From positions 1,162 to 65,161 of the forward strand of contig JAPLEL010000098.1 of the NCBI GenBank assembly GCA_026391415.1: a stretch of DNA of 64,000 nucleotides, written 5' to 3'. The notes under the pieces were generated by a model, which was given only the letters and a program-made list of their open reading frames with translations, was not told the origin of the DNA and made no database searches. Positions within the stretch are counted from its first letter, which is position 1. Each line of letters starts with the position of its first letter. This document shows positions 1 to 64,000 of the stretch, one piece after another. A program made the translations under genes and the position numbers. Source of the stretch: Bacteroidota bacterium (lineage in GTDB: Bacteria; Bacteroidota; Bacteroidia; Chitinophagales; Chitinophagaceae).

Positions 1-686
1 CTTATGTGCAAAGTGAAATTACAGCTGCAATGCGTGTGGGTGATAAATACGGATTTGTATTTAACACATTCACACATATTTTAGAAGGTTATAAAGTAGC
101 CGATAAAATGAAAGCGCATGGATCTAGTGCTTCAACTTTTTCTGATTGGTTTTATTACAAAGTTGAAGTAACAGATGCTATTGCGTACAATGCTGCTATC
201 ATGCAAAAAGTTGGATTGAATGTTTGTATTAATTCTGATGATGCAGAAATGGCGCGCCGATTAAATCAAGAAGCTGGTAAGGTTGTTAGATACGGTGGCG
301 TAAGTGAAGAAGAAGCATTAAAAATGGTAACCATCAATCCTGCAAAAGCATTACACGTTGCCGATAAAGTAGGAAGTATTAAAGCTGGTAAAGATGCCGA
401 CATTGTAATTTGGAGCGACAATCCATTAAGCATTTACGCAAAATCAGAAAAAACAATTGTAGATGGTATTGTATATTTTGATCGCGAAAAAGATTTATTA
501 CAACGCAAAAAAATACAAGCAGAACGTTTTCGTTTAACACAAAAAATGATTGGTGAAAAAAGAGGTGGAGGTAGTGTACGTCCGGCAGAACCAAGCTGGC
601 AAACAATTCTAAGCTGTGGAGATCACGAACACAAAGATGGAATGTTTACTATTGATGTACAAGAAGAAGCAACAATCAAACAATAA
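1..686 (+). CDS. amidohydrolase family protein, C-terminal part (5' end lies outside the window)
   Basis: The reading frame is open to the window edge. The translation shows the C-terminal signature of metal-dependent amidohydrolases (NSDDAEM, GSIKAGKDADIVIW, VDGIVYF). A paralogous gene follows directly. Confidence 0.75.
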   Translation, partial: YVQSEITAAMRVGDKYGFVFNTFTHILEGYKVADKMKAHGSSASTFSDWFYYKVEVTDAIAYNAAIMQKVGLNVCINSDDAEMARRLNQEAGKVVRYGGVSEEEALKMVTINPAKALHVADKVGSIKAGKDADIVIWSDNPLSIYAKSEKTIVDGIVYFDREKDLLQRKKIQAERFRLTQKMIGEKRGGGSVRPAEPSWQTILSCGDHEHKDGMFTIDVQEEATIKQ

Positions 687-697
687 AAAGAAAGACC

Positions 698-2035
698 ATG
701 AAAAAATTATTTATAACAATATCTGCTGTGTTTTTATTTTGTTCAATTACACAAGCACAAGAATCGGTTTATCCAGCAAAAGCATATAAAGGAAAATTAT
801 ACATTACCAACGGAACCATTCACGTGGGTAACGGAACGGTTTTAGAGAACCAAACCATTGAAGTTAGTAATGGAAAAATTACCGCTATTGGCGCAAACGT
901 TGTTGTTCCTACAACAGACCCTACACATGTTTTTGATGCAAAAGGAAAACAAATTTATCCTGGTTTAATTTTACCTTCTACCGACTTAGGATTAAAAGAA
1001 ATTTCTAATGGTGTTCGCGGCAGCAATGATGTGCAAGAGCTTGGTGACATTAATACCAATGTTCGTTCTATTACTGCTTACAATACCGACTCAAGAGTAA
1101 TTAATGTTTTAAAGGGTAATGGTATTTTATTGGCAAGCATTACTCCCGAAGGTGGTACCATTAGTGGCACGTCTAGTGTGGTACAACTTGATGCCTGGAA
1201 TTGGGAAGACGCTGCTTATAAAATGGATGCCGGTATTCATTTAAATATGCCAAGCTTTATTGTTCGTATGGGCAGAAGAGGTGGCGGCGGTGGCGGTTTT
1301 GGACGTGGCGGTTTTGGAGGTGGAGAAGCATCCGATCCTACAAAAATTGCTTTAGATAAAACCGAAGAAATTAAAAGTTTTTTTAGACAAGCTAAAGCCT
1401 ACTTACAAGAAAGCGTTCATGCAAATACCAATTTAAAATTAGCTGCGGTAAAAGGTTTGTATGATAAAAAACAAAAGCTGTTTGTACACGCCGATCAAGT
1501 AAAACAAATGTTGGTGGCCATTGATTTTGTAAAAGAGTTTGGATTTGATGTGGTTATTGTTGGCGGTAGTGAAAGCTATCAAATTGCCGATCTATTAAAG
1601 GCTTCAAATATTGCGGTGATACTTGGCGAACAACACTCCTTGCCAGCAACAGAAGACGACGATATAGACCAACCGTTTAAAACGCCGGCGGCTTTACAAA
1701 AAGCCGGAGTTCTATTTGCACTAAACGATGCTTCAGACAATACACGTTATCGCAACCTTTCTTATAACGCCGGAACCGCAGCAACTTATGGTTTAACCAA
1801 AGAAGAAGCGCTTTCTGCCATCACCTTAAATCCAGCAAAAATTCTTGGTATTGATGACAGAACGGGCACTCTAGAAGTTGGTAAAGACGCTAATATTGTA
1901 GTTGCCGATGGTGATATTTTAGATATGAAATCAAGTACGGTTGTAATGGCGTTTATTCAGGGACGAAAGGTTAGCCTCGAAAACAAGCAAACACAATTGT
2001 ATGATAGATATCAATCAAAATATGGTATTAAATAA
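698..2035 (+). CDS. secreted amidohydrolase family protein
   Basis: 445-aa ORF with a signal peptide (MKKLFITISAVFLFCSITQAQ) and an amidohydrolase C-terminal motif (GTLEVGKDANIVVADGDIL). It sits in tandem with the upstream paralog. Confidence 0.8.
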   Translation: MKKLFITISAVFLFCSITQAQESVYPAKAYKGKLYITNGTIHVGNGTVLENQTIEVSNGKITAIGANVVVPTTDPTHVFDAKGKQIYPGLILPSTDLGLKEISNGVRGSNDVQELGDINTNVRSITAYNTDSRVINVLKGNGILLASITPEGGTISGTSSVVQLDAWNWEDAAYKMDAGIHLNMPSFIVRMGRRGGGGGGFGRGGFGGGEASDPTKIALDKTEEIKSFFRQAKAYLQESVHANTNLKLAAVKGLYDKKQKLFVHADQVKQMLVAIDFVKEFGFDVVIVGGSESYQIADLLKASNIAVILGEQHSLPATEDDDIDQPFKTPAALQKAGVLFALNDASDNTRYRNLSYNAGTAATYGLTKEEALSAITLNPAKILGIDDRTGTLEVGKDANIVVADGDILDMKSSTVVMAFIQGRKVSLENKQTQLYDRYQSKYGIK

Positions 2036-2069
2036 ATTGATTAAATCATAATTATTATACCAAATTTTA

Positions 2070-2097
2070 AAACCCTACAAATTGTAGGGTTTTTTTA
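2070..2097 (+). terminator. rho-independent terminator candidate
   Basis: Perfect stem AACCCTACAA/TTGTAGGGTT followed by a T run, about 35 nt after the amidohydrolase stop codon. Confidence 0.7.
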
Positions 2098-2128
2098 TTT
2101 GGGTAACTAAATTATCTACCTTAGCGGC

Positions 2129-4969
2129 ATGGCCAAAAAACTTTACTTACTCGATGCTTTTGCCTTAATCTATCGTGCCTATTATGCATTGATTAGGAAT
2201 CCTAGAATTACCTCTAAAGGATATAATACCAACGCACAGTTTGGATTTACTAGCACCCTGTTTGATTTAATTAATAAAGAAAAGCCAACACATATTGCCG
2301 TGTGTTTTGATACGCACGCACTTACAGAAAGACATATTGATTTTGCAGACTATAAAGCCAACCGACAAGAAACACCCGAAGATCTTTTGGCATCGGTTCC
2401 AGACATCAAAAGAATTATCCGTGGTTTTAATATTCCGGTAGTTGAATTAGATGGATATGAGGCCGATGATGTAATCGGTACAATTGCTTGGCAAGCGGCC
2501 GATTTGGGATATGAAGTTTATATGGTAACACCCGATAAAGATTATGGTCAATTACTAATTCATCCGCATGTATATATTTACAAGCCCCCTTTTATGGGCA
2601 ACCCCCACGAAATTTTAACAGCCGAAAAAATTTGTGCCAAATGGGATATTCAGCGTGTACAACAAGTGGTTGACATGTTAGGTATGATGGGCGATGCTGT
2701 TGATAATATTCCAGGAATTCCGGGTGTTGGCGAAAAAACGGCAGCTAAATTGTTGAAAGAATATGACACACTCGAAAACGTGTTGGCACACGCCGACGAA
2801 ATAAAAGGAGCGGTTGGAGAAAAAGTACGCAACGGTAAAGAACTTGCTATTATGAGTAAAAAACTCGCTACCATTATTACCAATGTGCCACTTGAGTTTC
2901 ACGAAGAAAATTATCGTTTAAAAGAATGGAACAACGAAGAGTTGGTTACCGTGTTTTCAGAACTTGAATTTAAAACACTAGGTAAAAGAATTTTGGGCGA
3001 TGCATTCAACGCTTTTCAAACAGCACCAACACAACAAGGCCAAATGGATTTATTTGGAAACGCTGTTGCAAGTACAGAAAACAAACAAGGAAATAACGAA
3101 TTAAAATCTGCGCTTTCTGAAGATGCTGGCAATACAGGTTTATCGGCCGATAAAAATATTCACAACACCGAACACGATTACCAATTAATAGATGGCGAAG
3201 AAAATATTAACGCACTAGTAAATATTTTAATGCAACAATCTGAAATTTGTTTCGATACAGAAACAACTGATATTGATGCAAACGAAGCGGGTTTGGTTGG
3301 GTTAAGTTTTTCTTATGAACCAACAAAAGCATTTTATATTCCTTGCCCCGCAGATATAAATGCAACAAAAAATATTTTAAATTTATTTAAACCACTATTT
3401 GAAAAAACAAGTATTACCTGGGTTGGTCAAAATATTAAATACGATTTATTGGTTTTAAAATGGTATGGCATTGAGCCTAAAGGAAATTTGTTTGATACCA
3501 TGTTGGCGCATTATTTAATTGAGCCAGAAGGTAGGCGTAGCATGGATTTGCTGAGTGCGCAGTTTTTAGGATACGAACCCGTACATATTGCAGAGTTGAT
3601 TGGCAAGAAAGGAAAGAACCAAGGAAACATGCGCGATGTAGATACAGAAAAAGCAAAAGAGTATGCAGCAGAAGACGCTGATATTACCCTGCAATTAAAA
3701 AATGTTTTTGTTCCATTACTAACAGAAAAAACGGTTGAACGCGTTTTTAACGAAGTAGAAAATCCGTTAGTTCGTGTGTTAACCGATATGGAATTTGAGG
3801 GTGTTGCAATTGATGTAGATTTCTTAAATGCCTATAGCAAAGAACTAGAAAAAGACGCGAAAGTATTTGAAGAGTCTGTTTATGCGCAAGCGGGTGTTCG
3901 TTTTAATTTAGCTTCTCCAAAACAATTAGGAGAAGTATTATTTGATAAATTAAAAATTGATCCGAAAGCCAAAAAAACAAAAACAGGTCAATACGCAACC
4001 GGCGAAGATGTTATTCAAAAATTAGCACACAACAATCCAATTGTTGCAGATATTTTAGGGTTTAGAGAATTGACAAAATTAAAAAGCACGTATGTTGATG
4101 CTTTGCCAAATTTAATTAATAGTAAAACCGGAAGGGTTCATACTTCTTATGCGCAAGCGGTTGCGGTAACAGGAAGATTAAGCAGCAATAATCCAAACCT
4201 GCAAAACATTCCCATTAGAAGCGATAGAGGAAAAGAAATTAGAAAAGCATTTATTCCAAGAGATAACAAACATGTTTTGGTGAGTGCCGATTATTCGCAA
4301 ATTGAATTGCGCATTGTTGCTGCCATAAGTGGTGATGCAAATATGTGTGAGGCTTTTAAATTAGGAAAAGACATTCACAATGCAACAGCGGCAAAAGTGT
4401 ATGGTATTGAAGAGGCCGTTGTAACAAAAGAAATGCGCTATAAAGCAAAGAGCGTCAACTTTGGAATCATTTATGGACAAGGCGCATTTGGCTTAGCAGA
4501 AAACCTGGGAATCTCAAGAACCGAGGCCAAGGAAATTATAGACAATTATAAAAAAGAGTTTAGTGGTATTAATGAATACATGGAAACCACCATACAATTT
4601 GCCAAAGACAATGGATATGTTGAAACCCTAATGGGTAGAAAACGTTGGTTAAAAGACATAAACTCTCAAAACTTTACGGTGCGGGGTTTTGCAGAAAGAA
4701 ATGCCGTTAACTCTCCTATTCAAGGAACCGCTGCTGATATGATTAAACTAGCCATGATTCGGATACACCATGCTATGAAAGAGGCCAATCTTCAATCAAA
4801 AATGATTTTACAGGTACACGATGAATTGATATTTGATGCATTGCCCGAAGAGTTAGACATTTTAAAACCACTCATTTTAAACAATATGAAGGCTGCGCTA
4901 CCATTACCAAATGGCGTTCCGGTTGAAGCAGAATTGGGTGTTGGACCAAATTGGTTGCTAGCTCACTAA
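2129..4969 (+). CDS. polA: DNA polymerase I
   Basis: 946 aa with a 5'-3' exonuclease N-terminus, a 3'-5' exonuclease motif (CFDTETT) and family A polymerase motifs (DYSQIELR, QVHDEL). Confidence 0.97.
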   Translation: MAKKLYLLDAFALIYRAYYALIRNPRITSKGYNTNAQFGFTSTLFDLINKEKPTHIAVCFDTHALTERHIDFADYKANRQETPEDLLASVPDIKRIIRGFNIPVVELDGYEADDVIGTIAWQAADLGYEVYMVTPDKDYGQLLIHPHVYIYKPPFMGNPHEILTAEKICAKWDIQRVQQVVDMLGMMGDAVDNIPGIPGVGEKTAAKLLKEYDTLENVLAHADEIKGAVGEKVRNGKELAIMSKKLATIITNVPLEFHEENYRLKEWNNEELVTVFSELEFKTLGKRILGDAFNAFQTAPTQQGQMDLFGNAVASTENKQGNNELKSALSEDAGNTGLSADKNIHNTEHDYQLIDGEENINALVNILMQQSEICFDTETTDIDANEAGLVGLSFSYEPTKAFYIPCPADINATKNILNLFKPLFEKTSITWVGQNIKYDLLVLKWYGIEPKGNLFDTMLAHYLIEPEGRRSMDLLSAQFLGYEPVHIAELIGKKGKNQGNMRDVDTEKAKEYAAEDADITLQLKNVFVPLLTEKTVERVFNEVENPLVRVLTDMEFEGVAIDVDFLNAYSKELEKDAKVFEESVYAQAGVRFNLASPKQLGEVLFDKLKIDPKAKKTKTGQYATGEDVIQKLAHNNPIVADILGFRELTKLKSTYVDALPNLINSKTGRVHTSYAQAVAVTGRLSSNNPNLQNIPIRSDRGKEIRKAFIPRDNKHVLVSADYSQIELRIVAAISGDANMCEAFKLGKDIHNATAAKVYGIEEAVVTKEMRYKAKSVNFGIIYGQGAFGLAENLGISRTEAKEIIDNYKKEFSGINEYMETTIQFAKDNGYVETLMGRKRWLKDINSQNFTVRGFAERNAVNSPIQGTAADMIKLAMIRIHHAMKEANLQSKMILQVHDELIFDALPEELDILKPLILNNMKAALPLPNGVPVEAELGVGPNWLLAH

Positions 4970-4983
4970 ACATACTTATTAAT

Positions 4984-5451
4984 ATGTCGCCCAACGAAAA
5001 AACAATTCATCAATTCTTTCAAGCGCTAGAAAAACGCGATTATAAAACATTGCTTTCTTGTTATAGCAACAACGCAGTGTACAACAATCCGGTGATGGGT
5101 TTATTAGATATTGATACCACAAACACTATGTGGCAAATTTTATGTACACAGTTTCCAGGCTTAAAAACAACTTATAGTAATATTCAAGAGCTAGACGAAG
5201 AATACGCTACTTGTTTATGGGAAGAAGAATATCTTTATAATGAAAAATTAATATATATAAAAAAGAAGGCTTATTTTCGCTTAGAAAATGGCTTAATTAT
5301 AGAACATACCGACGGGTTCAATTTTTATGATTGGTGTAAACGAACAAATGGGGTTGTTGGATGGTTATTTGGTTGGTCGAATTTTATGCAAAAACGCATA
5401 CAAAAAAAAGAACGAAACAAATTAATAGCATACATAAACACAAATAAATAA
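4984..5451 (+). CDS. NTF2/SnoaL-like fold protein
   Basis: The N-terminus MSPNEKTIHQFFQALEKRDYKTLLSCYSNNAVY is typical of SnoaL-like proteins. The ATG at 4984 is preferred over the track start at 4951, which overlaps the polA end. Confidence 0.55.
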   Translation: MSPNEKTIHQFFQALEKRDYKTLLSCYSNNAVYNNPVMGLLDIDTTNTMWQILCTQFPGLKTTYSNIQELDEEYATCLWEEEYLYNEKLIYIKKKAYFRLENGLIIEHTDGFNFYDWCKRTNGVVGWLFGWSNFMQKRIQKKERNKLIAYINTNK

Positions 5452-5453
5452 AG

Positions 5454-6215
5454 ATGGGCTTCAATTGGCAATTTTTCTTCACTGCTTTTTACCGAATTGG
5501 AACGCGATATTATATAATTGCTGGTTTACTTTTTCTTGTTTTTTATATCTTGAAAAAGAAAAAGTGGCATTATAAAAAAATTCAATTGCGTGATGCAAAA
5601 ACAATTGATTTTTTAAGAGAAATATTATTCTCAACAAGTACTATTTTAATTTTTTCTTTATTTATTTATATTCTATATCTCCCAAGTGTTGCGCCATACA
5701 CAACGAGGTACCTAAATATTTCTGACCGTGGGTGGTTATATTATTTTGCTGTTTTTCCGTTGCTGTTTCTTGTTCATGATGCTTATTTTTATTGGTTTCA
5801 CCGATTAATGCACCACCCGCGTTTATTTAAACATATTCACCTGGTTCACCACAAGTCAACCAACCCTTCTCCCTGGGCTGCTTATGCCTTTCACCCGCTA
5901 GAGGCTATCATAGAACAGGGTATTATTTTCTTGTTTTATTTTACAATTCCCATACACATTACACACCTGATTTTTTTCTTTTTATTTTCTATTATATACA
6001 ATGCCTACGGACACCTTGGCTACGAATTATATAGTAGAAAATTTAGTAAATCAAAAATTGGTAGATGGGTTAACACATCGGTTAACCACAACCAACACCA
6101 CCAATATTTTAAAGGAAACTATGGATTGTATTTGTTGTTCTGGGACAGAATGATGGGAACCATTCGAGAAGACTATGACCAGCAATTTGAAGAAGTAACC
6201 AACAGAAAAAACTAG
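5454..6215 (+). CDS. sterol desaturase / fatty acid hydroxylase family membrane protein
   Basis: Several hydrophobic segments plus three histidine boxes (HRLMHH, HLVHHKS, HNQHHQ). Confidence 0.85.
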   Translation: MGFNWQFFFTAFYRIGTRYYIIAGLLFLVFYILKKKKWHYKKIQLRDAKTIDFLREILFSTSTILIFSLFIYILYLPSVAPYTTRYLNISDRGWLYYFAVFPLLFLVHDAYFYWFHRLMHHPRLFKHIHLVHHKSTNPSPWAAYAFHPLEAIIEQGIIFLFYFTIPIHITHLIFFFLFSIIYNAYGHLGYELYSRKFSKSKIGRWVNTSVNHNQHHQYFKGNYGLYLLFWDRMMGTIREDYDQQFEEVTNRKN

Positions 6216-6742
6216 TCGGGCGATTTTGCGGGGTTTGGTTTTTTATAAATAGGAACCGTACTGCAGGGCTCTCCGTACATAATGCTTTTTACAAAAGGCC
6301 TTAATTGATTGGTAATTTCAACATACGCCGTTTCTGGAATTGAAATGTCTCCACAACCTTTTACTACTACACGTTTATCGGTGTATTCGGCAGCATTAAA
6401 GCTTTGTAGGTTTTTTAAAATTAGTGCGTTGATTAATTTAGATTCGTCTCCAAAAATAATTTCTGCAGCAACCGGTTGTAAATAACTAGTAATTAACATA
6501 TAGGCCCACATAGGAATGATGGCATCAACAGAACATGTAATCGCAACATTTGCATCTTGATAAACCCCCCAGTCGGTGGTTTGAAGGGCGGCACGAAAAT
6601 CTTTTTCTTTTAAAATCAATTCCATAAAAAGATATCCCTTTAAATCAAACACCTTAATGTTTCCTTTGGGATAAAAATCTTCGAGGTTCAGAGTTATTAA
6701 TCCGCTCTCTGCTACTTTGTTTACAAATTCTTCTGTTGCCAT
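6212..6742 (-). CDS. conserved Bacteroidota protein (DUF2480-like)
   Basis: 176-aa ORF with a clean start. The family assignment is from memory of similar Bacteroidota proteins and was not verified. Confidence 0.5.
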   Translation of the reverse strand: MATEEFVNKVAESGLITLNLEDFYPKGNIKVFDLKGYLFMELILKEKDFRAALQTTDWGVYQDANVAITCSVDAIIPMWAYMLITSYLQPVAAEIIFGDESKLINALILKNLQSFNAAEYTDKRVVVKGCGDISIPETAYVEITNQLRPFVKSIMYGEPCSTVPIYKKPNPAKSPD

Positions 6743-6802
6743 GGTTGGTGCTTTGCTATCATAAAATTACAAATTTGTGGTTATACCTCGATGTTGATAT
6801 TG

Positions 6803-6843
6803 GGAAAACAAAAAAGGCTGTTTCAAATGAATGAAACAGCCTT
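6803..6843 (-). terminator. rho-independent terminator candidate downstream of the PpiD-like gene
   Basis: Stem AAGGCTGTTTCA/TGAAACAGCCTT (6814-6825 / 6832-6843) with a T run on the minus strand (A run 6805-6815 on plus). Confidence 0.7.
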
Positions 6844-6863
6844 GTATATAAATTTGAAATCTA

Positions 6864-8951
6864 TTAATAGAACTTAGAACGATTGTCTTTAATGGTAGCA
6901 GATTTTTTCAAAGCTTCTAAACCGCGATAGGCTGCCATACGAGCAGATTGTATTAAGCCCTGTTTGATAGTAGCAACATCTGTTGTGGCTGGTTTAGCGC
7001 CATTGCTTTCAACACGAACAGCAAACACACCACTTGTTCCAACAATTGGGTCACTTGCTTTTGACTGTAATGCTTTATTAAAAGACGCGCCAATTACTTT
7101 TGGCTCACTACCAATAGAAGGAATAAAAGGAGACGCAAAACTTACACTATCAGCCCTTTGAACACTAGATCCGGTGCTGCTAGCAATTGTTTCAAGTGTG
7201 TTTCCTTTAATTTTTGTATCAATAATTGTTTTGGCTTTTTTTGCGTTGCGTACTATGTTTTCGCACAAAGGACGCGCTTCGCCAACACCCATTAGGCCTG
7301 CTTTATTTACTGCAACAATAATTGCTACAACATATTTATCGCCCACTTCTGTTGGTTCAGAAATATCGCCTAGGCCTTTATCAAAAACCCAACGAACCAT
7401 TTGACGGCTTGCGCCCAATCCTATAATTTGGTTGTCGTTAGCTTTAATATCTGATCCTATAGACGCTTGCTTGTTTAATTTAAGCGCAGCATCGTCGAAA
7501 GTTTTTTTGTTTTTACTGTTAGACGCAAACTGAGCAGCAGCGGCGTTAGCGCCACTTACTGTTTCGTTGCTAGAAACAATCGCTTTAGACAAATAGGCAA
7601 TTTTATAGGCCGGTGCAAAATTCTTTTGTCCTAATATTTCTATATAGTGATAGCCAAATTCTGTTTTAACAACAGATTTTGTACCAACTGGTTTGTCAAA
7701 TGCAAAATCATTAAAAGCTAAAACCATTTTACCTTGTGGGAAATATTCATAAACACCACCCTTGTCTTTGCTTCCTTGATCATCTGAATATTTATTACAT
7801 AAGGCACCAAAATCAGCACCGGATTTAATTGCTGCAGCAATACTATCGGCTAATTTTTGTCCGGTACTATCACTGCGAATAGCTTGTCCGCTTCTTGGAT
7901 CTTGGGTTCCTATTAATATGTGTCGAACCGTAACGCTGTCTGGCCATTGTTTAACGCCTACCATTTTTGCAATTACATAATTACTAGCATCTAAATATGG
8001 TCCGTATAAACCTCCAACAGAAAGAGCGGTTAAGGAGTCTTTGTTTGTTTGTTGTAGTTTTGATTTACTAAAATAACTATCATAAAAAGCAACATCGGAA
8101 CCCACTTTTCCTAAGAACGATTTTGCGTCTGTTGTACTTGCAAATTCAGATTTTAAATTTTTAACCTGGTTTAAGGCGGTTAATGAATCGACATTAGAAG
8201 GAGCTGCATTAAAAGCAACATAGGCAATTGTTCGTGTTTCTATATCCTTTTTAAATTCAGTTGCATGTTTATTTACATAATCGTTGATTTCTTCGTCCGT
8301 TGCTTTTACAGTACTATCAGTAATACTTGAAAAAGGAACCATGGTATAAGAAATACTTGCAATAGCATTATTATCTGCTTGTTGTTTTTCAATTAACCAT
8401 TTTGGAACATAGGCAGCTTGTTGTAATAAACCCTGGTACTTCATACGTAACCCTTGTTCAATAGTAGGGTTTATATAAACAGCGTTAATCATATTAACCT
8501 GCTCGGCATTTTTGCTTTTTTTAATTTGTGCAAAAGCTTGTTTGGCTTCATTCGCTTTAAAAACACCTGTTTTAGGATCTGTAAATTCTTGTTTTAGCGG
8601 TGAGTTATCGCCAAACAAAATTTCGGTTAGTTCCTTACCTGTTATTTGTAAACCTAATTTATCATATTCTTGTTGTAACACAATTCTTTCTACTTCTTGA
8701 TTCCATAAAGAGCCAATCAATTGTTCTCGTTGTGCACCTTGTGCTCCATACATACGCTCTTGCATGGTAAGTTTTTCTTCAAAAGCAAGGCGTTCAATTT
8801 TTTCACCATTAACATTTCCAAGAGTTGTATTATCGGTAGATGAACCACCACGACGTACACCATCCTGAAGAATGAATGCAACAAGTGCAAGGGCAATGAT
8901 TCCGAAAATGATCCACGCACCTTTGTCACGAATACTTTGAATGACAGACAT
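6864..8951 (-). CDS. membrane-anchored peptidylprolyl isomerase (PpiD/SurA-like, parvulin type)
   Basis: N-terminal transmembrane anchor (GAWIIFGIIALALVAFIL) and a parvulin rotamase region (VRHILIG ... FGYHYIEI). Confidence 0.85.
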   Translation of the reverse strand: MSVIQSIRDKGAWIIFGIIALALVAFILQDGVRRGGSSTDNTTLGNVNGEKIERLAFEEKLTMQERMYGAQGAQREQLIGSLWNQEVERIVLQQEYDKLGLQITGKELTEILFGDNSPLKQEFTDPKTGVFKANEAKQAFAQIKKSKNAEQVNMINAVYINPTIEQGLRMKYQGLLQQAAYVPKWLIEKQQADNNAIASISYTMVPFSSITDSTVKATDEEINDYVNKHATEFKKDIETRTIAYVAFNAAPSNVDSLTALNQVKNLKSEFASTTDAKSFLGKVGSDVAFYDSYFSKSKLQQTNKDSLTALSVGGLYGPYLDASNYVIAKMVGVKQWPDSVTVRHILIGTQDPRSGQAIRSDSTGQKLADSIAAAIKSGADFGALCNKYSDDQGSKDKGGVYEYFPQGKMVLAFNDFAFDKPVGTKSVVKTEFGYHYIEILGQKNFAPAYKIAYLSKAIVSSNETVSGANAAAAQFASNSKNKKTFDDAALKLNKQASIGSDIKANDNQIIGLGASRQMVRWVFDKGLGDISEPTEVGDKYVVAIIVAVNKAGLMGVGEARPLCENIVRNAKKAKTIIDTKIKGNTLETIASSTGSSVQRADSVSFASPFIPSIGSEPKVIGASFNKALQSKASDPIVGTSGVFAVRVESNGAKPATTDVATIKQGLIQSARMAAYRGLEALKKSATIKDNRSKFY

Positions 8952-9519
8952 AATAGACTATTATTAATTGATTTTAAGGATGGCAAAAATAGGGGAAAAA
9001 CTATAGAATAAGAGCCGATAAAAGCAATCAAACCTATAAATACCGCTATTTTGCTGCTATTTGTATGTGGAAATTAAACGATTTTTAGTCTAATAGTGTT
9101 TTTGATCAATTTTCTCTATGATTTTATATCCACAAAGGCCTGTGCAAAAATTGTATTTTCGGTGTAAAACTGCCTTTTTTCATTTTTTTAATGTGTATTC
9201 AAGTAGAATAACTTTCACTAAAAATGGGTTTTATTGAGAAGTTAGAAAAATAAACACGTTTTAAGCTCTCTTAATTAACAGTGGAATAAAAGTGAATTAA
9301 AATTATTTAGTACTGTTAATTCTGTTTTAAACAAAAGGGGATAAAATCTTACAGTGTAATATCTGTCTATATTTAATACTGTGAATTTATTGTGAATTAG
9401 AGTGGATAAACAGATAGTAATTAACTTTGTCTTTTGTGAATAAAAAAGTTATCACGATATCCACACCCCTAATAGTAATAGTTAGGTTTTATAAATAAGT
9501 ATTATTAATTACTATTACG

Positions 9520-10527
9520 ATGATTATGAACATTTCAAATGATACAATTTTACAAAAAGGTTTTGTTGACACAGAAATTGATGCGCGTTTGGATTTATTT
9601 TCGGAGATTGAACTTCTAAAGAAAAACAAACATGCAATCATACTGGCGCATTACTACCAAGAACCTGATATACAAGACGTGGCAGATTATATTGGGGATA
9701 GTTTGGGGCTTGCACAAAAAGCCGCAGAAACAAATGCCAGTATTATTGTTTTTGCCGGCGTTCACTTCATGGCAGAAACAGCAAAGATTTTAAATCCCAA
9801 TAAAAAAGTTTTATTGCCCGATTTAAAAGCAGGATGTTCTCTTGCAGATAGCGCCCCCACATTAGCTTTCAAGCAATTTAAAGAAAAAAATACAGATCAT
9901 TTAGTGGTTTCATATATTAACTGTTCTGCAGAAATAAAAGCCTTATCAGATATTATTTGCACCTCCGGAAATGCTGAAAAAATTATTGAAAGTATTCCTA
10001 AAAATCAACCAATTATTTTTGCTCCAGATAAAAATTTAGGTGCCTATTTAATTAAAAAAACAGGCAGAGAAATGTTACTTTGGAATGGGGCTTGTATGGT
10101 GCATGAAATATTTAGTTTAGAGAAAATAATAAAATTAAAAATCCGTCATCCTAAAGCAAAATTAATTGCACATCCAGAATGTGAAGAAGCTATTTTACGT
10201 ATTGCAGAATTTATTGGAAGCACTACTCAATTATTAAAATTTTCTATAACAGATTCTTCGCAAGAATATATTGTTGCAACAGAAACAGGTATTCTCCATC
10301 AAATGCAACAGGATAGTCCAAAAAAGACTTTTATACCTGCTCCCCCTACGAACAACTGTGCATGTAACGATTGCCCGCATATGAAGCTTAATACGCTCGA
10401 GAAACTCTATTTATGTATGCAGTATGAATTGCCAGAAATTATTATGGAAGAAAACTTAAGAATTGCCGCGAAAAAACCAATGGATAGAATGTTAGAAATA
10501 AGTAGGGCCGCTGGTTTACTTGCTTAA
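9520..10527 (+). CDS. nadA: quinolinate synthase
   Basis: Characteristic NadA sequence ([37 protein letters not shown], conserved Cys residues). The start may instead be the ATG at 9526. Confidence 0.93.
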
Positions 10528-10756
10528 TTGCATTTTCTACTCTAAAAACGCAATAAAAATAATTTAGCTGTATAAATTAAGGTGGTATTAATTATTAGAA
10601 TAATCAGTTCTCACCTACTTTTACAATACCAATTAAATATAAAACTAAATCAGTTAGTAAAATAAATACTAAAAAAATTAGTTTATATCAATAATTAGTA
10701 CTAATTTTATTGCTCCATTAAATTTTAAGTTAAACGAACGCATTAATTAACAGATT

Positions 10757-11767
10757 ATGAGTAACGCAGAAAAACTAAAAGCTTTAAAGCTAACGATTGA
10801 TAAAATCGATAAAGATTATGGTAAAGGCAGTGTAATGATGATGAACGAAAGAAATCAAGACCCAATGGAAGTAATTTCTACAGGATCCATTGGTTTAGAC
10901 GCTGCTTTAGGCGTAGGGGGTTTACCAAAAGGAAGGGTTATTGAAATATACGGACCAGAATCTTCTGGTAAAACAACCATTGCTATTCATGTAATTGCCG
11001 AAGCACAAAAGAAAGGTGGAATGTGTGCGTTTATTGATGCAGAACACGCATTCGATAGTGCATATGCTAAAAAATTAGGGGTAGATGTAGATAATTTATT
11101 GATCTCTCAACCTGATTATGGCGAGCAAGCACTAGAAATTGCTGACCGATTAATTTTATCAGGCGCCTTAGATGTGGTGGTAATTGACTCGGTGGCAGCC
11201 CTGGTTCCAAAAAGCGAATTAGAGGGAGAAATGGGCGATAGTAAAATGGGTTTACACGCAAGACTAATGAGTCAAGCGCTTAGAAAACTAACCGCAACCA
11301 TTAATAAAACCAACACAATCTGTATTTTCATCAACCAATTGCGCGAAAAAATCGGGGTAATGTTTGGAAATCCAGAAACTACCACAGGTGGTAATGCGCT
11401 TAAATTCTATGCATCAGTTCGTTTAGATATTAGAAGAATGTCTCAAATAAAAGACGGAGATGCTGCAGTAGGTAATCACGTGAAAGTAAAAGTGGTAAAA
11501 AACAAAGTAGCACCGCCGTTTAGGGCCGCCGAGTTTGATATTATTTTTGGAGAAGGGATAAGTAAAATGGGTGAGATTGTAGATATGGGTGTAGAATTAG
11601 GTATCGTTAACAAAAGCGGTAGCTGGTTTAGTTATGAATCGAATAAACTAGGTCAGGGTAGAGAATCGGTGAAAGGTTTATTGCACGATAACCCAGAACT
11701 AGCCAAAGAAATAGAAGGAAAAATAAGGGCAAAAATTAATGAAGTAAAAATTGCCGCTGAAGCTTAA
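10757..11767 (+). CDS. recA: recombinase RecA
   Basis: Walker A motif GPESSGKTT and collinear RecA core sequence across the ORF. Confidence 0.98.
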
Positions 11768-11807
11768 TAGTATTTATTATCGTTTTATGTGTGGTTAGTA
11801 AGCACGG

Positions 11808-11836
11808 GCCATCCTTTTTTAGGGGTGGCTTTTTTT
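11808..11836 (+). terminator. rho-independent terminator candidate after recA
   Basis: Stem GCCATCC/GGGGTGGC followed by a T run. Confidence 0.55.
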
Positions 11837-11965
11837 ATAGCCAAACTTTTAAAAATCCTCTTCAAATAAAAAAACGGTAAAAAGTCAAATTTATTTGTCA
11901 TTTTATAGAAAAAAGCCAAGGAATTGGCGTTATTTTTACCCACCCCTAAACGAACAGCATCTCTG

Positions 11966-13150
11966 ATGAAGGCAAATTCATACTTTCCAGCCCTAACTGG
12001 CGTACGTTCAATAGCCGCTTTTTTTGTGTTTTTTCATCACTACAATCAACTAGATTTTTCTTTTCCAATTCAAAGAACCCTCAACGAGTTTCATGTTGGG
12101 GTAACATTGTTTTTTGTTTTGAGCGGGTTTTTAATTTGTATGCGCTATTATGAAAACAGCGAAATAACCAGCTCTTGGTTTAGGAAATACATTAAGAATA
12201 GAATTGCGCGCATTTATCCCATGTATTTATTTTTAACCCTACTTACGTTCTTATTGTTTTTTTTAGTTGGAGGGGAGGCCTCGGTTATGGGTGCGACCCA
12301 ATCGCCGATACTAATTCTTTTTTTAAATATATTTTTTATTAGGGGATTTTTTGACGATCTAAAATTCACGGGTGTTGGACAGGGCTGGACCTTAACCGTA
12401 GAAGAATGCTTTTATTTATTAGCGCCTATTATATTTATTGGCATAAAGAAAAATAAAAAAAATCTAATTTATTATCCATTGATGCTTTTGATGTTTGGTA
12501 TAACAATGGTGCTAGTTTTTTCAAATTTTTCTATTTTCGGTTTCTTTAAAAACTTTCAATTTTTATTTATCTATACTTTTTTTGGTCGTTGTATTGAGTT
12601 TTTTATTGGAATGAAACTTGCGTTAATTGTTTTAGAAAGAAACGACAAACTTGTTGCGCGTCCCGTTTTTACAACCATGGGTTTATTGGGCATGGCATTA
12701 GCAGTTTCGATACTTGTTTTTCTCCCATTAAATGGTAGAGAATTTGGATTATACCATCCGTTTGGAATATTTACAAATAATATTATTTTACCAATAGCCG
12801 TTGCTATTTTATATTATGGTTTAATAATAGAAAAATCATGGCTGCAAAAATTTCTATCTTCTACAACCATGCAACTATTGGGTAAAAGCTCTTATATTTT
12901 TTACCTGATTCATATAGGCGTGATTGCAAATTTTATAAAAAATGTTTCAAGAGCTTTTATTGATCAACAGTTTAATTGGTTCGACAACCATGAATTAGAA
13001 TGGGTTCCAGAAAAACTAAACGATAGTGTACTTTATATAATACTGGTTTTTGTTTTATTAAACCTGGTATCAATTGTATTATATAAACTTATGGAAGAGC
13101 CCTTGAATTTAGCCATTAGAAAATCTGGTTTTTTAGAAAAAAAAAATTAA
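11966..13150 (+). CDS. acyltransferase family 3 membrane protein (OafA/YrhL-like)
   Basis: Polytopic membrane protein with the N-terminal PALTGVRSIAAFFVFFHH motif typical of acyltransferase_3. ATG at 11966 is preferred to the TTG at 11924. Confidence 0.8.
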   Translation: MKANSYFPALTGVRSIAAFFVFFHHYNQLDFSFPIQRTLNEFHVGVTLFFVLSGFLICMRYYENSEITSSWFRKYIKNRIARIYPMYLFLTLLTFLLFFLVGGEASVMGATQSPILILFLNIFFIRGFFDDLKFTGVGQGWTLTVEECFYLLAPIIFIGIKKNKKNLIYYPLMLLMFGITMVLVFSNFSIFGFFKNFQFLFIYTFFGRCIEFFIGMKLALIVLERNDKLVARPVFTTMGLLGMALAVSILVFLPLNGREFGLYHPFGIFTNNIILPIAVAILYYGLIIEKSWLQKFLSSTTMQLLGKSSYIFYLIHIGVIANFIKNVSRAFIDQQFNWFDNHELEWVPEKLNDSVLYIILVFVLLNLVSIVLYKLMEEPLNLAIRKSGFLEKKN

Positions 13151-13162
13151 TCCAATTATTTG

Positions 13163-14956
13163 ATGATAAATAATAACCAAACAAATCGTTTCTTAAGTAA
13201 CCAAAAATATTCAAACCAAATTTTTTTCTTTTTGGTTTATGTGATTTGTTGTTTATGCATAACAACAAACAAATCACTAGCAGCAATCAACCCGCTTAAA
13301 AAAACGCAAGGAGAAATAAAAATTTTAATTAAGCCCGTAGCGACTAACGGTTTATTTAACGAAAAATCGAAAGTAGAATACCATCTATTAATTGATAACG
13401 GACTTTTAGAAGCGCAAGAGGGCGCCATTGGCTATGTTGTTAAAAAAGAGGCCGTGGTTTTATTGCAAAACAGTTTTGATATAAATATTCCTGCCAAAAA
13501 AAAATTAAAAACCGTTTTTACAATTCCACACTCCGAAGAGGGCTCGTTTGACATTTATTTTACCATAGAGCTAAACAAAAAGATATCTACTATTAACTTC
13601 AAGTTTTCTTTTAGCAAATCAAAAAAGTTTGCAAAATCCTCAAAAGAAAAACAAGACGTCGAAGAGCCAAACGAAGAAGAGGGCGATATACAGGTAATTA
13701 TGAAACCGGTGAAAGCAGATGGGGTTTTTAAGGGTAAAAACCCCATCGTTTATAATGTACTAGTAAAAAACACGCACACCGACACTCAAGAAGGCACCAT
13801 TAGTTATACCGTAAAAGACGCAGTTAAAGGGGTTTTGTGGACCGAAAAAATCTATGATGTAAAGTTGGCTAAAAAAAGTTCTAAGCGCATGCAGTTTATT
13901 ATACCCGCTCCAGAAAAACCGGGTTTGTATAATATTGATTTAAACATTAATACAACTAGTTATGAAGATACAACGCGCCATAGTTTTGGATATGAAATAG
14001 ATTACATTAATAGCCCATTACATAAGCCAGCAGATTTTGATGCATTTTGGAACGATGCGCTTCAAGAACTTGCAAAAATTAATCCTGCATACCAAATTAC
14101 AGAGGCGCCCGAAAAAACAACAGCCGAATACAAAGTTTATAAGGTTGAAATGAACTCTTTAGAAAACGTAAAAATCTTTGGCTGGTTAACCATTCCAAAA
14201 ACATGGATTAAAGGAAAAAAATTTCCTGTGGTTGTAATATATCCAGGATATCAAGTAATGATGAACCCGCTGTTTTTTTACGATTATATTGGATTGAGTT
14301 TGAACGTGCGTGGTATGGATAAAAAAAGTGAAGCGTATCCCATTCCCGACGGAGAAGAAGTATTAACCTATAATATTCAAGAAAAGGAAAAATATATTTA
14401 TAGAGGTATATATATGGACTGTATTCGTGGTATTGATTTTTTGTTTGCCAACGAACACCTTGGTTTTGATTTAAATAGAATCACCGTATTAGGAGGAAGT
14501 CAGGGAGCATCGCTAGCACTGGTTGTTGCTGCCCTAAAAAATAAAATCATTAATACTTGTATTGCAGATGTGCCCATTTATTGTGATATGCATATGAATT
14601 TAGAAATGGAGCCACAAATAAAAGAAGAAGCATTTACTTTTAAATACATCAATCGTTTTTTAAATAAACAAGCGGGCGTTTTTACCAAAGAACAATTTTT
14701 ACAAAACTTCAGTTATTTTGAAGTGCAAAATTTTATCCCACAAATAAATTGTTCGGTATTAATGGCGGCCGCTTTTAAGGATGCCCTAGCACCAGCATCA
14801 ACGGTGTTTTGTGGGTTTAACAAATTGAATCCTAAGGTTCGTCAAAAAAGTGAAATTTATACCTTTCCAGATTTGGCGCACGAAATACCTGATGTACATA
14901 ATTTATTTAAAACCATTTGGATGACCGAGAAGTTGGCCAACCGTATTAAAAAATAA
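13163..14956 (+). CDS. acetylxylan esterase (AXE1/CE7-like) with a duplicated N-terminal module
   Basis: The C-terminal half looks like an alpha/beta hydrolase with the nucleophile elbow GGSQGAS. The N-terminal half has a signal-like segment and two paralogous modules of about 90 aa. Confidence 0.75.
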   Translation: MINNNQTNRFLSNQKYSNQIFFFLVYVICCLCITTNKSLAAINPLKKTQGEIKILIKPVATNGLFNEKSKVEYHLLIDNGLLEAQEGAIGYVVKKEAVVLLQNSFDINIPAKKKLKTVFTIPHSEEGSFDIYFTIELNKKISTINFKFSFSKSKKFAKSSKEKQDVEEPNEEEGDIQVIMKPVKADGVFKGKNPIVYNVLVKNTHTDTQEGTISYTVKDAVKGVLWTEKIYDVKLAKKSSKRMQFIIPAPEKPGLYNIDLNINTTSYEDTTRHSFGYEIDYINSPLHKPADFDAFWNDALQELAKINPAYQITEAPEKTTAEYKVYKVEMNSLENVKIFGWLTIPKTWIKGKKFPVVVIYPGYQVMMNPLFFYDYIGLSLNVRGMDKKSEAYPIPDGEEVLTYNIQEKEKYIYRGIYMDCIRGIDFLFANEHLGFDLNRITVLGGSQGASLALVVAALKNKIINTCIADVPIYCDMHMNLEMEPQIKEEAFTFKYINRFLNKQAGVFTKEQFLQNFSYFEVQNFIPQINCSVLMAAAFKDALAPASTVFCGFNKLNPKVRQKSEIYTFPDLAHEIPDVHNLFKTIWMTEKLANRIKK

Positions 14957-14960
14957 AAAA

Positions 14961-15782
14961 ATGAATCTAGCAACGCGTATTAGCATTTTATTAATATTGG
15001 TTTGTTTTTCAAATATGGTTAAAGCAGACTGGCCTGTTGGAAAAAAAAGACTGGTGCTTTCGCCGTCTTATAATTATTCTTCTACCTCTAGTTATTTTGA
15101 CCAAGACGGGAAGGTTAGAAACGCGGTTAATGGAGGACAATTTACCTCGAAAGGATTTGGACTCTATGGCGCCACCGGTGTTTCTAGAAGGGTGGATTTG
15201 TTTTTTAGTGTTCCAATGTCGTTTATCAATTCTTCAGATATTTTTTCGGAGCAAACAAAAACGGGTGTTGGAGATGTAATGGTTGGGGCCTCTTTTCATA
15301 CCCCATCCGAAAACCTAAAAAAATATTTTACCCTGAAAGCGCAGTTGATGATTCCCGCTTACAGCAATTTAACATCGCCATATTTGGGATATGGTTCAAA
15401 GGGTGCACAAATAGCCGCGAACTATTCTTTTTTGCCTAAAAAAGGAAATTTTGCAGTAGTTGAAGGATCGGTTGCCCGCTATTTTGATTTTGCTGATGGC
15501 CCCACTCAATTGGGTTTTAATACCAGCTATGGGTTTGAGTTACCAAAGTTTCAGTCCATAACACTTGCCTTTAATCACCTATCTTCTTTTAGTTCGAATA
15601 AAATATTTTCAACCAATTTAAATTCCAACAAAGACTATATGATGGGCAGGCTTTCTGGTTCATATGGTAGAAGAATCAGCCGAACCCTTACCCCATATAT
15701 ACAATTATCTTATTCTGTTTATGGAAGGAATGTAGGACGAGGTTTGAGTGCTTCTGTTTTTTGTTTGGTAAGACTTCCTTAA
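14961..15782 (+). CDS. exported protein, probable outer-membrane beta-barrel
   Basis: Signal peptide (ILLILVCFSNMVKA) and an alternating beta-strand-like composition. No family recognised. Confidence 0.5.
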   Translation: MNLATRISILLILVCFSNMVKADWPVGKKRLVLSPSYNYSSTSSYFDQDGKVRNAVNGGQFTSKGFGLYGATGVSRRVDLFFSVPMSFINSSDIFSEQTKTGVGDVMVGASFHTPSENLKKYFTLKAQLMIPAYSNLTSPYLGYGSKGAQIAANYSFLPKKGNFAVVEGSVARYFDFADGPTQLGFNTSYGFELPKFQSITLAFNHLSSFSSNKIFSTNLNSNKDYMMGRLSGSYGRRISRTLTPYIQLSYSVYGRNVGRGLSASVFCLVRLP

Positions 15783-16780
15783 ATTTAGCAGCAACGATAT
15801 TTTTTGCACCAATACCAATCAAACAAAAAAGGTTGATTTATTTTTTGCTACATCCTTTTATTCGGCTTGCCATAAAAATTTTTTGCTACAAAATTGTGGT
15901 GAACCGAACCGATTTTTTTAGTGAAGAAGGACCCATTTTAATTACCGCAAATCATCCGGATTCTTTTTTAGATGCCATTATTATTGCGGCATATTTTAAA
16001 CGACCCATTCATTTTTTAGCAAGGGGCGATGCTTTTAATAAACCCTGGCACAGCGTTTTATTAAGAACCCTTCACCTATTTCCGGTTTATAGATTAAGTG
16101 AGGGAAAAGAAAACCTAGGGCTCAATACTGCGGCCTTTGAAAACAGTAAAAAAGTGTTGCAACAAAATGGCGTTGTGCTAATTTTTATTGAGGGAATTTG
16201 TTTAAATAAAAATAGTTTGCAACCGTTTAAAAAAGGGGCAGCACGCATTGCCAATAAGTGTTGGGCAGACCAAATACCAGTAAGGATTTTACCTATTCGA
16301 CTTAACTATAATAGTTTTTCCAAATTTGGAAAAACAGTTTCTATGCAAGTTGGAAATTTTTTAACACAAAAAGAATTACAGGTGCATGAAGAGGAATCAA
16401 AAAATTATATTCACTTTAACCAGCAAGTGAACCAACAACTTGAAAACTTGCCCCCATTAAATATACCGATAGAAAACCCCAATAAAATATTTATACCACT
16501 AGGTTTATTGGGCAAATTTTTACACCGTCCTTTCTATCGCCTAATTCAAAACTTTGTGCAACAAAAAACAACAGGAACCGTATTTTATGATTCGGTTTTG
16601 TTTGGCGTTCTTTTTTTAATATATCCATTTTATTTATTGTTGATTGCGCAGGTTTTGGGTGTCTTTGGTTTTTCAACGGCTTTTATTGTTGGTATTTTAA
16701 TCCTGCATCCTATATCGGCTTATTTTGCTACCCAAAACAAGGCGAATGAAATAAGCGAGGCCAATCAATCGTTTCATTAG
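15761..16780 (+). CDS. lysophospholipid/glycerol-phosphate acyltransferase family protein (PlsC-like)
   Basis: Acyltransferase motif ANHPDSFLD plus FIEG and a C-terminal membrane segment. The start is uncertain; an in-frame TTG at 15833 is an alternative. Confidence 0.7.
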   Translation: MFGKTSLNLAATIFFAPIPIKQKRLIYFLLHPFIRLAIKIFCYKIVVNRTDFFSEEGPILITANHPDSFLDAIIIAAYFKRPIHFLARGDAFNKPWHSVLLRTLHLFPVYRLSEGKENLGLNTAAFENSKKVLQQNGVVLIFIEGICLNKNSLQPFKKGAARIANKCWADQIPVRILPIRLNYNSFSKFGKTVSMQVGNFLTQKELQVHEEESKNYIHFNQQVNQQLENLPPLNIPIENPNKIFIPLGLLGKFLHRPFYRLIQNFVQQKTTGTVFYDSVLFGVLFLIYPFYLLLIAQVLGVFGFSTAFIVGILILHPISAYFATQNKANEISEANQSFH

Positions 16781-16818
16781 TAGTTTTACACATTCAAACA
16801 ACGCATCAACAAATAGTT

Positions 16819-17283
16819 ATGGCCAACATTAAAACACTTGGAAAGCGAAAAAGAATTGCTTTGGTTGCACACGACCACAAAAAAATCGACCTGATTGAGT
16901 GGGCGGTGTACAACAAAACAGAATTGGCCAAGCACGAGTTGTTTGCAACAGGCACTACCGGAAAACTATTAGAAGAAGCACTTGATAGACCAGTAAAAAA
17001 AATGTTGAGCGGACCACTAGGTGGAGACCAACAAATTGGTGCGATGATTGCGCAAGGAGAAATTGATATCATGCTTTTTTTCTGGGATCCAATGGAAGCC
17101 CAACCACACGATAGCGATGTAAAAGCTTTATTAAGACTCTGTGTTACCTGGAATATTCCAATGGCCTGTGATAGGGCCACAGCAGACTTTATAGTGACCT
17201 CACCGTTTATGCACGATGAATATTTTGCAGCTCAACCCGATTATACTGGCTATTTAAACAGGCCTGTAAAAGACGAAGATTAA
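16819..17283 (+). CDS. mgsA: methylglyoxal synthase
   Basis: IALVAHDHKK, ATGTTG, GPLGGDQQIG and PHDSDVKALLRL are all MgsA hallmarks. Confidence 0.93.
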   Translation: MANIKTLGKRKRIALVAHDHKKIDLIEWAVYNKTELAKHELFATGTTGKLLEEALDRPVKKMLSGPLGGDQQIGAMIAQGEIDIMLFFWDPMEAQPHDSDVKALLRLCVTWNIPMACDRATADFIVTSPFMHDEYFAAQPDYTGYLNRPVKDED

Positions 17284-17286
17284 AAA

Positions 17287-18501
17287 CTATTCAATTACAG
17301 CAGGAATCAGGTTTTTATTTCGCATTTTTTGTAAACCGAAAAAGAAAATAAGCACCGCCAATATTCCAATGGCTGCTTCTCCTATAAGCATATAGCGACT
17401 ATTAAATTTGTCGTGCGTAAAACCATCAAAGGCAATCATTAATACAACGGGTAAATTGCCCAAAGAGCTTATTAATGAATATTTAGTAGCTGCGTTTTTT
17501 TTTCCAATTGCAAATAATATAATTGCGGTAAAAGCCGCATTCATTAAACCCAAACAAAACGCGTATACAGACACCCCAATTATAAAGAACAGCGATTGCA
17601 TAGGACAAAGGGCCATTAAAAAAGTAACCAAAGCACAAAGCGTACCACAGCCCAAATAAGACTTCCAAACCCCCCATTTATCTACAACTAAGCCACCCAC
17701 CAAACAACCCGTTAAACCCATCAATCCATTTACTACCCCGTTAACCAAAGCAACGGTATTGGCGTTGGTTTTCCAGTCTTGTGCTATTGCAGACCAAATA
17801 TTTGAGGCGCCCCCCGTACCAATTGGGGCAAGTATTAAAATAATTATAAACAACACTACCGGCACCTTTAACATAGCAAACAAATTTTTACCAAGCGCCA
17901 ATATTTCTTCATGAATTGTTTGTTGTAGTGAACTTTTCAGGTCTGGTATAAAAAAAATTGCAGCGCCCAAAGCCACTGAAATAGCACACATAATTATCCC
18001 AGAAGCCCCCGAACCATAATGGGTTAAAAGCCAAAGACCAGCACCACCTCCTGCACCAATTCCCAAAATCATTCCGCCTTGTAAGCAACCCGATGCAAAC
18101 CCTTTTCTGCGCTCCTCAATACTTTTTGCCATAAACCCACTTACGGGCAAAAACAAAAAATTCGAGGCTATTTGAGAGATAAAAACAATAATGGTTAGCA
18201 GTGTAATGCCCTTAATGGTGAAAGGGGTTGTAGCTAAAACCAACAGCGCTCCAATTGTAGCAAGCAGGCTTATGATATACCATTTGCGCAAACTAAGCGT
18301 GGTGTCAACAATTGGCCCAAATACAAACCGTAACATACTAGCCGACGCGCCAACAGCAACAACTTCGGCGGTTTGGCCAACAGAGAAGCCGTTTTGGATT
18401 AGTTGGTAAGGAAGCGCAACAGATACAAAGCCTGAACTAATTCCAAAAGGAATGATCAGAAAAAAAATAAAAAATGGGTTGATAAATTTTTGTGGGTTCA
18501 T
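17287..18501 (-). CDS. MFS transporter (AmpG-like)
   Basis: About 12 hydrophobic segments. The N-terminal region (GPIVDTTLSLRKWYII) resembles AmpG/PAT-type MFS proteins. Confidence 0.7.
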   Translation of the reverse strand: MNPQKFINPFFIFFLIIPFGISSGFVSVALPYQLIQNGFSVGQTAEVVAVGASASMLRFVFGPIVDTTLSLRKWYIISLLATIGALLVLATTPFTIKGITLLTIIVFISQIASNFLFLPVSGFMAKSIEERRKGFASGCLQGGMILGIGAGGGAGLWLLTHYGSGASGIIMCAISVALGAAIFFIPDLKSSLQQTIHEEILALGKNLFAMLKVPVVLFIIILILAPIGTGGASNIWSAIAQDWKTNANTVALVNGVVNGLMGLTGCLVGGLVVDKWGVWKSYLGCGTLCALVTFLMALCPMQSLFFIIGVSVYAFCLGLMNAAFTAIILFAIGKKNAATKYSLISSLGNLPVVLMIAFDGFTHDKFNSRYMLIGEAAIGILAVLIFFFGLQKMRNKNLIPAVIE

Positions 18502-18554
18502 TTGTTTTTATCAGAATAAATTAAGTAATCCCGATTTTGTTTTACAATATAGCC

Positions 18555-19343
18555 CTATTCCGTCCATAAACTACCACAAGAATAAGTTTTTGCGTGTCCA
18601 CTAATAAAAACCCTGTCCTCTTTGTTTTCACAGAAAAGGGTACCAAACCTTTCTGAAACCTGACAGGCGGTTAGTATGTTTTTATTAAGCTTATCGGCCC
18701 AAAAAGGGATTAAAGAACAGTGAGAAGAACCAGTAACATGGTCTTCTAAAATAGAGGCTTGCGGTGTAAAAAATCTGGAAACAAAATCGCAATGATCTCC
18801 AACGGCGGTTACAATTACCCCGCCCACCCCTAAATTTATTCGGTCTAAAAACTGTCTATCGATTTTAATTTTTCTCACTTCGGTTTCATTGTTATACACC
18901 AACACAAAGTCTCTTGATTTCAACACTTCTTTGGGTTGAATATTCAGCGCGTTCTGAATATTTTCCGGCAAATTATTGGGCGTTGGCATTCTTGAGGGGA
19001 AATCCATTTTGTAAAGATCCTGTTCTACTAAAACGGTTAAATCGCCACTAAGCGTTTCAAAAACAATCGTATCGCTTTTGTAGTTAAGAATTGTTTTTAA
19101 GCAATGAACTGTTGCAAGTGTAGCATGGCCACACAAGTCCATTTCAATCTCGGGTGTAAACCAACGTAAATGAATTTTGTTGCCCTTGTCTACAAAAAAA
19201 GCGGTTTCAGGAACAGCGTTTTCTTTGGCTATTTTCAACAATATTTCGTTTGATGGCCACTCGCTAAGCGGAACAACACAGGCAGGGTTTCCACCAAAGG
19301 TTTTTTGGGTAAAAGCGTCAATTTGATAGAGGTCTAATTTCAT
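18555..19343 (-). CDS. PhzF family isomerase
   Basis: The N-terminus YQIDAFTQKTFGGNPACVV and the overall length are typical of the PhzF family. Confidence 0.85.
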   Translation of the reverse strand: MKLDLYQIDAFTQKTFGGNPACVVPLSEWPSNEILLKIAKENAVPETAFFVDKGNKIHLRWFTPEIEMDLCGHATLATVHCLKTILNYKSDTIVFETLSGDLTVLVEQDLYKMDFPSRMPTPNNLPENIQNALNIQPKEVLKSRDFVLVYNNETEVRKIKIDRQFLDRINLGVGGVIVTAVGDHCDFVSRFFTPQASILEDHVTGSSHCSLIPFWADKLNKNILTACQVSERFGTLFCENKEDRVFISGHAKTYSCGSLWTE

Positions 19344-19415
19344 AATGAGGGTTTAAAGATTATTTCTTCAATGTTGTGCCCTAATTACACAAAACCTTTT
19401 TTATAGGCAGGCCAA

Positions 19416-19829
19416 TTAGAGTCTAGAACACAGTTCATTTGGAGTCAAAACAAGTATTTCACATGCTTTAAAATCTTTTACATTTCGAGTTACTATACAG
19501 TCCATTTTATCAATAGATGTTGCGCAATAAATTTGTATAGAATCTTCAAAGTCCTTTTGCTTTGACCTTAAGCCTTTTGTAAGCACTTCTGTGTCAACTG
19601 AAATTATTGTCATATATTCAATTAAGCCTAAAAGGGTTTTACGAAGAGAACTATCATCTATAAACTTCTTTAATAAATAATAGGTTGTTGCTATGGAATG
19701 AGATGAAGCAAAAAGTTTTACTTTCTTGTTTTCTGATGCGTTGAAAATTTCAACAGCATATTTGCTAAAAGGCTTTCGATCGGCTAACAGATCCACCAAA
19801 ATATTAGTATCAACGAAAATCTTTTTCAT
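19416..19829 (-). CDS. PIN-domain toxin (VapC-like)
   Basis: The N-terminus FVDTNILVDLL carries the PIN acidic residue. There is a 4-nt overlap with the upstream small antitoxin ORF. Confidence 0.8.
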   Translation of the reverse strand: MKKIFVDTNILVDLLADRKPFSKYAVEIFNASENKKVKLFASSHSIATTYYLLKKFIDDSSLRKTLLGLIEYMTIISVDTEVLTKGLRSKQKDFEDSIQIYCATSIDKMDCIVTRNVKDFKACEILVLTPNELCSRL

Positions 19830-20068
19830 AAGTGTTTTTTCTCCAAATAGTTTTGTAACTCCTTCTTTTCATCGAAGCCTTTCGGAAGCTTAACTGCCCC
19901 AATTAATTTTTTTAACCTTGGAGAAATGTGTTGAGTGCTATTATCTTGAGTTAATGTGTCAAGATACTGTTCAATAAGTCTAGAAAGGCTTCTACCAGAA
20001 ACTTTAGCATAGGACTTTGCCCGCTCAATAACATCTTTCTCAACTGTGAGAGTGAGTTTAGTTGTCAT
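19826..20068 (-). CDS. antitoxin of the PIN toxin (DUF6364-like)
   Basis: 80-aa ORF from the ATG at 20068 (MTTKLTLTVEKDVIERAKSYAK...), translationally coupled to the PIN gene. The longer track ORF runs into a remnant of another gene. Confidence 0.7.
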   Translation of the reverse strand: MTTKLTLTVEKDVIERAKSYAKVSGRSLSRLIEQYLDTLTQDNSTQHISPRLKKLIGAVKLPKGFDEKKELQNYLEKKHL

Positions 20069-20113
20069 AGTACGTGTGTTTTTTTTAAAGATACGTACTA
20101 TGACAACTAAACT
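20055..20113. promoter_or_regulatory. perfect 21-bp inverted repeat spanning the antitoxin start codon
   Basis: AGTTTAGTTGTCATAGTACGT (20055-20075) is the exact reverse complement of ACGTACTATGACAACTAAACT (20093-20113), with a 17-nt spacer. The ATG at 20068 lies inside the left arm. Confidence 0.5.
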
Positions 20114-20132
20114 ATATGTTTTCATAATACTA

Positions 20133-20342
20133 TTTTTTCTCGTTAAAATATTTTATTCTCAAAGCTTCAGCTCTTTCAATTTCTGCTTTTGGGGTTTTGT
20201 CAGTTCTCTTTATGAAGCCATTTGACGAAACTACAATTGTATTTTGTCTATCAGATTTGTCCCAAAATGCAAACAATCTGATATATTGCTTATTATATAA
20301 AGTTCTAAATTCCCAAATTTCTCCATCAAGTTTTTTAAATAA
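20133..20342 (-). pseudogene. 5'-truncated remnant of a HigB/RelE-type (Gp49-like) toxin gene
   Basis: The stretch 20107-20344 aligns by eye at high identity with 24184-24421. The remnant encodes the last 70 codons (LFKKLDGEIWEFRTLYNKQYIRLFAFWDK...KYFNEKK). An in-frame TAA at 20343-20345 lies directly upstream and there is no start codon. Confidence 0.8.
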
Positions 20343-20375
20343 TTACATTTTCTCTAATGTATATGCTACAAAATA

Positions 20376-20735
20376 TCACAATACAATAAAATACAGAATT
20401 GCAATTTTTTGTTGACTTCTTGGTGAACCGTCAATTCGGCCAACAATATTATAATTGCCATCTTTAATTGTGTTACCGTCAATTCGGCCAACAATATTAT
20501 AATTACCGTCTTTAATTATGTTACCGTCAATTCGGCCTATAATATTATAATTACCGTCTTTAATTATGTTACCGTCAATTCGGCCTATAATATTATAATT
20601 ATTATTTTTCACAATATCACCGTCAATACGCAATTGGATATTATAATTTCCATCTTTTACCGTAATTGATTGCGACACTGCGGAGAAACCAAAAAGTGTT
20701 ACTAAAAGAAGACTAAGAAAAATAGTTTTTTTCAT
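20376..20735 (-). CDS. secreted tandem-repeat protein (16-aa KDGNYNIxGRIDGNxI repeats)
   Basis: Signal peptide MKKTIFLSLLLVTLFGFSAVSQS followed by about 5 in-frame 16-aa repeats. The C-terminal tail is non-repeat and may be a truncation read-through. Confidence 0.65.
   Translation of the reverse strand: MKKTIFLSLLLVTLFGFSAVSQSITVKDGNYNIQLRIDGDIVKNNNYNIIGRIDGNIIKDGNYNIIGRIDGNIIKDGNYNIVGRIDGNTIKDGNYNIVGRIDGSPRSQQKIAILYFIVL
20427..20666. repeat. 48-nt tandem repeat, 5 units (coding)
   Basis: Unit starts (ACCGTCAAT...) occur at 20427, 20475, 20523, 20571 and 20619, an exact 48-nt period. Confidence 0.9.
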
Positions 20736-20883
20736 TTTATTATAATTTAAGTTTTGCCTACTTCAAGTTTTTAGGTCTTGTTCGGCATATTCTGACCCGA
20801 TATTATTTTTTGGACTATTCTCTGACTTTTCTTAGTCAGGTTGATTCAGTGGCTTTTGTCTTAATCTTGTTTATTAATATTAC

Positions 20884-20963
20884 CCATAACGGTTTGCGCG
20901 TAGGCGATGTTGTCTTGTGTAGCGCCTGCGGCAAGGCAATATTGCTTACACGCTGTAATAAGC
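20884..20963 (-). repeat. attC-like imperfect palindrome, site 1 (short type)
   Basis: Ends CCATAACGGTTTGCG ... CGCTGTAATAAGC, with the right core degenerate. The inner stem is TTGTCTTG/CAAGGCAA around the conserved loop GCGCCTGCGGCA. It lies 3 nt from the stop of 20967..21395 and is homologous to site 5. Confidence 0.5.
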
Positions 20964-20966
20964 AGA

Positions 20967-21395
20967 TTAACCTCTAAGGCAATTTTTCAAATCAAACTTC
21001 AGGACAGAGGAAAAACAATTACCATCTTCCTCATCAAAGTCTGGCTTGCTAATTCTCCAACATTCTGATTCTTCAATATTAAAAATAAATACCTCTTTCA
21101 ATGAGCGAATTTCTTTAATTGCCTTTTTTACTTTTTTTATATCTGAATTCCAGCTTCTATTTCTAGTTACTTCTATGATTATCTCTGGTTGATTCCATGT
21201 ACTTTCTCTCTTTTTAACTGAAATATCCGGAATTATATAACCGTCTTTTAGATCTTCATTTCTTAACACTACTTCTGGTGCTACTTTAAATTCGTATTGC
21301 AATCCCCTACTTTGTAAATGCCTACGAATGTGATAAATAAAATCTGAAATCACTTCCTGATGAAGGGGGATGTTGTAACCTGAAATCTGAGACAT
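20967..21395 (-). CDS. small PD-(D/E)XK-like protein (Uma2/DUF820-like)
   Basis: Pattern YIIPDISV ... PEIIIEVTRN ... KKVKK ... EVFIFN resembles the D...E-x-K core and layout of Uma2-family endonucleases. This is motif-level evidence only. Confidence 0.4.
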   Translation of the reverse strand: MSQISGYNIPLHQEVISDFIYHIRRHLQSRGLQYEFKVAPEVVLRNEDLKDGYIIPDISVKKRESTWNQPEIIIEVTRNRSWNSDIKKVKKAIKEIRSLKEVFIFNIEESECWRISKPDFDEEDGNCFSSVLKFDLKNCLRG

Positions 21396-21518
21396 ATATT
21401 TAGTTGTTTATTTGCTTGTAGCGTGTGTTAGCAGAAGTTTGTTGGATTTTATTTCATACTTCTATTAATCCTCAACGACTGGTTTCGAGCGTCGAGAGTG
21501 TAGTTCTTTTTGTATTTC

Positions 21519-21650
21519 TGCTAACGGTTTCGGTCTTGGCGAAGTGGGGGATTTAGAAGCACAAATGTTCGGTTAATCACTAATGTTGTTAGAAGTACAA
21601 ATGCTCAATTTAGCAATTCTGCCCCCATTTTGCCAAACCTTTGTTAGCGG
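21519..21650 (-). repeat. attC-like imperfect palindrome, site 2 (long type)
   Basis: Ends TGCTAACGGTTTCGG ... CCTTTGTTAGCGG. The arms pair with bulges (GGCGAAGTGGGGG / CCCCCATTTTGCC). The TAA stop of 21644..22426 lies inside the GCTAAC core on the minus strand. Confidence 0.5.
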
Positions 21651-22426
21651 TTCGTTGTTTTTTGTTTTGTTGTATTAAATCTGTATGAAAGTCCCAATGA
21701 TATATAGTTTTTTGGTGCATTTTCAGTAAGTCCAAAACCTCCTGAAATGTCAGCCAAAATGTCGTTTTTTATTAAATATGTCAAACCGCAGTCAAATCTA
21801 TGGTCTGCCTTGTTTTCTGCTGGTAAAAATCCATATAATTCAGTATAACAACCAATTTTTTCTGTCAAACTAAAACCTGTAGTTAATGTGTAGATATAAC
21901 TATGTTCCGCATTTTCGCCATTCCATTCTGCTCCTAAATTATAAGCAAGTGATATTTTTTCTGTCAATGTGTGTTGCATTGTAAACCTAAAAGAAGGTGC
22001 AATATGTTTCGTCTGAAATTCTTTACTGCTAATATTTGAAGTTGTAATATGTCCAATAAATGAAGTTTTTGGAATAAATCCTTTTTCTTCAAATAGTGAA
22101 GTTTTAAATCCAATCGTTATTGGTAAAAGCCCCGTATTTGTATTTCCGTTTGTTTTTTCTGAAACCAATTCTGTAATTAGTCTTAATTCAAACTTTTCAT
22201 TAATTCCATATTTCCATAATGTTGAAGGATAATTATATGACTTTTGGTTTTGGTCAAAATTTTCAATGGTAAAACCATTTTCAATTTGAATGTATTTTTT
22301 GGGTGTAATAAATGGACACTCTGTTTGGTCGGGTCGGTCTAACTGAATTGCAGGCAAACTTTGTCCATATAGGTTGTCAATAGTTGTTCCAAAGCATATT
22401 GCGAAATGAATAAAATATTTTGCCAT
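21644..22426 (-). CDS. outer-membrane beta-barrel, MetA-pathway-of-phenol-degradation-like transporter family
   Basis: The N-terminal LDRPDQTECPFITPKKYIQIENGF motif and beta-barrel-like repeats resemble that outer-membrane family. Confidence 0.6.
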   Translation of the reverse strand: MAKYFIHFAICFGTTIDNLYGQSLPAIQLDRPDQTECPFITPKKYIQIENGFTIENFDQNQKSYNYPSTLWKYGINEKFELRLITELVSEKTNGNTNTGLLPITIGFKTSLFEEKGFIPKTSFIGHITTSNISSKEFQTKHIAPSFRFTMQHTLTEKISLAYNLGAEWNGENAEHSYIYTLTTGFSLTEKIGCYTELYGFLPAENKADHRFDCGLTYLIKNDILADISGGFGLTENAPKNYISLGLSYRFNTTKQKTTNR

Positions 22427-22480
22427 TTTAATGTTGTATTTCAGTTTTACGTTGTCTGTTTAGGTGTCGTTTTACAATGA

Positions 22481-22615
22481 CCGCTAACGTTTTGCAGCTA
22501 AAAGAAGTTGGCGATTTTTACCACAAATGTTCATACGAAGAACCAATGTTAAAGATAGCAAAAAATGTCAAACGAAGCGATAAGCCACCGCTTTTGCAAA
22601 CCCAATGTTATGGGC
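22481..22615 (-). repeat. attC-like imperfect palindrome, site 3 (long type)
   Basis: Ends CCGCTAACGTTTTGCAGC ... CTTTTGCAAACCCAATGTTATGGGC. It shares internal motifs with sites 2 and 4 (GAAGTTGGCGA, TACCACAAATGTTC). Confidence 0.5.
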
Positions 22616-22690
22616 TGGCATATTTCCAAATGTGGTTTTAATTATTAGCTAAAATCTTTTGTCGTGGTATAGAAAAACGACTAGAATAAT

Positions 22691-22876
22691 ATGAGTAAAG
22701 TTCAAAAAATTTGGGTTGTAACAAAACTAACAAAACGTTCCACGCTGATTGACATTCTGTTTAGTGCAGATATGAAACGAATGGAATTACAGTTTAAGGG
22801 AGGCTTGTCTGGAAGCGAAATTATCGGTAATTTACAACGAAAACCGAAGCCGAAAAAGTTGCTAAAATGGCGTTAA
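22691..22876 (+). CDS. hypothetical small basic protein upstream of fic
   Basis: 61-aa ORF on the same strand as the Fic gene. No recognisable family; coding status uncertain. Confidence 0.3.
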   Translation: MSKVQKIWVVTKLTKRSTLIDILFSADMKRMELQFKGGLSGSEIIGNLQRKPKPKKLLKWR

Positions 22877-22948
22877 TAAAAGCCGGTGCAATTAACAAGT
22901 TTTAATTAGTTGGCGGATTAATTCCGACAACTTTAAAAAATATTTATT

Positions 22949-23737
22949 ATGGGAAAACACCTAAAATTAATATCGGTTGAATATTTGCATGAATATTCAA
23001 ATAAAGTAAAAGTTGATTGGTTTGAAGTTTTTAATAAGCTAAAATCCAAAACTCAATTTTCAATCGAGGATTTTGAATATTATATTATATCATCATCTCT
23101 TTATTCGTCAAAAATTGAAGGTAATAGCCTTGATGCTAATAGTTTCTTTAGAAATCGAGGTAAGAAAACATCGCCTAAAAAGAAAGAGGTACAAGAAATC
23201 GAAGCGCTTATGGAAGCACATAAATTTGCTTCTGAAAATAAATTAAATAGAACAACTTTTTTAAAATGTCATTTGATACTATCAAAAACTTTATTACCAG
23301 TTAAAGAAAGAGGTGTTTTAAGAAAAGAACAAGTTGGTGTTAGAGATTCTAAAACATTAAAACCTGTTTATTTAGCGGCAGAACCTCAATTTCTCAAGGA
23401 AGAATTTAGTAAACTGTTTGACGATATTGATGAATTATTAAAAAGAGAATTAAGCCATAAAGAAATATTATATTTTGCGTCAATGATTCATATATGGTTA
23501 GCTAAAATACACCCTTTTAGTGATGGTAATGGAAAGTCTGCACGATTATTGGAAAAGTGGTTTTTAGTTTCAAAATTGGGTCTTTCTGCATGGTCAATTA
23601 ATTCTGAAAAATATTATTGGGATAACCGTCCCGATTATTATCAAAATATTGCTCTTGGATATAATTATTATGTTCTTTATTGGAACAGATGTATACCATT
23701 CTTGTTAATGTTGCCAGAAGCTATGCGGCTGTCCTAA
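22949..23737 (+). CDS. Fic family protein (class II, internal inhibitory helix)
   Basis: Fic motif HPFSDGNGKSAR (nt 23510-23545) and an N-terminal inhibitory motif SSKIEG matching [ST]xxxE[GN] (nt 23105-23122). Confidence 0.85.
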   Translation: MGKHLKLISVEYLHEYSNKVKVDWFEVFNKLKSKTQFSIEDFEYYIISSSLYSSKIEGNSLDANSFFRNRGKKTSPKKKEVQEIEALMEAHKFASENKLNRTTFLKCHLILSKTLLPVKERGVLRKEQVGVRDSKTLKPVYLAAEPQFLKEEFSKLFDDIDELLKRELSHKEILYFASMIHIWLAKIHPFSDGNGKSARLLEKWFLVSKLGLSAWSINSEKYYWDNRPDYYQNIALGYNYYVLYWNRCIPFLLMLPEAMRLS

Positions 23738-23744
23738 TCATTTG

Positions 23745-23880
23745 CCCATAACGTTCCGCCGCTTCATGAAGTGGCGAACTTCGTAACAGCATATTTTCCA
23801 CTAAGAAAATATTTCTTGCGAAAGAAAAATGTGATTTTACCACATTTTTCGCCATTTCTTGAAACGGCTGTTATGCGTTC
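23745..23880 (-). repeat. attC-like imperfect palindrome, site 4 (long type)
   Basis: Ends CCCATAACGTTCCGCC ... ACGGCTGTTATGCGTTCGGC, with an internal hairpin GTTCCGCCGCTTCATGAAGTGGCGAAC. It lies 10 nt from the HigA-like stop and 7 nt from the Fic stop. Confidence 0.5.
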
Positions 23881-23890
23881 GGCAATTTAT

Positions 23891-24202
23891 TTACAGAATT
23901 GCAACTTTTTGATTTAGCAACTCAACATTGAAATTTACCTTTGCATTTAGTGCTTTGAAAACTTTCATTATTGTGTCAAATCGTGCATCAGTTAAGCTAT
24001 TTTCAATTTTCGAAATTTGTGCTTTTTTGACACCAACTAACTCGCCTAATTGCTCTTGAGTTAAATTTCTGTCTTTACGAATTTGCTTGATTGTTTGGCC
24101 AATAAGTTCAAGCTTTAATTCATTTTCAAAAGCATCTCTATTTTGAGTTCCTTTCTTTCCAACGAATTTATCAGTTACTTCATCTAAACTATATGTTTTC
24201 AT
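23891..24202 (-). CDS. XRE-family HTH antitoxin (HigA-like)
   Basis: HTH segment RKDRNLTQEQLGELVGVKKAQISKIENS. It lies 4 nt downstream of the toxin gene, the toxin-first order typical of HigBA. Confidence 0.85.
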   Translation of the reverse strand: MKTYSLDEVTDKFVGKKGTQNRDAFENELKLELIGQTIKQIRKDRNLTQEQLGELVGVKKAQISKIENSLTDARFDTIMKVFKALNAKVNFNVELLNQKVAIL

Positions 24203-24206
24203 AATA

Positions 24207-24545
24207 TTATTTTTTTTCGTTAAAATATTTTATTCTTAAAGCTTCAGCTCTTTCTATTTCTGCTTTTGGAGTTTTATCTGTTTTCTTTATAAAACCATTT
24301 GATGAAACTACGATTGTATCTTGTTTGTTGGACTTGTCCCAAAAAGCAAGTAATCTGATATATTGCTTATTGTACAAAGTTCTAAATTCCCAAATTTCTC
24401 CATCAAGTTTTTTAAATAATTCGTTATCATTTACACTTCTTGATTTCCAAATATTGTAAAGTATTTTTTCTCTTGACTTTTGATCTAAACTTTCCAAAAA
24501 TTCCATTACTGGTTCAAGAAATTCAACTTTGAATTTATATTCCAT
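24207..24545 (-). CDS. type II toxin, RelE/HigB superfamily (phage Gp49-like)
   Basis: 112 aa, with WEFRTLYNKQYIRLLAFWDK typical of Gp49-like killer proteins. It is paired with the HTH antitoxin. Confidence 0.8.
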   Translation of the reverse strand: MEYKFKVEFLEPVMEFLESLDQKSREKILYNIWKSRSVNDNELFKKLDGEIWEFRTLYNKQYIRLLAFWDKSNKQDTIVVSSNGFIKKTDKTPKAEIERAEALRIKYFNEKK

Positions 24546-24630
24546 TTGATGCTTTTAAATTATTTTGGGTAAAGATATAAGTTTCCTTTTTAAGAAACAA
24601 ATTTTCTTAGAATTTTCGGGCGGATTGCTG

Positions 24631-24714
24631 ACGCATAACGGTTTGCGTGCAGGCGATCGTAGCCCTGTGTTGCGCCTGCGGCAGGGCTATGGCGCTTGCA
24701 CGCTGTTATGCGTT
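24631..24714 (-). repeat. attC-like imperfect palindrome, site 5 (short type)
   Basis: ACGCATAACGGTTTGCGTGCAGGCG ... GGCGCTTGCACGCTGTTATGCGT. The inner stem is a perfect TAGCCCTG/CAGGGCTA around the loop GCGCCTGCGG. It lies 6 nt from the stop of 24721..26334. Confidence 0.55.
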
Positions 24715-24720
24715 CGGCTT

Positions 24721-26334
24721 TTAGTCATCGGTCAAAGGTTTTATCATATCAACATAGTTTATTGGTTTTGCTAAAACTGGAACATTGTCTAATGTTTTTC
24801 CGTGTTCAAAAATTTGCCGCCAATAATCGTAGTTCTTTTTACCTGCAAAAATTGTCCCTGCCATACCACGGTCTTTCCAAAGTGGCAATGATTTTAGGTT
24901 TTTTACGAAGTTGGTAATGTTAGTCCAAAGTTGGTCGTCAAACTTTTGTTGGAATACTGAACTTTTGTTGAATTTTTTTCCTGTGTTACTAAAATAGTTA
25001 TTAATAACATCACTTATGTAACTTAACCAACTTATCAAAATTTCTTCTTTACTCATACGATAAGAAATAAGATGATTGTCCGAAATGTCAATATCTTTTC
25101 CATCAACTATTTTGCTTTCAATTCTTGCAACACCGATTTCTGGTTGGAAATTAGAAACATAAATTTCGTCCGCAAGAATGTTTAGTAATTTAATTGCCTG
25201 GGAAATTTCTAATTCTCTTGGATTAAGCCCTTCGTCTGATTTAAAATTTATTGGTGTTGCAAGTAGTTGTTTGCTGTCAATGAAAATTGTCAAAAAAGAC
25301 TTGTCAAAAGCACTATAAGAAATTGGCAATTCTTTCGCTTTACCATCTCTGTCAATGTAGTCTTTCAATTTATTTTCATTAGCTTCTGTTATCGAATGCT
25401 TAATGCTGTCAATGATATATTTTTTAATATTAGCGTTGTCACCTTTAAAATAGTCTACCAATTTTTGTTCAGAAAACGTAAAATCATCTTCTTTAAAACT
25501 ATGGTCTTCTTGATATTTTTTTATTCGTTCGTAATATAGTGTGTTATTTAATTGTCGCATTACCGATTTGTCAAAAGCTATTTGGCTTAAAACACTTCCA
25601 GCATTTGTGTTTGTTTCTGTCAACCTGTCGATATCAGGATCAATAAAAACTCTAATTAAAATTCGTTTGTTGCCCAATAAAATTTGGGCTACCGCTTTAT
25701 GTTGTCCATCGAATATTTTAATTTTATTGTTTTCAACACGTCCTAAACTTAAATGCAACTGGGGATTTTTCTTATCGAATTCCTTTACCAGTTTGCTAAT
25801 ACTGTTATTTATTCCCCTTGGATTTATTAATTCATCGTGATAGATGTATTCAATTGGAAATGAAATGAAGCAGGTTTTTTCATTTGATAAAAAGTCTGTG
25901 TGAACTTCTGTTTCATAAATTTTGTTGTCGCCTAATTCAGAAAAACTGTATGAAAGTTTATCTCCTTTTATTGTAAACTTGAAGTCATGCTTTGAGCCGC
26001 TGTAAGCAACTAAAAGTTGTTTTAATGATGCAGATTTATTTTCTGCTTGTAATGTGTCCTCTTGTATTTTTTTAAGTTTGTAAAGAGTCCGAGCTATTTT
26101 CAAATCAGCGTCTTGTTTTGACTTATTACAACTTTCGTGGGTTACTGCAAAATTCTCTTCACTGTCTTTACCTTTATTAGCCAATGGAGTAATATGGTCA
26201 ATATTTGTCGTGTGAAGTTTTAGGTCTAACGGTTCATTACAAATGAAACATTTGCTGTTTTGAATCTTCCATAATTTCTCAGTCAACTGGTCGTAGTCAA
26301 CTGTCGCTAATGATTTTAAATATTTTGATGCCAT
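24721..26334 (-). CDS. HNH endonuclease fused to a DGQHR/ParB-like (DndB-like) domain
   Basis: N-terminal HNH motif (CFICNEPL...IDHITPLANKGKDSEENFAVTHESCNKSK, nt 26116-26250). A central motif KIFDGQHKAVAQILLG (DGQHK at nt 25696-25710) resembles the DGQHR/DGQQR motif. The long C-terminal region was not assigned. Confidence 0.7.
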   Translation of the reverse strand: MASKYLKSLATVDYDQLTEKLWKIQNSKCFICNEPLDLKLHTTNIDHITPLANKGKDSEENFAVTHESCNKSKQDADLKIARTLYKLKKIQEDTLQAENKSASLKQLLVAYSGSKHDFKFTIKGDKLSYSFSELGDNKIYETEVHTDFLSNEKTCFISFPIEYIYHDELINPRGINNSISKLVKEFDKKNPQLHLSLGRVENNKIKIFDGQHKAVAQILLGNKRILIRVFIDPDIDRLTETNTNAGSVLSQIAFDKSVMRQLNNTLYYERIKKYQEDHSFKEDDFTFSEQKLVDYFKGDNANIKKYIIDSIKHSITEANENKLKDYIDRDGKAKELPISYSAFDKSFLTIFIDSKQLLATPINFKSDEGLNPRELEISQAIKLLNILADEIYVSNFQPEIGVARIESKIVDGKDIDISDNHLISYRMSKEEILISWLSYISDVINNYFSNTGKKFNKSSVFQQKFDDQLWTNITNFVKNLKSLPLWKDRGMAGTIFAGKKNYDYWRQIFEHGKTLDNVPVLAKPINYVDMIKPLTDD

Positions 26335-26381
26335 ATTTTTTTTGTTTGATTTTGTTGTCGTTTGTTTGTTTTATTAAGCTG

Positions 26382-26586
26382 ATGCATAACGGACAGGGCT
26401 TGCTGCTGTGCTGGTATTTTATAATGTCCAGCCCGGAACCGCTGCTGATTGAAAAACTGAAGTTGAAGTTAACAACAAAAAGCTGAACATTGAACGTCGA
26501 GCCCGGACTACTGCTGATAGCGAACAAAAAGATGAGGATTTATTCGTCAGCCAGCATAGCAGCAAACCCCCTGTTGTACGTTCGCC
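26382..26586 (-). repeat. attC-like imperfect palindrome, site 6 (extra long, internal direct repeats)
   Basis: TGCATAACGGACAGGGCTTGCTGCTGTGCTGG pairs with CCAGCATAGCAGCAAACCCCCTGTTGTACG. Internal direct repeats AGCCCGGAACCGCTGCTGAT and AGCCCGGACTACTGCTGAT. About 200 nt long, above the usual attC size. Confidence 0.4.
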
Positions 26587-26651
26587 CTTCGTCTTGGTGT
26601 GTCAAACTAAATACTGTGTCCAATGAAGTAGGGTGTGTCCCGGAAGCGTTG

Positions 26652-26729
26652 GCACAAGGCAGGCTCTTTTGCAAGGTTAGCTTTTGTGTGTCGGCTTTGT
26701 GTGCATTGCAAATGTGCCTGCCTTGGTGC
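26652..26729. other. conserved structured element, copy A (extended hairpin; RNA or ssDNA)
   Basis: Outer stem GCACAAGGCAGGC/GCCTGCCTTGGTGC (13 bp, one bulged G). Inner TTTGCAA/TTGCAAA stem and an apical loop TTAGCTTTTGTGTGTCGGCTTTGTGTG that is shared with copy B. Confidence 0.5.
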
Positions 26730-26856
26730 GTTGGCTAATACTACTGCATCATTGCGTTTATTTTTTTCTGCGACTCGTCCTTAAAACACAACCTGTAATT
26801 CAAAGTCATGGTCTGCCCATTTAAGTAAAAACTTACAAAGATAAAATTGTCTTAAA

Positions 26857-28536
26857 TCATCGTCCGATAACTAAAATTTTTTCACTAAATTCTTCTTTTG
26901 AAATGGCAAGTTTATTTTTAATCTTAATTTTATAGTTATACACCGTTTGAGGGGAGTAGTGCAAAAGCTCAGCTATTCTGGCACTATCATTAATTCCTAA
27001 TCGAATTAGTGCATAAATTCTAAGTTCAGGGGTTAAAATATCTTTTTCTTTAGGATAGATACGTTCGTTTTCAATAAGCATTTCATTAAACTCTTCTATA
27101 AAAGTTGGAAAAATACTCAAAAAAATGGCATCGAAATTCTGAAAAAATTCTTTTAGTTCATTATTAAGTGAATTCTCAAGTGATAATATTCTGATTGCTT
27201 CATCAGTTCGTTGGGTTTTTAACATTCGTTGAAGCCCTAAACGATAGTCGTCAAATTTTCGAATATATAGGGAGTACATTCTGAATACATATGCTATATA
27301 TGCTTCTTTTACATGTTCTGATTCAGAAATTTTATTATTAAGAATTAATAACTGGTTATTCATTGAATTCAATTCCGAGTTTTTTGTTTTCAAAAAACTT
27401 TCGGCTTTAAAAACTTTTTTAAATTGAACATAAATTAAATAGATGGTAATTAGTAAAACAATTACTAATAAAGAAATTATCCATAAATATCGTGTTAGCT
27501 TTTTTTGATTCTCAAGCATTTCCCTGTCGTAACTTGCTGCTATAACAGGTAAATCTTTAGAAATTTCAACCATCCGAAATCTTGCTTTAGCAAATAGAGC
27601 ATCCTCCATACCACATTTCATGTAATTGAAAGCTCTTTTAAATTCACCTTTTTGATATAAAATCAACGCAAGTTTTCTTAGGGCTATGTAGCTTTTTACA
27701 GAATTTTCAATATCCTCAATGGCGGCCATTGCAAGAAAAGTAGTTTGTTTATCTAAATTGCCTACAGCCTCGTAGGCAAGAGCTGTAGGGTAATATAATG
27801 CGGCTGAATCATTATGACTATCATTTTTTTTATACGCAGACAGTGTAGATGATAGTGCCATTTGGGGATTACCATCTTCTAAATATTTACCTGCTAAAAT
27901 AACTTTATAGCTGGTAGAAGAGGAGTCAAAAAAGCCCAGCAATGTGTCTTTTAACGAATTGATATACTGTTTATACTTAAACCCCTCCTCTTCTGAAACA
28001 GCACTATTGTAAAGCAGAAGGTAAGTAGAATGATATACATGATAATAATAGGGTAAAGCTTCCGGGGCTAATTTATCTCTTTTTATTTCCGAAAGAATTT
28101 CAAAGGTTTCTTTATACATTCCCATTTTCCCCATTACATGGGCTATACTCATATAGGCTTCGGACAATAATCCTGGAGCATTCGATTGTTGTGCTATAAT
28201 CCTCTTTTCTTTTGCAACCCGTAGTGCTCCATCTAAATTGTAATGTTCATACTCTTTAAATAATTTATCGAGAATTTTAATTTTTTTTTCTGGAAGGGGT
28301 TCTGAAGCTAATGCTAATTTCAAGCTATCTAATCTATTTTCTTTTTGTGTGCTAAATTCGATTTTTTTCGAAATAGCTACATCTAGTTTCTTAATTAAGT
28401 TTTCAAAGTTTCGTTGACCAAATAAATTAAATGAACTAGCTAAAATTCCTATTGTTATAAAAAATAGACGTTTGTTCACTGGCCTTATCCCTATTAAATT
28501 AAAATCCATAAAAGTATCAGAGTTTTGGCCTATCAC
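26857..28536 (-). CDS. DUF6377-type PUL regulator (TPR-like sensor region, one TM, C-terminal LuxR-like HTH)
   Basis: Mid-protein transmembrane segment (YLWIISLLVIVLLITIYLIYV) and a C-terminal HTH (LTPELRIYALIRLGINDSARIAELLHYSPQTVYNYK). The start may be the ATG at 28509. Confidence 0.7.
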   Translation of the reverse strand: MIGQNSDTFMDFNLIGIRPVNKRLFFITIGILASSFNLFGQRNFENLIKKLDVAISKKIEFSTQKENRLDSLKLALASEPLPEKKIKILDKLFKEYEHYNLDGALRVAKEKRIIAQQSNAPGLLSEAYMSIAHVMGKMGMYKETFEILSEIKRDKLAPEALPYYYHVYHSTYLLLYNSAVSEEEGFKYKQYINSLKDTLLGFFDSSSTSYKVILAGKYLEDGNPQMALSSTLSAYKKNDSHNDSAALYYPTALAYEAVGNLDKQTTFLAMAAIEDIENSVKSYIALRKLALILYQKGEFKRAFNYMKCGMEDALFAKARFRMVEISKDLPVIAASYDREMLENQKKLTRYLWIISLLVIVLLITIYLIYVQFKKVFKAESFLKTKNSELNSMNNQLLILNNKISESEHVKEAYIAYVFRMYSLYIRKFDDYRLGLQRMLKTQRTDEAIRILSLENSLNNELKEFFQNFDAIFLSIFPTFIEEFNEMLIENERIYPKEKDILTPELRIYALIRLGINDSARIAELLHYSPQTVYNYKIKIKNKLAISKEEFSEKILVIGR

Positions 28537-28714
28537 CTTAAATAGGTCGCATAAATCTATAACTTATTAAATTAAAGTAACAGTTTTAAAACAGCTTACT
28601 TGGCAATTGGTAAAAATTCAGATACCTACTTTTTTGTATCGTGGTGTCCTTATTTGAAAATTTAAGGCGTATTAATAACGATAATGCTTAGCATAATACG
28701 TAAAGGCAACTAGA

Positions 28715-30025
28715 TTAATTTACCCCAAGTGCAGTTACTGCATTATTAATAAATGACGAATAATAACTAGACACATCTTCCCAGCGGTAAAAAGGCCAAA
28801 TATTTGAATAAACTTCCGGAATACGAACCTCTTTTTCGTTATAAACAAACTTTGCCAATATTTCTTTTGACTTCTTATTTCTAAAAAAAATAATTTGCAA
28901 ATTAGCTGCCATTGGAGCTACTTCAAAATCTCTCCAATAGCGATAATAATCTAAAGGATTAGTTACACTTGCATATGTATTCTCAATGTGCAAAAGCATG
29001 GCTAAAGGAATGATATTGCCATCATGACCAAATCTTATTGAAGAGCCATGTCTGTTAGTTTTAATGGCAGAGTCTGCCTTGTTTATAATGTCCTGTAAAA
29101 GGGGTTTGGCATTATCCATCATAATTCCTTTATTTACCGCTGCATTAGAATATTGAACATACAAACTATAATTTTTGCATTGCCATAAATTAAAAAGTTC
29201 TTCTTTTTCGAACAAATCAAATAGCGAAATATTCAATTCCGTATTTTGCAGGTTACCTGCAATACTAAATAAATCGAACATAAACTCTGTAGCATTTAGG
29301 CTGTCTGGTAATTGACTGAAATTTATGAATAGTGATTTCAACAGCCTTTCAGGCTTAACATGTTCTTGTACAAATTGGTTATATTCTTTCCGCCAAGTAT
29401 CTTGTGAGTACCTAAAATCAACTGCTTTTTTTGTGTGATGATTTAGATATTGCATATGACTTTCATGAGCATTTGGATTAATGATTAAACTTTTGTTGTT
29501 CTGTTGAAGTTGACTACAAAAAATATTCATACTTTTTACACATCGCCCTACAGTGGTAGACACAGCAGTAATATTGGCTCCATCAGAAAAAACCTGGGGG
29601 TAATTTTTATACATCCGCTGTGCTATATTTTTTATTTGAGAGATACCTAGCGGCGTTAGCTGACCTGCTTTACCATTTACTGAATCACATATCTTTTCAA
29701 TGCGTTTTAGGGCTCCTTTGCCCAAACTTGTAAGATTATTACTATCCTTAGCACTCTTAAATAATTTCAGCACATTAAAATATTCATCCTCACTAGTCAA
29801 ATATCTTGAGCCATGACGGCCAAAATGGCTGATGTAAAAAGGATGATAGCCTTTGGGTGCAGGAGTAACCTTATTTGCATGGTATGGGTAGGCAAAGTTC
29901 ACTCCTCCGAATTTTTCCGGAGAAGTGAATATTTCCTCTTTAGTAGTTTGTGCCTTTGAAACATTTTGCACTGCAACCAAAATCCAGCATAATATTATGG
30001 ACTTAAATAAGAAATTTAATTTCAT
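28715..30025 (-). CDS. secreted histidine phosphatase, branch 2 (histidine acid phosphatase-like)
   Basis: Signal peptide, the RHGSRY catalytic motif (HFGRHGSRYL) and a downstream GHD motif (RFGHDGNIIPL). Confidence 0.8.
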   Translation of the reverse strand: MKLNFLFKSIILCWILVAVQNVSKAQTTKEEIFTSPEKFGGVNFAYPYHANKVTPAPKGYHPFYISHFGRHGSRYLTSEDEYFNVLKLFKSAKDSNNLTSLGKGALKRIEKICDSVNGKAGQLTPLGISQIKNIAQRMYKNYPQVFSDGANITAVSTTVGRCVKSMNIFCSQLQQNNKSLIINPNAHESHMQYLNHHTKKAVDFRYSQDTWRKEYNQFVQEHVKPERLLKSLFINFSQLPDSLNATEFMFDLFSIAGNLQNTELNISLFDLFEKEELFNLWQCKNYSLYVQYSNAAVNKGIMMDNAKPLLQDIINKADSAIKTNRHGSSIRFGHDGNIIPLAMLLHIENTYASVTNPLDYYRYWRDFEVAPMAANLQIIFFRNKKSKEILAKFVYNEKEVRIPEVYSNIWPFYRWEDVSSYYSSFINNAVTALGVN

Positions 30026-30073
30026 GAAAAATGAAGTTTTAAATTAAAAGGCATACTTACTCTATAACGTTAT

Positions 30074-31759
30074 TTATCTGAAATTTGGATTTTGTTGCAA
30101 ATTTGGATTAACAGTAAACTCGTCTTGTGGAATAGGGTATAACTTAAACTTATCATCAACATCCCTACCTATAAAGTTATTGGCTGTGCCATCGCTTCCC
30201 TTCCAGTCCCAGTTGTAATTTTTTGTGTATTTGTTAAATCTAATCAGGTCTGGTCTTCTTACACATTCAGTGTATAATTCTCTTGACCGTTCGTCTAAAA
30301 TAAAATCCAACGTAAGTTGTGCATCGGTTATTCTACCACTAGTTGCACTTCCAAAACTACCCGATAGATAAGCCCTGTCCCTTATTTCATTAACATAACC
30401 CAATGCTTCAAGCCGTGTGCCTCCACCAGCTCTCAATATTGCCTCTGCTGCCATAAGGTAAGCGTCTGCTGTTCTAAACATTGGGTAGTCAACATAACTG
30501 TATGTACTACCACCTACGGCCACATCCTGCCTGTTTTTATATACATTACGCCATTTTATAGTGGCGTAGCCATTCATAAAATCGTTTTGAAATGCAGTAT
30601 TTGGCCTCCAGGTTTCTTTGGTATGGCCGTTAGTAAAAAATTGTGCTCTTTTATCTTTTTTTGTATCGCCCCATGTATCTGTTGTAATAAACAATTGGTC
30701 GGCGGCATCAAATTTGTTTACCAAATTTGTTTTTACTCTTGCATTGCCAAATCCTCTTGCACCAATACCTGTTGTATAGAAGTTGCTCATCCTGCCATTA
30801 ATTAGTGCTTTTATTAACCAACTGGTACCTGCACTATTAATTGTAAATTCTCCGTCTTGTGGCAGAGGCCAAATGATTTCTTTACATGTATGATTATCTG
30901 CTAAAAAAATATGTCTGTAATCTGATGCTAATGGGTATTGGCCATTATTTATTACCATCTTCGAATAATCATATGCTTTTTGGTATTCATTTTTACCAAC
31001 CATTGCTTCGGCATTCAGGTATATTCTTGATAACAAAAACCAGGCAGCAACTTGGTCAACCCGTCCATAAACATTGGCTCCCGGAGCTTTCATTTTAGTT
31101 TTAATATCTTCCAATTCGCTAACTGAGTAATTATAAATTTCTTCCCGGGTTCTCTGCTGCGGTATAGTGCCTACTGGCATGGTTTCATCAATAAAAGGCC
31201 CTGAGCCAAATAAATCGCAAACCATACTATAGCAGTAGCTACGAATAAACCTGGCTTCGGCTCTATAGAATCCTACATTGCCTTGCATTTTATCAAACAA
31301 ACCCCTGCTTCTCAACTTTTCATCAGAAGCCTCCCTTAAGAACTCATTGCAATAAGCAATAGTCATATAAAGCCTGTAATAAGAGTATTTAATTATAACG
31401 GTTGAAGGGTTCCAATTCATAAACAAAAAATCTCTTGAACCTTGTGAGCTTCCTGCATGCAAAGCAATCTCGTCTGTAGCACATTCCTGTAGATAAAATA
31501 TTGCCCTTGTATAGCCGCTATAACCTACATCAAGTCCACCAAGGTCTCCATCTCTGTCCGGGCCATCTTGTCCGTTTAAAATTAGGGAGCCGTATATTTT
31601 TCCCAATACACTCTTATACCCTTCTTCCGTTTTATAAATTTGCTCTGCTTTAAGTACCCTTTCGTTGAGGGGTACTGTATCAAGGTCTTTTACACAGGAA
31701 GTAATTATCGTTGTAAAAAAAACGAAATAGCAAAAGCGAATTATTAATTTATGTTTCAT
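30074..31759 (-). CDS. susD: SusD/RagB family nutrient-binding outer-membrane lipoprotein
   Basis: Lipoprotein signal with Cys (IITSCVKD) and SusD-like length and composition. It lies directly downstream of a SusC-type gene. Confidence 0.9.
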   Translation of the reverse strand: MKHKLIIRFCYFVFFTTIITSCVKDLDTVPLNERVLKAEQIYKTEEGYKSVLGKIYGSLILNGQDGPDRDGDLGGLDVGYSGYTRAIFYLQECATDEIALHAGSSQGSRDFLFMNWNPSTVIIKYSYYRLYMTIAYCNEFLREASDEKLRSRGLFDKMQGNVGFYRAEARFIRSYCYSMVCDLFGSGPFIDETMPVGTIPQQRTREEIYNYSVSELEDIKTKMKAPGANVYGRVDQVAAWFLLSRIYLNAEAMVGKNEYQKAYDYSKMVINNGQYPLASDYRHIFLADNHTCKEIIWPLPQDGEFTINSAGTSWLIKALINGRMSNFYTTGIGARGFGNARVKTNLVNKFDAADQLFITTDTWGDTKKDKRAQFFTNGHTKETWRPNTAFQNDFMNGYATIKWRNVYKNRQDVAVGGSTYSYVDYPMFRTADAYLMAAEAILRAGGGTRLEALGYVNEIRDRAYLSGSFGSATSGRITDAQLTLDFILDERSRELYTECVRRPDLIRFNKYTKNYNWDWKGSDGTANNFIGRDVDDKFKLYPIPQDEFTVNPNLQQNPNFR

Positions 31760-31778
31760 AATAATGACAAGTTTAGAT

Positions 31779-34733
31779 TTAAAAATTAACGTTAGCGGTA
31801 AAAGTCATAATCCTGGGACGTTGATAAATATTATCATCAAGGCCACGGGAAATTTCTGGGTCAACACCAGAATATTTTGTAATCAACAGCATATTTTGTG
31901 CACTTACAGATAACCTTAGTCTGCTTGTTTCACTCCATAACTTCTTCATGGTGTACCCAAGAGTAATATTATCAAATCTGAAAAATGCACCACTTTCCAG
32001 AAAAATATCCGAAAAATATCTTTCCATTGCAAAGCCCCGATTTAAGGCATCTCTTGAAATATTGCCGGAAGTTCCTTGGGCACTGTATAATGACATCAGC
32101 GTTTGCCCGGCTTGTTGGTGGTTAAAAACATAGTTTCCAAAACTACCATGCCCATTAATACCGAAATCCCATGCTTTATAAGTTAACCTTGTACTAAGGC
32201 CATAATAATAGGGAACCAGAGAGCTTTTTCCGGTAATGTGTTTGTTGCCATCTTGTTCACTGGTAGTGAGAACGCCTTTTCTATCAATGTAACTTCCCTC
32301 TATGGGCTTGCCATTATTATCATAAGCTTGTTTCAATAAGAAAAATGTATTAGGTGTATTACCTACTTTATGAATTTGAAAATCACGGCGGCTGATAGTA
32401 CCAGTTTTTACAAAATTGTCATCTGTGTCAATTGTATTAAGCTTGGTAATAGTTGCATTGTTATAGGTAAAGTTTGCATTAACAAGCCACTCTATATTTT
32501 TCTTTTTTATTGGTGTACCGCCTAAGGCCAGTTCTATCCCATTGCCTTTCATACTGCCAATGTTAGTTTCAATGATATTGGTAAAATTGCTACCAGCAGG
32601 AACGGCAATTCTATTTAAGAGGTCGGTAGTAGTACGCCAATACACATCTAAACCACCAAACAATCTATTTTTAAAAAGACCGTAGTCAATACCAATATTA
32701 TAAGTACTTGTAGTTTCCCATTTTATATTGGGGTCGTAACCATTTGGCCTGGCAATGTTAAACCAACCATTGTCAAACAAATATTGTTGTGCGTTGGTTG
32801 AAATAGTATAGGTAGATAGTGCAGGGTGATAACCACCAATATCTTGCTGGCCAGTTTTGCCATAGCTGGCTCTCAATTTTAAATCGGATATTACTTTTAG
32901 CTTTTTAATAAAGGATTCCTCTGATAACTTGTACGCTACTGCACCTGAAGGAAAATAACCCCAACGATTATCTTTTGTAAAACGGGATGACCCATCTGCC
33001 CGTAAGGTTCCTGTTATTAATATTTTTTGCCCTAAGGAGTAGTTTATACGGCCAAAAAACGAAAGTAAATACAATGCATCTTTATCTGGTACTGACGCAT
33101 CTACAACATCTCTAATTATACTTTTAGGGGTATTATTATACCAAAATCGTTGCCACTCATATCCTGCCATTGCATCAATAAGATGTTTGCTACCAATTTT
33201 CTTAGTGTAATTTGCATAAGCAGTAAAAATGTAATTGGTATTCTTGTTTTCTTCTTGAAGTGTACGCCCCCTTCCGTCGTTTCTAACTCCTGTATAAGTT
33301 GCAGGTGCTTTGTCAGGAATGATTTCAGAAAAATTGCGGTTTCTAATGTCGTAACCGAAGTTAATATTAAACCTTAGTGCTTCAAAGCCATGAACTTTAT
33401 AGTCTAAAGCCACATTACCCAAAGCTCTGGCTTCCTTATTTAATCTATTTGTAAGCAAAAGCTCGGCAACAGGATTACTAGGTGCTAAAGAGATAGGATT
33501 ACCACCATTCCGCCATACAAAGTAACCTAACCCAACATCATTAGGTAGAGTTTCATTGACTGGACGAGTAGGGTCAAAGGATATAGCACTGCCTATAACA
33601 CCAGTAGAAACCGGTCTTTCATTTTCCCACATACCTTTAATATTAAAATCAACTGATAAATGTCTATCAAGAAACTTGGGAGAAAGTCCAATACTTACAT
33701 TACTTCTTTGGTAATTGTTTTCTTTTAGAATACCATTTTGGTTGGTATAACCTATTGATAAACGATAGGGTAATTTACCGGGATTTCCATTTACCGAAAT
33801 GTTATGGTCTGTTCCTATACTCGTTCTGTAAATTTCGTTTTGCCAATCTGTTGAAGCAGACCCCAATTGAAAGGTGATTGGTGCATTAGCCTTATCTCTA
33901 AATACTGTACGGTACTCATCGGCAGATAATACATCGTAGTAACTATACGGCTTATTTATCATGAAATTAGTTGTATAGCTAACTTGCGGCTTAGTTTTAC
34001 CCGACGTACCTTTTTTGGTAGTAATGATAACAACACCGTTTGAAGCCCGAGACCCGTAAATAGCAGTGGCAGAGGCATCTTTAAGCACTGTAAAAGACTC
34101 AATATCGTTAGGATTAATTGTACTTAAAGGGGCACTTCCAGCAATTGGTACACCATCAATTACAATCAGTGGGTCGTTTGATGCAGAAAGTGATGCACCC
34201 ATACGTATCCTAATAATGCCTTCGCTACCGGGTGCACCCGTTCCAGGCACCACATTTACTCCTGCAACTTTACCAACTAATGCATCCTGAGCAGTAAGAA
34301 CCATACCTTTATTTAAAGGGTCAAGCTTTATAGTGGTAACGGCACCAGTAACATCACTTTTTTTGGTCTGCCCATAGCCAATTACAACAACCTCATTCAA
34401 CTGTTCGCTTTTAGGCTCCATTGTAATATTAAGGTAGGCTTGATTGGCTTGAACTTCAACGGGGGAATAACCTACATTTGTAACTATCAAAATACTATTT
34501 GATGGTAAACTGATTTTGAAACTCCCGTCAGAATCAGTAGTTGTTTTTTCTAATTTCCCTTTTACACTTACATTTGCCCCGGCAATTGGGAGTCCGGAAG
34601 TTTTGTCGCTAACCTTACCCTTTACCTGTACAACATCTTGGGCAAAAATGATTGTAAAGAAAAATAACTGAGAGAGAGCCATTAGTAGCAGGCTTTTGCT
34701 CATTTTACACTTGAAGCAATTCGTTTTAATCAT
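31779..34733 (-). CDS. susC: SusC/RagA family TonB-dependent receptor
   Basis: N-terminal carboxypeptidase-regulatory-like domain (VKGKVSDKTSGLPIAGANVSVKG), a plug region and a barrel ending in NVNF. The likely true start is the ATG at 34703 (MSKSLLLMAL...). Confidence 0.92.
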   Translation of the reverse strand: MIKTNCFKCKMSKSLLLMALSQLFFFTIIFAQDVVQVKGKVSDKTSGLPIAGANVSVKGKLEKTTTDSDGSFKISLPSNSILIVTNVGYSPVEVQANQAYLNITMEPKSEQLNEVVVIGYGQTKKSDVTGAVTTIKLDPLNKGMVLTAQDALVGKVAGVNVVPGTGAPGSEGIIRIRMGASLSASNDPLIVIDGVPIAGSAPLSTINPNDIESFTVLKDASATAIYGSRASNGVVIITTKKGTSGKTKPQVSYTTNFMINKPYSYYDVLSADEYRTVFRDKANAPITFQLGSASTDWQNEIYRTSIGTDHNISVNGNPGKLPYRLSIGYTNQNGILKENNYQRSNVSIGLSPKFLDRHLSVDFNIKGMWENERPVSTGVIGSAISFDPTRPVNETLPNDVGLGYFVWRNGGNPISLAPSNPVAELLLTNRLNKEARALGNVALDYKVHGFEALRFNINFGYDIRNRNFSEIIPDKAPATYTGVRNDGRGRTLQEENKNTNYIFTAYANYTKKIGSKHLIDAMAGYEWQRFWYNNTPKSIIRDVVDASVPDKDALYLLSFFGRINYSLGQKILITGTLRADGSSRFTKDNRWGYFPSGAVAYKLSEESFIKKLKVISDLKLRASYGKTGQQDIGGYHPALSTYTISTNAQQYLFDNGWFNIARPNGYDPNIKWETTSTYNIGIDYGLFKNRLFGGLDVYWRTTTDLLNRIAVPAGSNFTNIIETNIGSMKGNGIELALGGTPIKKKNIEWLVNANFTYNNATITKLNTIDTDDNFVKTGTISRRDFQIHKVGNTPNTFFLLKQAYDNNGKPIEGSYIDRKGVLTTSEQDGNKHITGKSSLVPYYYGLSTRLTYKAWDFGINGHGSFGNYVFNHQQAGQTLMSLYSAQGTSGNISRDALNRGFAMERYFSDIFLESGAFFRFDNITLGYTMKKLWSETSRLRLSVSAQNMLLITKYSGVDPEISRGLDDNIYQRPRIMTFTANVNF

Positions 34734-35319
34734 AATCCATAGTTTTTGGTTGAAGCATATTTGTAAACCGTGAAGTTATTTTATATGTAACCCCTTTAGA
34801 ACTGTGGTAGAAGTATAAAGTAGGCGTTTATTGCTGATTTAAAATTTTAAGTATTTGATTTTCAATAAATTGCTTTTACAGCATTTCAACCAAAAAGTAT
34901 ATTACTACTAGTGTTTAGGTATATAAACACTGCACCTTTAGCCCAGGCATCAATTAGAATTTTTCCAATTTGTTGCAAGAAATTTGCTTAGTGAACTATG
35001 CTCATACTTTATTCTGCGTAAAACTGGTTTAACCGGCTACCGCAGCGGCTCTATTTTTTATACTGTACTAATTCGGTTGCTTCCCTGCCACGATACTTGG
35101 TTTTTGGTTGTTGAAAGTAGCTCCGCCGATTCCCTCATCAGGGTTTATTTTTTTGCCGAGGCCTGGTCTTAAGATATACTGTTGAATAGTCGAACAAATG
35201 ATAATCGATAATCGTCCGCTGGGTGGTGGGTGGGCTCGGTGTCGAGTAAAGATATATTGCTGAAGTGATTTTTAATGATGATAGATATTCGTCCGCCGGG
35301 GTGGGTGGGCAGTGCGTTG

Positions 35320-35391
35320 GCATTTTTAGCTCTTTGCAAGGTTGGCTTTTGTGTGTCGGCTTTGTGTGCCTTGCAATGTGCTAAAAATAGC
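35320..35391. other. conserved structured element, copy B (extended hairpin; RNA or ssDNA)
   Basis: Outer stem GCATTTTTAGC/GCTAAAAATAGC has a different sequence from copy A but keeps pairing and a bulge. Inner stem TTGCAAGG/CCTTGCAA; apical loop TTGGCTTTTGTGTGTCGGCTTTGTGTG. Confidence 0.5.
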
Positions 35392-35573
35392 TTGGGGTCG
35401 GGTCGGCAAAGTCATGCGAACTTGAATTTGAGTAGGATGCTGTTTAGGGTGACGTACAACTAGTATATACCAGCCATAAAACCACCCCAACCCACCCAAA
35501 TATAAAGCGCTTGGTGCTACTTTATGGCGATTATTTATTTATATAATTATTATGTAATGTATGATTTTAAATA

Positions 35574-36440
35574 CTATAAATCATCAAAGGGGCTTTTAAT
35601 ATTCTGTAAATGATTCGTGCTTACATGGGTGTATATTTCGGTGGTTTTGCTGCTACTGTGGCCTAATAATTCTTGTATATATCGTAAATCGGTTCCGCTT
35701 TCTAATAAATGTGTTGCATAACTATGTCTTAGCCAATGGAGGCTAACTGGTTTTTGAATATTCGCTTTTTCTACAGCTTGCTTTAATACGTTGGCTAAGC
35801 TTCTTTCATCGTAAGGTTCGTTGCCCCTTTGCCCCTCAAACAGCCAAGTAACAGGCTTGTATCCAATATAATAAGTTCGTAATAGGGCTAACACTTTTTG
35901 CGACAAGGGTACTATTCTATCTTTCTTGCCTTTTGCTTGCCTAATAATAATAATGTTTCTTTTTGAGTCTATATCTGCCGGCTTTAAATTTATTAATTCA
36001 TTTCTCCTTAATCCACAGCTATAAATTACCGAAAGCATTGTTTTGTGTTTTATATTACTATGCGCTTCTAATATTTTTTTAATTTCATCTTTACTTAATA
36101 CATTCGGCAATAACTTCTCGCGCCTTGGTCTATGAATTTTATCAATTACAATTTCTATATTTTGTAGTGTGTTAAAATATAATTTAATAGCATTTACTAC
36201 TTGGTTTTGAAACGATGTAGACAGATTTTTTTTAAGAATGTAATGCGTATTATAATTTATTACGTCTTGGTTGGTTAGCGTACTTACTGGCTTATCATTA
36301 AAATACACTAAAAACGATTTTAAGGCTTCTGTATATGTTTTAATGGTACTGGGGCTATACCGTCTAGATTGCAACCATTCTTTAAACGCTTGCAGGTGCT
36401 CGCTGGCTTGTTCTGATATTATTTGTGTGTCTTTTTTCAT
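35574..36440 (-). CDS. tyrosine-type site-specific recombinase (XerC/D-sized, no IntI-specific insertion)
   Basis: SAM-like N-domain (YSPSTIKTYTEALKSFLVYF). Catalytic residues are in context: CGLRRNEL (Arg), HWLRHSYATH (His-x-x-Arg) and LGHSSSKTTEIYTHV (His, Tyr). Confidence 0.9.
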   Translation of the reverse strand: MKKDTQIISEQASEHLQAFKEWLQSRRYSPSTIKTYTEALKSFLVYFNDKPVSTLTNQDVINYNTHYILKKNLSTSFQNQVVNAIKLYFNTLQNIEIVIDKIHRPRREKLLPNVLSKDEIKKILEAHSNIKHKTMLSVIYSCGLRRNELINLKPADIDSKRNIIIIRQAKGKKDRIVPLSQKVLALLRTYYIGYKPVTWLFEGQRGNEPYDERSLANVLKQAVEKANIQKPVSLHWLRHSYATHLLESGTDLRYIQELLGHSSSKTTEIYTHVSTNHLQNIKSPFDDL

Positions 36441-36524
36441 ACATCAATTTAAGCCTTTGAATCAAATTATAACCACCCTAAAATCTTTCTACTTTAAAAA
36501 CCAAAAACCATTTAATTTTACACC

Positions 36525-37112
36525 ATGTATCGCTTGTTAATTCCAATACTTTTTTTGTTTTTATGCAGCTGTGCACCTAGGCCCCATTATACCAATCCGC
36601 ATATTGCTATTCAAACAAAATATGGCGATATTGAATTGGAGTTGTATCCCAAACAAGCGCCCAAAACAGTGGCCGCTTTTTTAAGTTATATCGATTCGGG
36701 TTTTTATAATAATAGTAGTTTTTATAGGGTATTGAATATGGAAAATCAACCGTCAAATGCACCCAAAACCGAATTAATTCAAGGGGGCATTTGGAAAACC
36801 AATTATAAAAAAGCAGTAAGCGTAAAAGGCATTGACCACGAAAGCACCCAACAAACAAAAATACTTCATACCGAAGGAACCATCTCTTTGGCAAGGGCCG
36901 CACCGGGCACCGCAGGCACAGAATTTTTTATTGTGATTGGCAACCAACCCGGATTAGATGTTGGCGGCGAAAACTGCGAAGATCGTTTGGGCTATGCTGC
37001 TTTTGGAAGGGTTGTAAAAGGCCTTGACCTGGTTTTTAAAATATCTGGTCAAAAATCGAATGGGCAATATTTTTCGCCCATGGTAGACATTTATAATATC
37101 GTTAAACTATAA
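36525..37112 (+). CDS. cyclophilin-type peptidylprolyl isomerase (lipoprotein)
   Basis: Lipobox (FLFLCSC) and cyclophilin motifs (FYRV, GTISLARAAPGTAGTEFFI). Confidence 0.88.
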   Translation: MYRLLIPILFLFLCSCAPRPHYTNPHIAIQTKYGDIELELYPKQAPKTVAAFLSYIDSGFYNNSSFYRVLNMENQPSNAPKTELIQGGIWKTNYKKAVSVKGIDHESTQQTKILHTEGTISLARAAPGTAGTEFFIVIGNQPGLDVGGENCEDRLGYAAFGRVVKGLDLVFKISGQKSNGQYFSPMVDIYNIVKL

Positions 37113-37149
37113 GGGTTAATCTTTTTAACTTTGAGCACTAATTAGCCCC

Positions 37150-39189
37150 ATGCCCTTTCAACTCCATGCACCTTATTTACCCGCCGGCGACCAACCTTCT
37201 GCCATTGCGCAGTTAACAGAGGCTGTAAATAATGGAGAGCAATACCAAACACTATTGGGCGTAACGGGTAGTGGCAAAACATTTACTATTGCCAACCTTA
37301 TTCAAAACACCCAACGTCCTACCCTTGTATTAACGCATAACAAAACATTGGTGGCGCAATTGTATGGCGAGTTTAAACAGTTTTTTCCGGAGAATGCTGT
37401 GGGTTATTTTGTAAGTTATTACGACTACTATCAGCCCGAAGCATATATGCCCGTCACTGGCACCTACATTGAAAAAGATTTAAGCATCAACGAAGAGTTA
37501 GACAAACTTCGATTACAAGCAACCACCCAATTGCTTAGTGGTCGAAGAGATATTATTGTGGTAGCGAGCGTGAGTTGTATTTATGGAATGGGTAACCCTA
37601 CCGAATACGAGAACGGAATTATCAGAATAGAAAAAGGCCAAGTTTTATCGCGCCAAGGATTTTTGCACGCATTGGTAAACTCTTTGTACAACCGCTCTCA
37701 AGGCGATTTTAGCAGGGGAACTTTTCGTGTAAAAGGCGATACTGTTGACATTAATTTACCCTATGTTGATTTTGGTTATCGCGTAACTTTTTTTGGCGAT
37801 GAAATAGAAGAAATTGAAAGCATTGAAACCGAAACAAGTAAGCGCATTGGTTTGATGGATTCGGCGGCTATTTTTCCTGCAACACTTTATTTGGCCCCTA
37901 AAGACATGATTTTGCAAGTCATGCACGAAATTCAAGACGAGATGATGGCGCAGGTAGCATATTTTAAAAGCACAGGAAAATTTGTAGAAGCGCAACGCAT
38001 AAAAGAAAGAGTAGAATACGATATTGAAATGATTCGCGAATTGGGATATTGTAGTGGTATTGAAAACTATTCTAGATTTTTTGATCGACGAAAACCAGGT
38101 ACTCGCCCCTTCTGTTTACTCGATTATTTTCCGAAAGATTTTTTATTGGTGGTTGATGAAAGTCACCAAACGATTCCACAAATTGCTGGTATGTATGGTG
38201 GAGATAGAAGTAGAAAATTAGTATTGGTTGAATATGGTTTTCGCTTGCCGAGTGCCATAGATAACCGCCCGCTAAATTTTCACGAATTTGAAAGCATTAC
38301 TGGACAAACTGTTTTTGTTAGTGCTACACCCAGCGATTATGAATTAGAAAAAACAGGTGGCGTAGTAGTTGAACAAGTGGTTCGTCCTACCGGATTATTA
38401 GACCCGCCAATTCAAATAAGACCAAGTGTAAATCAGATAGATGATTTATTAGACGAGATTGATAGAACGGTAAAAAAAGGCGATCGAATTTTGGTTACCA
38501 CACTTACTAAAAGAATGGCCGAAGAGATGGATAAATACTTGGGCCGAATTAATATTAAATCGAAATATATTCACAGCGATGTGGATACGCTTGAGCGCAT
38601 AGAAATACTACGGATGTTGCGTTTGGGAGAAATTGATGTATTGGTGGGTGTGAATTTATTAAGAGAAGGGTTAGACCTTCCCGAAGTATCATTGGTGGCT
38701 ATTTTAGATGCAGACAAAGAAGGATTTTTGCGCAATGAAAAATCACTTACACAAACTGCCGGACGTGCGGCAAGAAATGTTGATGGGTTTGTTATTTTTT
38801 ATGCCGATAAAGTAACCATGAGTATGCAACGCACCATGGATGAAACACTTCGTCGCAGAGAAAAACAAATTGCATTTAACATAGCCAACAATATTATACC
38901 AACAACCATTATAAAAAGTAAAGAACAAATATTTGCGCAAGGATCGGTGTTAGATATTAAAGGATACGATCCGTCAAACCCTTATGCATTGCAAAGAGAG
39001 TCGCAAATTGTTGCGTCTAAAATAGCCGAAGAACAAACTAATTATCAAACCATTCCTCAGGTAGAAAAAGCCATTCAATCCACTAAAAAAGAAATGGAAA
39101 AAGCAGCGCGCGATTTAGATTTTATAGAAGCCGCTATATTAAGAGACGAAATGTTTCGCCTACAAAAAGAACTAGCCGCCATGAAATAA
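37150..39189 (+). CDS. uvrB: excinuclease ABC subunit B
   Basis: Walker A motif GVTGSGKTF, helicase motifs (VDESHQT) and a C-terminal UVR domain (FIEAAILRDEMFRLQKEL). Confidence 0.97.
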   Translation: MPFQLHAPYLPAGDQPSAIAQLTEAVNNGEQYQTLLGVTGSGKTFTIANLIQNTQRPTLVLTHNKTLVAQLYGEFKQFFPENAVGYFVSYYDYYQPEAYMPVTGTYIEKDLSINEELDKLRLQATTQLLSGRRDIIVVASVSCIYGMGNPTEYENGIIRIEKGQVLSRQGFLHALVNSLYNRSQGDFSRGTFRVKGDTVDINLPYVDFGYRVTFFGDEIEEIESIETETSKRIGLMDSAAIFPATLYLAPKDMILQVMHEIQDEMMAQVAYFKSTGKFVEAQRIKERVEYDIEMIRELGYCSGIENYSRFFDRRKPGTRPFCLLDYFPKDFLLVVDESHQTIPQIAGMYGGDRSRKLVLVEYGFRLPSAIDNRPLNFHEFESITGQTVFVSATPSDYELEKTGGVVVEQVVRPTGLLDPPIQIRPSVNQIDDLLDEIDRTVKKGDRILVTTLTKRMAEEMDKYLGRINIKSKYIHSDVDTLERIEILRMLRLGEIDVLVGVNLLREGLDLPEVSLVAILDADKEGFLRNEKSLTQTAGRAARNVDGFVIFYADKVTMSMQRTMDETLRRREKQIAFNIANNIIPTTIIKSKEQIFAQGSVLDIKGYDPSNPYALQRESQIVASKIAEEQTNYQTIPQVEKAIQSTKKEMEKAARDLDFIEAAILRDEMFRLQKELAAMK

Positions 39190-39197
39190 TTGGCCCA

Positions 39198-40664
39198 TTA
39201 TTGATTCGTTCTAAATGGTATTGCTGGCAAGCCCGCGTTGTTAAATAAATTAGGTTGTGCGGTTTCGTCCCAGGCAAATCGAACCTGTGTTGGTGCTAAT
39301 ACAGTGGGTGCTGAAACAATAATTTTTTTACCATTTATTTTTGCGGAGGCAGGCACAAAATTTCCATCGGCTCCTGCAATAGAAAACCAACTTAAGTCGG
39401 TAGCATCTTTAATAGTTAATCCAGATGTGGCGTGCGTAAATGATAGCGCAATGCTTCCTTTATTAATTTTCATTGATGCGTATTTTGGTCCTGAAAATTC
39501 TGTTTGCTTTTCGCCATAAAGTTTTGCCATGGCTAGGCTTACCAATCGGTGTGCAACAATCCATTTGTATGGCGGATGAATATCACCCAAATCTGTTACT
39601 AGGTCGGTGGTTACTACCATCCCCGAGTTTTTAATACTTAAGGAACTAGTTTGAACCTCCCAAAATTCAGGTAATGATTGTGCTGTATGCGCCAAAAGGT
39701 CTTTGCGTTTTGTATAAAGATGTGGTGCTAGTTGTACATAATACATGGGTATTTTTTTGTCATTAAAAAGGCCACGCCAGGTGTTGGTTAATAAACTAAA
39801 TTTTGCTGCGTAGGTTGCATGATCGTGAATGATTAAATCAGATTCGCCTTGGTACCATAAAATTCCTTTTATAGCAAGCGGCAACATTGGTTTAATCATG
39901 GCATTAAACATTTGTCCAGGATGCACGCCATCAATTTTAAAATCGGGTGTTTGCGCAGAATCTTTAAATATTGGAGATTGTTGGTAAGCCCAATCGGGAA
40001 TCCAAGGTTCAATTCTAGTGCCACCCCAAGAAGATGAAATTATGCCAATAGGAATACCGGTTTTTTCTGCAATTTCTTTTGCAAAAAAGTAGCCAATTGC
40101 GGTAACTAATTTAACCCCAGAATCGTTTCCATTAATCCATCCTATGGAAGGTAATTCGGGTTGTTTTTTTAGGTTTCTATCAACATTGATATATCGAATA
40201 ATGGGCAACCTGTTTTTGTTTTCCATTTCTATCAGGCCCTCATCGGTTCCTTTGTTTCCCGCCTTGTATCTTTTAGAAACACGGTCTAATGGATACTCCA
40301 TATTTGATTGACCAGAACATAGCCAAACATCACCCACTAATACATTTGTAAAAACAAGGGTAGTACTAGCATTAATAGTAAGGTCTTTATTAATAGTAGA
40401 AACTTGCAAGGGTTTTAACCAAATTTTCCAAACACCATTTTCGGCCGTAACCGTTGATTTTTTTTGTGTATCAAAACTAACCGTTACTGTTGCACCAGGT
40501 TTTTCTTTACCCCAAATAACCACTGGTTTATTTCTCTGTAATACCATATTGTTAGAGAACACAGGCGATACAGATAATTGTGCAAACGAGTTGCTGCTAA
40601 TAATTATTACTAAAAAAAATAAAATAAAGCGCAACGGATTTTTAAATTTTATCATGGCAAACAA
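39198..40664 (-). CDS. sialate O-acetylesterase-like carbohydrate esterase
   Basis: Signal peptide and the GDVWLCSGQSNME motif typical of this SGNH-like esterase family. Confidence 0.75.
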   Translation of the reverse strand: MFAMIKFKNPLRFILFFLVIIISSNSFAQLSVSPVFSNNMVLQRNKPVVIWGKEKPGATVTVSFDTQKKSTVTAENGVWKIWLKPLQVSTINKDLTINASTTLVFTNVLVGDVWLCSGQSNMEYPLDRVSKRYKAGNKGTDEGLIEMENKNRLPIIRYINVDRNLKKQPELPSIGWINGNDSGVKLVTAIGYFFAKEIAEKTGIPIGIISSSWGGTRIEPWIPDWAYQQSPIFKDSAQTPDFKIDGVHPGQMFNAMIKPMLPLAIKGILWYQGESDLIIHDHATYAAKFSLLTNTWRGLFNDKKIPMYYVQLAPHLYTKRKDLLAHTAQSLPEFWEVQTSSLSIKNSGMVVTTDLVTDLGDIHPPYKWIVAHRLVSLAMAKLYGEKQTEFSGPKYASMKINKGSIALSFTHATSGLTIKDATDLSWFSIAGADGNFVPASAKINGKKIIVSAPTVLAPTQVRFAWDETAQPNLFNNAGLPAIPFRTNQ

Positions 40665-40680
40665 ATGTTAATTGGGTTAA

Positions 40681-43600
40681 TTATTTTACGGCTGCACTAA
40701 TTTTATTTTTAAGCGCTGTCCATTTATTTATAAGCAATACTAGTTGATCTTTTGTTTGTTTAATAGCATTGGTTGTTTGTGTTGTTGGCGTCATTTCGGT
40801 ATGGTGTACATTACCAAATAATCCTGCAAAACTTGCTTCTACCGATCCAAAACTAGCACTTGATTCTGCGGCCGCTCTTCTGCTTCTGCGCGCGCCATCT
40901 AATGCTGCTACTTCTTGTTCTAAAGCCTTTAAATCGGATGCATTAGCACCCGCTTTTTCTATTTTATCTTGCAACATTTTTCTTGCTGCAGTAATAGCTT
41001 CCATACTTTCGCGTGCGGTTAATCGACCTTCATAACAATCCATTGAAAGCGCGTGTTGTTTTTGTAAATCAGCCATGCTATTTTTTACACGCGGATCCAT
41101 TTTAATGCTAAATGTTTGAGAAGTAGATTTTCCATTCACGGTAAGTTTCGCAGTATAATTTCCAGGCAAAACCCAGGGTGCATTTTTTTCTGGTGCGGTG
41201 TTTTCATAAATCGCTGTCATTGGAAAAGACACTGGTTCGTCAATTGGTTTGTAATGCATATCCCATAAAAAACGATGTGCTCCTGCCGCAGCAGATAATA
41301 TTTGTTGTGGACGAATCCAATACAGTGGAATATTTAGTTCGGGAATTTTATAAGGCTTGTCGAGGCTACTAAATTTGCGTAGCGATTTTCCGGTAGCATC
41401 TAAAATTTCTAAACGTACTTCGCTTGAAACATTGTCTGCTAAATAATAATCAAGAACCGCGCCGTCGGGTGGATTTTGTCCGGCTGGTTCTTCTTGCGGC
41501 ATTGGTGTATCGGTATTCATATTCCAACGTACACGTAATGCTTGTTGTGGTTTGAATAAAATAGCTTTTTCTGCTGCAAGGTTTTTGTTGATTTGGCGCA
41601 ATGGCGTAATATCATCTAAAATCCAAAATCCGCGGCCATGCGTTCCTAATACTAAGTCGTCGTCTTTAATGACTAAATCACGAATAGAAGTTGGCGGCAT
41701 ATTTAAACGTAATGACTGCCAGTTTTCGCCATCATCAAAAGATACATACACCGCATTTTCAGACCCTGCAAATAATAAGCCCTTTCGAATAGGGTCTTCT
41801 CTCACCACATTAATTGGTTCGTTTTCTGGAAGGCCTTTGGTTATTAACTGCCAGGTTTTTCCACCGTTTGTGGTTTTGTAAGCATAAGGATGCATATCGT
41901 CGCAACGAATTCGGTTCACCGCTGCATAGGCTGTGTTTACGTCGGTATGACTCGCTTCCATTAGTGATACTTTGCTCCAAGAACTAATGGCAGGAGGTGT
42001 TACGTTTGTCCAAGTTTTTCCGCCATCGTGCGTTACTTGAATATAACCATCGTCGGTTCCGGCCCAAATAGTATTGATGTCTTTAAACGAAGGAGCGACA
42101 GTATAAATCACTCCACGACGTGGCATTTTCTTTAAATCATCTGTTGTATAGATACCAACGCTGGCTGGTATATCCCAAGACTCTCTGGTTAAATCGGGGC
42201 TAATGGTTTCCCAACTATTTCCACCATCCCTGGTTTTAAACAATACGTTTCCTGCATAATACAATGTTTTAGGATCGATAGGAGAAAACAATACCGGAGC
42301 AGTTCTTATAAAACGGTATTTGCCAGATCGAACAGCTTCGGGTGCTATGTTTTGTACCTGACCAGTTCTTTTATCGTACTTGGTAATTTTTCCGCCGTAA
42401 ATAATATTAGGATCAAGTGGATCTGGGGCAATATAGCCGTACTCTTCTACACCCACCGGATGCCATTCGCGCAAAGAAATTTGTCCGTCATTTCCTCGAG
42501 ATGACACACTAGCCGAACCACTTTCTTGCTGCCCTCCGTAAACATTATACGGAAATGCATTGTCGGTATTTACATGGTAAAATTGTGCGGTTGGTTGGTT
42601 ATACCACGACGAAAAAGTTTCTCCGCCATTCACGGTAACAATTCCACCCTGATCAAGGGCTATCAACATAATTTTTGTATCGTTCGGGTTAATCCAAATA
42701 CGGTGATAATCATCTCCGCCTGGCGCTCCTCTAAATCCGGTAAAGGTTTTTGCACCATCCACCGATTTCCAAGTAACCACATTGGCGGTGTAAACTATTT
42801 CTGCATTTTTAGGATCTACACGTACTTCTGCAAAATCACTACCTCTTCCCCAAAAACGTCCGTCGGGATTGATATTGATCCAAGAATCGCCTGCATCATC
42901 GCTTCTATAAATGCCGCCTTTATCGCCTGCATCTACGGTAGCGTATATGCGTTTACTATTGGTTGGCGCAATATCAAAACCAATGCGTCCTAAACCTTCG
43001 GCGGGTGTGGGTAATCCCTTGGTTAATTTTTTCCAAGTATTTCCGCCGTCAATTGATTTGTATAAACCAGATTCGGTTCCGTTCCAAGCACCGTTTTCCC
43101 AAGGACCTTGTCGGCCAGCCCATAAATCGGCATATAAAATATTCGAATTATTAGGATCAAAACTTACTTGAATAGCGCCTGTGTTTTCGTCTTTATATAA
43201 AATACGCTCCCAGTTTTTTCCACCGTCTAAACTTCTATAAACACCTCGCTCGGTATTGGGTCCATAAGGATGCCCTAGTACGGCCACAAAAACACGGTTT
43301 TCATTTTTGGGATCAATAATAATATCGCCAATTTGCTGTCCGTCTTTTAAACCCATATTGGTCCAGGTTTTTCCCGCATCAGATGATTTATAAACCCCAT
43401 CTCCCACAGACAAATCGGGTCTTTGAATGCCTTCGCCACATCCTACAAAAACAATATTTGGGTTCGATTCCGAAACAGCAATATCTCCAACAGAACCGGT
43501 ATTCATTTTATCGAAAATCGGCTTCCATACTCGGCCGTAGTCATTGGTTTTCCAAACACCACCATTGTTTACGCCAATATAAAAAACACTTGGTTGCGAT

Positions 43601-43773
43601 GGAACGCCAACAGCACCAACGGTTCTGCCGCCTCTGTGTGGCCCAATCATTCTGTATTCCATTGCACCGAAATACCGATTACTAAATGGTTGTGCAATTG
43701 TTTGAAGGGCGCAACCAAGCAAAATCAATACTAAAATAACCAGTTTGGTGCGAAGGTTTTGTAGATAGCTCAT
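40681..43773 (-). CDS. secreted BNR/Asp-box repeat protein (sortilin/VPS10-like, GH74-like fold)
   Basis: 1030 aa with a signal peptide and many S-x-D-x-G-x-T-W Asp-box repeats (SSDAGKTWT, SLDGGKNWE, SIDGGNTWK, THDGGKTWT, TTNGGKTWQ). Confidence 0.8.
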   Translation of the reverse strand: MSYLQNLRTKLVILVLILLGCALQTIAQPFSNRYFGAMEYRMIGPHRGGRTVGAVGVPSQPSVFYIGVNNGGVWKTNDYGRVWKPIFDKMNTGSVGDIAVSESNPNIVFVGCGEGIQRPDLSVGDGVYKSSDAGKTWTNMGLKDGQQIGDIIIDPKNENRVFVAVLGHPYGPNTERGVYRSLDGGKNWERILYKDENTGAIQVSFDPNNSNILYADLWAGRQGPWENGAWNGTESGLYKSIDGGNTWKKLTKGLPTPAEGLGRIGFDIAPTNSKRIYATVDAGDKGGIYRSDDAGDSWININPDGRFWGRGSDFAEVRVDPKNAEIVYTANVVTWKSVDGAKTFTGFRGAPGGDDYHRIWINPNDTKIMLIALDQGGIVTVNGGETFSSWYNQPTAQFYHVNTDNAFPYNVYGGQQESGSASVSSRGNDGQISLREWHPVGVEEYGYIAPDPLDPNIIYGGKITKYDKRTGQVQNIAPEAVRSGKYRFIRTAPVLFSPIDPKTLYYAGNVLFKTRDGGNSWETISPDLTRESWDIPASVGIYTTDDLKKMPRRGVIYTVAPSFKDINTIWAGTDDGYIQVTHDGGKTWTNVTPPAISSWSKVSLMEASHTDVNTAYAAVNRIRCDDMHPYAYKTTNGGKTWQLITKGLPENEPINVVREDPIRKGLLFAGSENAVYVSFDDGENWQSLRLNMPPTSIRDLVIKDDDLVLGTHGRGFWILDDITPLRQINKNLAAEKAILFKPQQALRVRWNMNTDTPMPQEEPAGQNPPDGAVLDYYLADNVSSEVRLEILDATGKSLRKFSSLDKPYKIPELNIPLYWIRPQQILSAAAGAHRFLWDMHYKPIDEPVSFPMTAIYENTAPEKNAPWVLPGNYTAKLTVNGKSTSQTFSIKMDPRVKNSMADLQKQHALSMDCYEGRLTARESMEAITAARKMLQDKIEKAGANASDLKALEQEVAALDGARRSRRAAAESSASFGSVEASFAGLFGNVHHTEMTPTTQTTNAIKQTKDQLVLLINKWTALKNKISAAVK

Positions 43774-43951
43774 GGCGGATAGATTTATATTTAGCCAAGT
43801 TACTAAAGAAAGGCATTATAAATTTATCTGTATGACCGAGGTTTTGGCACCAAGGCGGCTTGACTTGTTAAGCTTTAACGATTTATGAGAAGTTTGCACA
43901 ATTGTTTTCCACGTTTTAATTTTCAACAACGCATCTGTTTATCTTGCACCC

Positions 43952-46306
43952 ATGCAGGAGTATCTTAAGGGATTGAATGAGCCACAACACGAAGCAGTGA
44001 TCCATATAACCGGGCCAATTATGATTGTGGCAGGCGCGGGAAGCGGAAAAACAAAGGTTTTAACCACCAGAATTGCGCATTTAATGGCCAATGGGGTGGA
44101 TGCTTTTAATATATTGGCGCTCACTTTTACCAATAAGGCGGCGGCAGAAATGAAGGAAAGAATTGAAAAGATTCTGGGTAATTCAGAGGCGCGCAACCTA
44201 TATATTGGTACATTCCACAGTGTATTTGCAAGAATTTTACGCGCAGAAGCTCATCGGTTGGGTTATCCTAGAAACTTTACCATTTATGACACCGATGATA
44301 GCCGCTCTGTTATAAAAACCGTAGTAAACGAATTAAACCTCGACGATAAACACTACAAAGCCAATGTAGTAGGCAATAGAATTTCTCAGGCAAAAAATGC
44401 ACTGATGGGTCCTGGAGCATATGCGGTGGATTATTATGTTCAACAAGAAGATATGCGGGCCAACAGACAAGCAATGGCACAGATTTATTTAGCCTATACT
44501 AATCGATGTTTTAAGAATGGTGCGATGGATTTTGATGATCTGTTGTTAAAGATGCACGAACTCTTAAATAGTTTTCCAGAAGCATTACACAAATACCAAC
44601 ACAAGTTTAAGTACATACTAATTGATGAGTACCAAGATACCAATCCAGTGCAGTATGAAATTTCAAAACTCTTGGCAGCGGTGCACGAAAACATTTGTGT
44701 GGTAGGAGACGACGCACAAAGTATTTATAGTTTTAGGGGAGCAACCATTGAAAATATTTTACAATTTCAAAAAGATTACGACGATGTAAAAATTGTTAAA
44801 CTCGAACAAAATTATCGAAGTAGTAAAAATATTATTCATGTTGCCAACGAAGTGATTAAAGTAAACCAAGGACAGATTCCAAAGAATTTATGGACAGATA
44901 ATAATGAAGGAGAAAAGATTCGATTGGTGCGCACCATGACCGATAATGACGAAGGAAAATTTGTGGCAGATACCATTCAAGAACAAAAATTACGCAACCA
45001 TTTTTATAACCAAGATTTTGCCATTTTATATCGCACCAATGCGCAGAGTAGGGCTTATGAAGAAAGCTTGCGCAGAATGGGAATTGCTTATAGAATTTAT
45101 GGTGGAACAAGTTTTTATCAGCGCAAAGAAATTAAAGATTTTTTAGCTTATTTGCGCGTTATTGTAAACACCCAAGACGAAGAAGGATTAAAAAGAATTA
45201 TTAATTATCCAGCACGCGGAATTGGTAAAACATCTATTGAAAAATTAGTGATTGCGGCCAACGAAAATGAGCTGTCGATGTTTGATGTAGTGGCGCGTGC
45301 AGGCGAGTTTGGTTTTAAAGGCGGCACACTAGAAGCGTTACAGAATTTTGTAACAATGATTCGTTATTTTCAAACGCTTCAGAAAGAAAAAAACGCCTAC
45401 GATTTAGCTATTCAAGTTGGTAAGCACACCAATATTGTAAAAGAATTATTTAGCGATAAAACCACCGAAGGTTTGGCGCGTTACGAGAATATTCAAGAGA
45501 TACTTAACTCCATAAAAGAGTGGACCGAAAGCCCTAGTAATGACGATGGAGAATTAGGTGATAAAAGCCTTGGATCTTATTTACAACAAATTAGTTTGGT
45601 AACTGATGCAGACGACAACAAAGCAGAAACAGATGTGGTAAAACTAATGACCATTCATGCTGCAAAAGGTTTAGAGTTTAGTTGTGTATTTGTTGGAGGA
45701 ATAGAAGAAACATTATTCCCCAATGCCATGAGCATTAATACCCGCGAAGAGTTAGAAGAAGAACGCCGATTGTTTTATGTGGCCATCACAAGGGCCAAAC
45801 AACATTTGTGGTTAACTTATGCCAACTCGCGCTATCGTTTTGGTCAGCTAGTGCAAAACGAACCCAGCCGATTTATTGATGAAATGCCGGCAGACTATAT
45901 AGACAAAACCTATGCTGGTGGCGGTGCTAGAAATAATTCTGGAAGCCAATGGGGTAGCGGTATTCAACGTATGCAAAATAATTCGGGTTTTGGTAATTCA
46001 GCAGCATCAGCAGAAAAAAAATATGGTGCACCTCCTGCAAAAAAACCAACAACTACAAAACCAGAATATTTACCCATAGTTCCTCCTTCTACAAAAGTAG
46101 TAGCACACCAAGCCGGAGCAGATTTTGTTGCTAGTGATACAAGTGGTTTACAAGCTGGTCAAAAAGTAGAACACCAAAAATTTGGATTTGGAATTGTTGG
46201 AAAAATTGAGGGTTCTGCACACAATCCAATTGCTACCATTCAGTTTGAATTAAACGGCGAAAAGAAGATCATGTTGAATTATGCGAAGTTGAGAATAGTA
46301 TTGTAA
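43952..46306 (+). CDS. uvrD: UvrD/PcrA/Rep-family ATP-dependent DNA helicase
   Basis: Motifs AGAGSGKT, DEYQDTN, VGDDAQSIYSFRGA and TIHAAKGLEF. The exact ortholog (UvrD versus PcrA naming) is not resolved. Confidence 0.9.
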   Translation: MQEYLKGLNEPQHEAVIHITGPIMIVAGAGSGKTKVLTTRIAHLMANGVDAFNILALTFTNKAAAEMKERIEKILGNSEARNLYIGTFHSVFARILRAEAHRLGYPRNFTIYDTDDSRSVIKTVVNELNLDDKHYKANVVGNRISQAKNALMGPGAYAVDYYVQQEDMRANRQAMAQIYLAYTNRCFKNGAMDFDDLLLKMHELLNSFPEALHKYQHKFKYILIDEYQDTNPVQYEISKLLAAVHENICVVGDDAQSIYSFRGATIENILQFQKDYDDVKIVKLEQNYRSSKNIIHVANEVIKVNQGQIPKNLWTDNNEGEKIRLVRTMTDNDEGKFVADTIQEQKLRNHFYNQDFAILYRTNAQSRAYEESLRRMGIAYRIYGGTSFYQRKEIKDFLAYLRVIVNTQDEEGLKRIINYPARGIGKTSIEKLVIAANENELSMFDVVARAGEFGFKGGTLEALQNFVTMIRYFQTLQKEKNAYDLAIQVGKHTNIVKELFSDKTTEGLARYENIQEILNSIKEWTESPSNDDGELGDKSLGSYLQQISLVTDADDNKAETDVVKLMTIHAAKGLEFSCVFVGGIEETLFPNAMSINTREELEEERRLFYVAITRAKQHLWLTYANSRYRFGQLVQNEPSRFIDEMPADYIDKTYAGGGARNNSGSQWGSGIQRMQNNSGFGNSAASAEKKYGAPPAKKPTTTKPEYLPIVPPSTKVVAHQAGADFVASDTSGLQAGQKVEHQKFGFGIVGKIEGSAHNPIATIQFELNGEKKIMLNYAKLRIVL

Positions 46307-46594
46307 TAATTGTTTTTTTGATTCTACTCTTATAATAGAGTGAATGGTTTCTTGTGCAGTGGTAAACCAATCGAAGACTCAGTAGGATAGGCATAGAATG
46401 TAAAACCGGTTGAAATATTGACTCGGCCGCAAATTAAACGTCTATAAACGGTTAGATAGATTTTCGATATCCGAAAATTATGGCATAGTGGTCACTTCTA
46501 TTGTTTTGAATGAACCATCCCTGACTGCTTTTGTTTAAATTTGCCCGAGTAATTTAGCTGGCAAAAGCCAATAAATTGGTTAAAAAACAAGATT

Positions 46595-47194
46595 ATGATT
46601 AAAACAGGCAACCCAATTATTAGTATTTACACCGAAATGACGCCCAACCCAGAAACCATGAAGTTTGTTGCAAACAAGCTGTTGTATCCTGGAAAAAGCA
46701 TTGATTTTGCAGACGAAACCTTGGCTGGGCCTTCTCCATTAGCAAAAGAACTATTTAGCTTTCCTTTTATAAAAAGCGTGTTTATTGCTAGTAATTTTAT
46801 TACCCTAACCAAAAGTTCCGACACAGAAGACTGGCAAGATATTATTGCACCAGTTAAAACGTTTTTGAAAGAGTATCTAGAAAATGGTGGCGTAGTGGTT
46901 AATGACGAAGAGGTTGCCAAAGTAAAACAAGAAGCAACCAATATTGTTAGTGCCGATGACGATGATATTGTAAAACGTGTGAAAGAATTATTGGAGAACT
47001 ATGTAAAACCAGCCGTTGAAATGGACGGGGGTGCTATTCAGTTTAAAAGCTATAACGACGGCGTAGTAAACCTAATGCTACAAGGTAGTTGCAGTGGTTG
47101 TCCTTCTTCAATGATTACGCTAAAAGCTGGTATTGAAGGAATGATGAAGCGCATGATTCCAGAAGTAACAGAAGTAGTTGCCGAAGCGGAATAA
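46595..47194 (+). CDS. NifU-family Fe-S cluster protein (Nfu type)
   Basis: C-terminal NifU domain with a CxxC motif (LQGSCSGCPSS). Confidence 0.85.
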   Translation: MIKTGNPIISIYTEMTPNPETMKFVANKLLYPGKSIDFADETLAGPSPLAKELFSFPFIKSVFIASNFITLTKSSDTEDWQDIIAPVKTFLKEYLENGGVVVNDEEVAKVKQEATNIVSADDDDIVKRVKELLENYVKPAVEMDGGAIQFKSYNDGVVNLMLQGSCSGCPSSMITLKAGIEGMMKRMIPEVTEVVAEAE

Positions 47195-47209
47195 TATGCC
47201 AACCAAAAA

Positions 47210-48715
47210 ATGAAAAAAACCGCATCTTACTTACTTGCCCAACATTGGGATGCGATACTTGCGTCTGCGTCTGCTCTTTTTACAATTTATTATTTAACCA
47301 AATTTAGTGGCATTGGCTTATCGCCAGATTCTATTGCCTATAGTAGCGCCGCCATTAACCTTCAGGCAAAAGGCGCTTTAGTTGATTTTAATAATTTACC
47401 CCTTGTTGATTTTCCGGCAGGCTACCCTTTTTTTCTAGCAATTTTTTCTAGTATTTTTCATAGCAGCCCTATAACTATAGCGCCTATATTAAACAGTGTT
47501 TTATATGTGGGCGTTATTTTAATGAGTAGTGTTTTAATGCAGGGGTTTGAAAACAATGCAAGATGGTATCGTTTGGCGGTACTTAGTATATTAGCTACTA
47601 GCCCCTGTTTGTGGGATGTGTATGAAATGCTCTGGTCGGAAACTTGGTTTGTTTTTTTAGTCTTATTGTTTATGCTTGTTTGGCGTTGGTATGGCAAAAG
47701 GCACGATATTATTTCTTTGATGGTGTTTGCTATAATTGCTGCATTTGCTTTTGTTACACGTTTTGCGGGCATTACAATTGTTGCAACTGGCGCAGCATTA
47801 ATTTTATTTGATGGAGCTATTGGTGTTGTAAAAAAAATCAAACATCTTTTTTTGTTTGTATTGGTTAGTATTTCGTTAGTTGTTTGGAATTTAGTACACA
47901 ATCATTATGCAGCAGGCTCTATGGCGGGTTTGAGAGAAAAAGCCTTGCGAACCATTACAGATAATTTATTAGATATAGGAACTGTTATGGGTTCTTGGTT
48001 ACCTTTTTTAAACAACCGTCCATTAATTGGGGCGATTATTTTTTTAATAATATTATTGGTGGCAACAATAGTGGTGGTGTATCGAATATTGCAACAACAA
48101 TTTTATCACCGTAACGAAACCGTGTTGGCTTTGTTTTTTGTAGTGTATGCAGTGTTTATTATTGCGGCAGCTAGTATTTCAAGATTCGAAACTTTAAGTA
48201 GTCGATTGTTATCGCCAATATATATTCCTTTTATTTTGGTGGGAAGTTTTTGGATACTGCGTTTTATTAAACAAAAAACCAAATTGCAAAAAACGGGCAT
48301 AGTTGTTTTACTCTTTTTTGTTTATGCCGCAACCATGTTTTTTCAGTACCAACAAAATGCCGAAAACTGGGAAGGTATTGCAGACGCAGGAATTCCAGGC
48401 TATGCCGAAGCGCATTGGAGGGCATCGCCATTGGCGAAATATATTAAAGAACACAAAGTTCTTTTTAATCAACCAATTTATTCCGATGCAAATGATGGCT
48501 TGTATTATTTAACAGGCTTACAAGCGCTGCCCTTGCCCCACAAAGAAATAGTAACAGAACAAAAAAAATTATTACAAGAGCCGCAATTAATAGTTGTTTG
48601 GTTTAATGATGGTGAGAATCCAGATTTAATTGATATACCATTTATTCAAGAGCAAAAGCGATTAATAAACACCTTACATTTTAACGACGGCGCTATTTAT
48701 TTTTTTAGCAATTAG
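47210..48715 (+). CDS. polytopic membrane protein, possible GT-C (ArnT/PMT-like) glycosyltransferase
   Basis: About 10 or more hydrophobic segments followed by a soluble C-terminal domain. Family assignment is tentative. Confidence 0.45.
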   Translation: MKKTASYLLAQHWDAILASASALFTIYYLTKFSGIGLSPDSIAYSSAAINLQAKGALVDFNNLPLVDFPAGYPFFLAIFSSIFHSSPITIAPILNSVLYVGVILMSSVLMQGFENNARWYRLAVLSILATSPCLWDVYEMLWSETWFVFLVLLFMLVWRWYGKRHDIISLMVFAIIAAFAFVTRFAGITIVATGAALILFDGAIGVVKKIKHLFLFVLVSISLVVWNLVHNHYAAGSMAGLREKALRTITDNLLDIGTVMGSWLPFLNNRPLIGAIIFLIILLVATIVVVYRILQQQFYHRNETVLALFFVVYAVFIIAAASISRFETLSSRLLSPIYIPFILVGSFWILRFIKQKTKLQKTGIVVLLFFVYAATMFFQYQQNAENWEGIADAGIPGYAEAHWRASPLAKYIKEHKVLFNQPIYSDANDGLYYLTGLQALPLPHKEIVTEQKKLLQEPQLIVVWFNDGENPDLIDIPFIQEQKRLINTLHFNDGAIYFFSN

Positions 48716-48767
48716 CATACGTTATCCATTATTAAAAGACGAATCAGTAATTTGCGTAAACATCCTT

Positions 48768-49391
48768 ATGACGGCAACCCAATTTTTTCAGCAACTAGTA
48801 ACTGGTTTATTGCAAACAGGCCCACTTGAATTTATTGCGGTGTTTGCAGGAATTGGCAGTGTTTGGTTTAGCCGTAAAGAAAATATTTTAGTATATCCTG
48901 TTGGTTTAATCAACACTATCATTTATATCTATATCAGCATAAAAGGAAACTTATTGGGCGAGGCAAGTGTGAATTTTTATTATACGGTAATGAGTATTTA
49001 TGGTTGGTTGTTGTGGGCTAAAAAAGACAATACGCAACTCAAGCCCTCTTTAGCAATTACCTATAGCAACAAAAAAGAGTGGATGCAGCAGTTGGCGTTT
49101 TTTGCTGTTTTTTATTTGGTAATTTATTTTTCCTTAACCGGATTAAAAAAATCATTTGCGCCAGAAGCTATTCCTTGGGCCGATGCTTTTGCAAGCGCAA
49201 CCGCTTATACGGGCATGTGGTTAATGGCTAGAAAAAAAGTAGAAAGTTGGATCTGGTGGATTGCTACCAATGTGGCGTCTATTCCATTATATTTTATTAA
49301 GGGATATGTTTTTACAAGTGTTCAGTTTTTGGTATTATTGGTTTTAGCCGTTGCTGGATTAATAGCTTGGCAAAAAAAAGCAAACAAATAA
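48768..49391 (+). CDS. pnuC: nicotinamide riboside transporter PnuC
   Basis: PnuC-like membrane protein (NFYYTVMSIYGWLLW, W-rich helices). Its stop overlaps the start of an NadR-type kinase gene (TAATG). Confidence 0.85.
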   Translation: MTATQFFQQLVTGLLQTGPLEFIAVFAGIGSVWFSRKENILVYPVGLINTIIYIYISIKGNLLGEASVNFYYTVMSIYGWLLWAKKDNTQLKPSLAITYSNKKEWMQQLAFFAVFYLVIYFSLTGLKKSFAPEAIPWADAFASATAYTGMWLMARKKVESWIWWIATNVASIPLYFIKGYVFTSVQFLVLLVLAVAGLIAWQKKANK

Positions 49392-49930
49392 TGGCAGTAA
49401 AAAAAGTGGTAATTATTGGTCCAGAATCTACTGGAAAAAGCACGCTATGTAAAGAATTGGCGGCACATTTTCAAACGCAGTGGTGTCCGGAATATGCTAG
49501 AGAATATCTTACAAAAAATGGTACAGTCTATACCTACGATGATTTGTTGGTCATTGCAAAAAACCAACTCTTACTCGAAGATCGCAGCACGGCCGAATTA
49601 GCCGCTACTGAAAATAAAGCCTTGTTTATTGATACCGATATGTATGTGCTGAAGGTTTGGTGCGAATATGTGTTTGAAAAATGCCACCATTTTATTTTAG
49701 ACCAAATTAGTACCCGACCATACGATTTGTATATTTTATGCGCTGCAGATATTCCTTGGGTACAAGATGCATTGCGAGAATATCCTGAAGAAGGACCTCG
49801 AAAAGAATTATTTCAGATTTACAAAGACTTACTTATTAACCAATCGGTTCCTTGGATAACCGTGAGTGGTAATTATCAAGAAAGATTAGCAACAGCAATT
49901 GTTGCTGTAGAGGCCTTATTTAATCAATAA
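49391..49930 (+). CDS. NadR-type ribosylnicotinamide kinase-like ATPase
   Basis: P-loop motif IIGPESTGKSTL. The size and the pnuC adjacency fit the RNK domain of NadR. The ATG at 49391 overlaps the pnuC stop. Confidence 0.75.
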   Translation: MAVKKVVIIGPESTGKSTLCKELAAHFQTQWCPEYAREYLTKNGTVYTYDDLLVIAKNQLLLEDRSTAELAATENKALFIDTDMYVLKVWCEYVFEKCHHFILDQISTRPYDLYILCAADIPWVQDALREYPEEGPRKELFQIYKDLLINQSVPWITVSGNYQERLATAIVAVEALFNQ

Positions 49931-50614
49931 TTCAATATCTGAATCGTCTTCAATATTGTGCATTTGTTGTAATATTTGAGGGTACCGCCAACTCACTCTA
50001 TTGCTCATTGGTTTTACCGAAAACTTTTTAGGATTCGGTAAGCAAGCAATTATCATGGCGGCTTCTTGCCTGCTTAATTGACTAGCAGATTTACCAAAAT
50101 ATTTTTGCGCAGCTGCTTCAATTCCAAAAACCCCTGGCCCCATTTCAATGGTATTAAGGTAAACCTCTAAGATTCTTTTTTTACCCCAAACCAATTCAAT
50201 CATTAGTGTAAAATAGGCTTCCGGAATTTTTCGGATGTATTTCATAATGCCACCACCCTGCCATAGAAAAATATTCTTTGCAGTTTGTTGTGTGATGGTA
50301 CTAGCTGCTGCTCCAAGAGGTAATTTTTGCTTTTTACCCTTCTTAGGTTTCAGGCTTTTTTCAATCGCATCCCAATCAAAACCAATATGGTCTGGAAAAG
50401 CTTGGTCTTCGCTTGCAATGGCCGCCAGCTTTGCGTTTCGGCTAATTTTATTTCCAGATACATAGTCTCTGTGTAAACCATAACTAAAACTATTGTCAAT
50501 TTGTGTAATGGTAATTGGCGGCATTACCCACTTGCAAATGAGCAGGTATATAAAAGAAGAAACAAATAGCCAAACAGTGATTTTTTTTATCCAGCGCCAA
50601 AGGTTTTTAATCAT
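49916..50614 (-). CDS. mtgA: monofunctional biosynthetic peptidoglycan transglycosylase
   Basis: GT51 motifs (ASEDQAFPDHIGFDW, RILEVYLNTIEMGPGVFGIEAAAQKYF) after an N-terminal transmembrane anchor. Confidence 0.9.
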   Translation of the reverse strand: MIKNLWRWIKKITVWLFVSSFIYLLICKWVMPPITITQIDNSFSYGLHRDYVSGNKISRNAKLAAIASEDQAFPDHIGFDWDAIEKSLKPKKGKKQKLPLGAAASTITQQTAKNIFLWQGGGIMKYIRKIPEAYFTLMIELVWGKKRILEVYLNTIEMGPGVFGIEAAAQKYFGKSASQLSRQEAAMIIACLPNPKKFSVKPMSNRVSWRYPQILQQMHNIEDDSDIELLIK

Positions 50615-50647
50615 GTTATTATAAAATTTTCGCAGATAGCTTGTAAA

Positions 50648-51190
50648 TTATTTAATAGTTGAGAGCGTGTATTTTGGACCTATTTGAATAATGTTTTTAT
50701 GTGTACTTTGTAAAAGTTTTCCTAGCATAAAACCACCAACCGCTATACCTAGTTTCGGTAAATTATTGGGTCCTAAAATAGCCTCATTTTTTACCGAACT
50801 ATTTACGATGTTTAAAAAAAAATAAGCAGCACTGCCCATTTCAAATAGCGTACCGTTATTGAGCATATTGGTGTGAAAACTTTTTTGGGGTAAAGCATAC
50901 ACTTCGTTGATGTGTAATTTTAGTAAACCAAAATGAACCGTATCAAGTGTGGGATAACCAAATTGATTACTAACTTGCCGCACCTGAATCTGGTCAATCA
51001 ACAAAGAATCATTTTTAATGGATTTAATGATTCCCTCTATCCATTGTTTGCTGCTAAATTGAAATAAAATATAACTGCCACTCGTCCAGGTTTGAACAGA
51101 TTGGGCTTTGTGCTTTAGTAGTAATAAATCTTTTTGTGCCGATACACCAAGAGATAAACAACAAAAAACAATTAGTACAGTTAATTTCAT
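50648..51190 (-). CDS. hypothetical exported/membrane protein
   Basis: ORF with a signal-like N-terminus from the ATG at 51190 (MKLTVLIVFCCLSLGVSAQ). No family recognised. Confidence 0.5.
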   Translation of the reverse strand: MKLTVLIVFCCLSLGVSAQKDLLLLKHKAQSVQTWTSGSYILFQFSSKQWIEGIIKSIKNDSLLIDQIQVRQVSNQFGYPTLDTVHFGLLKLHINEVYALPQKSFHTNMLNNGTLFEMGSAAYFFLNIVNSSVKNEAILGPNNLPKLGIAVGGFMLGKLLQSTHKNIIQIGPKYTLSTIK

Positions 51191-51242
51191 TAGTAGAAAG
51201 ATACTTGATGGAAACGGTCTTTGCAACAAATATTCGATAAAC

Positions 51243-51903
51243 CTATTTTAATTGGTGTCCAAATTGTAAGATCCCCCAAATAAGGGCTACGCCAAATCCA
51301 ATTAAAATAACACCAGACAATTTATTGATAAAGCTTAGGTTTTTTGCGGTGAGTTTTGGCCTTAACTTTCCAGCCAATGTTACTTTTAATAAATCTGTTA
51401 GCAATACAAAAACCAAACAGGTTCCAAAAACAATCATTCTATACTGTAGCGGGTTTATATAAGAGGCTGCATCTGCTTGTATTGCAGCGCTCCAGGCAAA
51501 CCAAAAAATAAATACACTAGGATTTAGCATGTTCATAAAATAGCCTGAAAAAAATGCACCAGCCCAATCGCGATTACGAAATGCTTGCTTTTGAACAAGG
51601 GTCTCTGTTTCTATTGCAGACTTTTTAAAAAACAAAGTATATATCCCCGCGCTAATTAAAAACACACTTCCTGCAAGGGCAATAATTTCTTGGTGTTTAA
51701 TAACTGCTTGAAAAAAAGAGGTAAAAAAATTACAAACAAACCACCAATAGCGTAATATCACTCAATGAAACGCCTGCTACAAAAACATAGCCTGCTTTGT
51801 GCCCATAATTAATGCTTTGTTTGATGATGGCAAAGATTACAGGACCCACTGAAATAGCTAAAAGTATTCCCAAAAACAATCCTTTAATGAGGGCTGCTAC
51901 CAT
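51243..51903 (-). pseudogene. LysE/RhtB-family translocator, apparently frameshifted
   Basis: N-terminal 57 codons (MVAALIKGLFLGILLAISVGPVIF...SDITLLVVCL) run from the ATG at 51903 to a stop at 51730-51732. The rest of the protein (NFFTSFFQAV... to 51243) is in an adjacent frame. The switch point lies within 51730-51761. Confidence 0.6.
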
Positions 51904-51924
51904 AGATTATATAGTCTGAATGAA

Positions 51925-53460
51925 TTATTGTACTTGTATCGTTTCGCCCTTTAAAAATTTTTGCCAGTCTTGTAACATGCTTCCTTTAAGTACCCTTGGA
52001 AATTTATGTTGTCCACCTATTTTGCCCTTTGCCGTCATAAAGTTCATGAATTCTTTTTCGCTCAACACATCTAGTATTACTTCTTTTAAAGCAGACTTTC
52101 TTTCTATTGCATAGTCGTCGTTGAGTGCGCAAAGGTGTTGGTCAATTTTTTTAGCTAGCAGCTCTTTGTTAACCGCATCGTTACATGCAACAAACCAATG
52201 GTGCGCAAAAAAATTGCCATAAGGAACGCCAGCAACCGTAAACTCAGGAATACTAATATTCATTTCTTCACTCACCAATTGAATGGCTTTGTTCATATTG
52301 TCTACGCTTAAATGCTCTCCTACTAAACTTAAAAAATGCTTGGTTCTGCCGGTGATGATAATTTCACAACGTTCTTTATCTACAAACTTTACGGTATCGC
52401 CAATTAGGTATCGCCAGGTTCCTGCAGCAGTACTAATTAATAAGGCATAATCTTTTCCTTCTTCTACTTCGTGAATCATTAGGGCTTCTGGATTGTTTAC
52501 CATTTCGCCATTGGCATCAAAATTATTTTCATCAAAAGGTACGAACTCTAAAAAAATATGTTCATTAGTTACAAGCTTCATACCCTCTGCATACTGCCTA
52601 TCTTGGTAAGCAATAAAACCTTCACTTGCCAAATAGGTTTCAATATAGGTAATGGGCTTACCCAATAATTTTTCAAATCCTTTTTTATAAGGCTCAAAAC
52701 TAACCCCACCATGTCCAAAGAAGGCGAGATTGGGCCACATATCGTGGATATTATTAAGCTTGTAACGTTCAATCACCATCTCTACACACATTTGAATCCA
52801 GGCAGGTACACCTACCAACATACTAATATCCCATTCCGGTGCTTTGTCTACAATTTCTTCTAATTTTTTATTCCAATCTTTTTGCTTGGCTATTTTTTTG
52901 CCTGGTTTATAAAATGGCTGAAACCAAAAAGGTACTTTCTTTTGTGTAATACCACTAAGGTCTCCAGAATAATAGCCGGGTCCTTTTTGCAAATCGGTAC
53001 TTCCGCCAAGGGTAAGCCAGCCGCGACCAAGTGCGCCATAAGGTATGTCTTCGTAATTTCTTAGCGTGAGCAATTGTTTGATCATTACAATTTTATTCCC
53101 ACGCAATAGGTCGTTGGTGATAGGAATAAACTTGCTTGCAGATTCACTAGTGCCGCTGCTTAGCGCAAAGAATTTAATTTTCCCTGGCCAACAAATATCT
53201 GATTTGCCTTCGAGGGTTTTATGCCACCACTCGTTGTAAATTTTATTGTAATTATAAGTAGGTACTAATTCTTGAAACTTTTTTCCTAAGTGTTTACTCG
53301 ATAAAATATCGTCGAAATGATAGGCTTGACCAAATTCTGTAAACTTTGCTTTGCGCAATAATTTCTTTAAAACCTTTAGTTGTTGCCTTCTAGGATTATT
53401 CTGTGGCAGACGTAGTGCTTTGAGAATTGAATTCGGAAGCTTAATATCTAGAATTGCCAT
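51925..53460 (-). CDS. GH3 auxin-responsive-promoter family protein (acyl-adenylate-forming-like)
   Basis: 511 aa with an N-terminal region (LLRKAKFTEFGQAYHFDDI) and overall layout typical of bacterial GH3-family proteins. Confidence 0.8.
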   Translation of the reverse strand: MAILDIKLPNSILKALRLPQNNPRRQQLKVLKKLLRKAKFTEFGQAYHFDDILSSKHLGKKFQELVPTYNYNKIYNEWWHKTLEGKSDICWPGKIKFFALSSGTSESASKFIPITNDLLRGNKIVMIKQLLTLRNYEDIPYGALGRGWLTLGGSTDLQKGPGYYSGDLSGITQKKVPFWFQPFYKPGKKIAKQKDWNKKLEEIVDKAPEWDISMLVGVPAWIQMCVEMVIERYKLNNIHDMWPNLAFFGHGGVSFEPYKKGFEKLLGKPITYIETYLASEGFIAYQDRQYAEGMKLVTNEHIFLEFVPFDENNFDANGEMVNNPEALMIHEVEEGKDYALLISTAAGTWRYLIGDTVKFVDKERCEIIITGRTKHFLSLVGEHLSVDNMNKAIQLVSEEMNISIPEFTVAGVPYGNFFAHHWFVACNDAVNKELLAKKIDQHLCALNDDYAIERKSALKEVILDVLSEKEFMNFMTAKGKIGGQHKFPRVLKGSMLQDWQKFLKGETIQVQ

Positions 53461-53552
53461 CGTTTAAAAGCCGTTATTTGGTAACTATATACGAAGCTAA
53501 AGCAAAACGGCTAAAAAATGATTGCTATTAGACAGGTGGCGGCGATATTTTA

Positions 53553-54773
53553 CTAAAATGTTCCTGTATTTGCTACCGCCTCTCCGCTGGTTTCCTTAGA
53601 ATCGCTGCCAATAATAGACCGACTGTTTTTTGCATGAAATCGAAGCGAAAGGGTATTGTTGCGCCAATTCTCGGTTTGATTGATTACCTGTTTCCATGAA
53701 AAACCAGGTCCTTGACAAAAAATTAGGGTGGTATTTGGCTGAATTTTAGAGGAAGGAGGCGTGTTTGGTAAAACCTGTTTAAAACTAGCCACTCTAACTC
53801 CTGCAGTAGTTAAAAAACGGCTCAATTCTTCAAATTCCAAATGGTTTGCAACGGCTAAAACCTCCTGCGGCTGGCCTTTTTGAGGCGTTAATCCAGAAAA
53901 AATATGGTGGGATAAGCGTTTTATTAATTGGGTTACGAATGAAAATAATCCCCTAAAAACAATAGCAATTTGAATAAAAAACGAAAAAACCCTAGCAGAT
54001 TTACCCTTGTAATTTTTTATTACAAAAACGCGCATGGCATTATAAAACAATAGCACATAGTTAAGGCTTCCTTTTCGGGTACTTTCTCCTTTAAAATGAA
54101 TGATAGTGGAACCAGAAAAATAATAATTGGTAAAACCCGCTTGTTGAATACGGTAACTAAGGTCTATGTCTTCGGCATACATAAAAAACCGCTCGTCGAA
54201 ACTGCCAACGGTAGCCAAAATCCTGCTACTGACCATAAAAAATGCCCCCGCTAAAACATCCACCACCTGATTTTCATTAGGGCTTAAATAGCCCAAGCTG
54301 TATTTGTTAAATAGTCGAGACTTTGGAAAAAGGGCGCTTAATCCAACTAATTTATAAAAAGCAGTAATAGCCGAAGGAAAAGCCCGCTTGCTTTCGGGTA
54401 AAAACTGTCCTGACCCATCAATCATTCTAATTCCTAAACCGCCGGCGTTGGGATGCGCCCTTAAAAATTCAAGGCATTGATCAAAACAGTCCTCGGCAAT
54501 AAGGGTATCAGGGTTTAGAAACAAACAATATTCGCCCTTTGCAATGGCCACTGCCTGGTTATTAGCCTTGGCAAATCCTATGTTCTCGGTATTAGCAATA
54601 AATTGTACCCAAGGAAAAAGCGGCTGTAAATACGCAAGGGATTGATTCGAAGAATGATTGTCTACCACTATCACCTCTGCTTGAATATTACCCATTGCAT
54701 CCCGAACACTGCATAGGCATTGCTCTAAAAAAAGGGGCACATTGTAATTGACTATAATGATGGATAATTCCAA
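53553..54773 (-). CDS. glycosyltransferase family 2
   Basis: N-terminal GT-A signature (LSIIIVNYNV ... VIVVDNHSSN ... FLNPD ... YAEDIDLSYR). Confidence 0.85.
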   Translation of the reverse strand: MELSIIIVNYNVPLFLEQCLCSVRDAMGNIQAEVIVVDNHSSNQSLAYLQPLFPWVQFIANTENIGFAKANNQAVAIAKGEYCLFLNPDTLIAEDCFDQCLEFLRAHPNAGGLGIRMIDGSGQFLPESKRAFPSAITAFYKLVGLSALFPKSRLFNKYSLGYLSPNENQVVDVLAGAFFMVSSRILATVGSFDERFFMYAEDIDLSYRIQQAGFTNYYFSGSTIIHFKGESTRKGSLNYVLLFYNAMRVFVIKNYKGKSARVFSFFIQIAIVFRGLFSFVTQLIKRLSHHIFSGLTPQKGQPQEVLAVANHLEFEELSRFLTTAGVRVASFKQVLPNTPPSSKIQPNTTLIFCQGPGFSWKQVINQTENWRNNTLSLRFHAKNSRSIIGSDSKETSGEAVANTGTF

Positions 54774-54878
54774 GAATAACTAACTAGCGGTTAAGAAAAT
54801 AAAGTTCTAGCACCACAAAGATGCTTATTTACCCCTAAAATCTTTTAAAATCCTAATAATCGGCGGTACTTTTGCGGC

Positions 54879-55676
54879 ATGTTAAAACAAACACTACTCA
54901 AAGCAGTACAAACAGGGGCTGCAGTTATGCAAAGTTATTTCAATGGAACCTTTGAAATAACCAACAAAGAAGGCATTAATAATTTGGTTACCGAGGCCGA
55001 CCACGCTTCTGAAAAAGCCATTTTTGAAGTGATTAGGCAAAACTATCCGTCGCATTATATATTAAGCGAAGAGTCGGGCGAAATTATTCAAGATTCAAAT
55101 TACAAATGGATCATTGACCCCATTGATGGCACCGTGAATTTTGCCAGTGGCATTCCGCTGTGTTGTGTAAGTATTGGTATTGAACAAGATGGTAAAATGA
55201 TTTTAGGAGCTGTTTACAATCCTTTTATCAATGAATTATTTTTTGCAGAAAAAGGTTTTGGTGCTACACTCAATGACAAGACTATTCATGTAAGCAAAAA
55301 AACAGAAGTGATTAAAAGTGCCTTGGTAACGGGCTTTCCTTACACTTATTTAGATGCACCAAATGGTCCTTTACAAATTTTTGAAAAACTAATTCGCAAA
55401 GGTGTTCCGGTTCGACGTTTAGGAAGTGCAGCCATAGATCTTTGTTGGGTTGCTGCCGGAAGATTTGATGGATTTTACGAACATAAATTACAAGCATGGG
55501 ATAGTGCTGCAGGATTTTTAATGGTAGAAGAAGCGGGCGGAAAAGTAACTGATTTTACAGGCAATCATTATTCGCCTTATCAACCACATATACTTGCCAC
55601 CAACGGACATATTCACCAAGAGTTATTAGAGATTGTAAACGGCGGAGAAGTAAAAAATATTCCTGCACACCAATAA
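54879..55676 (+). CDS. inositol monophosphatase family protein
   Basis: Motifs WIIDPIDGTVNF and WDSAAG. Confidence 0.88.
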   Translation: MLKQTLLKAVQTGAAVMQSYFNGTFEITNKEGINNLVTEADHASEKAIFEVIRQNYPSHYILSEESGEIIQDSNYKWIIDPIDGTVNFASGIPLCCVSIGIEQDGKMILGAVYNPFINELFFAEKGFGATLNDKTIHVSKKTEVIKSALVTGFPYTYLDAPNGPLQIFEKLIRKGVPVRRLGSAAIDLCWVAAGRFDGFYEHKLQAWDSAAGFLMVEEAGGKVTDFTGNHYSPYQPHILATNGHIHQELLEIVNGGEVKNIPAHQ

Positions 55677-55682
55677 TAAAAT

Positions 55683-56717
55683 ATGATGGAAGAAAGAACA
55701 GAGATAGCCGATTTAGGCGAGTTTGGTTTGATAGAACACCTGACAAAAAATTTTGAAATTCACAATGTTTCTACTGTATTAGGTGTGGGCGACGACGCTG
55801 CTGTTATTGACCATTTTGGCAAACAAACAGTCATTAGTACCGATCTTTTATTAGAAGGAATTCATTTTGATTTGATGTACACGCCGCTAAAGCATTTGGG
55901 CTACAAAGCAGTGATGGTAAACCTTAGCGACATTTATGCTATGAATGCCACACCAACACAAATTACAGTGAGCATTGGAATTAGTAATAGAATTAGTATT
56001 GAAGCACTCAATGAATTTTACGAAGGAATTTATATTGCTTGCGAAAAACACGGTGTTGATTTAGTAGGTGGCGATACCACCACTTCTCAAAAAGGATTTA
56101 TTATTTCGGTAACCGCTATTGGCGAGGTAACCCCCGATAAATTTGTAAAAAGAAGTACTGCACAAAAAGGCGATTTAATTTGTGTTAGTGGCGATTTAGG
56201 TGGTGCATTTTTAGGATTAACTTTAATGGAAAGAGAGAAAGGAATTTATTTAGAAAATCCAAAAGTGCAACCCGATTTAGAAAACGAAAGTTATATCGTT
56301 GGGCGTTTATTAAAACCAGAAGCCAGAAAAGAAGTGATTGATTTTTTTGAACAAAATGATATTGTTCCAACAGCAATGATGGATGTGAGTGATGGTGTGA
56401 GTAGCGAAGTAATGCACTTGTGCAAACAAAGTAATTTGGGCTGTAGGATTTATGAAGACAAATTACCCATTTCGGATGAGAGTCGTCAAGCTGCGTATAA
56501 ATTTGGATTGGATCCAACCGTTTGTGCATTGAATGGCGGTGAAGACTACGAATTAATTTTTACCCTCAAACAAGAAGACCACGATAAAATTACTTTGAAC
56601 GAAGAAATTAGTGTGATTGGCTACATGACCGAACTAGAAGAGGGTTCTAAAATAATTACCAAGGGCGGCAATACTTTTAATATTACTGCGCAAGGATGGA
56701 ATGCGTTTAAGCAATAA
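55683..56717 (+). CDS. thiL: thiamine-phosphate kinase
   Basis: The N-terminus GEFGLIEHL ... GVGDDAAVI and the AIR-synthase-like fold pattern are typical of ThiL. Confidence 0.88.
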   Translation: MMEERTEIADLGEFGLIEHLTKNFEIHNVSTVLGVGDDAAVIDHFGKQTVISTDLLLEGIHFDLMYTPLKHLGYKAVMVNLSDIYAMNATPTQITVSIGISNRISIEALNEFYEGIYIACEKHGVDLVGGDTTTSQKGFIISVTAIGEVTPDKFVKRSTAQKGDLICVSGDLGGAFLGLTLMEREKGIYLENPKVQPDLENESYIVGRLLKPEARKEVIDFFEQNDIVPTAMMDVSDGVSSEVMHLCKQSNLGCRIYEDKLPISDESRQAAYKFGLDPTVCALNGGEDYELIFTLKQEDHDKITLNEEISVIGYMTELEEGSKIITKGGNTFNITAQGWNAFKQ

Positions 56718-56721
56718 AATA

Positions 56722-57867
56722 TTAGTTTGCGGCAATTGTTTTTTCAACCAATAAGTTGTTATTTAAACAAACCAAATTAGCGGGCATACCAACTTTTATG
56801 CTACCAAGCGTATCCGCTTTTTTAATGACTTGAGCAGGATACAAACTAGCCATTCTTAATGCTTCATCCAGTGGAATGAAAGCTTTTTCCACCAAATTTT
56901 TTACTGCTTTAGCCATCGTAAGTGCAGACCCACTCAGTATGCCATTGGATTCGTATTTATCCCCTACTAACTGATGCGGATAAGCACCAGTAGTGGTTTC
57001 GGTTACTGCATCTGTAATAACAAATAAGCGCTTGCCCAATTGTTTCTTGGCAATTTTTATGGCTTCAAAATTTACATGGTAACCATCTGGTACAATACTA
57101 CACATGGCAGTAGGATGGTTGAAGATAGCGCCCACCATTCCGGGTGCACGGTGCTCAAACGAACTCATGGCATTAAACAAATGTGTAGCGGTTTCAATCC
57201 CTGCATTAAAAGCATCTGTAGCTTCTTGGTAACTAGCATTGCTATGTCCTGCCGATACAATTACATCCTGCAATTGAATGTATTGAATAAGTGATGTATC
57301 ACAAATTTCTGGCGCCAGTGTAATTATTTGAATCACGCCTTTCCCATAATTTAATAAGGCATCAATCGATTCTTTGGTAGGCGAATGAATATAAGTAGAT
57401 AAATGCGCCCCTTTTTTAACCGGATTAATCCAAGGTCCTTCTACGTGTAAACCCAAGCATCCTGTTCCGCCTTGTTGCCAATAATCTTTAATAGCATCTA
57501 TGCAAGCAAAAATCACCTCATAACTATTGGTAGCAACGGTTGCCATAAAATGCAATGCGCCACCATTTTTGCAATAGTCGTTTAATTTAAAAATGGCATC
57601 GGCTTCTGGATAAACAGACAGTAGTTTTTTATGTGCACCGTAAATTTGAATATCAATAAAAGCAGGTGCAATAATATCAAAATGTTCCGTTGCTTTTTTA
57701 TGTAACGATTCGATACTAACAATGGCTTCAATACAATTATTAGAAACTACAATAGCATGATTTTCTAGATCTTGCTCACCTGTAAATATTTTTGCAGCAC
57801 TATAAATTTTTTGTTCTACCACGTGTATATTATTGAATAATTTGAAAAGCATCAGCATCTTTTCCAA
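56722..57867 (-). CDS. nagA: N-acetylglucosamine-6-phosphate deacetylase
   Basis: Motifs FIDIQIYG, LHVEGPWINP, SAGHSNA and ATHLFNAM. The start is uncertain because the ORF overlaps the upstream gene end. Confidence 0.88.
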   Translation of the reverse strand: MEKMLMLFKLFNNIHVVEQKIYSAAKIFTGEQDLENHAIVVSNNCIEAIVSIESLHKKATEHFDIIAPAFIDIQIYGAHKKLLSVYPEADAIFKLNDYCKNGGALHFMATVATNSYEVIFACIDAIKDYWQQGGTGCLGLHVEGPWINPVKKGAHLSTYIHSPTKESIDALLNYGKGVIQIITLAPEICDTSLIQYIQLQDVIVSAGHSNASYQEATDAFNAGIETATHLFNAMSSFEHRAPGMVGAIFNHPTAMCSIVPDGYHVNFEAIKIAKKQLGKRLFVITDAVTETTTGAYPHQLVGDKYESNGILSGSALTMAKAVKNLVEKAFIPLDEALRMASLYPAQVIKKADTLGSIKVGMPANLVCLNNNLLVEKTIAAN

Positions 57868-58612
57868 AAGGAAATTTGCTACGTATTTCGTTTAGGGTTT
57901 CTTTGTGTAATGCTATGCTGTGCACAGTGGCTTCATCGGCTTGTGTAAACAAAATATTTCCTAGTGGATCAATGATGGTACTGTCGCCACTATGGTAATT
58001 TTTATTTCCATCTTCGCCTACTCTATTTACGCCAATTACATAACACTGATTTTCAATGGCACGCGCCGCTAGCAAGGTTTTCCACGCATGGCTTCTTGAT
58101 GCGGGCCAGTTGGCAACCACAATTAATATATCGTATTCTGGATTTGCTTGATCGGCTTGACGCGTCCATACAGGAAAACGCAAATCATAACAAACAAGCA
58201 ATTGTATTTTAAAACCATTTACACTGGTAATAAGTCTTTTTGTGCCTGCTGTGTAGTATTTGTCTTCGCCAGCAAAAGCAAACAAATGTCTTTTATCGTA
58301 ATAACCAAAACTACCATTGGGCAGCATCCAAATTAATCGATTAAAATATTGTTGATTTTCTTCTATAATAATACTGCCCGTTAAAATAATTGTATGATTA
58401 ACGGCCATTTTTTTCATCCAAGTAACCGTTGGGCCATCCATTGTTTCGGCTAATTCTTTTGCGCGCATACTAAATCCAGTACTAAACATTTCTGGCAAAA
58501 CAACCAGGTTTGTTTTTTGGGTAATGGCATTTATTTTTTGTTCGAACTGCAAAAGATTTGCCAACTTGTCTTCCCAAAATAAATCAGATTGAATAATAGT
58601 GGCGGTTAACAT
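57830..58612 (-). CDS. carbon-nitrogen hydrolase (nitrilase superfamily, omega-amidase-like)
   Basis: Glu-Lys-Cys triad contexts are present (VVLPEMF, YDKRHLF, LVCYDLRFP). Confidence 0.85.
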   Translation of the reverse strand: MLTATIIQSDLFWEDKLANLLQFEQKINAITQKTNLVVLPEMFSTGFSMRAKELAETMDGPTVTWMKKMAVNHTIILTGSIIIEENQQYFNRLIWMLPNGSFGYYDKRHLFAFAGEDKYYTAGTKRLITSVNGFKIQLLVCYDLRFPVWTRQADQANPEYDILIVVANWPASRSHAWKTLLAARAIENQCYVIGVNRVGEDGNKNYHSGDSTIIDPLGNILFTQADEATVHSIALHKETLNEIRSKFPFGKDADAFQIIQ

Positions 58613-58667
58613 AATGGCGGCTGTTTGTAGTTACAATATTACTAAATGCTAAGAAGGAATTGATTAA

Positions 58668-59147
58668 TTAAGTTTCGTTGGGTGCTTGAAGCTTCAGGAT
58701 TGCTGTTCTAATTAAATTCGATTCATATCCTTTTTGAAGTAAATAATTTGTTGCTTTTACTTTTTTATTTAAGGTTGTTTCTTTTTTTAAGGTGTTCCAC
58801 TTAACACTAGCCAATTGCTGCAAACAAGTCAGGTAATCGTTTTGGTCAATTTCATCTAACGCTTTCTGAATATTATAGCTACTTACTCTTTGTTGTTTTA
58901 GTGCAGCAGTTATTTTTATTTTCCCCCATTTCTTTATTCTAAAATGTCCGCCAACAAACCGCAATGCATATCGTTGTTCGTTTAAATAATTCTCTTCTAT
59001 CAGCTGCGACAGCAAAATATCTACGTCTTTTTTATAAAGCCCCATAGAAAAAAGCTTCTCTTTAGTGGCTTGATGGCTTCGTTCTTGATAGGCGCAGTAT
59101 TGTTTTATTTTTTGGAATGCCTGCTCTGGGGTAAGCGATATTTTCAT
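58668..59147 (-). CDS. recX: regulatory protein RecX
   Basis: 159 aa. The N-terminal CAYQERSHQATKEKL and the helical repeat layout are typical of RecX. Confidence 0.75.
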   Translation of the reverse strand: MKISLTPEQAFQKIKQYCAYQERSHQATKEKLFSMGLYKKDVDILLSQLIEENYLNEQRYALRFVGGHFRIKKWGKIKITAALKQQRVSSYNIQKALDEIDQNDYLTCLQQLASVKWNTLKKETTLNKKVKATNYLLQKGYESNLIRTAILKLQAPNET

Positions 59148-59236
59148 TACAGATTGTTTTGATTTAGAGCGATAAAAATTTATATTTGTAATGATTGCTT
59201 TGCTTTGGCAAATGCAAATTAAACAATAACTTTTTT

Positions 59237-59647
59237 ATGACCCCTCCGCTAAAAAATGTTTGGTTGATAGATGATGACAAAATCTTTCAATTCACAGCTA
59301 CCATGATTTTAGAGTCTACAGGGTTAACCAAAACCGTCCACACTTTCTTAAATGGCAAAGAAGCCATGAATTTTTTAACGGATTCCAAAACCAACCAAAA
59401 TACTCAATTACCCGATATAATTTTTTTAGACATTAATATGCCCGTAATGAATGGCTGGGAGTTTTTAGAGGAGTTTCAACAGTTTTCAGGCACCCTATCC
59501 CATCCTATAAAAATCTACCTAGTTAGTTCATCGGTGGATGAATCAGATATTATTGAGTCTAAAAAATACCCATCTATAACCGATTATGTGATTAAGCCCC
59601 TTAATCGCAACAAGTGCTGCCAACTGCTTAGCGGCCAGGATAAGTAG
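59237..59647 (+). CDS. single-domain response regulator (receiver only)
   Basis: Acidic pocket (WLIDDD), a phospho-acceptor context (IIFLDINMP) and a conserved Lys region (VIKP). The ATG at 59237 is preferred. Confidence 0.8.
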   Translation: MTPPLKNVWLIDDDKIFQFTATMILESTGLTKTVHTFLNGKEAMNFLTDSKTNQNTQLPDIIFLDINMPVMNGWEFLEEFQQFSGTLSHPIKIYLVSSSVDESDIIESKKYPSITDYVIKPLNRNKCCQLLSGQDK

Positions 59648-59770
59648 CAAATACGCTGTACCAATCCACAACTCATTAACATTAATGTGAATCTTCTCTA
59701 AAACCTCTATTTCTATTGGTGTAATATTAACATTTTGCAGTAGGTTTGTTGCCAACCTAAATTCTGCAGA

Positions 59771-60886
59771 ATGAAATTTATTGTTTCGTCCACCTCATTG
59801 TTAAAACACCTGCAGCAGATCAGCGGTGTAATCAACGCAAACACAGTATTACCAATACTTGAGGACTTTTTATTTGAAATAGAAGACAAAAAATTAAACG
59901 TAGTAGCTACCGATCTAGAAACCGTAATGCGGGTTCAGATGGACGTAGAAAGTAAAGTGAACGGAAAAGTGTGTATTCCGGCAAAAATTTTGTTGGATAC
60001 CCTTAAAAACATAGCCGATCAGCCACTAACCTTTAATATCGACAAAAACTTTGCCGTTGAAATTACTAGCGACAATGGTAAGTACAAGGTAATGGGTGAG
60101 AATCCAGATAATTTTCCAAAAGAGCCAGCAGCAGACGATACCACAGGTTTTAATATGTCGAGCAGCGCACTATTAACCGCCATCAACAAAACCTTGTTTG
60201 CAGTTAGTAACGACGATTTGCGTCCTGCAATGACGGGTGTTTTCTTTGAATTAACCAAAGAGAGCGTTCAGTTTGTTGCTACCGATGCGCATCGCTTGGT
60301 TCGATACAAACGTACCGATGCAAAAGCGAGTAAAATTGATTCGTTCATTGTGCCAAAAAAGCCGTTGAATTTATTAAAGAATGCTTTGCCCGACAACGAC
60401 GACGAATTAACCATCACCTATAATAGCAATCATTTATTTGTAAAGCATGGCTCTACACATATGATTTGTAGACTAATTGATGCACGTTTCCCAGACTATA
60501 AAGTGGTAATTCCTATTGACAATCCTTATAGCTTAATTGTAAACAAATCAGATTTTCAAAGCGCTTTACGTAGAGTAAACGTATTCTCTAATAAAAGCAC
60601 CAACCAGGTTGCGTTAAATATTAGCGGAAGCGAATTGCAATTAGCAGCACAAGATGTAGACTTTAGTTTTGAAGGCAACGAGCGCATGAGTTGTCAATAC
60701 GATGGCGATGACTTACAAATTGCATTCAATGCAAAATTCTTAATTGAAATGCTGAATGCAGCAGATACAGACGATGTAAAAGTTGAATTGTCTACTTCTA
60801 CTAAAGCAGGTTTAATTAAACCAACAGAACAAGCTGCTGGTGAAGAATTGCTAATGTTAGTGATGCCTTTAATGTTGAATAATTAA
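59771..60886 (+). CDS. dnaN: DNA polymerase III beta sliding clamp
   Basis: 371 aa, collinear DnaN sequence (LPILEDFLFE, ATDAHRLV, ELLMLVMP). Confidence 0.95.
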   Translation: MKFIVSSTSLLKHLQQISGVINANTVLPILEDFLFEIEDKKLNVVATDLETVMRVQMDVESKVNGKVCIPAKILLDTLKNIADQPLTFNIDKNFAVEITSDNGKYKVMGENPDNFPKEPAADDTTGFNMSSSALLTAINKTLFAVSNDDLRPAMTGVFFELTKESVQFVATDAHRLVRYKRTDAKASKIDSFIVPKKPLNLLKNALPDNDDELTITYNSNHLFVKHGSTHMICRLIDARFPDYKVVIPIDNPYSLIVNKSDFQSALRRVNVFSNKSTNQVALNISGSELQLAAQDVDFSFEGNERMSCQYDGDDLQIAFNAKFLIEMLNAADTDDVKVELSTSTKAGLIKPTEQAAGEELLMLVMPLMLNN

Positions 60887-60907
60887 TTGAATAAATATTT
60901 TGTTGAA

Positions 60908-60936
60908 ATGCCTCCGCACAGCGGGGGCATTTTTTA
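60908..60936 (+). terminator. rho-independent terminator candidate after dnaN
   Basis: Stem ATGCCTCCGC/GCGGGGGCAT followed by TTTTTT. Confidence 0.7.
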
Positions 60937-60996
60937 TTAGACAAACCCATAGCCGAATGGTTTTTGTTTGTAAATTGTTGTTTCAATTGCTGCACT

Positions 60997-61818
60997 ATGA
61001 TAGAATCTGTTATTCATTATTTTGAACATATTTCAAGTTTACACCGTGCACTAATTTTAGCAGGTGGGATTAGTTTTTTTTGGTTGATAGAAGGTTTTGT
61101 GCCTTTATTTAATTTCAAATACCAAAAATGGAAACATGCATCGATTAATATTTTTTTTACACTCACTACCATTATCATCAATTTTGTATTTGCCTTATTT
61201 ATTGTAAAAACAAGTGATTGGACAGTGGCTCACCAATTTGGTTTGATGCAATTATTCCCAATGCCATTATGGGCTTTTATGCTAGTAGGATTGTTATTGC
61301 TAGATTTAATAGGCGCCTATTTTATTCATTGGGTAGAACACAAAACCAAATGGATGTGGAAATTTCATATGGTGCACCATGCCGATACACATGTAGACAC
61401 AACTTCAGCTAATCGACACCATCCTGGTGAAAGTGTATTTAGGGCTGTTTTTACAACATTAGGCGTGCTTATTTGCGGTGCGCCAATGTGGTTGGTTATG
61501 TTGTACCAAAGTTTAAGTGCGGTGCTCTCTCAATTTAATCATGCCAATATTCGTTTGCCTTTGTGGTTAGATACGACTATCAGTTGGCTGGTTGTATCGC
61601 CCAATATGCACAAGGTGCACCACCATTTTCAGCGTCCGCAAACGGATAGTAATTATGGCAATATTTTTTCTATTTGGGATCGATTGTTGGGTACGTTTAA
61701 TGCAACCCCTATTCAAGAAATTAAATATGGCTTAGACGTACTGGATAATAGCCAAGACGAAAACCTAGGCTTCCAATTAAAAATTCCTTTCGACGGATCG
61801 GTGAAAACAGATTATTGA
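60997..61818 (+). CDS. sterol desaturase / fatty acid hydroxylase family membrane protein
   Basis: Histidine boxes HWVEH, HMVHH and HKVHHH. A paralog in kind of 5454..6215. Confidence 0.85.
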   Translation: MIESVIHYFEHISSLHRALILAGGISFFWLIEGFVPLFNFKYQKWKHASINIFFTLTTIIINFVFALFIVKTSDWTVAHQFGLMQLFPMPLWAFMLVGLLLLDLIGAYFIHWVEHKTKWMWKFHMVHHADTHVDTTSANRHHPGESVFRAVFTTLGVLICGAPMWLVMLYQSLSAVLSQFNHANIRLPLWLDTTISWLVVSPNMHKVHHHFQRPQTDSNYGNIFSIWDRLLGTFNATPIQEIKYGLDVLDNSQDENLGFQLKIPFDGSVKTDY

Positions 61819-61853
61819 TTTGATAAACTGCATCTTTGCATAAAATATAATTC

Positions 61854-62579
61854 ATGAAAATAGCTGCTTTTATTCCGGCCCGTTATGCAGCCACGCGTTT
61901 TCCTGCAAAATTAATGCAGCAATTGGGCCCTAAAACAGTCATTCAACACACTTATGATAACACAGTAGCCACAGGATTATTTAATGAAGTAATTGTGGTA
62001 ACTGATAGCGATATTATTTATCAAGAAATTACTTCAAATGGTGGCAAAGCAGTAATGAGTGTGCGCACCCACGAAAGCGGTAGTGATAGAATTGCAGAAG
62101 CGGCAGAAAATATAGACGTAGATATTATTGTGAACGTACAAGGAGACGAACCCTTTGTACAAAAAGAACCCCTCCAACAATTAATAGCTGTTTTTTCGGG
62201 AACCGCAGGTGAGCAAGTGCAAGTAGCGTCTTTAATGCAGGTATTAAAAGATCCAGCACAAATTGAAGATCCTAATTATGTAAAAGTAGCGGTAGACAGA
62301 AATATGAATTCGCTGTTTTTTTCTAGGAGTGTAATTCCATATCCGCGCAGCAAAGAAAGCCCAATAATTTATTACGAACATATAGGCGTTTATGCTTTTA
62401 GAAAAGCCGCATTAATGCAGTTTACCAATTGGCCAATTACCCCACTAGAAGCAGCAGAAAAAATTGAATGTTTGCGTTATTTAGAATATGGCATTCCTTT
62501 AAAGATGGTTGTTACAGAATATATGGGTGTTGAAATTGATACACCGGCAGATTTGATAAAGGCGGCTAGTTTATTGTAG
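61854..62579 (+). CDS. kdsB: 3-deoxy-manno-octulosonate cytidylyltransferase
   Basis: IPARYAATRFPAKL, SGSDRIAEA and NVQGDEP are KdsB hallmarks. Confidence 0.93.
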   Translation: MKIAAFIPARYAATRFPAKLMQQLGPKTVIQHTYDNTVATGLFNEVIVVTDSDIIYQEITSNGGKAVMSVRTHESGSDRIAEAAENIDVDIIVNVQGDEPFVQKEPLQQLIAVFSGTAGEQVQVASLMQVLKDPAQIEDPNYVKVAVDRNMNSLFFSRSVIPYPRSKESPIIYYEHIGVYAFRKAALMQFTNWPITPLEAAEKIECLRYLEYGIPLKMVVTEYMGVEIDTPADLIKAASLL

Positions 62580-62633
62580 TGCATTAACCGATACCGTATC
62601 TTTGTTTTTTAAATCAAGCACCAAATAATTTTT

Positions 62634-63713
62634 ATGGCAAGCGCTTTTCGTAATTTAAAATTGGTTAGCAATATGGTATTTGGACGTGGAAGTTTTCATC
62701 AGCTAGATGAAATATTAGCGCCACAAAGAAAAGCCGATGCGCCCATGGTGTTTTTGGTGGATCATTTTTTTGAAGGAAAACCTTTGGCCAATCGAATTCC
62801 ATTAAGGGGCAAAGACAAAATTATTTTTGTAGATACAACCCTCGAACCCAAAACAACACAGGTAGATAAACTAGCACAAAATTTATTAGCAGAATTTGGC
62901 AGCATTAGTGGCGTGATAGGCGTTGGTGGCGGATCTGCATTGGATTTAGCAAAAGCAGTTTCTTTGATGATGAACAATCCTGGATCTTCTGCAGATTATC
63001 AGGGTTGGGATTTGGTGAAATTTCCTGGCGTTTATAAAGTAGGTATTCCAACACTTAGTGGAACTGGGGCAGAAGTTAGTAGAACAACGGTATTAACGGG
63101 CCCTACTAGAAAACTAGGAATGAATTCAGACTTCACACCATTCGATCAAATAATTTTAGATCCTGAATTAACCAAAGACGCTCCATCGAACCAACGTTTT
63201 TATACTGGTATGGATTGTTATATTCATTGCATAGAAAGTTTAGAAGGAACTTTTTTAAACGAGTTCAGTAAAGGTTACGGCGAGAAAGCAATGCAATTAT
63301 GCCAAAAAGTTTTTGTAGAAAAAACGCAGTGGGATGATGCTTCCGACGATCAATTAATGATGGCATCTTATGCAGGCGGAATGAGTATTGCATATTCGCA
63401 AGTAGGTGTGGCACATGCCGTGAGTTATGGCCTGAGTTATTTGTTAGGAACCAAACACGGAATAGGCAATTGTATTGTGATGAATCATTTAGAAGAATAT
63501 TACCCTGCAGGTGTGAAAGAATTTAAATCGATGGTAGAAAAAAACAATATTGAAATTCCAGTAGGTATTTGCAAAGGGTTAACCGAAGATGATTTTGATA
63601 AAATGATAAATGTGTCATTGGGCATGAAACCCTTGTGGGAGAACGCGCTTGGAAAAGACTGGGAAAAAATTATAACCCGCGAAAAACTGCGTGTGTTGTA
63701 TGATAAATTTTAG
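62634..63713 (+). CDS. iron-containing alcohol dehydrogenase family protein
   Basis: GVGGGSALDLAK nucleotide-binding loop and a His-rich metal site region (HCIESL, HAVSYGL). Confidence 0.8.
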   Translation: MASAFRNLKLVSNMVFGRGSFHQLDEILAPQRKADAPMVFLVDHFFEGKPLANRIPLRGKDKIIFVDTTLEPKTTQVDKLAQNLLAEFGSISGVIGVGGGSALDLAKAVSLMMNNPGSSADYQGWDLVKFPGVYKVGIPTLSGTGAEVSRTTVLTGPTRKLGMNSDFTPFDQIILDPELTKDAPSNQRFYTGMDCYIHCIESLEGTFLNEFSKGYGEKAMQLCQKVFVEKTQWDDASDDQLMMASYAGGMSIAYSQVGVAHAVSYGLSYLLGTKHGIGNCIVMNHLEEYYPAGVKEFKSMVEKNNIEIPVGICKGLTEDDFDKMINVSLGMKPLWENALGKDWEKIITREKLRVLYDKF

Positions 63714-63729
63714 TAAAATTTTCTTCAAT

Positions 63730-63879
63730 TTATTTTTTTTTATAAATTAAATAATAAGCATAAATCAAAATTATAGTATAAAACAAAAAAGCAAATTTTT
63801 GAATGCTATCATTTTGTATCCTAAATAACCAAGGCATTGTTATACCCCAAAAAAGCAGTATCCAATTTGATTTTTTCAT
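63730..63879 (-). CDS. hypothetical small membrane protein
   Basis: 50 codons from the ATG at 63879 (MKKSNWILLFWGITMPWLF...) with two hydrophobic stretches. Weak evidence. Confidence 0.3.
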   Translation of the reverse strand: MKKSNWILLFWGITMPWLFRIQNDSIQKFAFLFYTIILIYAYYLIYKKK

Positions 63880-63880
63880 T

Positions 63881-64000
63881 TTATATGTTTTTCTTTTTTT
63901 GACATTCTTGATAATCTTCTTTTGCATCTTCAAAACACCAAGCAGTAGTTACAATAACCGTTAAAACGCATGCCGGAGCGGCTGGGCCAGAAAGAAAACA
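63881..64000 (-). CDS. 3' end of an unidentified minus-strand ORF entering from the window edge
   Basis: 39 codons are open from the edge to the TAA at 63881-63883 (...VLTVIVTTAWCFEDAKEDYQECQKKKNI). Identity unknown. Confidence 0.2.
   Translation of the reverse strand, partial: CFLSGPAAPACVLTVIVTTAWCFEDAKEDYQECQKKKNI

Follow-up and report, generated by a model that had tools for sequence, protein, structure and literature searches.

Organization of the locus

The window, by which we mean the whole 64-kb stretch of DNA that was analysed, contains a tyrosine recombinase gene, an attI-like insertion point and a row of gene cassettes, with 10/12 ORFs in 19416-35459 co-directional with the recombinase. 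AttC-like sites (s1 to s6, listed further below) lie at cassette ends. GC content from 20 to 29 kb is 0.31-0.34, apart from a single 1-kb segment of 0.37 (26-27 kb), and is ~0.36 for the whole window. The features are as follows, in the order in which they follow the recombinase gene.

35574-36440, minus strand: tyrosine recombinase gene (288 aa), IntI/XerA-like, co-directional with the cassettes
35455-35475, minus strand: attI-like insertion point, top strand ...TATATACTAG|TTGTAC
26390-35459, minus strand: cassette 1 (9,070 nt), a SusC/SusD gene cluster, ending in s6
31779-34733: SusC-like gene, in cassette 1
30074-31759: SusD-like gene, in cassette 1
28715-30025: histidine phosphatase gene, in cassette 1
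26857-28536: SusR-like regulator gene, in cassette 1
26663-26717, plus strand: copy B of a 55-nt hairpin repeat (93% identity, E 1e-17, to copy A at 35329-35381)
24639-26389, minus strand: cassette 2, HNH-domain protein (24721-26334; Pfam HNH) and s5
23752-24638, minus strand: cassette 3, Gp49-like toxin (24207-24545) and HTH antitoxin (23891-24202; both by Pfam) and s4
22488-23751, minus strand: cassette 4, with reversed ORFs, a 61-aa ORF (22691-22876, plus) and Fic (22949-23737, plus; Pfam Fic), and s3
21525-22487, minus strand: cassette 5, Phenol_MetA_deg-like outer-membrane protein (21644-22426; Pfam) and s2
20890-21524, minus strand: cassette 6, Uma2-like small nuclease-fold protein (20967-21395; weak Pfam Uma2 match) and a decayed s1
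20098-20889, minus strand: cassette remnant without a site, beta-flower repeat protein (20376-20735; Pfam Bflower_2)
19416-20097, minus strand: terminal cassette, DUF6364 antitoxin and PIN toxin (Pfam)

The original prediction closed the array at 26586, but it continues to 35459. The recombinase gene (35574-36440), the attI-like junction, the 9-kb first cassette and the terminal toxin-antitoxin cassette (19416-20097) had been missed at that stage. The Fic gene had been correctly recognized as belonging to the single reversed cassette. The nearest site to the recombinase in the window is 9 kb away, and the 55-nt hairpin repeat has only two copies in the window, bracketing the SusC/SusD cluster inside cassette 1. 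Part of the Gp49/HTH cassette is duplicated in the cassette remnant, as a stretch of 241 nt at 20104-20344 (duplicate D2, 90% identical).

The attC-like sites

A covariance model (R1) seeded with only 35 sites from other genomes, none from this one, gives exactly six full-length matches in the window, all on the plus strand (E 2e-37 to 1e-7, values that are rough only). Six such elements had been proposed originally, and all are present where they were placed, with their limits refined here to run from box to box on the plus strand:

20884-20964, plus strand: s1, R1 29.3 bits
21519-21649, plus strand: s2, R1 98.4 bits
22482-22613, plus strand: s3, R1 66.1 bits
23746-23876, plus strand: s4, R1 114 bits
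24633-24711, plus strand: s5, R1 58.5 bits
26384-26579, plus strand (folded as the bottom strand): s6, R1 31.8 bits, E 1.7e-8, an unusually long member

A filter-free R1 search added no further sites in 18500-37000, and no site was found within cassette 1 with filters off, although R1 may miss divergent subfamilies because its seed sites were selected by pattern. The motif TGTTRNNNGTTCG occurs four times in the window, on the plus strand only and at sites only. The proposed division into a short subfamily (s1, s5) and a long one (s2-s4) is confirmed, as is the compensatory change in the inner stem between s1 and s5. Boxes had been claimed at both ends of all six; the sites themselves stand, but the right end of s1 is degenerate, with CTGTAATAAGC replacing CTGTTA... 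When folded as single-stranded DNA, s4 (z = -5.9) and s5 (z = -6.3, dG -32.3) are clearly non-random and s6 (z = -2.3) and s2 (z = -1.8) are moderate; s1 and s3 are weak hairpins taken singly, and s6 alone is also counted as one.

Sites of this family form co-oriented arrays at 117 other loci, and such arrays are present in Flavobacterium, Chitinophagaceae, Chlorobi and Ignavibacteria genomes. Homology and a common structure are evident from the alignment: the AAC/GTT boxes are invariant in 99-102/102 non-seed sites, 82% of stem cells are paired (36-46% with slid partners), and 19/20 stem pairs have double changes. Box-to-box length is 79-196 nt (median 131), with s6 (196 nt) lying above the canonical range of 57-141 bp. 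The stem includes a fixed G.T wobble (98/103 sites) and a C.A mismatch (53/102 sites), and the spacer is 5x1, the bottom strand having GTTYY (5 nt) in its 5' arm and T (1 nt) in its 3' arm. The outer end of most sites is AACGTT, a duplex palindrome. Conservation extends into the flanks, where cassette starts carry TAnnATTRC and GTTCG is often present. At its inner end, one site harbours a bottom-strand group II intron whose 5' end is IIC-attC-like. No Rfam family matches the sites in an Rfam search (Rfam has no attC family).

Folding of both strands, with a search for conserved extrahelical bases, had been suggested as a check. The bottom strand does fold better, being the more stable in 103/132 sites by a mean of 1.64 kcal/mol (p = 4e-12), but no consistent extrahelical bulge is found in the stems in the alignment of the site family. 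The bottom-strand advantage of canonical attC sites is 2.12 kcal/mol (PMC5027507). G.T outnumbers A.C by 141 to 46 with the two fixed columns excluded, and 89/96 inter-site ORFs are opposite to the model strand.

Cassette junctions and strain variation

The RYYYAAC...GTTRRRY logic invoked in the original prediction holds, with the inner box matching the start of its own cassette and not its partner in situ. The four variable bases of the inner box are complementary at 4/4 positions to the own cassette start in 82/98 neighbouring pairs (mean 3.72), compared with 9/133 in-situ partners (mean 1.77) and 9% of random pairs. This circular-permutation signature is directly observed, and fits a model in which circular cassettes would be joined at G|TT. 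Within the window, cassette 1 starts with TTGTAC, complementary to the s6 inner box GTACAAC, and there are 4/4 matches to the own start in cassettes 2 and 3, between the s3 box GTTATGG and the start of cassette 4, and for the s2 box GTTAGCG. The cassette 5 ORF has its stop codon within the s2 inner box (TAA at 21644-21646), as had been noted. In the decayed s1 the inner box is mutated to GTAATAA, and only 2/4 positions match its own start.

Four strains have recombinases that are 98-100% identical and the same flanks, with different cassette sets. Their collinearity extends to 35458, and the point of divergence is exactly ...ACTAG|TT, the sequence after ACTAGTT being GTAC in the window, ATCTGC in L135, ATGTGG in L136 and ATCAGC in L139. 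The crossover maps between plus-strand positions 35460 and 35459, 114-116 nt past the recombinase stop codon, fulfilling the canonical criterion of insertion at an attI beside the integrase with a G|TT crossover. Cassette 1 is wholly absent from L135, L136 and L139. Homology to the related strains starts again at 20097, such that the variable region is 20098-35459. The terminal cassette is common to all related strains, although its own 5' end is replaced in the window; L135 has the attI-like site joined to the start of this cassette (TTATCTGCTATTTGG), and in L139 an attC-like site (...AAAAC G|TTATCTGC) takes that place. A homologue of the terminal cassette has sites on both flanks in another array (L049), and homologues of cassette 3 are found in L049, L039 and L134. 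Cassette turnover and the exactness of the junctions are thus observed and not inferred, and the strains differ cassette by cassette at G|TT boundaries, as a mobile array had been expected to do.

The sites might instead be structural repeats of a dispersed kind (REP/BIME, MITE-like elements or terminators) that fall between genes by chance, without any cassette mobility, and as intergenic imperfect palindromes right after stop codons they do have that appearance. However, there are none in the other 48 kb of the window, elsewhere they occur only as co-oriented arrays beside one recombinase family, close strains differ by exact cassettes, the permutation signature holds, and no Rfam family matches. 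We regard this reading as hardly tenable, contradicted already by clustering, strain differences and the permutation signature. Both dispersal of the palindromes and a lack of cassette-wise strain variation had been named as outcomes that would refute an integron-like array; the sites are clustered, and those refuting conditions that were checked all favour the integron-like reading, which is supported.

The recombinase and its linkage to arrays

The recombinase contains Pfam domains Phage_int_SAM_4 and Phage_integrase, and the catalytic residues R145, K170, H235, R238, H261 and Y270 are invariant. It scores 232.9 against NCBIfam NF040815 (XerA; cut-off 220) and 213.9 against the TIGR02249 integron integrase model, below the 265 threshold and in two separate stretches. 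Alignment to VchIntIA (2a3v) is similarly split (q13-187 = 3-177 and q211-286 = 243-318), with 23 residues where 2a3v has 65, about 42 fewer, the I2 helix region being among those missing; XerA (5hxy), in contrast, aligns over the whole length. The IntI-specific I2 region is missing from the recombinase by both the TIGR02249 and 2a3v comparisons. Single-strand attC recombination is held to require I2 (PMC7790495, PMC8138268).

The linkage of this recombinase family to the arrays is observed directly. Among 80 metagenomic homologues, 75/77 sites lie downstream of the gene and only 2/77 in 351 kb of upstream sequence; none of the 77 shares a strand with the homologue gene, and a site is present downstream in 22/23 loci having at least 1.5 kb of downstream sequence. 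The same layout of gene and then sites is seen in a complete F. psychrophilum genome (10 sites) and a Chryseobacterium plasmid.

This linkage bears on whether the neighbouring recombinase acts on the array at all. It could be a bystander or an Xer-type housekeeper beside an ordinary array lacking its own integrase (CALIN), which would be served by a canonical IntI with an I2 helix, encoded at another genomic location or carried by a mobile element. Canonical integrons likewise have AAC/GTT boxes, G|TT junctions and sites that fold on the bottom strand, and integrons of the complete canonical type have been reported (PMC9024848) from Chlorobi and Ignavibacteriae, in which these sites also occur. 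This is very unlikely given that sites follow an I2-less recombinase at nearly all loci in constant orientation and are scarce upstream of it, that the insertion point keeps its distance from the recombinase stop in four strains, and that the sites lack the extrahelical bases contacted by I2 (PMC5027507). A tblastn search also found no IntI-type gene in the 64-kb window.

The resemblance to XerA raises a different question, whether recombination occurs on duplex DNA as in Xer/dif or pdif modules, with the palindromes serving, for example, in transcription termination or RNA stability. The recombinase aligns best with a duplex-DNA enzyme and lacks I2, and AACGTT, present at the outer end of most sites, is palindromic as duplex DNA. 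However, the AAC and GTT boxes are 80-190 nt apart and brought together only by folding, stems covary without sequence conservation, and both the G.T pairs and the folding energy point to one strand, the one not transcribed for 89/96 ORFs. In addition, the own-cassette box rule is what a folded R''/R' pair predicts, and the modules have no flanking 28-bp dif-like core, leaving the duplex reading unlikely.

A model for cassette capture

We therefore interpret 19416-36440 as very probably a chromosomal integron-type gene-capture platform of a Sediminibacterium-like Bacteroidota, with a recombinase and an attI-like plus attC-like mechanism. In this model the recombinase (35574-36440) would insert and excise circular cassettes, joining the attI-like site (ACTAG|TT) to the attC-like site that ends each cassette, with the invariant G|TT (bottom strand, AA|C) as the crossover point. 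Catalysis and circular intermediates are inferred, and there is no experimental evidence that the recombinase acts on the sites. Most likely it is the non-coding (bottom) strand of each site that acts, folded as a single strand, although folding in vivo is likewise an inference. The predicted folded site has a short AAC/GTT box, a 5-nt GTTYY bulge opposite a single T, a covarying stem of ~20 bp with its fixed G.T wobble and frequent C.A mismatch, and a variable loop. Cassettes would presumably be expressed by read-through or from their own promoters.

Comparison with known systems

As in canonical integrons (class 1 and the Vibrio cholerae superintegron), the boxes are invariant AAC/GTT with a G|TT crossover, and the insertion site, next to a tyrosine recombinase, is succeeded by ORF-plus-hairpin cassettes in a common orientation. 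Each cassette has complementary box halves, folding is better on the bottom strand, loops differ in length, a group IIC-attC-like intron sits on the bottom strand of a site, and the cargo is strain-specific and rich in toxin-antitoxin pairs and orphan ORFs. Co-directionality of recombinase and cassettes is the layout of the so-called inverted-integrase integrons. Canonical attC sites are 57-141 bp long with an unpaired central spacer of 5-6 nt per arm, whereas the sites here tend to be long (median 131 nt, maximum 196) and have a 5 nt/1 nt spacer. The recombinase is also ~42 residues shorter and without the I2 helix region, the flanks carry TAnnATTRC and often GTTCG, and there is a 9-kb cassette of four genes. 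Canonical sites have extrahelical bases on the L'' arm, G16 and T23/24 (PMC5027507), and here there are no bulges, with the fixed G.T wobble and C.A mismatch instead. With a recombinase that has no I2, and with sites that have neither extrahelical bulges nor a symmetric unpaired spacer, the system is an integron-like variant and not a canonical integron.

XerA/XerCD-dif and pdif/IMEX systems share the simple two-domain tyrosine recombinase, which here exceeds the NCBIfam threshold for XerA and can be aligned over its full length with solved XerA structures. The gene here is linked to arrays rather than tied to a single chromosomal dif site, and unlike pdif modules, the boundaries are covarying hairpins of 80-196 nt with boxes far apart and without ~28-bp duplex XerC/XerD cores.

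The closest described system is rAID-1 (recombinase-associated acquired interbacterial defence) of Bacteroidales, in the same phylum, whose intergenic repeats its authors called "reminiscent of integrons" (Ross et al. 2019, 10.1101/471110). Its clusters also vary between strains, and its pattern of at least two co-directional downstream low-GC genes with repetitive intergenic sequences is met here. However, rAID-1 is defined in gut Bacteroidales with a cargo of orphan T6SS immunity genes, whereas the host here is a Chitinophagaceae-like freshwater organism. Orphan immunity genes do not dominate among the Pfam matches here (toxin-antitoxin pairs, Fic, HNH, outer-membrane protein, beta-flower, SusC/SusD), without a search using specific immunity profiles. 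The passages of 10.1101/471110 on integrons, recombinases and repeats contain no analysis of hairpin structure, strand choice or junctions, and a later rAID preprint (10.1101/2025.05.03.651265) makes no mention of hairpins, attC or excision.

The locus would thus represent integron-style gene capture, varying between close strains, with a recombinase that lacks a segment thought to be essential for integrons.

Hairpin sites in the window

The original prediction placed six intergenic, attC-like palindromes (s1 to s6) in the window, and all are present, on the + strand between 20884 and 26579. The window DNA is low in GC (about 36%) and of Bacteroidota type, with SusC/SusD genes. Taken as single-stranded DNA, s4, s5, s6 and s2 form long imperfect hairpins end to end, closed by an AAC...GTT box, with fold z-scores of -5.9, -6.3, -2.3 and -1.8, respectively; s1 and s3 fold weakly when taken alone. 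A covariance model (R1) built from 35 external sites, none of them from the window, matches exactly these six elements, all on the + strand, with 114, 98, 66, 58, 32, and 29 bits, and a filter-free R1 search of 18500-37000 returned no further sites. A partial R1 match at 8347-8445 (model positions 29-126 only, E about 4e-4) is without both boxes and outside any array, and was treated as chance.

Four copies of the right-end motif TGTTRNNNGTTCG are present in the 64 kb, every one at a site and on the + strand. As stand-alone end motifs ATAACGGTTTGCG (3 mismatches) and ATTRCNNNYWAACG (1 mismatch) show no enrichment over shuffles and are thus unusable alone, and the outer helix that s4 has beyond its boxes (TTGCC/GGCAA) is not a general feature of the site family. 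No relevant Rfam family was found for the sites at either gathering or E-value thresholds. The integron-like reading of the six palindromes is supported, and the array forms the distal portion of a complete integron-like platform that runs from 19416 to 36440, with these landmarks:

20884-26579, + strand: six attC-like palindromes, on the bottom strand of the cassettes
35459/35460: attI-like junction
35574-36440, - strand: tyrosine recombinase gene

The site family in other genomes

A gapped pattern taken from the site ends and scanned over one genome per species gave 36 loci, where by our own estimate roughly 8 would be expected by chance. All are in Bacteroidota, Chlorobi or Ignavibacteriota, and they include Flavobacterium, Chitinophagaceae, Pedobacter, Runella, Chryseotalea, and Prosthecochloris. 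The alignment of the 35 external sites has compensatory changes at every predicted pair of the consensus stem; under a hand-drawn structure 82% of cells pair, compared with 36-46% when partners are slid, and double changes are present in 19 of the 20 stem pairs. R1 identifies 137 further sites in the 36 loci, where sites form co-oriented arrays, spaced 0.4-2 kb apart and reaching 13 per 8 kb. Because the invariance of the 14 nt CTGTTATGCGTTCG is built into the seed alignment by construction, statements about conservation rest on 108 non-seed sites.

Site anatomy and strand

Of 96 longest ORFs between neighbouring sites, 89 run against the model strand, so the model strand (+ in the window) is the non-coding, bottom strand; the same count rules out the 'TA' 12 nt before TAAC as a stop codon of same-strand ORFs. 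On the bottom strand the layout is 5'-xyzw-AAC / GTTYY / stem ... loop ... stem / T / GTT-w'z'y'x', in which the AAC and GTT boxes are invariant and the stem covaries. One stem position has a fixed G.T wobble (98/103 sites) and another a frequent C.A mismatch (53/102 sites); outside these columns G.T outnumbers A.C by 141 to 46.

When both strands are folded, as had been proposed as a check, 103 of 132 sites are more stable as the bottom strand (mean 1.64 kcal/mol, p = 4e-12), a bias shared with canonical attC sites, for which 2.12 kcal/mol is reported (PMC5027507). The conserved extrahelical bases sought by the same check did not materialize: the family has no extrahelical bulges and in this differs from canonical attC sites, as it does in having an asymmetric spacer (5 nt on one arm, 1 nt on the other) and a greater length (median 131 nt). 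Just beyond the crossover, cassette starts throughout the family carry TAnnATTRC on the bottom strand (GYAATnnTA on the coding strand), with window examples at 24624-24632 and 22473-22481, and GTTCG lies directly outside the inner box in about 40% of sites.

A recombinase linked to the sites

A tblastn search with an IntI1 query, used as a lead only, identified the ORF at 35574-36440 (-) in the window, similar genes adjoining the arrays of three external loci (L047, L049, and L019), and weaker fragments in two others (L037 and L021). The L037 (Bacteroidales) gene was rejected as a clean recombinase: IS elements interrupt it, and it is fused to a transposase-like tail. Among named relatives, the one closest to the window recombinase (98% identity) is in a Sediminibacterium MAG. 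The protein has Phage_int_SAM_4 and Phage_integrase domains with intact catalytic residues, and scores 232.9 against NF040815 (above the cut-off of 220) and 213.9 against the integron integrase model TIGR02249 (below the cut-off of 265, with the match in two pieces); judged by these curated models it sits between XerA and IntI. It aligns end to end with a solved XerA structure and in two pieces with VchIntIA, having 23 residues against 65 in the integron integrase. The stretch missing relative to VchIntIA is the region holding the IntI-specific I2 helix.

We compared 80 metagenomic loci with 46-73% identical recombinases, each turned so that the gene reads on the + strand. These loci contain 77 R1 sites, all on the - strand, with 75 in the 148 kb downstream of the recombinase gene versus 2 in the 351 kb upstream. 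Where the sequence extends at least 1.5 kb downstream, 22 of 23 loci have a site, and where it extends at least 3 kb, all 13 do; the first site is usually 0.4-1.4 kb past the recombinase stop codon. In the complete genome of Flavobacterium psychrophilum the recombinase gene is followed by 10 sites, and on a Chryseobacterium plasmid by 5. The recombinase-plus-site family is seen in 36 species-level genomes and more than 580 metagenomic stretches, and also on plasmids and in the complete genome of a fish pathogen.

On the Acinetobacter indicus plasmid p80-1-2-tetX3 (6001-8163) a 47% identical, 5'-truncated recombinase homologue precedes tet(X3) by 190 nt and runs in the same direction, and the same gene is found on many Acinetobacter, Klebsiella, and Aeromonas plasmids. 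No attC-like site was found at the tet(X3) plasmid locus, even with filters off; the arrangement may hint that tet(X3) was picked up from such a platform. The Chryseobacterium plasmid NZ_CP041688.1 contains a group II intron (16520-18500; Rfam RF02001, RF00029) whose 5' end, GTGTGCCCAGCATGGGC, resembles published group IIC-attC introns. It occupies the bottom strand, with a cassette gene on one side and that gene's site on the other, and begins directly after ...GAAATACTGT of the site, a placement that mirrors that of IIC-attC introns in canonical attC sites.

Cassette boundaries and the permutation signature

Three related strains with 98% identical recombinases (L135, L136, and L139) share flanking genes with the window, with uvrB and a prolyl isomerase gene on one side and PhzF, MFS, and MGS on the other. 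The genes between these flanks differ among strains.

Content between the shared flanks
L135: DUF6364/PIN pair alone
L139: DUF6364/PIN, preceded by two other cassettes
L136: a third set
Window: 15.4 kb

The strains lose homology to the window at 35458 and regain it at 20097. The coding-strand sequence is ...TATATACTAGTT in all four, with divergence from there on. The DUF6364/PIN cassette starts with TTATCTGCTATTTGG, which in L135 follows ACTAG; in L139 the base before it is the G of an attC-like site (...AAAAC G|TTATCTGC). These junctions in L135 and L139 are an integron cassette boundary, and the cassette-wise variation anticipated at G|TT is borne out by strains with 98% identical recombinases that diverge at that boundary. 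Exact-protein matches to the flanking PhzF-like, SusR-like, and HNH genes were set aside as evidence of variation; they are only in short contigs of the same strain, which break at hairpin centres (24679-24681, 20064, 26318, and 26649) and are therefore uninformative on this point. G-rich repeats (GGGTGGGTTGGGGTGG, coding strand) adjoin the attI-like junction at 35476-35500, with related inverted copies at 35215-35310 inside the start of cassette 1; all of these repeats may serve as accessory binding sites.

A cassette that is a circle opened at G|TT should start with bases that match its own inner box. We compared the four variable bases after GTT of the inner box with the start of the own cassette, at the neighbouring upstream site.

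Agreement at the four variable bases
Inner box and own cassette start: 4/4 in 82/98, mean 3.72 of 4
Inner box and in-situ partner: 4/4 in 9/133, mean 1.77 of 4
Random pairs: 4/4 in 9%, mean 1.79 of 4

In the window the own-cassette rule is obeyed by s2-s5 and also by s6, whose inner box, GTACAAC, can pair with the TTGTAC of the attI-like junction.

Cassette 1 and other window content

Given this complementarity, the 9,070 nt from 35459 to 26390 behave as one cassette (cassette 1) without an internal site, and include SusC-like, SusD-like, histidine-phosphatase, and SusR-like genes. Both ends of cassette 1 have a direct repeat of 55 nt that can form a hairpin (26663-26717 and 35329-35381, 93% identical), and the outer stems of the two copies differ by compensatory changes; it has no Rfam match and no copy in the other loci. 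The repeats bracket the SusC/SusD/phosphatase/SusR-like genes within cassette 1, which suggests that these four genes were inserted into a smaller cassette, the repeat resembling an insertion scar.

A 241-nt partial copy of the Gp49/HTH cassette (20104-20344 compared with 24181-24421, 90% identical) replaces the normal 5' end of the terminal cassette and is fused to the start of the DUF6364 antitoxin ORF, which is 99 aa in the window versus 80 aa in related strains. Just upstream of DUF6364/PIN is a near-perfect palindrome (20055-20113, 27-nt arms, 93% complementary) that is conserved in related strains and is probably a TA operator; Rfam matches to miRNA precursors at 20049-20122 are chance scoring of this palindrome. 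At 20379-20666 there are five 48-nt tandem repeats in a beta-flower (Bflower_2) ORF, and these are coding repeats.

Comparison with known systems

Like integrons, the platform has an insertion site adjoining a tyrosine recombinase; its cassettes end in hairpins, the crossover falls at G|TT, the bottom strand is favoured, and the cargo differs between strains. In function it is an integron. It fails the canonical features of I2, extrahelical bases, and a symmetric spacer, and for lack of these is not filed as a canonical integron. On sequence evidence, the original observation is confirmed and its interpretation supported.

In organisation, the closest published description is that of the recombinase-associated interbacterial defence clusters (rAID-1) of Bacteroidales, in which an XerD-like recombinase at the 5' end is followed by low-GC genes in the same direction, with repeats between the genes that are "reminiscent of integrons" (10.1101/471110; 10.1101/2025.05.03.651265). 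The 2025 preprint (10.1101/2025.05.03.651265) makes no mention of hairpin, attC or excision, and analysis of site structure, strand, and junction is absent from the relevant passages of the 2019 preprint (10.1101/471110). A classification of tyrosine recombinases describes the insertion as "not fully conserved" in an integron-like subgroup (PMC8138268), and in integron surveys Bacteroidetes have almost no integrons, with a single complete one in Bacteroidetes proper (PMC9024848). In the field's account, gaining the I2 helix enabled single-strand attC recombination (PMC7790495). We found no paper on the sites or mechanism of this family, and a prior description is not excluded.

We tentatively propose that the Bacteroidota/Chlorobi/Ignavibacteria lineage is a true single-strand hairpin integron-type system without I2 or extrahelical bases, with IntI- and XerA-like recombinases, that moves multigene units such as the 9-kb SusC/SusD utilisation locus and would underlie the rAID-1 immunity arrays of gut Bacteroidales; taken whole, this is a real possibility that falls a little short of probable. 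If true, I2 is not required for attC-type recombination, and the I2-less lineage may represent either the ancestral condition of integrons or an invention made in parallel. The I2-acquisition account can be tested directly on a natural system of this kind, which follows attC-like logic but has no I2. The family is widespread although surveys show almost no integrons in Bacteroidetes, so much integron-like gene capture may be invisible to tools requiring an IntI-specific domain. The platform challenges the need for I2 and extrahelical bases in attC-type recombination, and its multigene cassette, a whole nutrient-utilisation locus within cassette boundaries, adds to its significance; set against this are the earlier account of rAID-1 and the absence of experiments. 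By analogy, it also provides a concrete model for gene acquisition by the rAID-1 arrays that are abundant in the human gut.

Follow-up and report, generated by a model that had tools for sequence, protein, structure and literature searches.

The minus strand of the window (by which we mean the whole 64,000-nucleotide stretch of DNA analysed) encodes a 537-aa protein that we take, at a probability of about 0.5, to be a self-contained, horizontally mobile defence endonuclease gated by nucleotide binding. The protein joins an HNH nuclease domain, intact as judged from its sequence, to a ParB/sulfiredoxin-fold core and a helical C-terminal domain (Table 1), and it probably serves as a one-gene anti-phage nuclease. 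Both the defence function and the sensing of modification or nucleotides are what we infer from the analyses described below. The open reading frame itself is present as originally predicted, and its strand, which had been left unstated, is minus.

Table 1. Coordinates in the window of the 537-aa gene, its encoded domains and the flanking attC sites.
Feature	Coordinates	Strand	Basis
ORF encoding HNH / beta linker / ParB/sulfiredoxin-like core / helical domain	24721..26334	minus	complete, 537 aa + stop (ORF list)
N-terminal helices + HNH (beta-beta-alpha-metal) domain, aa 1-98	26041..26334	minus	PF01844, PDB profile matches, Foldseek
Linker helix + small beta-sheet subdomain leading into ParB-like core, aa 99-166	25837..26040	minus	AF2 secondary structure
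ParB/sulfiredoxin-fold core, aa 167-255	25570..25836	minus	Foldseek against PDB and BFVD, conservation
D209-G-Q-H-K213 codons, DGQHR-like / ParB Box II-like, K for R	25696..25710	minus	invariant, 24/24
All-helical domain, fold without known match, aa 256-537	24724..25569	minus	separate AF2 model
Downstream attC	24633..24711	.	79 nt, GCATAAC...GTTATGC, near-perfect hairpin, DNA dG -28.1 kcal/mol
Upstream attC-type site	about 26384..26583	.	~199 nt, long imperfect hairpin, dG -29.2

An integron cassette with one gene

The 537-aa HNH gene is carried in the window as an integron cassette. Two attC sites enclose one ORF with little non-coding DNA, in agreement with the prediction of a single-gene cassette. 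The downstream attC starts 10 nt past the stop codon, giving a 3' spacer of 9-10 nt, and is the sole strict attC-like match in the 64 kb window when scanned with a relaxed core and a strict hairpin; the background of that scan was 4 matches in 1.27 Mb of other loci. The upstream attC-type site has conserved ends in common with other intergenic sites. From its GTTATGC core (minus strand) there are about 50 nt to the ATG, a short 5' leader. Because these two boundaries fall so close to the start and stop codons, the cassette consists of the 537-aa ORF alone. A scan with the strict RYYYAAC/GTTRRRY consensus returned no attC match since the sites here use GCATAAC/GTTATGC.

PIN/DUF6364 and Gp49/HTH toxin-antitoxin (TA) cassettes are members of the same array. 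The gene had been placed between TA modules, and this is correct on one side only: a Gp49/HTH pair lies directly downstream (23891-24545), whereas upstream we found a DUF6377 regulator and a SusC/D locus and no TA pair. No integron integrase (IntI) adjoins the array in the window. The only tyrosine recombinase in the window (35574-36440) lies 9 kb off and scores 213.9 bits against the IntI cutoff of 265; given its distance, orientation and sub-cutoff score we rejected it, as unproven, as the IntI of this array. A homolog in Marinomonas (L004) is also an integron cassette, the second of its array, with an attC that overlaps the stop codon, and here the IntI scores 389.5 bits against the same cutoff of 265. 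The cassette state was thus seen in two lineages, and more than 95% of the surveyed loci are not cassettes.

Domains of the 537-aa protein

The HNH motif that had been read from the sequence was recovered in full (C29-x-x-C32, D46-H47, N61 and H66-x-x-C69-N70), and the Pfam HNH profile PF01844 matches aa 29-75 above its gathering cutoff (E=3.7e-7; 30.6 bits vs 21.4). The same profile matched 21 of 24 aligned family members. Among these members C29 and N61 are invariant, D46-H47 is kept in 22, N70 in 21, and H66 and C69 in 20 each; the set covers the D-H general base, the structural Asn, the H/N that binds metal and the zinc-binding Cys/His residues. Profile searches of the PDB matched the protein to the En domain of group II intron maturases, the nearest by sequence, and to the Cas9 HNH domain, and a Foldseek search with the AlphaFold2 (AF2) model likewise matched the N-terminal domain to Cas9 HNH domains. 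The linker and beta-sheet subdomain that follow are among the least conserved segments of the protein, with a mean pairwise identity of 27%.

The ParB-like motif is held in KIFDGQHKAVAQILLG (aa 206-221). The residues D209-G-Q-H-K213 are present in every aligned member, at overall identities down to 25%, and this conservation is well beyond chance, no other stretch being better conserved in what is a large family. The core as a whole has a mean pairwise identity of 50% across the 24 members, the highest in the protein, as compared with 27-33% elsewhere. Its other invariant motifs are N171-P-R173, P191-Q-L193 and L238-x-x-x-N242..A245..L249.Q251..F254, with QPR in place of NPR in the two most divergent members.

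The full-protein AF2 model (pLDDT 90.9, pTM 0.78) was used for structure searches, and these support the predicted ParB-like fold for the region around DGQHK. The top 25 Foldseek matches in the PDB were all ParB, Noc, PadC, KorB or sulfiredoxin, most of them at probabilities of 0.9-1.0; the leading matches, which are nucleotide-bound ParB, Noc, PadC, KorB or sulfiredoxin, had probabilities of 0.97-1.0 and TMt values of 0.5-0.66, with a best E of 6e-3 that is modest and was obtained with a predicted model as query. ParB structures with CTP or CDP (7bnk, 7bnr) were among them. A search of BFVD likewise placed ParB/Sulfiredoxin on top (best E=3e-4) and DndB-type proteins lower down. The solved structures nearest to the model are canonical CTP-binding ParB, Noc, PadC and sulfiredoxin and not SspE, DndI or BrxU. 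In the model DGQHK sits where a strand passes into a helix, as expected of Box II, with an invariant Lys in the position of the GxxR/DGQHR Arg. Because this phosphate-motif Arg is replaced, nucleoside triphosphate (NTP) binding or hydrolysis by the core stays putative.

Sequence profiles gave no match above cutoff for the core, and the predicted kinship to DGQHR/DndB or DUF262 proteins could not be demonstrated by sequence, the Pfam DndB, DUF262 and ParBc profiles all being unmatched. Neither ParBc (PF02195) nor another ParB-clan Pfam profile matched any of the 24 members even at E<=5, and PF14072 was never matched among them. TIGR03187 did not match the window protein and was sub-threshold in two of the 24 divergent members (best E in the batch 0.0038); its best single-member match, in P0162, lies exactly over NPR..DGQHK and reached 16 bits against a cutoff of 58.85 (E 0.0075). 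When the core profile was run against 5.8 billion proteins it recovered the family itself alone, mostly as fragments, and no bridge to DndB, DUF262 or ParBc. When the PDB was searched by sequence, be it with the protein itself or with the profiles of the whole family and of the core, the matches were HNH ones only, apart from core-profile matches to tropinone reductase and DsbE that we dismissed as chance. Nor did Pfam, NCBIfam or PADLOC profiles match anything within aa 80-537. Since no sequence profile joins the core to DGQHR/DndB, DUF262 or ParBc, we do not assign the protein to any of these three.

The C-terminal domain was modelled separately with high confidence (AF2 pLDDT 93.0, pTM 0.90) and carries the invariant or near-invariant polar residues E289, R373, E376, H421, R426 and W486. 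About 300 residues had been described as belonging to no recognisable family, and indeed the last 282 (some 280 residues) have neither a family nor a fold match: the domain matched nothing in Pfam, NCBIfam or PADLOC, and Foldseek with the isolated domain found no meaningful match in the PDB (best E=4.3, probability <=0.05). Given this null fold search we accepted neither of two candidate identities as demonstrated: HEPN, which has been suggested for the C-terminal part of DndB (PMC3632139), and ParBDB, a domain that SspE and GmrSD possess (PMC12065111). The order H421-x4-R426 is the reverse of the HEPN Rx4-6H motif.

Family distribution, neighbourhoods and alternative explanations

More than 1,200 homologs of about 537 aa were found, and the three-part architecture is constant over about 412 clusters at 50% identity. 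All full-length relatives retain the C-terminal region from about residue 90. The pattern FDGQHKx[AV]A recovers 566 loci, and the family occurs in at least 566 species of more than 12 phyla, ranging from Bacteroidota through Clostridia to CPR bacteria and DPANN archaea, the last two having small genomes with few known defences. Occurrence is patchy (about 0.3% of species representatives), and copies from different phyla are 65-70% identical. By these sequence comparisons the family is widely horizontally transferred. No full-length copy was found in 50,697 phage genomes and no full-length relative in the plasmid collection searched, which fits a host gene and gives no direct link to the mobile carriers of defence genes known from cultured organisms.

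The neighbourhoods of homologs are variable and rich in defence genes, and no housekeeping or modification operon recurs in them. All-against-all clustering of neighbours revealed no conserved partner gene; the commonest neighbour family was present in at most 19 of 89 loci and at varying positions. Neighbouring ORFs were called at >=70 aa, a size below which partners could escape in loci that are not cassettes; the cassette in the window has no space for a small partner ORF because only the 537-aa ORF lies between its attC sites. For PADLOC families (E<=1e-10) we counted 389 among 150 adjacent genes, as against 78 among 145 genes lying 7.5 kb off or more; the comparison is one of families matched rather than of genes, and redundancy among the Type I models inflates it. 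One locus contains CBASS and a Type III restriction-modification (R-M) system, another SIR2 and a Type IIG R-M system. Residence in such defence islands is suggestive of a defence role; it is no proof of one, and TA and addiction genes also inhabit these neighbourhoods.

The company of TA genes bears on one alternative, that the protein is an abortive-infection or addiction-type toxin whose HNH domain attacks host DNA once a cue of infection, for example a phage protein or a changed NTP pool, is detected by the ParB-like domain, or that it stabilises the cassette array as TA modules do. We regard this as unlikely, even though the gene shares its array with PIN/DUF6364 and Gp49/HTH cassettes, neighbour clustering found no self-protecting modification gene and fusions of ParB-like domains to nucleases have been proposed as programmed-cell-death modules (PMC3632139). 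No antitoxin-like partner is conserved and the cassette has no space for one, and a solitary, constitutively toxic nuclease would be hard to pass across more than 12 phyla. The toxin and defence readings differ mainly in target, self as opposed to foreign DNA. The mobility of the gene could also be that of a selfish, homing-type HNH endonuclease that cuts empty target sites and is copied into them, leaving a lone gene with differing flanks. The gene does move as a unit, for the window and one Flavobacterium have only positions 24712-26346, the gene itself, in common (93% nucleotide identity); at another locus it stands alone, inserted behind hemY, copies from different phyla are of very high identity and the HNH domain is nearest in sequence to that of group II intron maturases. 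Homing is nevertheless improbable in our view: there is no intron, intein or phage context, insertion sites are heterogeneous with no single conserved target gene, at least two copies move through integron attC recombination, and an invariant ParB-like and helical region of 440 aa is atypical for homing enzymes.

It is equally improbable that the protein is an accessory or regulator of adjoining R-M or DNA-modification systems, either a DndB-like, ATP-dependent repressor (DndB being a regulator; PMC12704722) or an additional nuclease subunit for Type I R-M. Some of the 84 loci, about 12, do have the gene within a Type I R-M operon or directly behind one and in the same orientation, for example as hsdR-gene-hsdM at L059 and L061. 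At more than 75% of the 84 loci, however, neither an R-M methyltransferase nor HsdR lies within a distance of four genes, the 84 non-redundant loci show no association with dnd, ssp or other DNA-sulfur modification genes, and in Marinomonas as in the window the gene is an isolated cassette; conservation of the catalytic HNH residues favours an enzyme over a repressor. As for a housekeeping role in DNA repair, segregation or the nucleoid, the nearest solved folds are indeed those of the chromosome-segregation proteins ParB and Noc. Even so we consider such a role exceedingly improbable, and the distribution effectively refutes it: the family is patchy and its 65-70% identity across domains of life defies phylogeny. 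There is moreover no parA or parS context, Pfam detected no ParB HTH or dimerisation domain, the GC content of the ORF is 31.5% as against 36.0% for the window, and the genomic contexts are variable and island-like.

Proposed mechanism and relation to known systems

If the protein is a defence endonuclease, its ParB-like domain may bind, and perhaps hydrolyse, a nucleoside triphosphate, by analogy with ParB (CTP), DndB (ATP/GTP) and the NTPases SspE, DndI, GmrSD and BrxU, and so act as a conformational switch. The helical C-terminal domain would provide DNA binding or target sensing and possibly dimerisation, and, once foreign DNA is recognised, the HNH domain would be set free to nick or cleave it. 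The most economical target would be DNA with a phage-type modification, host DNA being spared; this target is assumed only because no cognate modification enzyme travels with the gene. In a bolder and rather doubtful version the protein would represent a new class of immune nuclease: a nucleotide switch of the ParB-CTPase type, coupled without intermediary to an HNH domain, would close as a clamp on DNA. NTP binding would shut the protein, as it does ParB, on DNA recognised by the C-terminal domain, with a structure, free ends or a phage-specific modification as possible cues, and sliding or clamping would place the HNH domain for cleavage. Such a clamp would amount to a defence logic unlike that of GmrSD, SspE and DndI and to the first enzymatic effector role for a switch that is canonical-ParB-like and not DUF262-like, and the spread into tiny CPR and DPANN genomes would make it an unusually portable one-gene immunity module.

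Were the protein a defence enzyme, it would constitute an unnamed one-gene immune system in the species and phyla listed above, including gut Bacteroidota and Clostridia, packed into a cassette of 1.6 kb and equipped with a putative sensor domain of 280 residues whose structure is novel. The joining of ParB-like NTP switch and His-Me nuclease would then reach beyond the DUF262-DUF1524 lineage and would have arisen, or been rearranged, independently. The gene also offers a testable example both of integron cassette arrays as stores of anti-phage genes and of Type I R-M operons as places where additional defence genes settle, and the family allows the Lys-for-Arg Box II motif of ParB to be examined for nucleotide switching.

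The original prediction recognised no named defence system in this architecture, and PADLOC v2 bears this out: it contains no model for the family and gives only generic HNH-level matches (Cas9 and PtuB models). Literature searches for an HNH and ParB-like architecture found no description or test of the family. ParB-CTPase-HNH fusions appear in a PNAS survey of 2025, where they are described no further than as novel and uncharacterised (PMC12704722); the Pfam-based detection of that survey would miss the present family. Integrons are now viewed as biobanks of anti-phage cassettes (PMC12614218). The window gene resembles these defence cassettes in being a single promoter-proximal ORF bounded by attC, and differs in that its array has no adjacent integrase; we found no report of the family among integron defence cassettes in the literature searched.

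In the protein, NPR resembles Box I (QPR) of canonical ParB and the G-x-x-basic motif resembles its Box II. Canonical ParB differs in that the 537-aa protein has no ParBc match, no parS/ParA context and no recognised HTH or dimerisation domain, and is nuclease-fused, island-borne and horizontally mobile. DGQHR and DUF262 domains are defined by the motifs QR, DGQHR and FxxxN (PMC4619093), and the protein has counterparts in the same order, (N/Q)PR, DGQHK and LxxxN, of which only DGQH is exact; in both groups the ParB-like core gives way to a helical region. The best-known protein with DGQHR, DndB, acts as a repressor and not as a nuclease. Unlike the DGQHR/DndB family (TIGR03187, PF14072), the 537-aa protein is fused to an HNH domain, has an invariant Lys for the Arg and lies in no dnd operon.

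The closest parallel is to GmrSD, BrxU, SspE and DndI, which like the 537-aa protein combine in one polypeptide a ParB/sulfiredoxin-superfamily domain with a DGQxR-type motif, a helical region and a His-Me-finger nuclease, and which are likewise single-gene systems of defence islands, often linked to Type I R-M. Single proteins that join a ParB-like NTPase to a His-Me nuclease are proven defence enzymes (PMC11662687, PMC12065111), and in characterised GmrSD-type members NTP hydrolysis gates the nuclease (PMC4619093, PMC11662687, PMC12065111, PMC3632139). The parts differ. GmrSD-type enzymes have an N-terminal DUF262 with DGQQR and a C-terminal DUF1524 (PF07510), whereas the 537-aa protein has its DGQHK mid-protein and its nuclease, a PF01844 HNH nearest to those of Cas9 and the group II intron En domain, at the N-terminus, so that the inverted domain order originally proposed is borne out. 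DUF262 (PF03235) matched none of the 24 members and the PADLOC models for GmrSD, BrxU and SspE were unmatched; the C-terminal domain does not match the solved structures of SspE, DndI or BrxU (entries 7DRS for SspE and 9JFL for DndI; PMC11662687), and no phosphorothioation genes stand alongside the gene. We infer that the 537-aa protein may act in the manner of Type IV (GmrSD-type) restriction enzymes, with its domains in reverse order, a canonical HNH in place of DUF1524 and unrelated flanking domains.

Domain anatomy of the HNH-gene protein

The 537-codon ORF and its motifs are real and lie where the original prediction had placed them, although it had not mentioned the minus strand. The complete N-terminal HNH motif (C29-F-I-C32, D46-H47, N61 and H66-E-S-C69-N70) was borne out, since residues 29-75 match Pfam HNH (PF01844) above its gathering score (30.6 bits versus 21.4). 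In NCBIfam and PADLOC this region matches nothing but the HNH module of Cas9, IscB and PtuB, and residues 80-537 have no match in Pfam, NCBIfam or PADLOC. An alignment of 24 family members, with identity down to 25%, revealed invariant residues C29, N61, P160, P172-R173, Q192, D209-G-Q-H-K213, A216, N242, A245, L249, Q251, F254, E289, R373 and R426. Mean pairwise identity is highest in the ParB-like core (50%, versus 27-33% in the other segments). The same alignment was the basis of an AlphaFold2 model of the whole protein (mean pLDDT 90.9, pTM 0.78; see table).

Every leading Foldseek match of this model in the PDB is a ParB/Srx-fold protein, bearing out the ParB-like fold that had been proposed; apart from these, Cas9 HNH domains match the N-terminus. 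Among the ParB/Srx matches are Myxococcus ParB structures containing CDP or CTP-gamma-S (7bnk, 7bnr; E=6e-3, probability 1.0, target-normalised TM 0.56), PadC (TM 0.63), Noc, KorB and the sulfiredoxins of human and plants (TM 0.54-0.66). The solved SspE, DndI and BrxU structures are not among the top PDB matches. Among viral predicted structures, ParB/Sulfiredoxin proteins rank on top (best E=3e-4) and DndB-type 'DNA-sulfur modification-associated' proteins lower.

The proposed likeness of the middle domain to DGQHR and DUF262 proteins holds for the motifs but not for the family. Three motifs define the DGQHR domain, namely a QR pair, DGQHR itself and FxxxN, and GmrS/DUF262 has them too (Machnicka et al., PMC4619093). 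The HNH-gene family carries similar motifs in the same order, (N/Q)PR (QPR in the two most divergent aligned members), DGQHK (residues 206-221 read KIFDGQHKAVAQILLG) and LxxxN. However, Pfam DndB, DUF262 and ParBc match none of the 24 members, even at E<=5, and TIGR03187 is matched, below cutoff, by just two. In the per-member scan one of them, the divergent P0162, scored 16 bits against a cutoff of 58.85 (E 0.0075) over residues 173-234 (profile 68-132), exactly the NPR-to-DGQHK segment. A profile of the core alone recovered only its own family from a 5.8-billion-protein collection and nothing from the PDB. We therefore rejected membership in the DGQHR or DUF262 families; the central domain can safely be called a ParB/Srx-fold domain that has diverged very far and bears a Box II-like motif, DGQH[K].

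Modelled alone, the C-terminal 282 residues gave pLDDT 93 and pTM 0.90, with no meaningful match in the PDB (best E=4.3, probability <=0.05). The protein joins an intact HNH nuclease to a strongly conserved ParB/Srx-fold domain and a novel helical domain. An invariant polar constellation in the latter (E289, R373, E376, H421, R426 and W486) contains H-x4-R, the HEPN Rx4-6H motif in reverse order, and could line a pocket for a ligand or DNA, or serve as a second active site.

Features of the HNH gene, its protein and the surrounding DNA (window positions, or residues where marked aa)
Feature	Position	Strand	Details
HNH gene ORF	24721..26334	minus	537 codons; window ORF list
Helices and beta-beta-alpha HNH domain	aa 1-98		AlphaFold2 model
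Linker helix and small beta sheet	aa 99-166		AlphaFold2 model
Alpha/beta core	aa 167-255		AlphaFold2 model; beta hairpin into DGQHK, at helix start
All-helical domain	aa 256-537		AlphaFold2 model; window 24724-25569; contains the polar constellation
attC site	24633-24711		79 nt; dG -28.1; 10 nt past HNH-gene stop codon; sole strict-scan match in 64 kb
attC-type site	about 26384-26583		199 nt; end about 50 nt upstream of HNH-gene ATG
attC-type site	about 20884-20958		R' core at 20958 is GTAAT
attC-type half-sites	near 21520 (left end); 23867-23883 (right end)
attC-bounded array	19400-26600		Flavobacterium-type chromosome
Direct repeat	20104-20344; 24181-24421		241 nt; 90% identity
Beta-flower (PF21785) ORF	20376-20735	minus	48-nt (16-aa) tandem repeats; 83-100% identity between adjacent copies
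MetA-like outer-membrane protein gene and Fic gene	21644-23737	minus (MetA-like); plus (Fic)
Tyrosine recombinase	35574-36440	minus	288 aa

A one-ORF cassette in an attC array

The HNH gene sits in an accessory stretch of roughly 7 kb, bordered by housekeeping genes (MFS transporter, PhzF) on one side and a DUF6377 / His-phosphatase / SusD / SusC locus on the other. The stretch also contains PIN + DUF6364, a beta-flower repeat protein, Uma2, a MetA-like outer-membrane protein, Fic and a HigBA-like HTH + Gp49 pair. The gene had been described as lying between TA modules, which holds downstream, where HTH + Gp49 is found, but not upstream, where the DUF6377 / His-phosphatase / SusD / SusC locus follows.

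Intergenic DNA of the stretch carries attC-type sites whose ends are shared, one reading GCATAACGG... and the other ...CTGTTATGCGTTCGGC. A strict scan, for which the xxxxAAC/GTTxxxx cores had to be complementary and the DNA had to fold into a strong hairpin paired at its ends, found the site behind the HNH gene, against a background of four matches in 1.27 Mb of other loci. Since attC sites bound the gene on both sides, the cassette contains the HNH ORF alone, and this is direct evidence that the gene is a self-sufficient unit. No integron integrase adjoining the array was found in the window. Its sole tyrosine recombinase, 9 kb from the array and beyond the SusC/D locus, scores above the cutoff of the NCBIfam 'XerA / integron integrase' model (232.9 bits versus 220) but fails the IntI model (213.9 versus 265, with the match split in two stretches). 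The array looks like a clustered set of attC sites that has no integrase.

Several of the array's attC sites are degenerate. The first copy of the direct repeat, which adjoins the PIN-DUF6364 pair, duplicates in truncated form the 3' end of the Gp49/HigB-like toxin gene and the start of its HTH partner; it was probably left behind when cassettes duplicated or recombined. The beta-flower ORF is a candidate for repeat-number variation. The MetA-like and Fic genes, the latter on the strand opposite to the remaining array, are flanked by attC-like ends, the right one identical over 17 nt to the end beside the HNH gene, and may form one cassette of two genes or have inserted into a site. GC content is 31.5% in the HNH gene, 32.2% in the array, 36.0% in the whole window and about 35% in the flanking housekeeping regions, which fits a foreign origin of gene and array.

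Distribution and neighbourhoods of homologs

The HNH-gene protein had 1,208 significant matches in the 5.8-billion-protein collection. Among the best 120 of these, almost all are about 530-540 aa long with 64-97% identity, and source names include Bacteroidota, Leptospira, Marinomonas, Sulfurospirillum, CPR bacteria and Nanoarchaeota. With residues 90-537 alone as the query, HMMER was run exhaustively over 1.84 billion cluster representatives and recovered 412 clusters (E<=1e-3); all full-length members have 510-560 aa and match from near residue 90 onwards, so the HNH plus C-terminal architecture stays fixed to about 27% identity. When one genome per GTDB species was scanned with a sequence pattern, relatives turned up in at least 566 species, among them Firmicutes, Spirochaetota, Proteobacteria, Planctomycetota, Atribacterota, Cloacimonadota, Melainabacteria, several CPR phyla and Nanoarchaeia. 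No full-length relative was found in 50,697 phage and 72,556 plasmid records, where only the HNH module matches.

The gene is autonomous, mobile and resident in defence islands. A second Flavobacterium MAG (L038) has only 24712-26346 in common with the window, at 93% nucleotide identity between unrelated flanks. In Marinomonas flavescens a bona fide IntI (TIGR02249, 389.5 bits versus 265) is followed by one cassette, the homolog, whose stop codon is overlapped by a 92-nt attC, and then TA cassettes. Elsewhere the homolog is a lone insertion after hemY (a gammaproteobacterial-type contig), follows CBASS (SMODS + E2), a Type III R-M pair and a 160-aa ORF (a Bacteroidetes MAG), is flanked by SIR2_2 and an Eco57I/MmeI-type enzyme, or, as a 97%-identical copy, adjoins integrase fragments and a reverse transcriptase. 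The L038 copy (L038:9977-11613), the closest genomic one, is called by a simple ORF caller as two ORFs (202 and 279 aa); such a split reflects either a frameshift in a pseudogene or an error of the MAG assembly.

Clustering of the +-4 neighbours at 89 loci revealed no conserved partner gene; the largest families, methyltransferases (19/89) and HsdR of about 1,000 aa (12/89), vary in position. At about 12 of 84 non-redundant loci the homolog is co-oriented with and embedded in, or directly after, a Type I R-M operon, arranged as hsdR-gene-hsdM (L059, L061) or hsdM-hsdS-hsdR-gene; loci so linked are L059, L061, L013, L039, L056, L057, L016, L024, L080, L072 and L073. DUF262/COG1479 genes have long been known to share this habit (PMC3632139). 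In several loci an ORF of 171-197 or 318 aa intervenes between homolog and Type I R-M genes. At E<=1e-10, 389 PADLOC families were counted among 150 genes within two positions of a homolog and 78 among 145 genes at least 7.5 kb off, a crude comparison that counts families rather than genes and includes redundant Type I models, yet with a clear direction: more defence families beside homologs. The far set also holds defence genes, as expected of islands. The neighbourhood survey thus agrees with the variable defence contexts that had been predicted.

Proposed mode of action and known systems

The intact HNH domain and defence-island residence fit the original view of a candidate defence nuclease, while its DGQHR/DUF262 affiliation falls away; we put the probability that the gene encodes a defence-related nuclease at about 0.7. 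ParB is switched by CTP, DndB is an ATP- and GTP-binding protein, and in SspE, DndI, GmrSD and BrxU the NTPase activity of DUF262 links recognition of DNA with a His-Me nuclease (PMC11662687, PMC12065111, PMC12704722). By analogy with these proteins, the central domain would act as a switch that binds NTP, DNA would be bound or sensed by the helical domain, and cleavage would fall to the HNH domain. Dependence on phage-type DNA modification (Type IV logic) might tell foreign DNA from self, and would be the most economical discrimination because no modification enzyme accompanies the gene. Alternatively, an infection cue may trigger HNH cleavage of the cell's own DNA, leading to abortive infection. 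For an NTP-gated nuclease directed at foreign DNA, a reading drawn from analogy, we see roughly an even chance; its main biochemical uncertainty is the invariant Lys replacing the Box II Arg.

Literature searches found no published description or test of the family. A 2025 survey of the ParB-CTPase fold called HNH fusions novel and unstudied (PMC12704722); it was based on Pfam detection, which misses the HNH-gene family. The general concept is already familiar to defence specialists. The gene is a candidate for an unnamed, widespread defence system made of a single gene, with a putative sensor domain of novel fold, and its architecture, spread (including CPR and DPANN), cassette packaging and fold-novel C-terminal domain make it a good and directly testable one.

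Among known systems, GmrSD, BrxU, SspE and DndI would by analogy share its proposed way of working, but it differs from them in every family feature (DUF262, DUF1524, domain order and PADLOC models). It resembles DGQHR/DndB only in its motifs, and the structures nearest to its central domain, as modelled, are canonical ParB and Srx.

Follow-up and report, generated by a model that had tools for sequence, protein, structure and literature searches.

The window analysed here is a 64-kb stretch of DNA from a freshwater Bacteroidota bacterium that, judged from a 98%-identical protein so named, is putatively a Sediminibacterium. It contains a previously undescribed integron-like array. A hairpin that occurs twice in this array is best described as the att-like hairpin of its docking cassette. 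The two hairpins frame a multi-gene cargo, and the framed unit is the first cassette of the array, lying downstream of, and co-oriented with, a tyrosine recombinase gene. On balance, we favour the view that the hairpins are an att-like docking site, probably folded from the bottom strand, through which multi-gene cargo enters an ORF-less cassette. The hairpin pair most likely marks the spot at which large multi-gene cargo is exchanged; the acting enzyme and a single-strand mechanism are less certain.

The hairpin pair and its conserved surroundings

A covariance model trained on 40 diverse copies was run over the 64-kb window and matched it twice, both times on the + strand, with no third copy. 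The matches were at 26641-26738 (hairpin unit A, the attL-like copy, 108 bits) and at 35309-35402 (hairpin unit B, the attR-like copy, 91 bits). Both lie where the first-pass annotation, made from the letters of the window, had placed two copies of a hairpin element, and they are co-oriented and ~95 nt each. The core, which had been described as almost identical, is 44 nt long with 95% identity between A and B, and the 25-nt string of its loop is present exactly twice in the window, with zero occurrences expected from shuffles. Hairpin A consists of an outer stem, GCACAAGGCAGGC/GCCTGCCTTGgTGC (26652-26664 / 26716-26729), with a bulged G in the 3' arm, an inner stem, TTTTGCAAGG / CATTGCAAA, and a 27-nt loop that is a tandem of GCTTT(T)GTGTG. 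Hairpin B has the same core on an outer stem of GCATTTTTAGC/GCTAAAAATaGC (35320-35330 / 35380-35391). Each fold was computed, and the two outer stems, unrelated in sequence, both paired as had been claimed; the single bulge noted for each stem was likewise recovered as one bulged purine per hairpin, in the 3' arm of both A and B. The folding energies were -39.6 kcal/mol (+ strand) versus -28.7 kcal/mol (- strand) for hairpin A and -29.2 versus -20.5 kcal/mol for hairpin B, with a fold z-score of ~ -3 for both on the + strand. A test for intrinsic (Rho-independent) terminators found no T/U tract 3' of either hairpin on either strand, in agreement with the earlier statement that the element is not a simple terminator. 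The extent of 91 nt originally given for the element was too small. Hairpin A is flanked on either side by an 8-nt box, GCGTTGGC, as a direct repeat (26646-26653 and 26728-26735), hairpin B has the same box on its left (35314-35321) and a degenerate box, GCTTGGGG, on its right (35390-35397), and a larger conserved block surrounds each copy.

A loop-pattern scan of one genome per species detected the hairpin at at least 119 loci, nearly all of them in Bacteroidota, with carriers in Chitinophagaceae, Sediminibacterium, Ferruginibacter, Flavobacterium, Gillisia, Pedobacter, Cytophagales and Saprospiraceae. The scan demanded the exact loop pattern, which inflates the near-invariance of the loop among species and makes it in part an artefact; copies found by BLAST reveal a second loop variant, GGCTTTGTGTCGGGGTTTTGTGTGCC. 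There were no matches in 2.9 million viral contigs and none in a phage collection. An Adhaeribacter plasmid carries one decayed, unannotated hairpin pair. The core and both boxes are nearly constant, while the outer stem falls into at least eight unrelated sequence families, all of which pair. Examples are CACAAGGCAGGC/GCCTGaCTTGgTG, CATTTTTAGC/GCTAAAAATaG, GAAAGCAAGC/GCTTGCTTT, CTATTGCAG/CTGCAATgTG and CAATTACAG/CTGTAATTgTG. The stem base of the main family is GCACAAG/CTTGgTGC and differs in the other families. In most families a purine bulges out at a distance of 3-4 bp from the base of the stem, and it is conserved in at least five of them; a conserved extrahelical purine is the type of feature used by structure-reading recombinases and transposases.

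The first-pass annotation had inferred compensatory changes from two copies, and this holds well beyond them. In the 40-sequence alignment, two-sided changes were found at 9 of the 13 outer-helix pairs, and 92.6% of the cells were paired compared to 83.7 +/- 0.7% in column shuffles, none of 500 shuffles being as high. When the partners were slid by 1-3 columns as a control, only 25-49% of the cells paired. The inner stem is almost invariant and hence uninformative on covariation, with the exception of one copy that has TTGCTTTTTT/AAAAAAGCAA. The outcome that would have spoken against the element, no further copies and no covariation, was not seen; further copies and covariation were both found. 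The proposal that selection acts on structure rather than on a peptide is upheld by the strong covariation, and by 1-nt indels flanking the inner stem and an ATG that is not conserved, which together exclude a conserved reading frame. At some loci, an ORF (MTLPTRP...) runs through hairpin B on the - strand; it was rejected as a peptide, its ATG being variable (GTCATGG vs GTCTTGG) and frame-shifting indels being present between stem families. At Watson-Crick sites read on the + strand, G.T wobbles were present in 63 cells at 14 positions versus A.C in 21 cells at 9 positions, where the cells are not phylogenetically independent and the difference between 14 and 9 positions alone is not significant. 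This bias suggests that the + strand, which is the bottom strand of the array, may be the folding strand. The hairpin unit also bears 4-5 co-oriented GTYGGC motifs. These match the R' boxes GTTGGTG/GTTGGCA of the Flavobacterium attC family, which supports recognition by the integrase family.

When the surroundings of the hairpins were compared with the loci by BLAST, two conserved non-coding blocks that enclose the hairpins emerged. Block A (26384-26738; ~26362-26740 in the BLAST comparison) comprises a palindrome termed A1, a linker and hairpin A. A1 is an attC-like imperfect palindrome of 196 nt on the - strand (26384-26579) that closes the framed cassette, and its boxes, read on the cargo (-) strand, are R''=GTACAAC (26579->26573) and R'=G|TTATGC (26390->26384). 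Its AAC/GTT boxes are invariant and its unpaired spacer is asymmetric, its 18-bp stem has nine compensatory pairs and is topped by ~145 nt of variable sequence, and at several loci A1-only copies stand in tandem arrays with ORFs, 0.8-1.7 kb apart. Judged by this anatomy (boxes, spacer, L stem, variable top, tandem arrays), A1 has the defining features of an attC site. Homology of the hairpin arms to the A1 palindrome arms was considered and rejected, as local alignment was no better than that of shuffles (p ~0.06-0.5). The 66-nt A2-left linker (26580-26645, + strand; GTTCGCCCTTCGTC...GTGTCC...GGGTGTGTCCCGGAA) is always located between an attC-type R box and hairpin A in other species, and the attC R boxes abutting the element belong to several attC types. 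Block B (35197-35460) comprises direct repeats, hairpin B and a 69-nt tail. Its left part, B-left (35197-35313, + strand), has two direct repeats of GTCCGC - GGGTGGTGGGTGGGC - GGTGTCGAG/GTGCGTTGGC; in other loci the repeat is present in one or two copies with GTCCGC, a G-rich box and a GTGCGTTGGC-like segment. B-left accompanies the cargo in every case, and we regard it as a candidate arm-type site. The 69-nt tail, B-right (35392-35460, + strand), ends in ...GGGTGAC-GTACAAC in all cases. Read on the - strand, it supplies the first 69 nt of the cassette, whose initial TTGTAC follows the G|TT junction that lies between 35460 and 35459. The order A...cargo...B seen in the window recurs in ~30 loci among the matches listed, and B directly abuts A1, as consecutive units, in several loci.

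An integron-like array beside a XerA/IntI-like recombinase

The only tyrosine recombinase in the 64-kb window is a protein of 288 aa of the XerA/integron-integrase type, encoded at 35574-36440 on the - strand and co-oriented with the cassettes. This co-orientation is the arrangement of the 'inverted integrase' group (PMC4889954). All of the catalytic R..K..HxxR..H..Y residues are present. The protein scored 232.9 against NF040815 ('site-specific tyrosine recombinase/integron integrase'; cut-off 220) and 213.9 against TIGR02249, below the cut-off of 265, and it is closest to archaeal XerA (best PDB match), followed by VchIntIA. The segment that holds the IntI-specific insertion has ~24 residues in this recombinase compared to ~66 in VchIntIA, so that the insertion of ~40 residues in the catalytic domain, which marks the canonical integron integrases, is absent. 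A recombinase gene is present within 8 kb at only ~6 of 119 loci, among the matches listed.

Between the stop codon of the recombinase gene and the first cassette is an attI-like region (35461-35573, - strand). In conspecific contigs that share the UvrB-PPIase-recombinase synteny, identity extends over the 114 nt that follow the stop codon, as far as ...GGCTGGTATATACTAG|TT, beyond which the sequences part. The window and two conspecific contigs were compared at this ACTAG|TT point. The window continues with TTGTAC.., which is the TTGTACGTCACCC of block B. One conspecific strain continues with TTATCTG and joins straight to a DUF6364/PIN gene pair (window 20125-19416), indicating that the whole 15-kb array is missing there, and the other continues with TTATGTG to a 179-aa gene and a NERD gene. 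Strain absence was also examined in Logan contigs of four freshwater metagenomes, which place the strain boundary at 35457/35458. Three metagenome populations hold 24000-24646 and 35458-38000 without the 10.8 kb between them (24647-35457). The region therefore has what is seen at attI: it adjoins the integrase gene, insertion is at G|TT, and the cassettes that follow vary between strains. The 6-nt TTxxxx after each G tracks the downstream cassette and not the upstream palindrome, which is integron-like.

The next cassette (26389->24639, - strand) encodes an HNH and DGQHR-motif protein and ends in a short attC-like palindrome (24631-24713, - strand; ACGCATAAC...GTTATGCGT) that forms the left boundary of the strain-variable block. 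A second copy of the short palindrome (20882-20965, - strand) is located downstream of a 142-aa ORF and indicates that the array extends to ~20.1 kb. These attC-like sites were located by BLAST with the palindromes; an ungapped palindrome scan missed them owing to bulges. Besides the HNH and DGQHR-motif gene, the array in the window contains toxin-antitoxin pairs and a SoFic-like gene, and this is content typical of chromosomal integrons. ARAGORN found no tRNA or tmRNA in the window, so the array is not an island in an RNA gene. GC skew follows gene orientation and says nothing on the replication strand. An IscB/HEARO omega-RNA was rejected as the identity of the hairpin: the adjacent HNH protein matches at the HNH motif only (28 bits versus a cut-off of 175), and no homologue of it was found at any of the 119 loci, among the matches listed.

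A comparable array is present in Flavobacterium psychrophilum, where a 347-aa recombinase with 74% identity heads a co-oriented array of small ORFs with 130-190-nt palindromes, xxCCAAC...GTTGGyr boxes and an ATAG|TTGCC junction. This array and those of the conspecific strains are free of the hairpin. In the literature that we searched, coverage of which was incomplete, there was no account of integron-like arrays in Flavobacterium or Chitinophagaceae, and the core sequence of the hairpin was not found. From Bacteroidota, IntegronFinder 2.0 listed a single complete integron, in Salinibacter, the remainder being In0 elements (PMC9024848).

Cargo turnover between the hairpins

In the window the hairpins bracket an 8.6-kb gene cluster, and the cargo of the framed cassette is located at 26739-35196 on the - strand. 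It encodes a SusR-family regulator/DUF6377 protein (26857-28536), a histidine phosphatase (28715-30025), SusD (30074-31759) and a SusC/TonB-dependent receptor (31779-34733), all on the - strand. Across 30 loci, the cargo between the hairpins is replaced. In the 30 co-oriented hairpin pairs, among the matches listed, it measures 1.7-8.6 kb with a median of 4.3 kb, and 94% of its coding bases are opposite the better-folding hairpin strand. The cargo genes vary by locus: a SusC/SusD utilisation locus occupies the window, and elsewhere they are mostly restriction-modification or defence genes, including type I and IIG restriction-modification systems, methyltransferases with XRE/C-protein regulators, and TIR-, caspase- and OLD-like proteins. 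At many loci, the final cargo stop codon is 0-4 nt from the box after hairpin A. Homology between loci likewise ends within 0-4 nt of this box and, on the other side, at the distal end of B-left. Cargo-specific operators or promoters (e.g. TTGACAATTTTGTCAA) are located between the first cargo gene and B-left, which places hairpin B upstream of the cargo promoter. Within the hairpin and B-left themselves, inspection by eye found only partial matches to the Bacteroidota promoter motifs (-33 TTTG / -7 TAnnTTTG).

If the hairpin is a recombination junction, 'empty' frames with a single hairpin are expected. There were none among the 129 hairpins in the genome sample. A scan of metagenomes for the chimeric pattern, with the A-side left flank and the B-side right flank over one hairpin, yielded two contigs. 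Both consist of an attC-like palindrome, the linker, one hairpin, a B tail ending in GTACAAC and the next attC-like palindrome. They lack cargo and B-left, and the covariance model finds one copy in each. The empty frame thus amounts to ~230 nt of cassette content with no ORF, followed by an attC-like site. Comparison of the two states indicates that an occupied frame equals an empty frame plus the cargo, the B-left arm and a second hairpin, and the presence of a single hairpin between A-side and B-side flanks identifies the hairpin unit as the junction of cargo gain or loss. What all four site types have in common is a segment of ~100 nt, from CTGTGCGTTGGC across the hairpin to GGTGCGTTGG. 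The empty frames could also stem from ordinary homologous recombination between two ~100-nt repeats.

Mosaic loci bear on where exchange occurs. At four loci the same cargo gene and hairpin (85-97% identity) adjoin linkers that have diverged (~62%) and attC types that are unrelated (~40%), and four loci have hybrid hairpins that combine arms of two stem families. Such hybrids point to crossovers within the conserved core, and homologous exchange fits them better than cleavage at a defined box. The two hairpins of the window belong to different stem families, each self-complementary, and this places any crossover that gave rise to them at or outside the stem, in a box, and not in the core. The strain-variable borders are located at the A1 and short-palindrome boxes and at ACTAG|TT, and not at the hairpins. 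No circle, excision product or hairpin-to-hairpin joint was found in the Logan contigs of the four freshwater metagenomes. A 172-nt contig that 'goes back' was rejected as an excision junction; it has 6 mismatches and represents the paralogous B->A1 junction.

The docking-site reading, its rivals and known systems

On the docking-site reading, the hairpin unit (box, variable outer stem with bulge, core and box; ~100 nt) would be the att-like junction of an ORF-less 'docking' cassette. When empty, this cassette would read, on the cargo strand, G|TTGTAC, the 69-nt tail, one hairpin, the 66-nt linker and the attC-like palindrome. A cargo module would bring one or more genes under a promoter of their own, together with a B-left arm of one or two copies and its own hairpin, and it would recombine with the resident hairpin. 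In the resulting occupied state the cargo would be bracketed by two co-oriented hairpins, in the window units A and B, and the framed unit as a whole would still be one integron-type cassette with G|TT borders beside the XerA/IntI-like recombinase. We infer that site-specific rather than simple homologous exchange takes place, that the array bottom strand, which is antisense to the cargo, folds and serves as the substrate, like attC, and that the neighbouring recombinase family acts on the hairpin. Several observations count against docking: no circle or joint was seen, empty frames are rare, the boxes are direct and unpaired with no AAC/GTT R box, the insertion with which IntI reads extrahelical bases is absent from the recombinase, few loci (~6 of 119) have a recombinase gene within 8 kb, and the arrays of conspecific strains and of F. 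psychrophilum work with no hairpin. More tentatively, we propose a two-tier form of gene capture in Bacteroidota, in which an integron platform with a Xer-like recombinase devoid of the IntI insertion may be combined with an ORF-less 'adaptor' cassette whose hairpin loads and exchanges promoter-bearing, multi-gene modules of 2-9 kb such as defence systems and utilisation loci.

Some of the evidence would also suit other roles. The position of hairpin A, directly after the last cargo stop codon at many loci, and that of hairpin B, upstream of the cargo promoter, are compatible with a transcriptional insulator or mRNA-end element that walls off a self-regulated cargo operon. Hairpin B would block read-through from the recombinase gene or upstream cassettes, hairpin A would end the cargo transcript ahead of attC or make it more stable, and turnover would be a by-product of homologous recombination. 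Both hairpins are strong folds, many of the cargoes are restriction-modification or toxin-like and need tight autonomous control, and hairpin and A1 sequences are present at depths of 130-1250 in sludge metatranscriptome contigs, although these contigs are strandless and may contain DNA. We nevertheless consider an insulator unlikely. The T/U tract is absent on both strands, and a 27-nt loop, a conserved bulge and flanking boxes would be superfluous for termination. The wobble bias points to the strand antisense to the cargo transcripts, and B-left, B-right and the single-hairpin empty cassette, in which there is nothing to insulate, are left unexplained. Most improbable of all is a small structured RNA, cis-antisense or trans-acting, transcribed from the + strand or processed from cassette transcripts. 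It would account for the covariation, for the tolerance of G.U-type pairs on the + strand and for the sequence being found in RNA libraries. When transcription was checked, the hairpin sequence was indeed present in metatranscriptome contigs, yet these are without strand and the wobble favours the strand antisense to cargo. Rfam gave no matches at the gathering threshold in the whole window and, in E-value mode near both copies, only chance miRNA-like hairpins (E 0.6-8); no promoter or terminator bounds a discrete transcript, and the fixed positions at cargo borders and the empty and occupied states are DNA-level features.

The direct orientation of the subterminal hairpins, each bulged and with one strand folding preferentially, and the conserved terminal blocks around variable cargo would fit the ends of a non-autonomous transposon (HUH/IS200-IS605-, IS91-, Helitron-like or other) moved in trans into attC-box junctions, with A2 and hairpin A as the left end and B-left, hairpin B and B-right as the right end. 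The element is invariably found next to attC R boxes, which belong to several attC types, and attC sites can serve as targets, as they do for IS1111-attC elements and group IIC-attC introns. This origin is nonetheless very doubtful. The loci and their surroundings have no recurrent transposase, whether HUH, DEDD or other, the empty frames keep both 'ends' and one hairpin, which is an att-type outcome and not that of transposon excision, and the combination of variable stem arms with a conserved interior is the reverse of transposon ends. A comparison with MITE or IS terminal inverted repeats was also negative, since nearly all copies share one flanking 8-mer. Membership in a known repeat or IS terminal sequence had been named as a possible refutation of the element, and no known family matches. 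Of the three candidates put forward in the first-pass annotation, a recombinase-bound structure and a folded ssDNA recombination site are favoured, and the evidence on the small RNA points neither way.

Bacteroidota are considered to have few integrons or none. The locus suggests that an integron-like platform is widespread in Chitinophagaceae, Flavobacterium and relatives, one that the integrase criterion of the standard tool would miss. Within this platform, a conserved structured element brackets multi-gene, self-regulated cargo, largely for restriction-modification or defence. If docking is true, it would explain the circulation of complete defence systems and utilisation loci among these abundant bacteria of fresh water, soil and sludge, the ~100-nt unit would be a sequence tag for mining cargo from metagenomes, and a new structure-specific recombination site would be at hand for tool building. 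Integron recombination declines with cassette length (bioRxiv 10.1101/2024.07.02.601686), and for this reason integrons are seen as confined to short, mostly single-gene, promoter-less cassettes. Two-tier capture, if true, would bypass this ordinary size limit and possibly open a window on cassette formation. Were the hairpins only insulators, they would still form a portable, phylum-wide expression frame of interest.

The hairpin shares features with several known systems. Like attC sites such as the Vibrio cholerae repeats, it is an imperfect palindrome with extrahelical bases in which structure is conserved more than sequence, it directly follows the stop codon of captured genes, folding is favoured on the strand opposite the ORFs, and its arrays are composed of G|TT-bounded cassettes beside a Xer/IntI-type tyrosine recombinase. 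In contrast to attC, the core and loop of the hairpin are conserved and the outer stem is variable, and its boxes are direct repeats (GTTGGC...GTTGGC), both flanks reading GCGTTGGC on the same strand, rather than mutually pairing R''(RYYYAAC)/R'(GTTRRRY) boxes. Two hairpins bracket the cargo of an occupied cassette instead of one 3' site with a G|TT crossover, the bona fide attC-like A1 is 66 nt away, and the neighbouring recombinase differs from that of integron attC systems by lacking the IntI-specific insertion. As with attB/attP/attL/attR sites of the lambda type, one copy is present in the empty state and two direct copies surround the insert in the occupied state, and B-left resembles the attP arm as a repeat-bearing arm found only on the incoming module. 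Unlike lambda-type elements, the module has no integrase, the segment of identity is a structured hairpin of ~100 nt rather than a duplex core of 7-20 bp, and the 'attB' is located inside a mobile integron-type cassette and not in a tRNA or housekeeping gene. The empty frame resembles ORF-less integron cassettes in having no ORF before its attC-like site; no ORF-less cassette is known at which multi-gene cargo docks by secondary insertion. The framed cargo is also similar to the pdif/dif modules of Acinetobacter plasmids and to IMEX, which lack a recombinase of their own and carry sites for a Xer-type enzyme acting in trans, and pdif/dif modules likewise carry toxin-antitoxin and accessory genes. 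The pdif sites, however, are 28-bp duplex XerC/XerD sites in alternating orientation, whereas the hairpins are ~100 nt long, co-oriented and nested in attC-bounded cassettes. Finally, the IS200/IS605 and IS91/Helitron elements have co-oriented, bulged hairpins with strand-specific folding at both ends of a mobile segment; here there is no HUH transposase, the empty state retains a hairpin, and the hairpins are several times larger.

Cassette-loss junction and G-rich boxes

Canonical loss of a cassette is expected to leave a single G|TT junction. A minor contig from sequencing run X10, in which ...GCATAACGGT is fused to ACAACTAG... (window 24642 and 35456), instead retains both 7-nt boxes, reading GTTGTAC-CG-TTATGC on the minus strand. 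G-rich boxes were also located in the window, GGGTGGTGGGTGGGC on the plus strand at 35225-35239 and 35297-35310, and GGGTGGGTTGGGGTGG on the minus strand at 35481-35496, within the attI-like region. Each is followed on its own strand, 5-22 nt downstream, by a G|TT-type box, and the G-rich boxes are similar to E. coli Chi (GCTGGTGG). Formation of a G-quadruplex by GGGTGGTGGGTGGGC and GGGTGGGTTGGGGTGG is possible.

Abundance of attC-like palindromes

The short attC-like palindrome of 83 nt, ACGCATAAC...GTTATGCGT, occurs at 24631-24713 and 20882-20965, with a remnant at 23867-23883. In freshwater metagenomes its k-mer depth was 256-491 compared to ~9-90 for the flanks, and it is therefore highly multi-copy in freshwater communities. 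The A1 palindrome, which ends the framed cassette (window 26384-26576), reached a contig depth of 200-1250 in sludge metatranscriptomes (runs X26 and X30), exceeding that of the hairpin. This high depth may come either from a structured RNA fragment that is stable or from numerous paralogues collapsed together.

Hairpin variants and mosaic cargo

In some copies of the hairpin, the inner stem is partly replaced by a mini-hairpin of ~20 nt, GTCCCGnnnnnnnnCGGGAT. This mini-hairpin is found in the left inner stem at loci L017, L062, L077 and L115 and in the right inner stem at L054 and L119, and is a tiny palindromic insertion, recurrent at two mirror positions of the hairpin. Four hairpin-carrying loci (L018, L039, L054 and L068) have in common one cargo gene of ~780 nt (L018 1945-2700; 85-92% identity), immediately adjoining hairpin A. 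Since the rest of the cargo differs among the four, the cargo is itself mosaic.

Array genes and recombinase homologues

The window array contains a direct repeat of 241 nt (20104-20344 and 24181-24421; 90% identity) that may have arisen by duplication of part of a toxin-antitoxin locus. Its copies overlap with the HigB/HigA-like pair (23891-24545) and with sequence upstream of the antitoxin at 19826-20125. The ORF at 20376-20735 (minus strand), 119 aa long, begins with a signal-peptide-like segment and is composed of five 48-nt (16-aa) tandem repeats, GNYNI(I/V)GRIDGN(I/T)IKD. The 537-aa cassette protein (24721-26334, minus strand) combines an N-terminal HNH motif with a DGQHK (DndB/DGQHR-like) motif and matched no PADLOC family apart from HNH. 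It may be encoded by a defence gene that is as yet uncharacterised. In the Flavobacterium psychrophilum array (L120 14299-17417), three to four copies of a ~500-nt block, GTGCCGAATCGACTCTGGTTAC...AACTAAACGCAAAAAA, lie between attC-like palindromes; these are repeated, ORF-poor cassettes.

Recombinase homologues in some Chitinophagaceae (L104, L036 and L024) are 413-422 aa long and carry an N-terminal extension of ~130 aa, MKQVxLKPLxHR...IGIYF...RWS...CWYVP, that is absent from the 288-aa window protein. This extension may be an additional DNA-binding domain.
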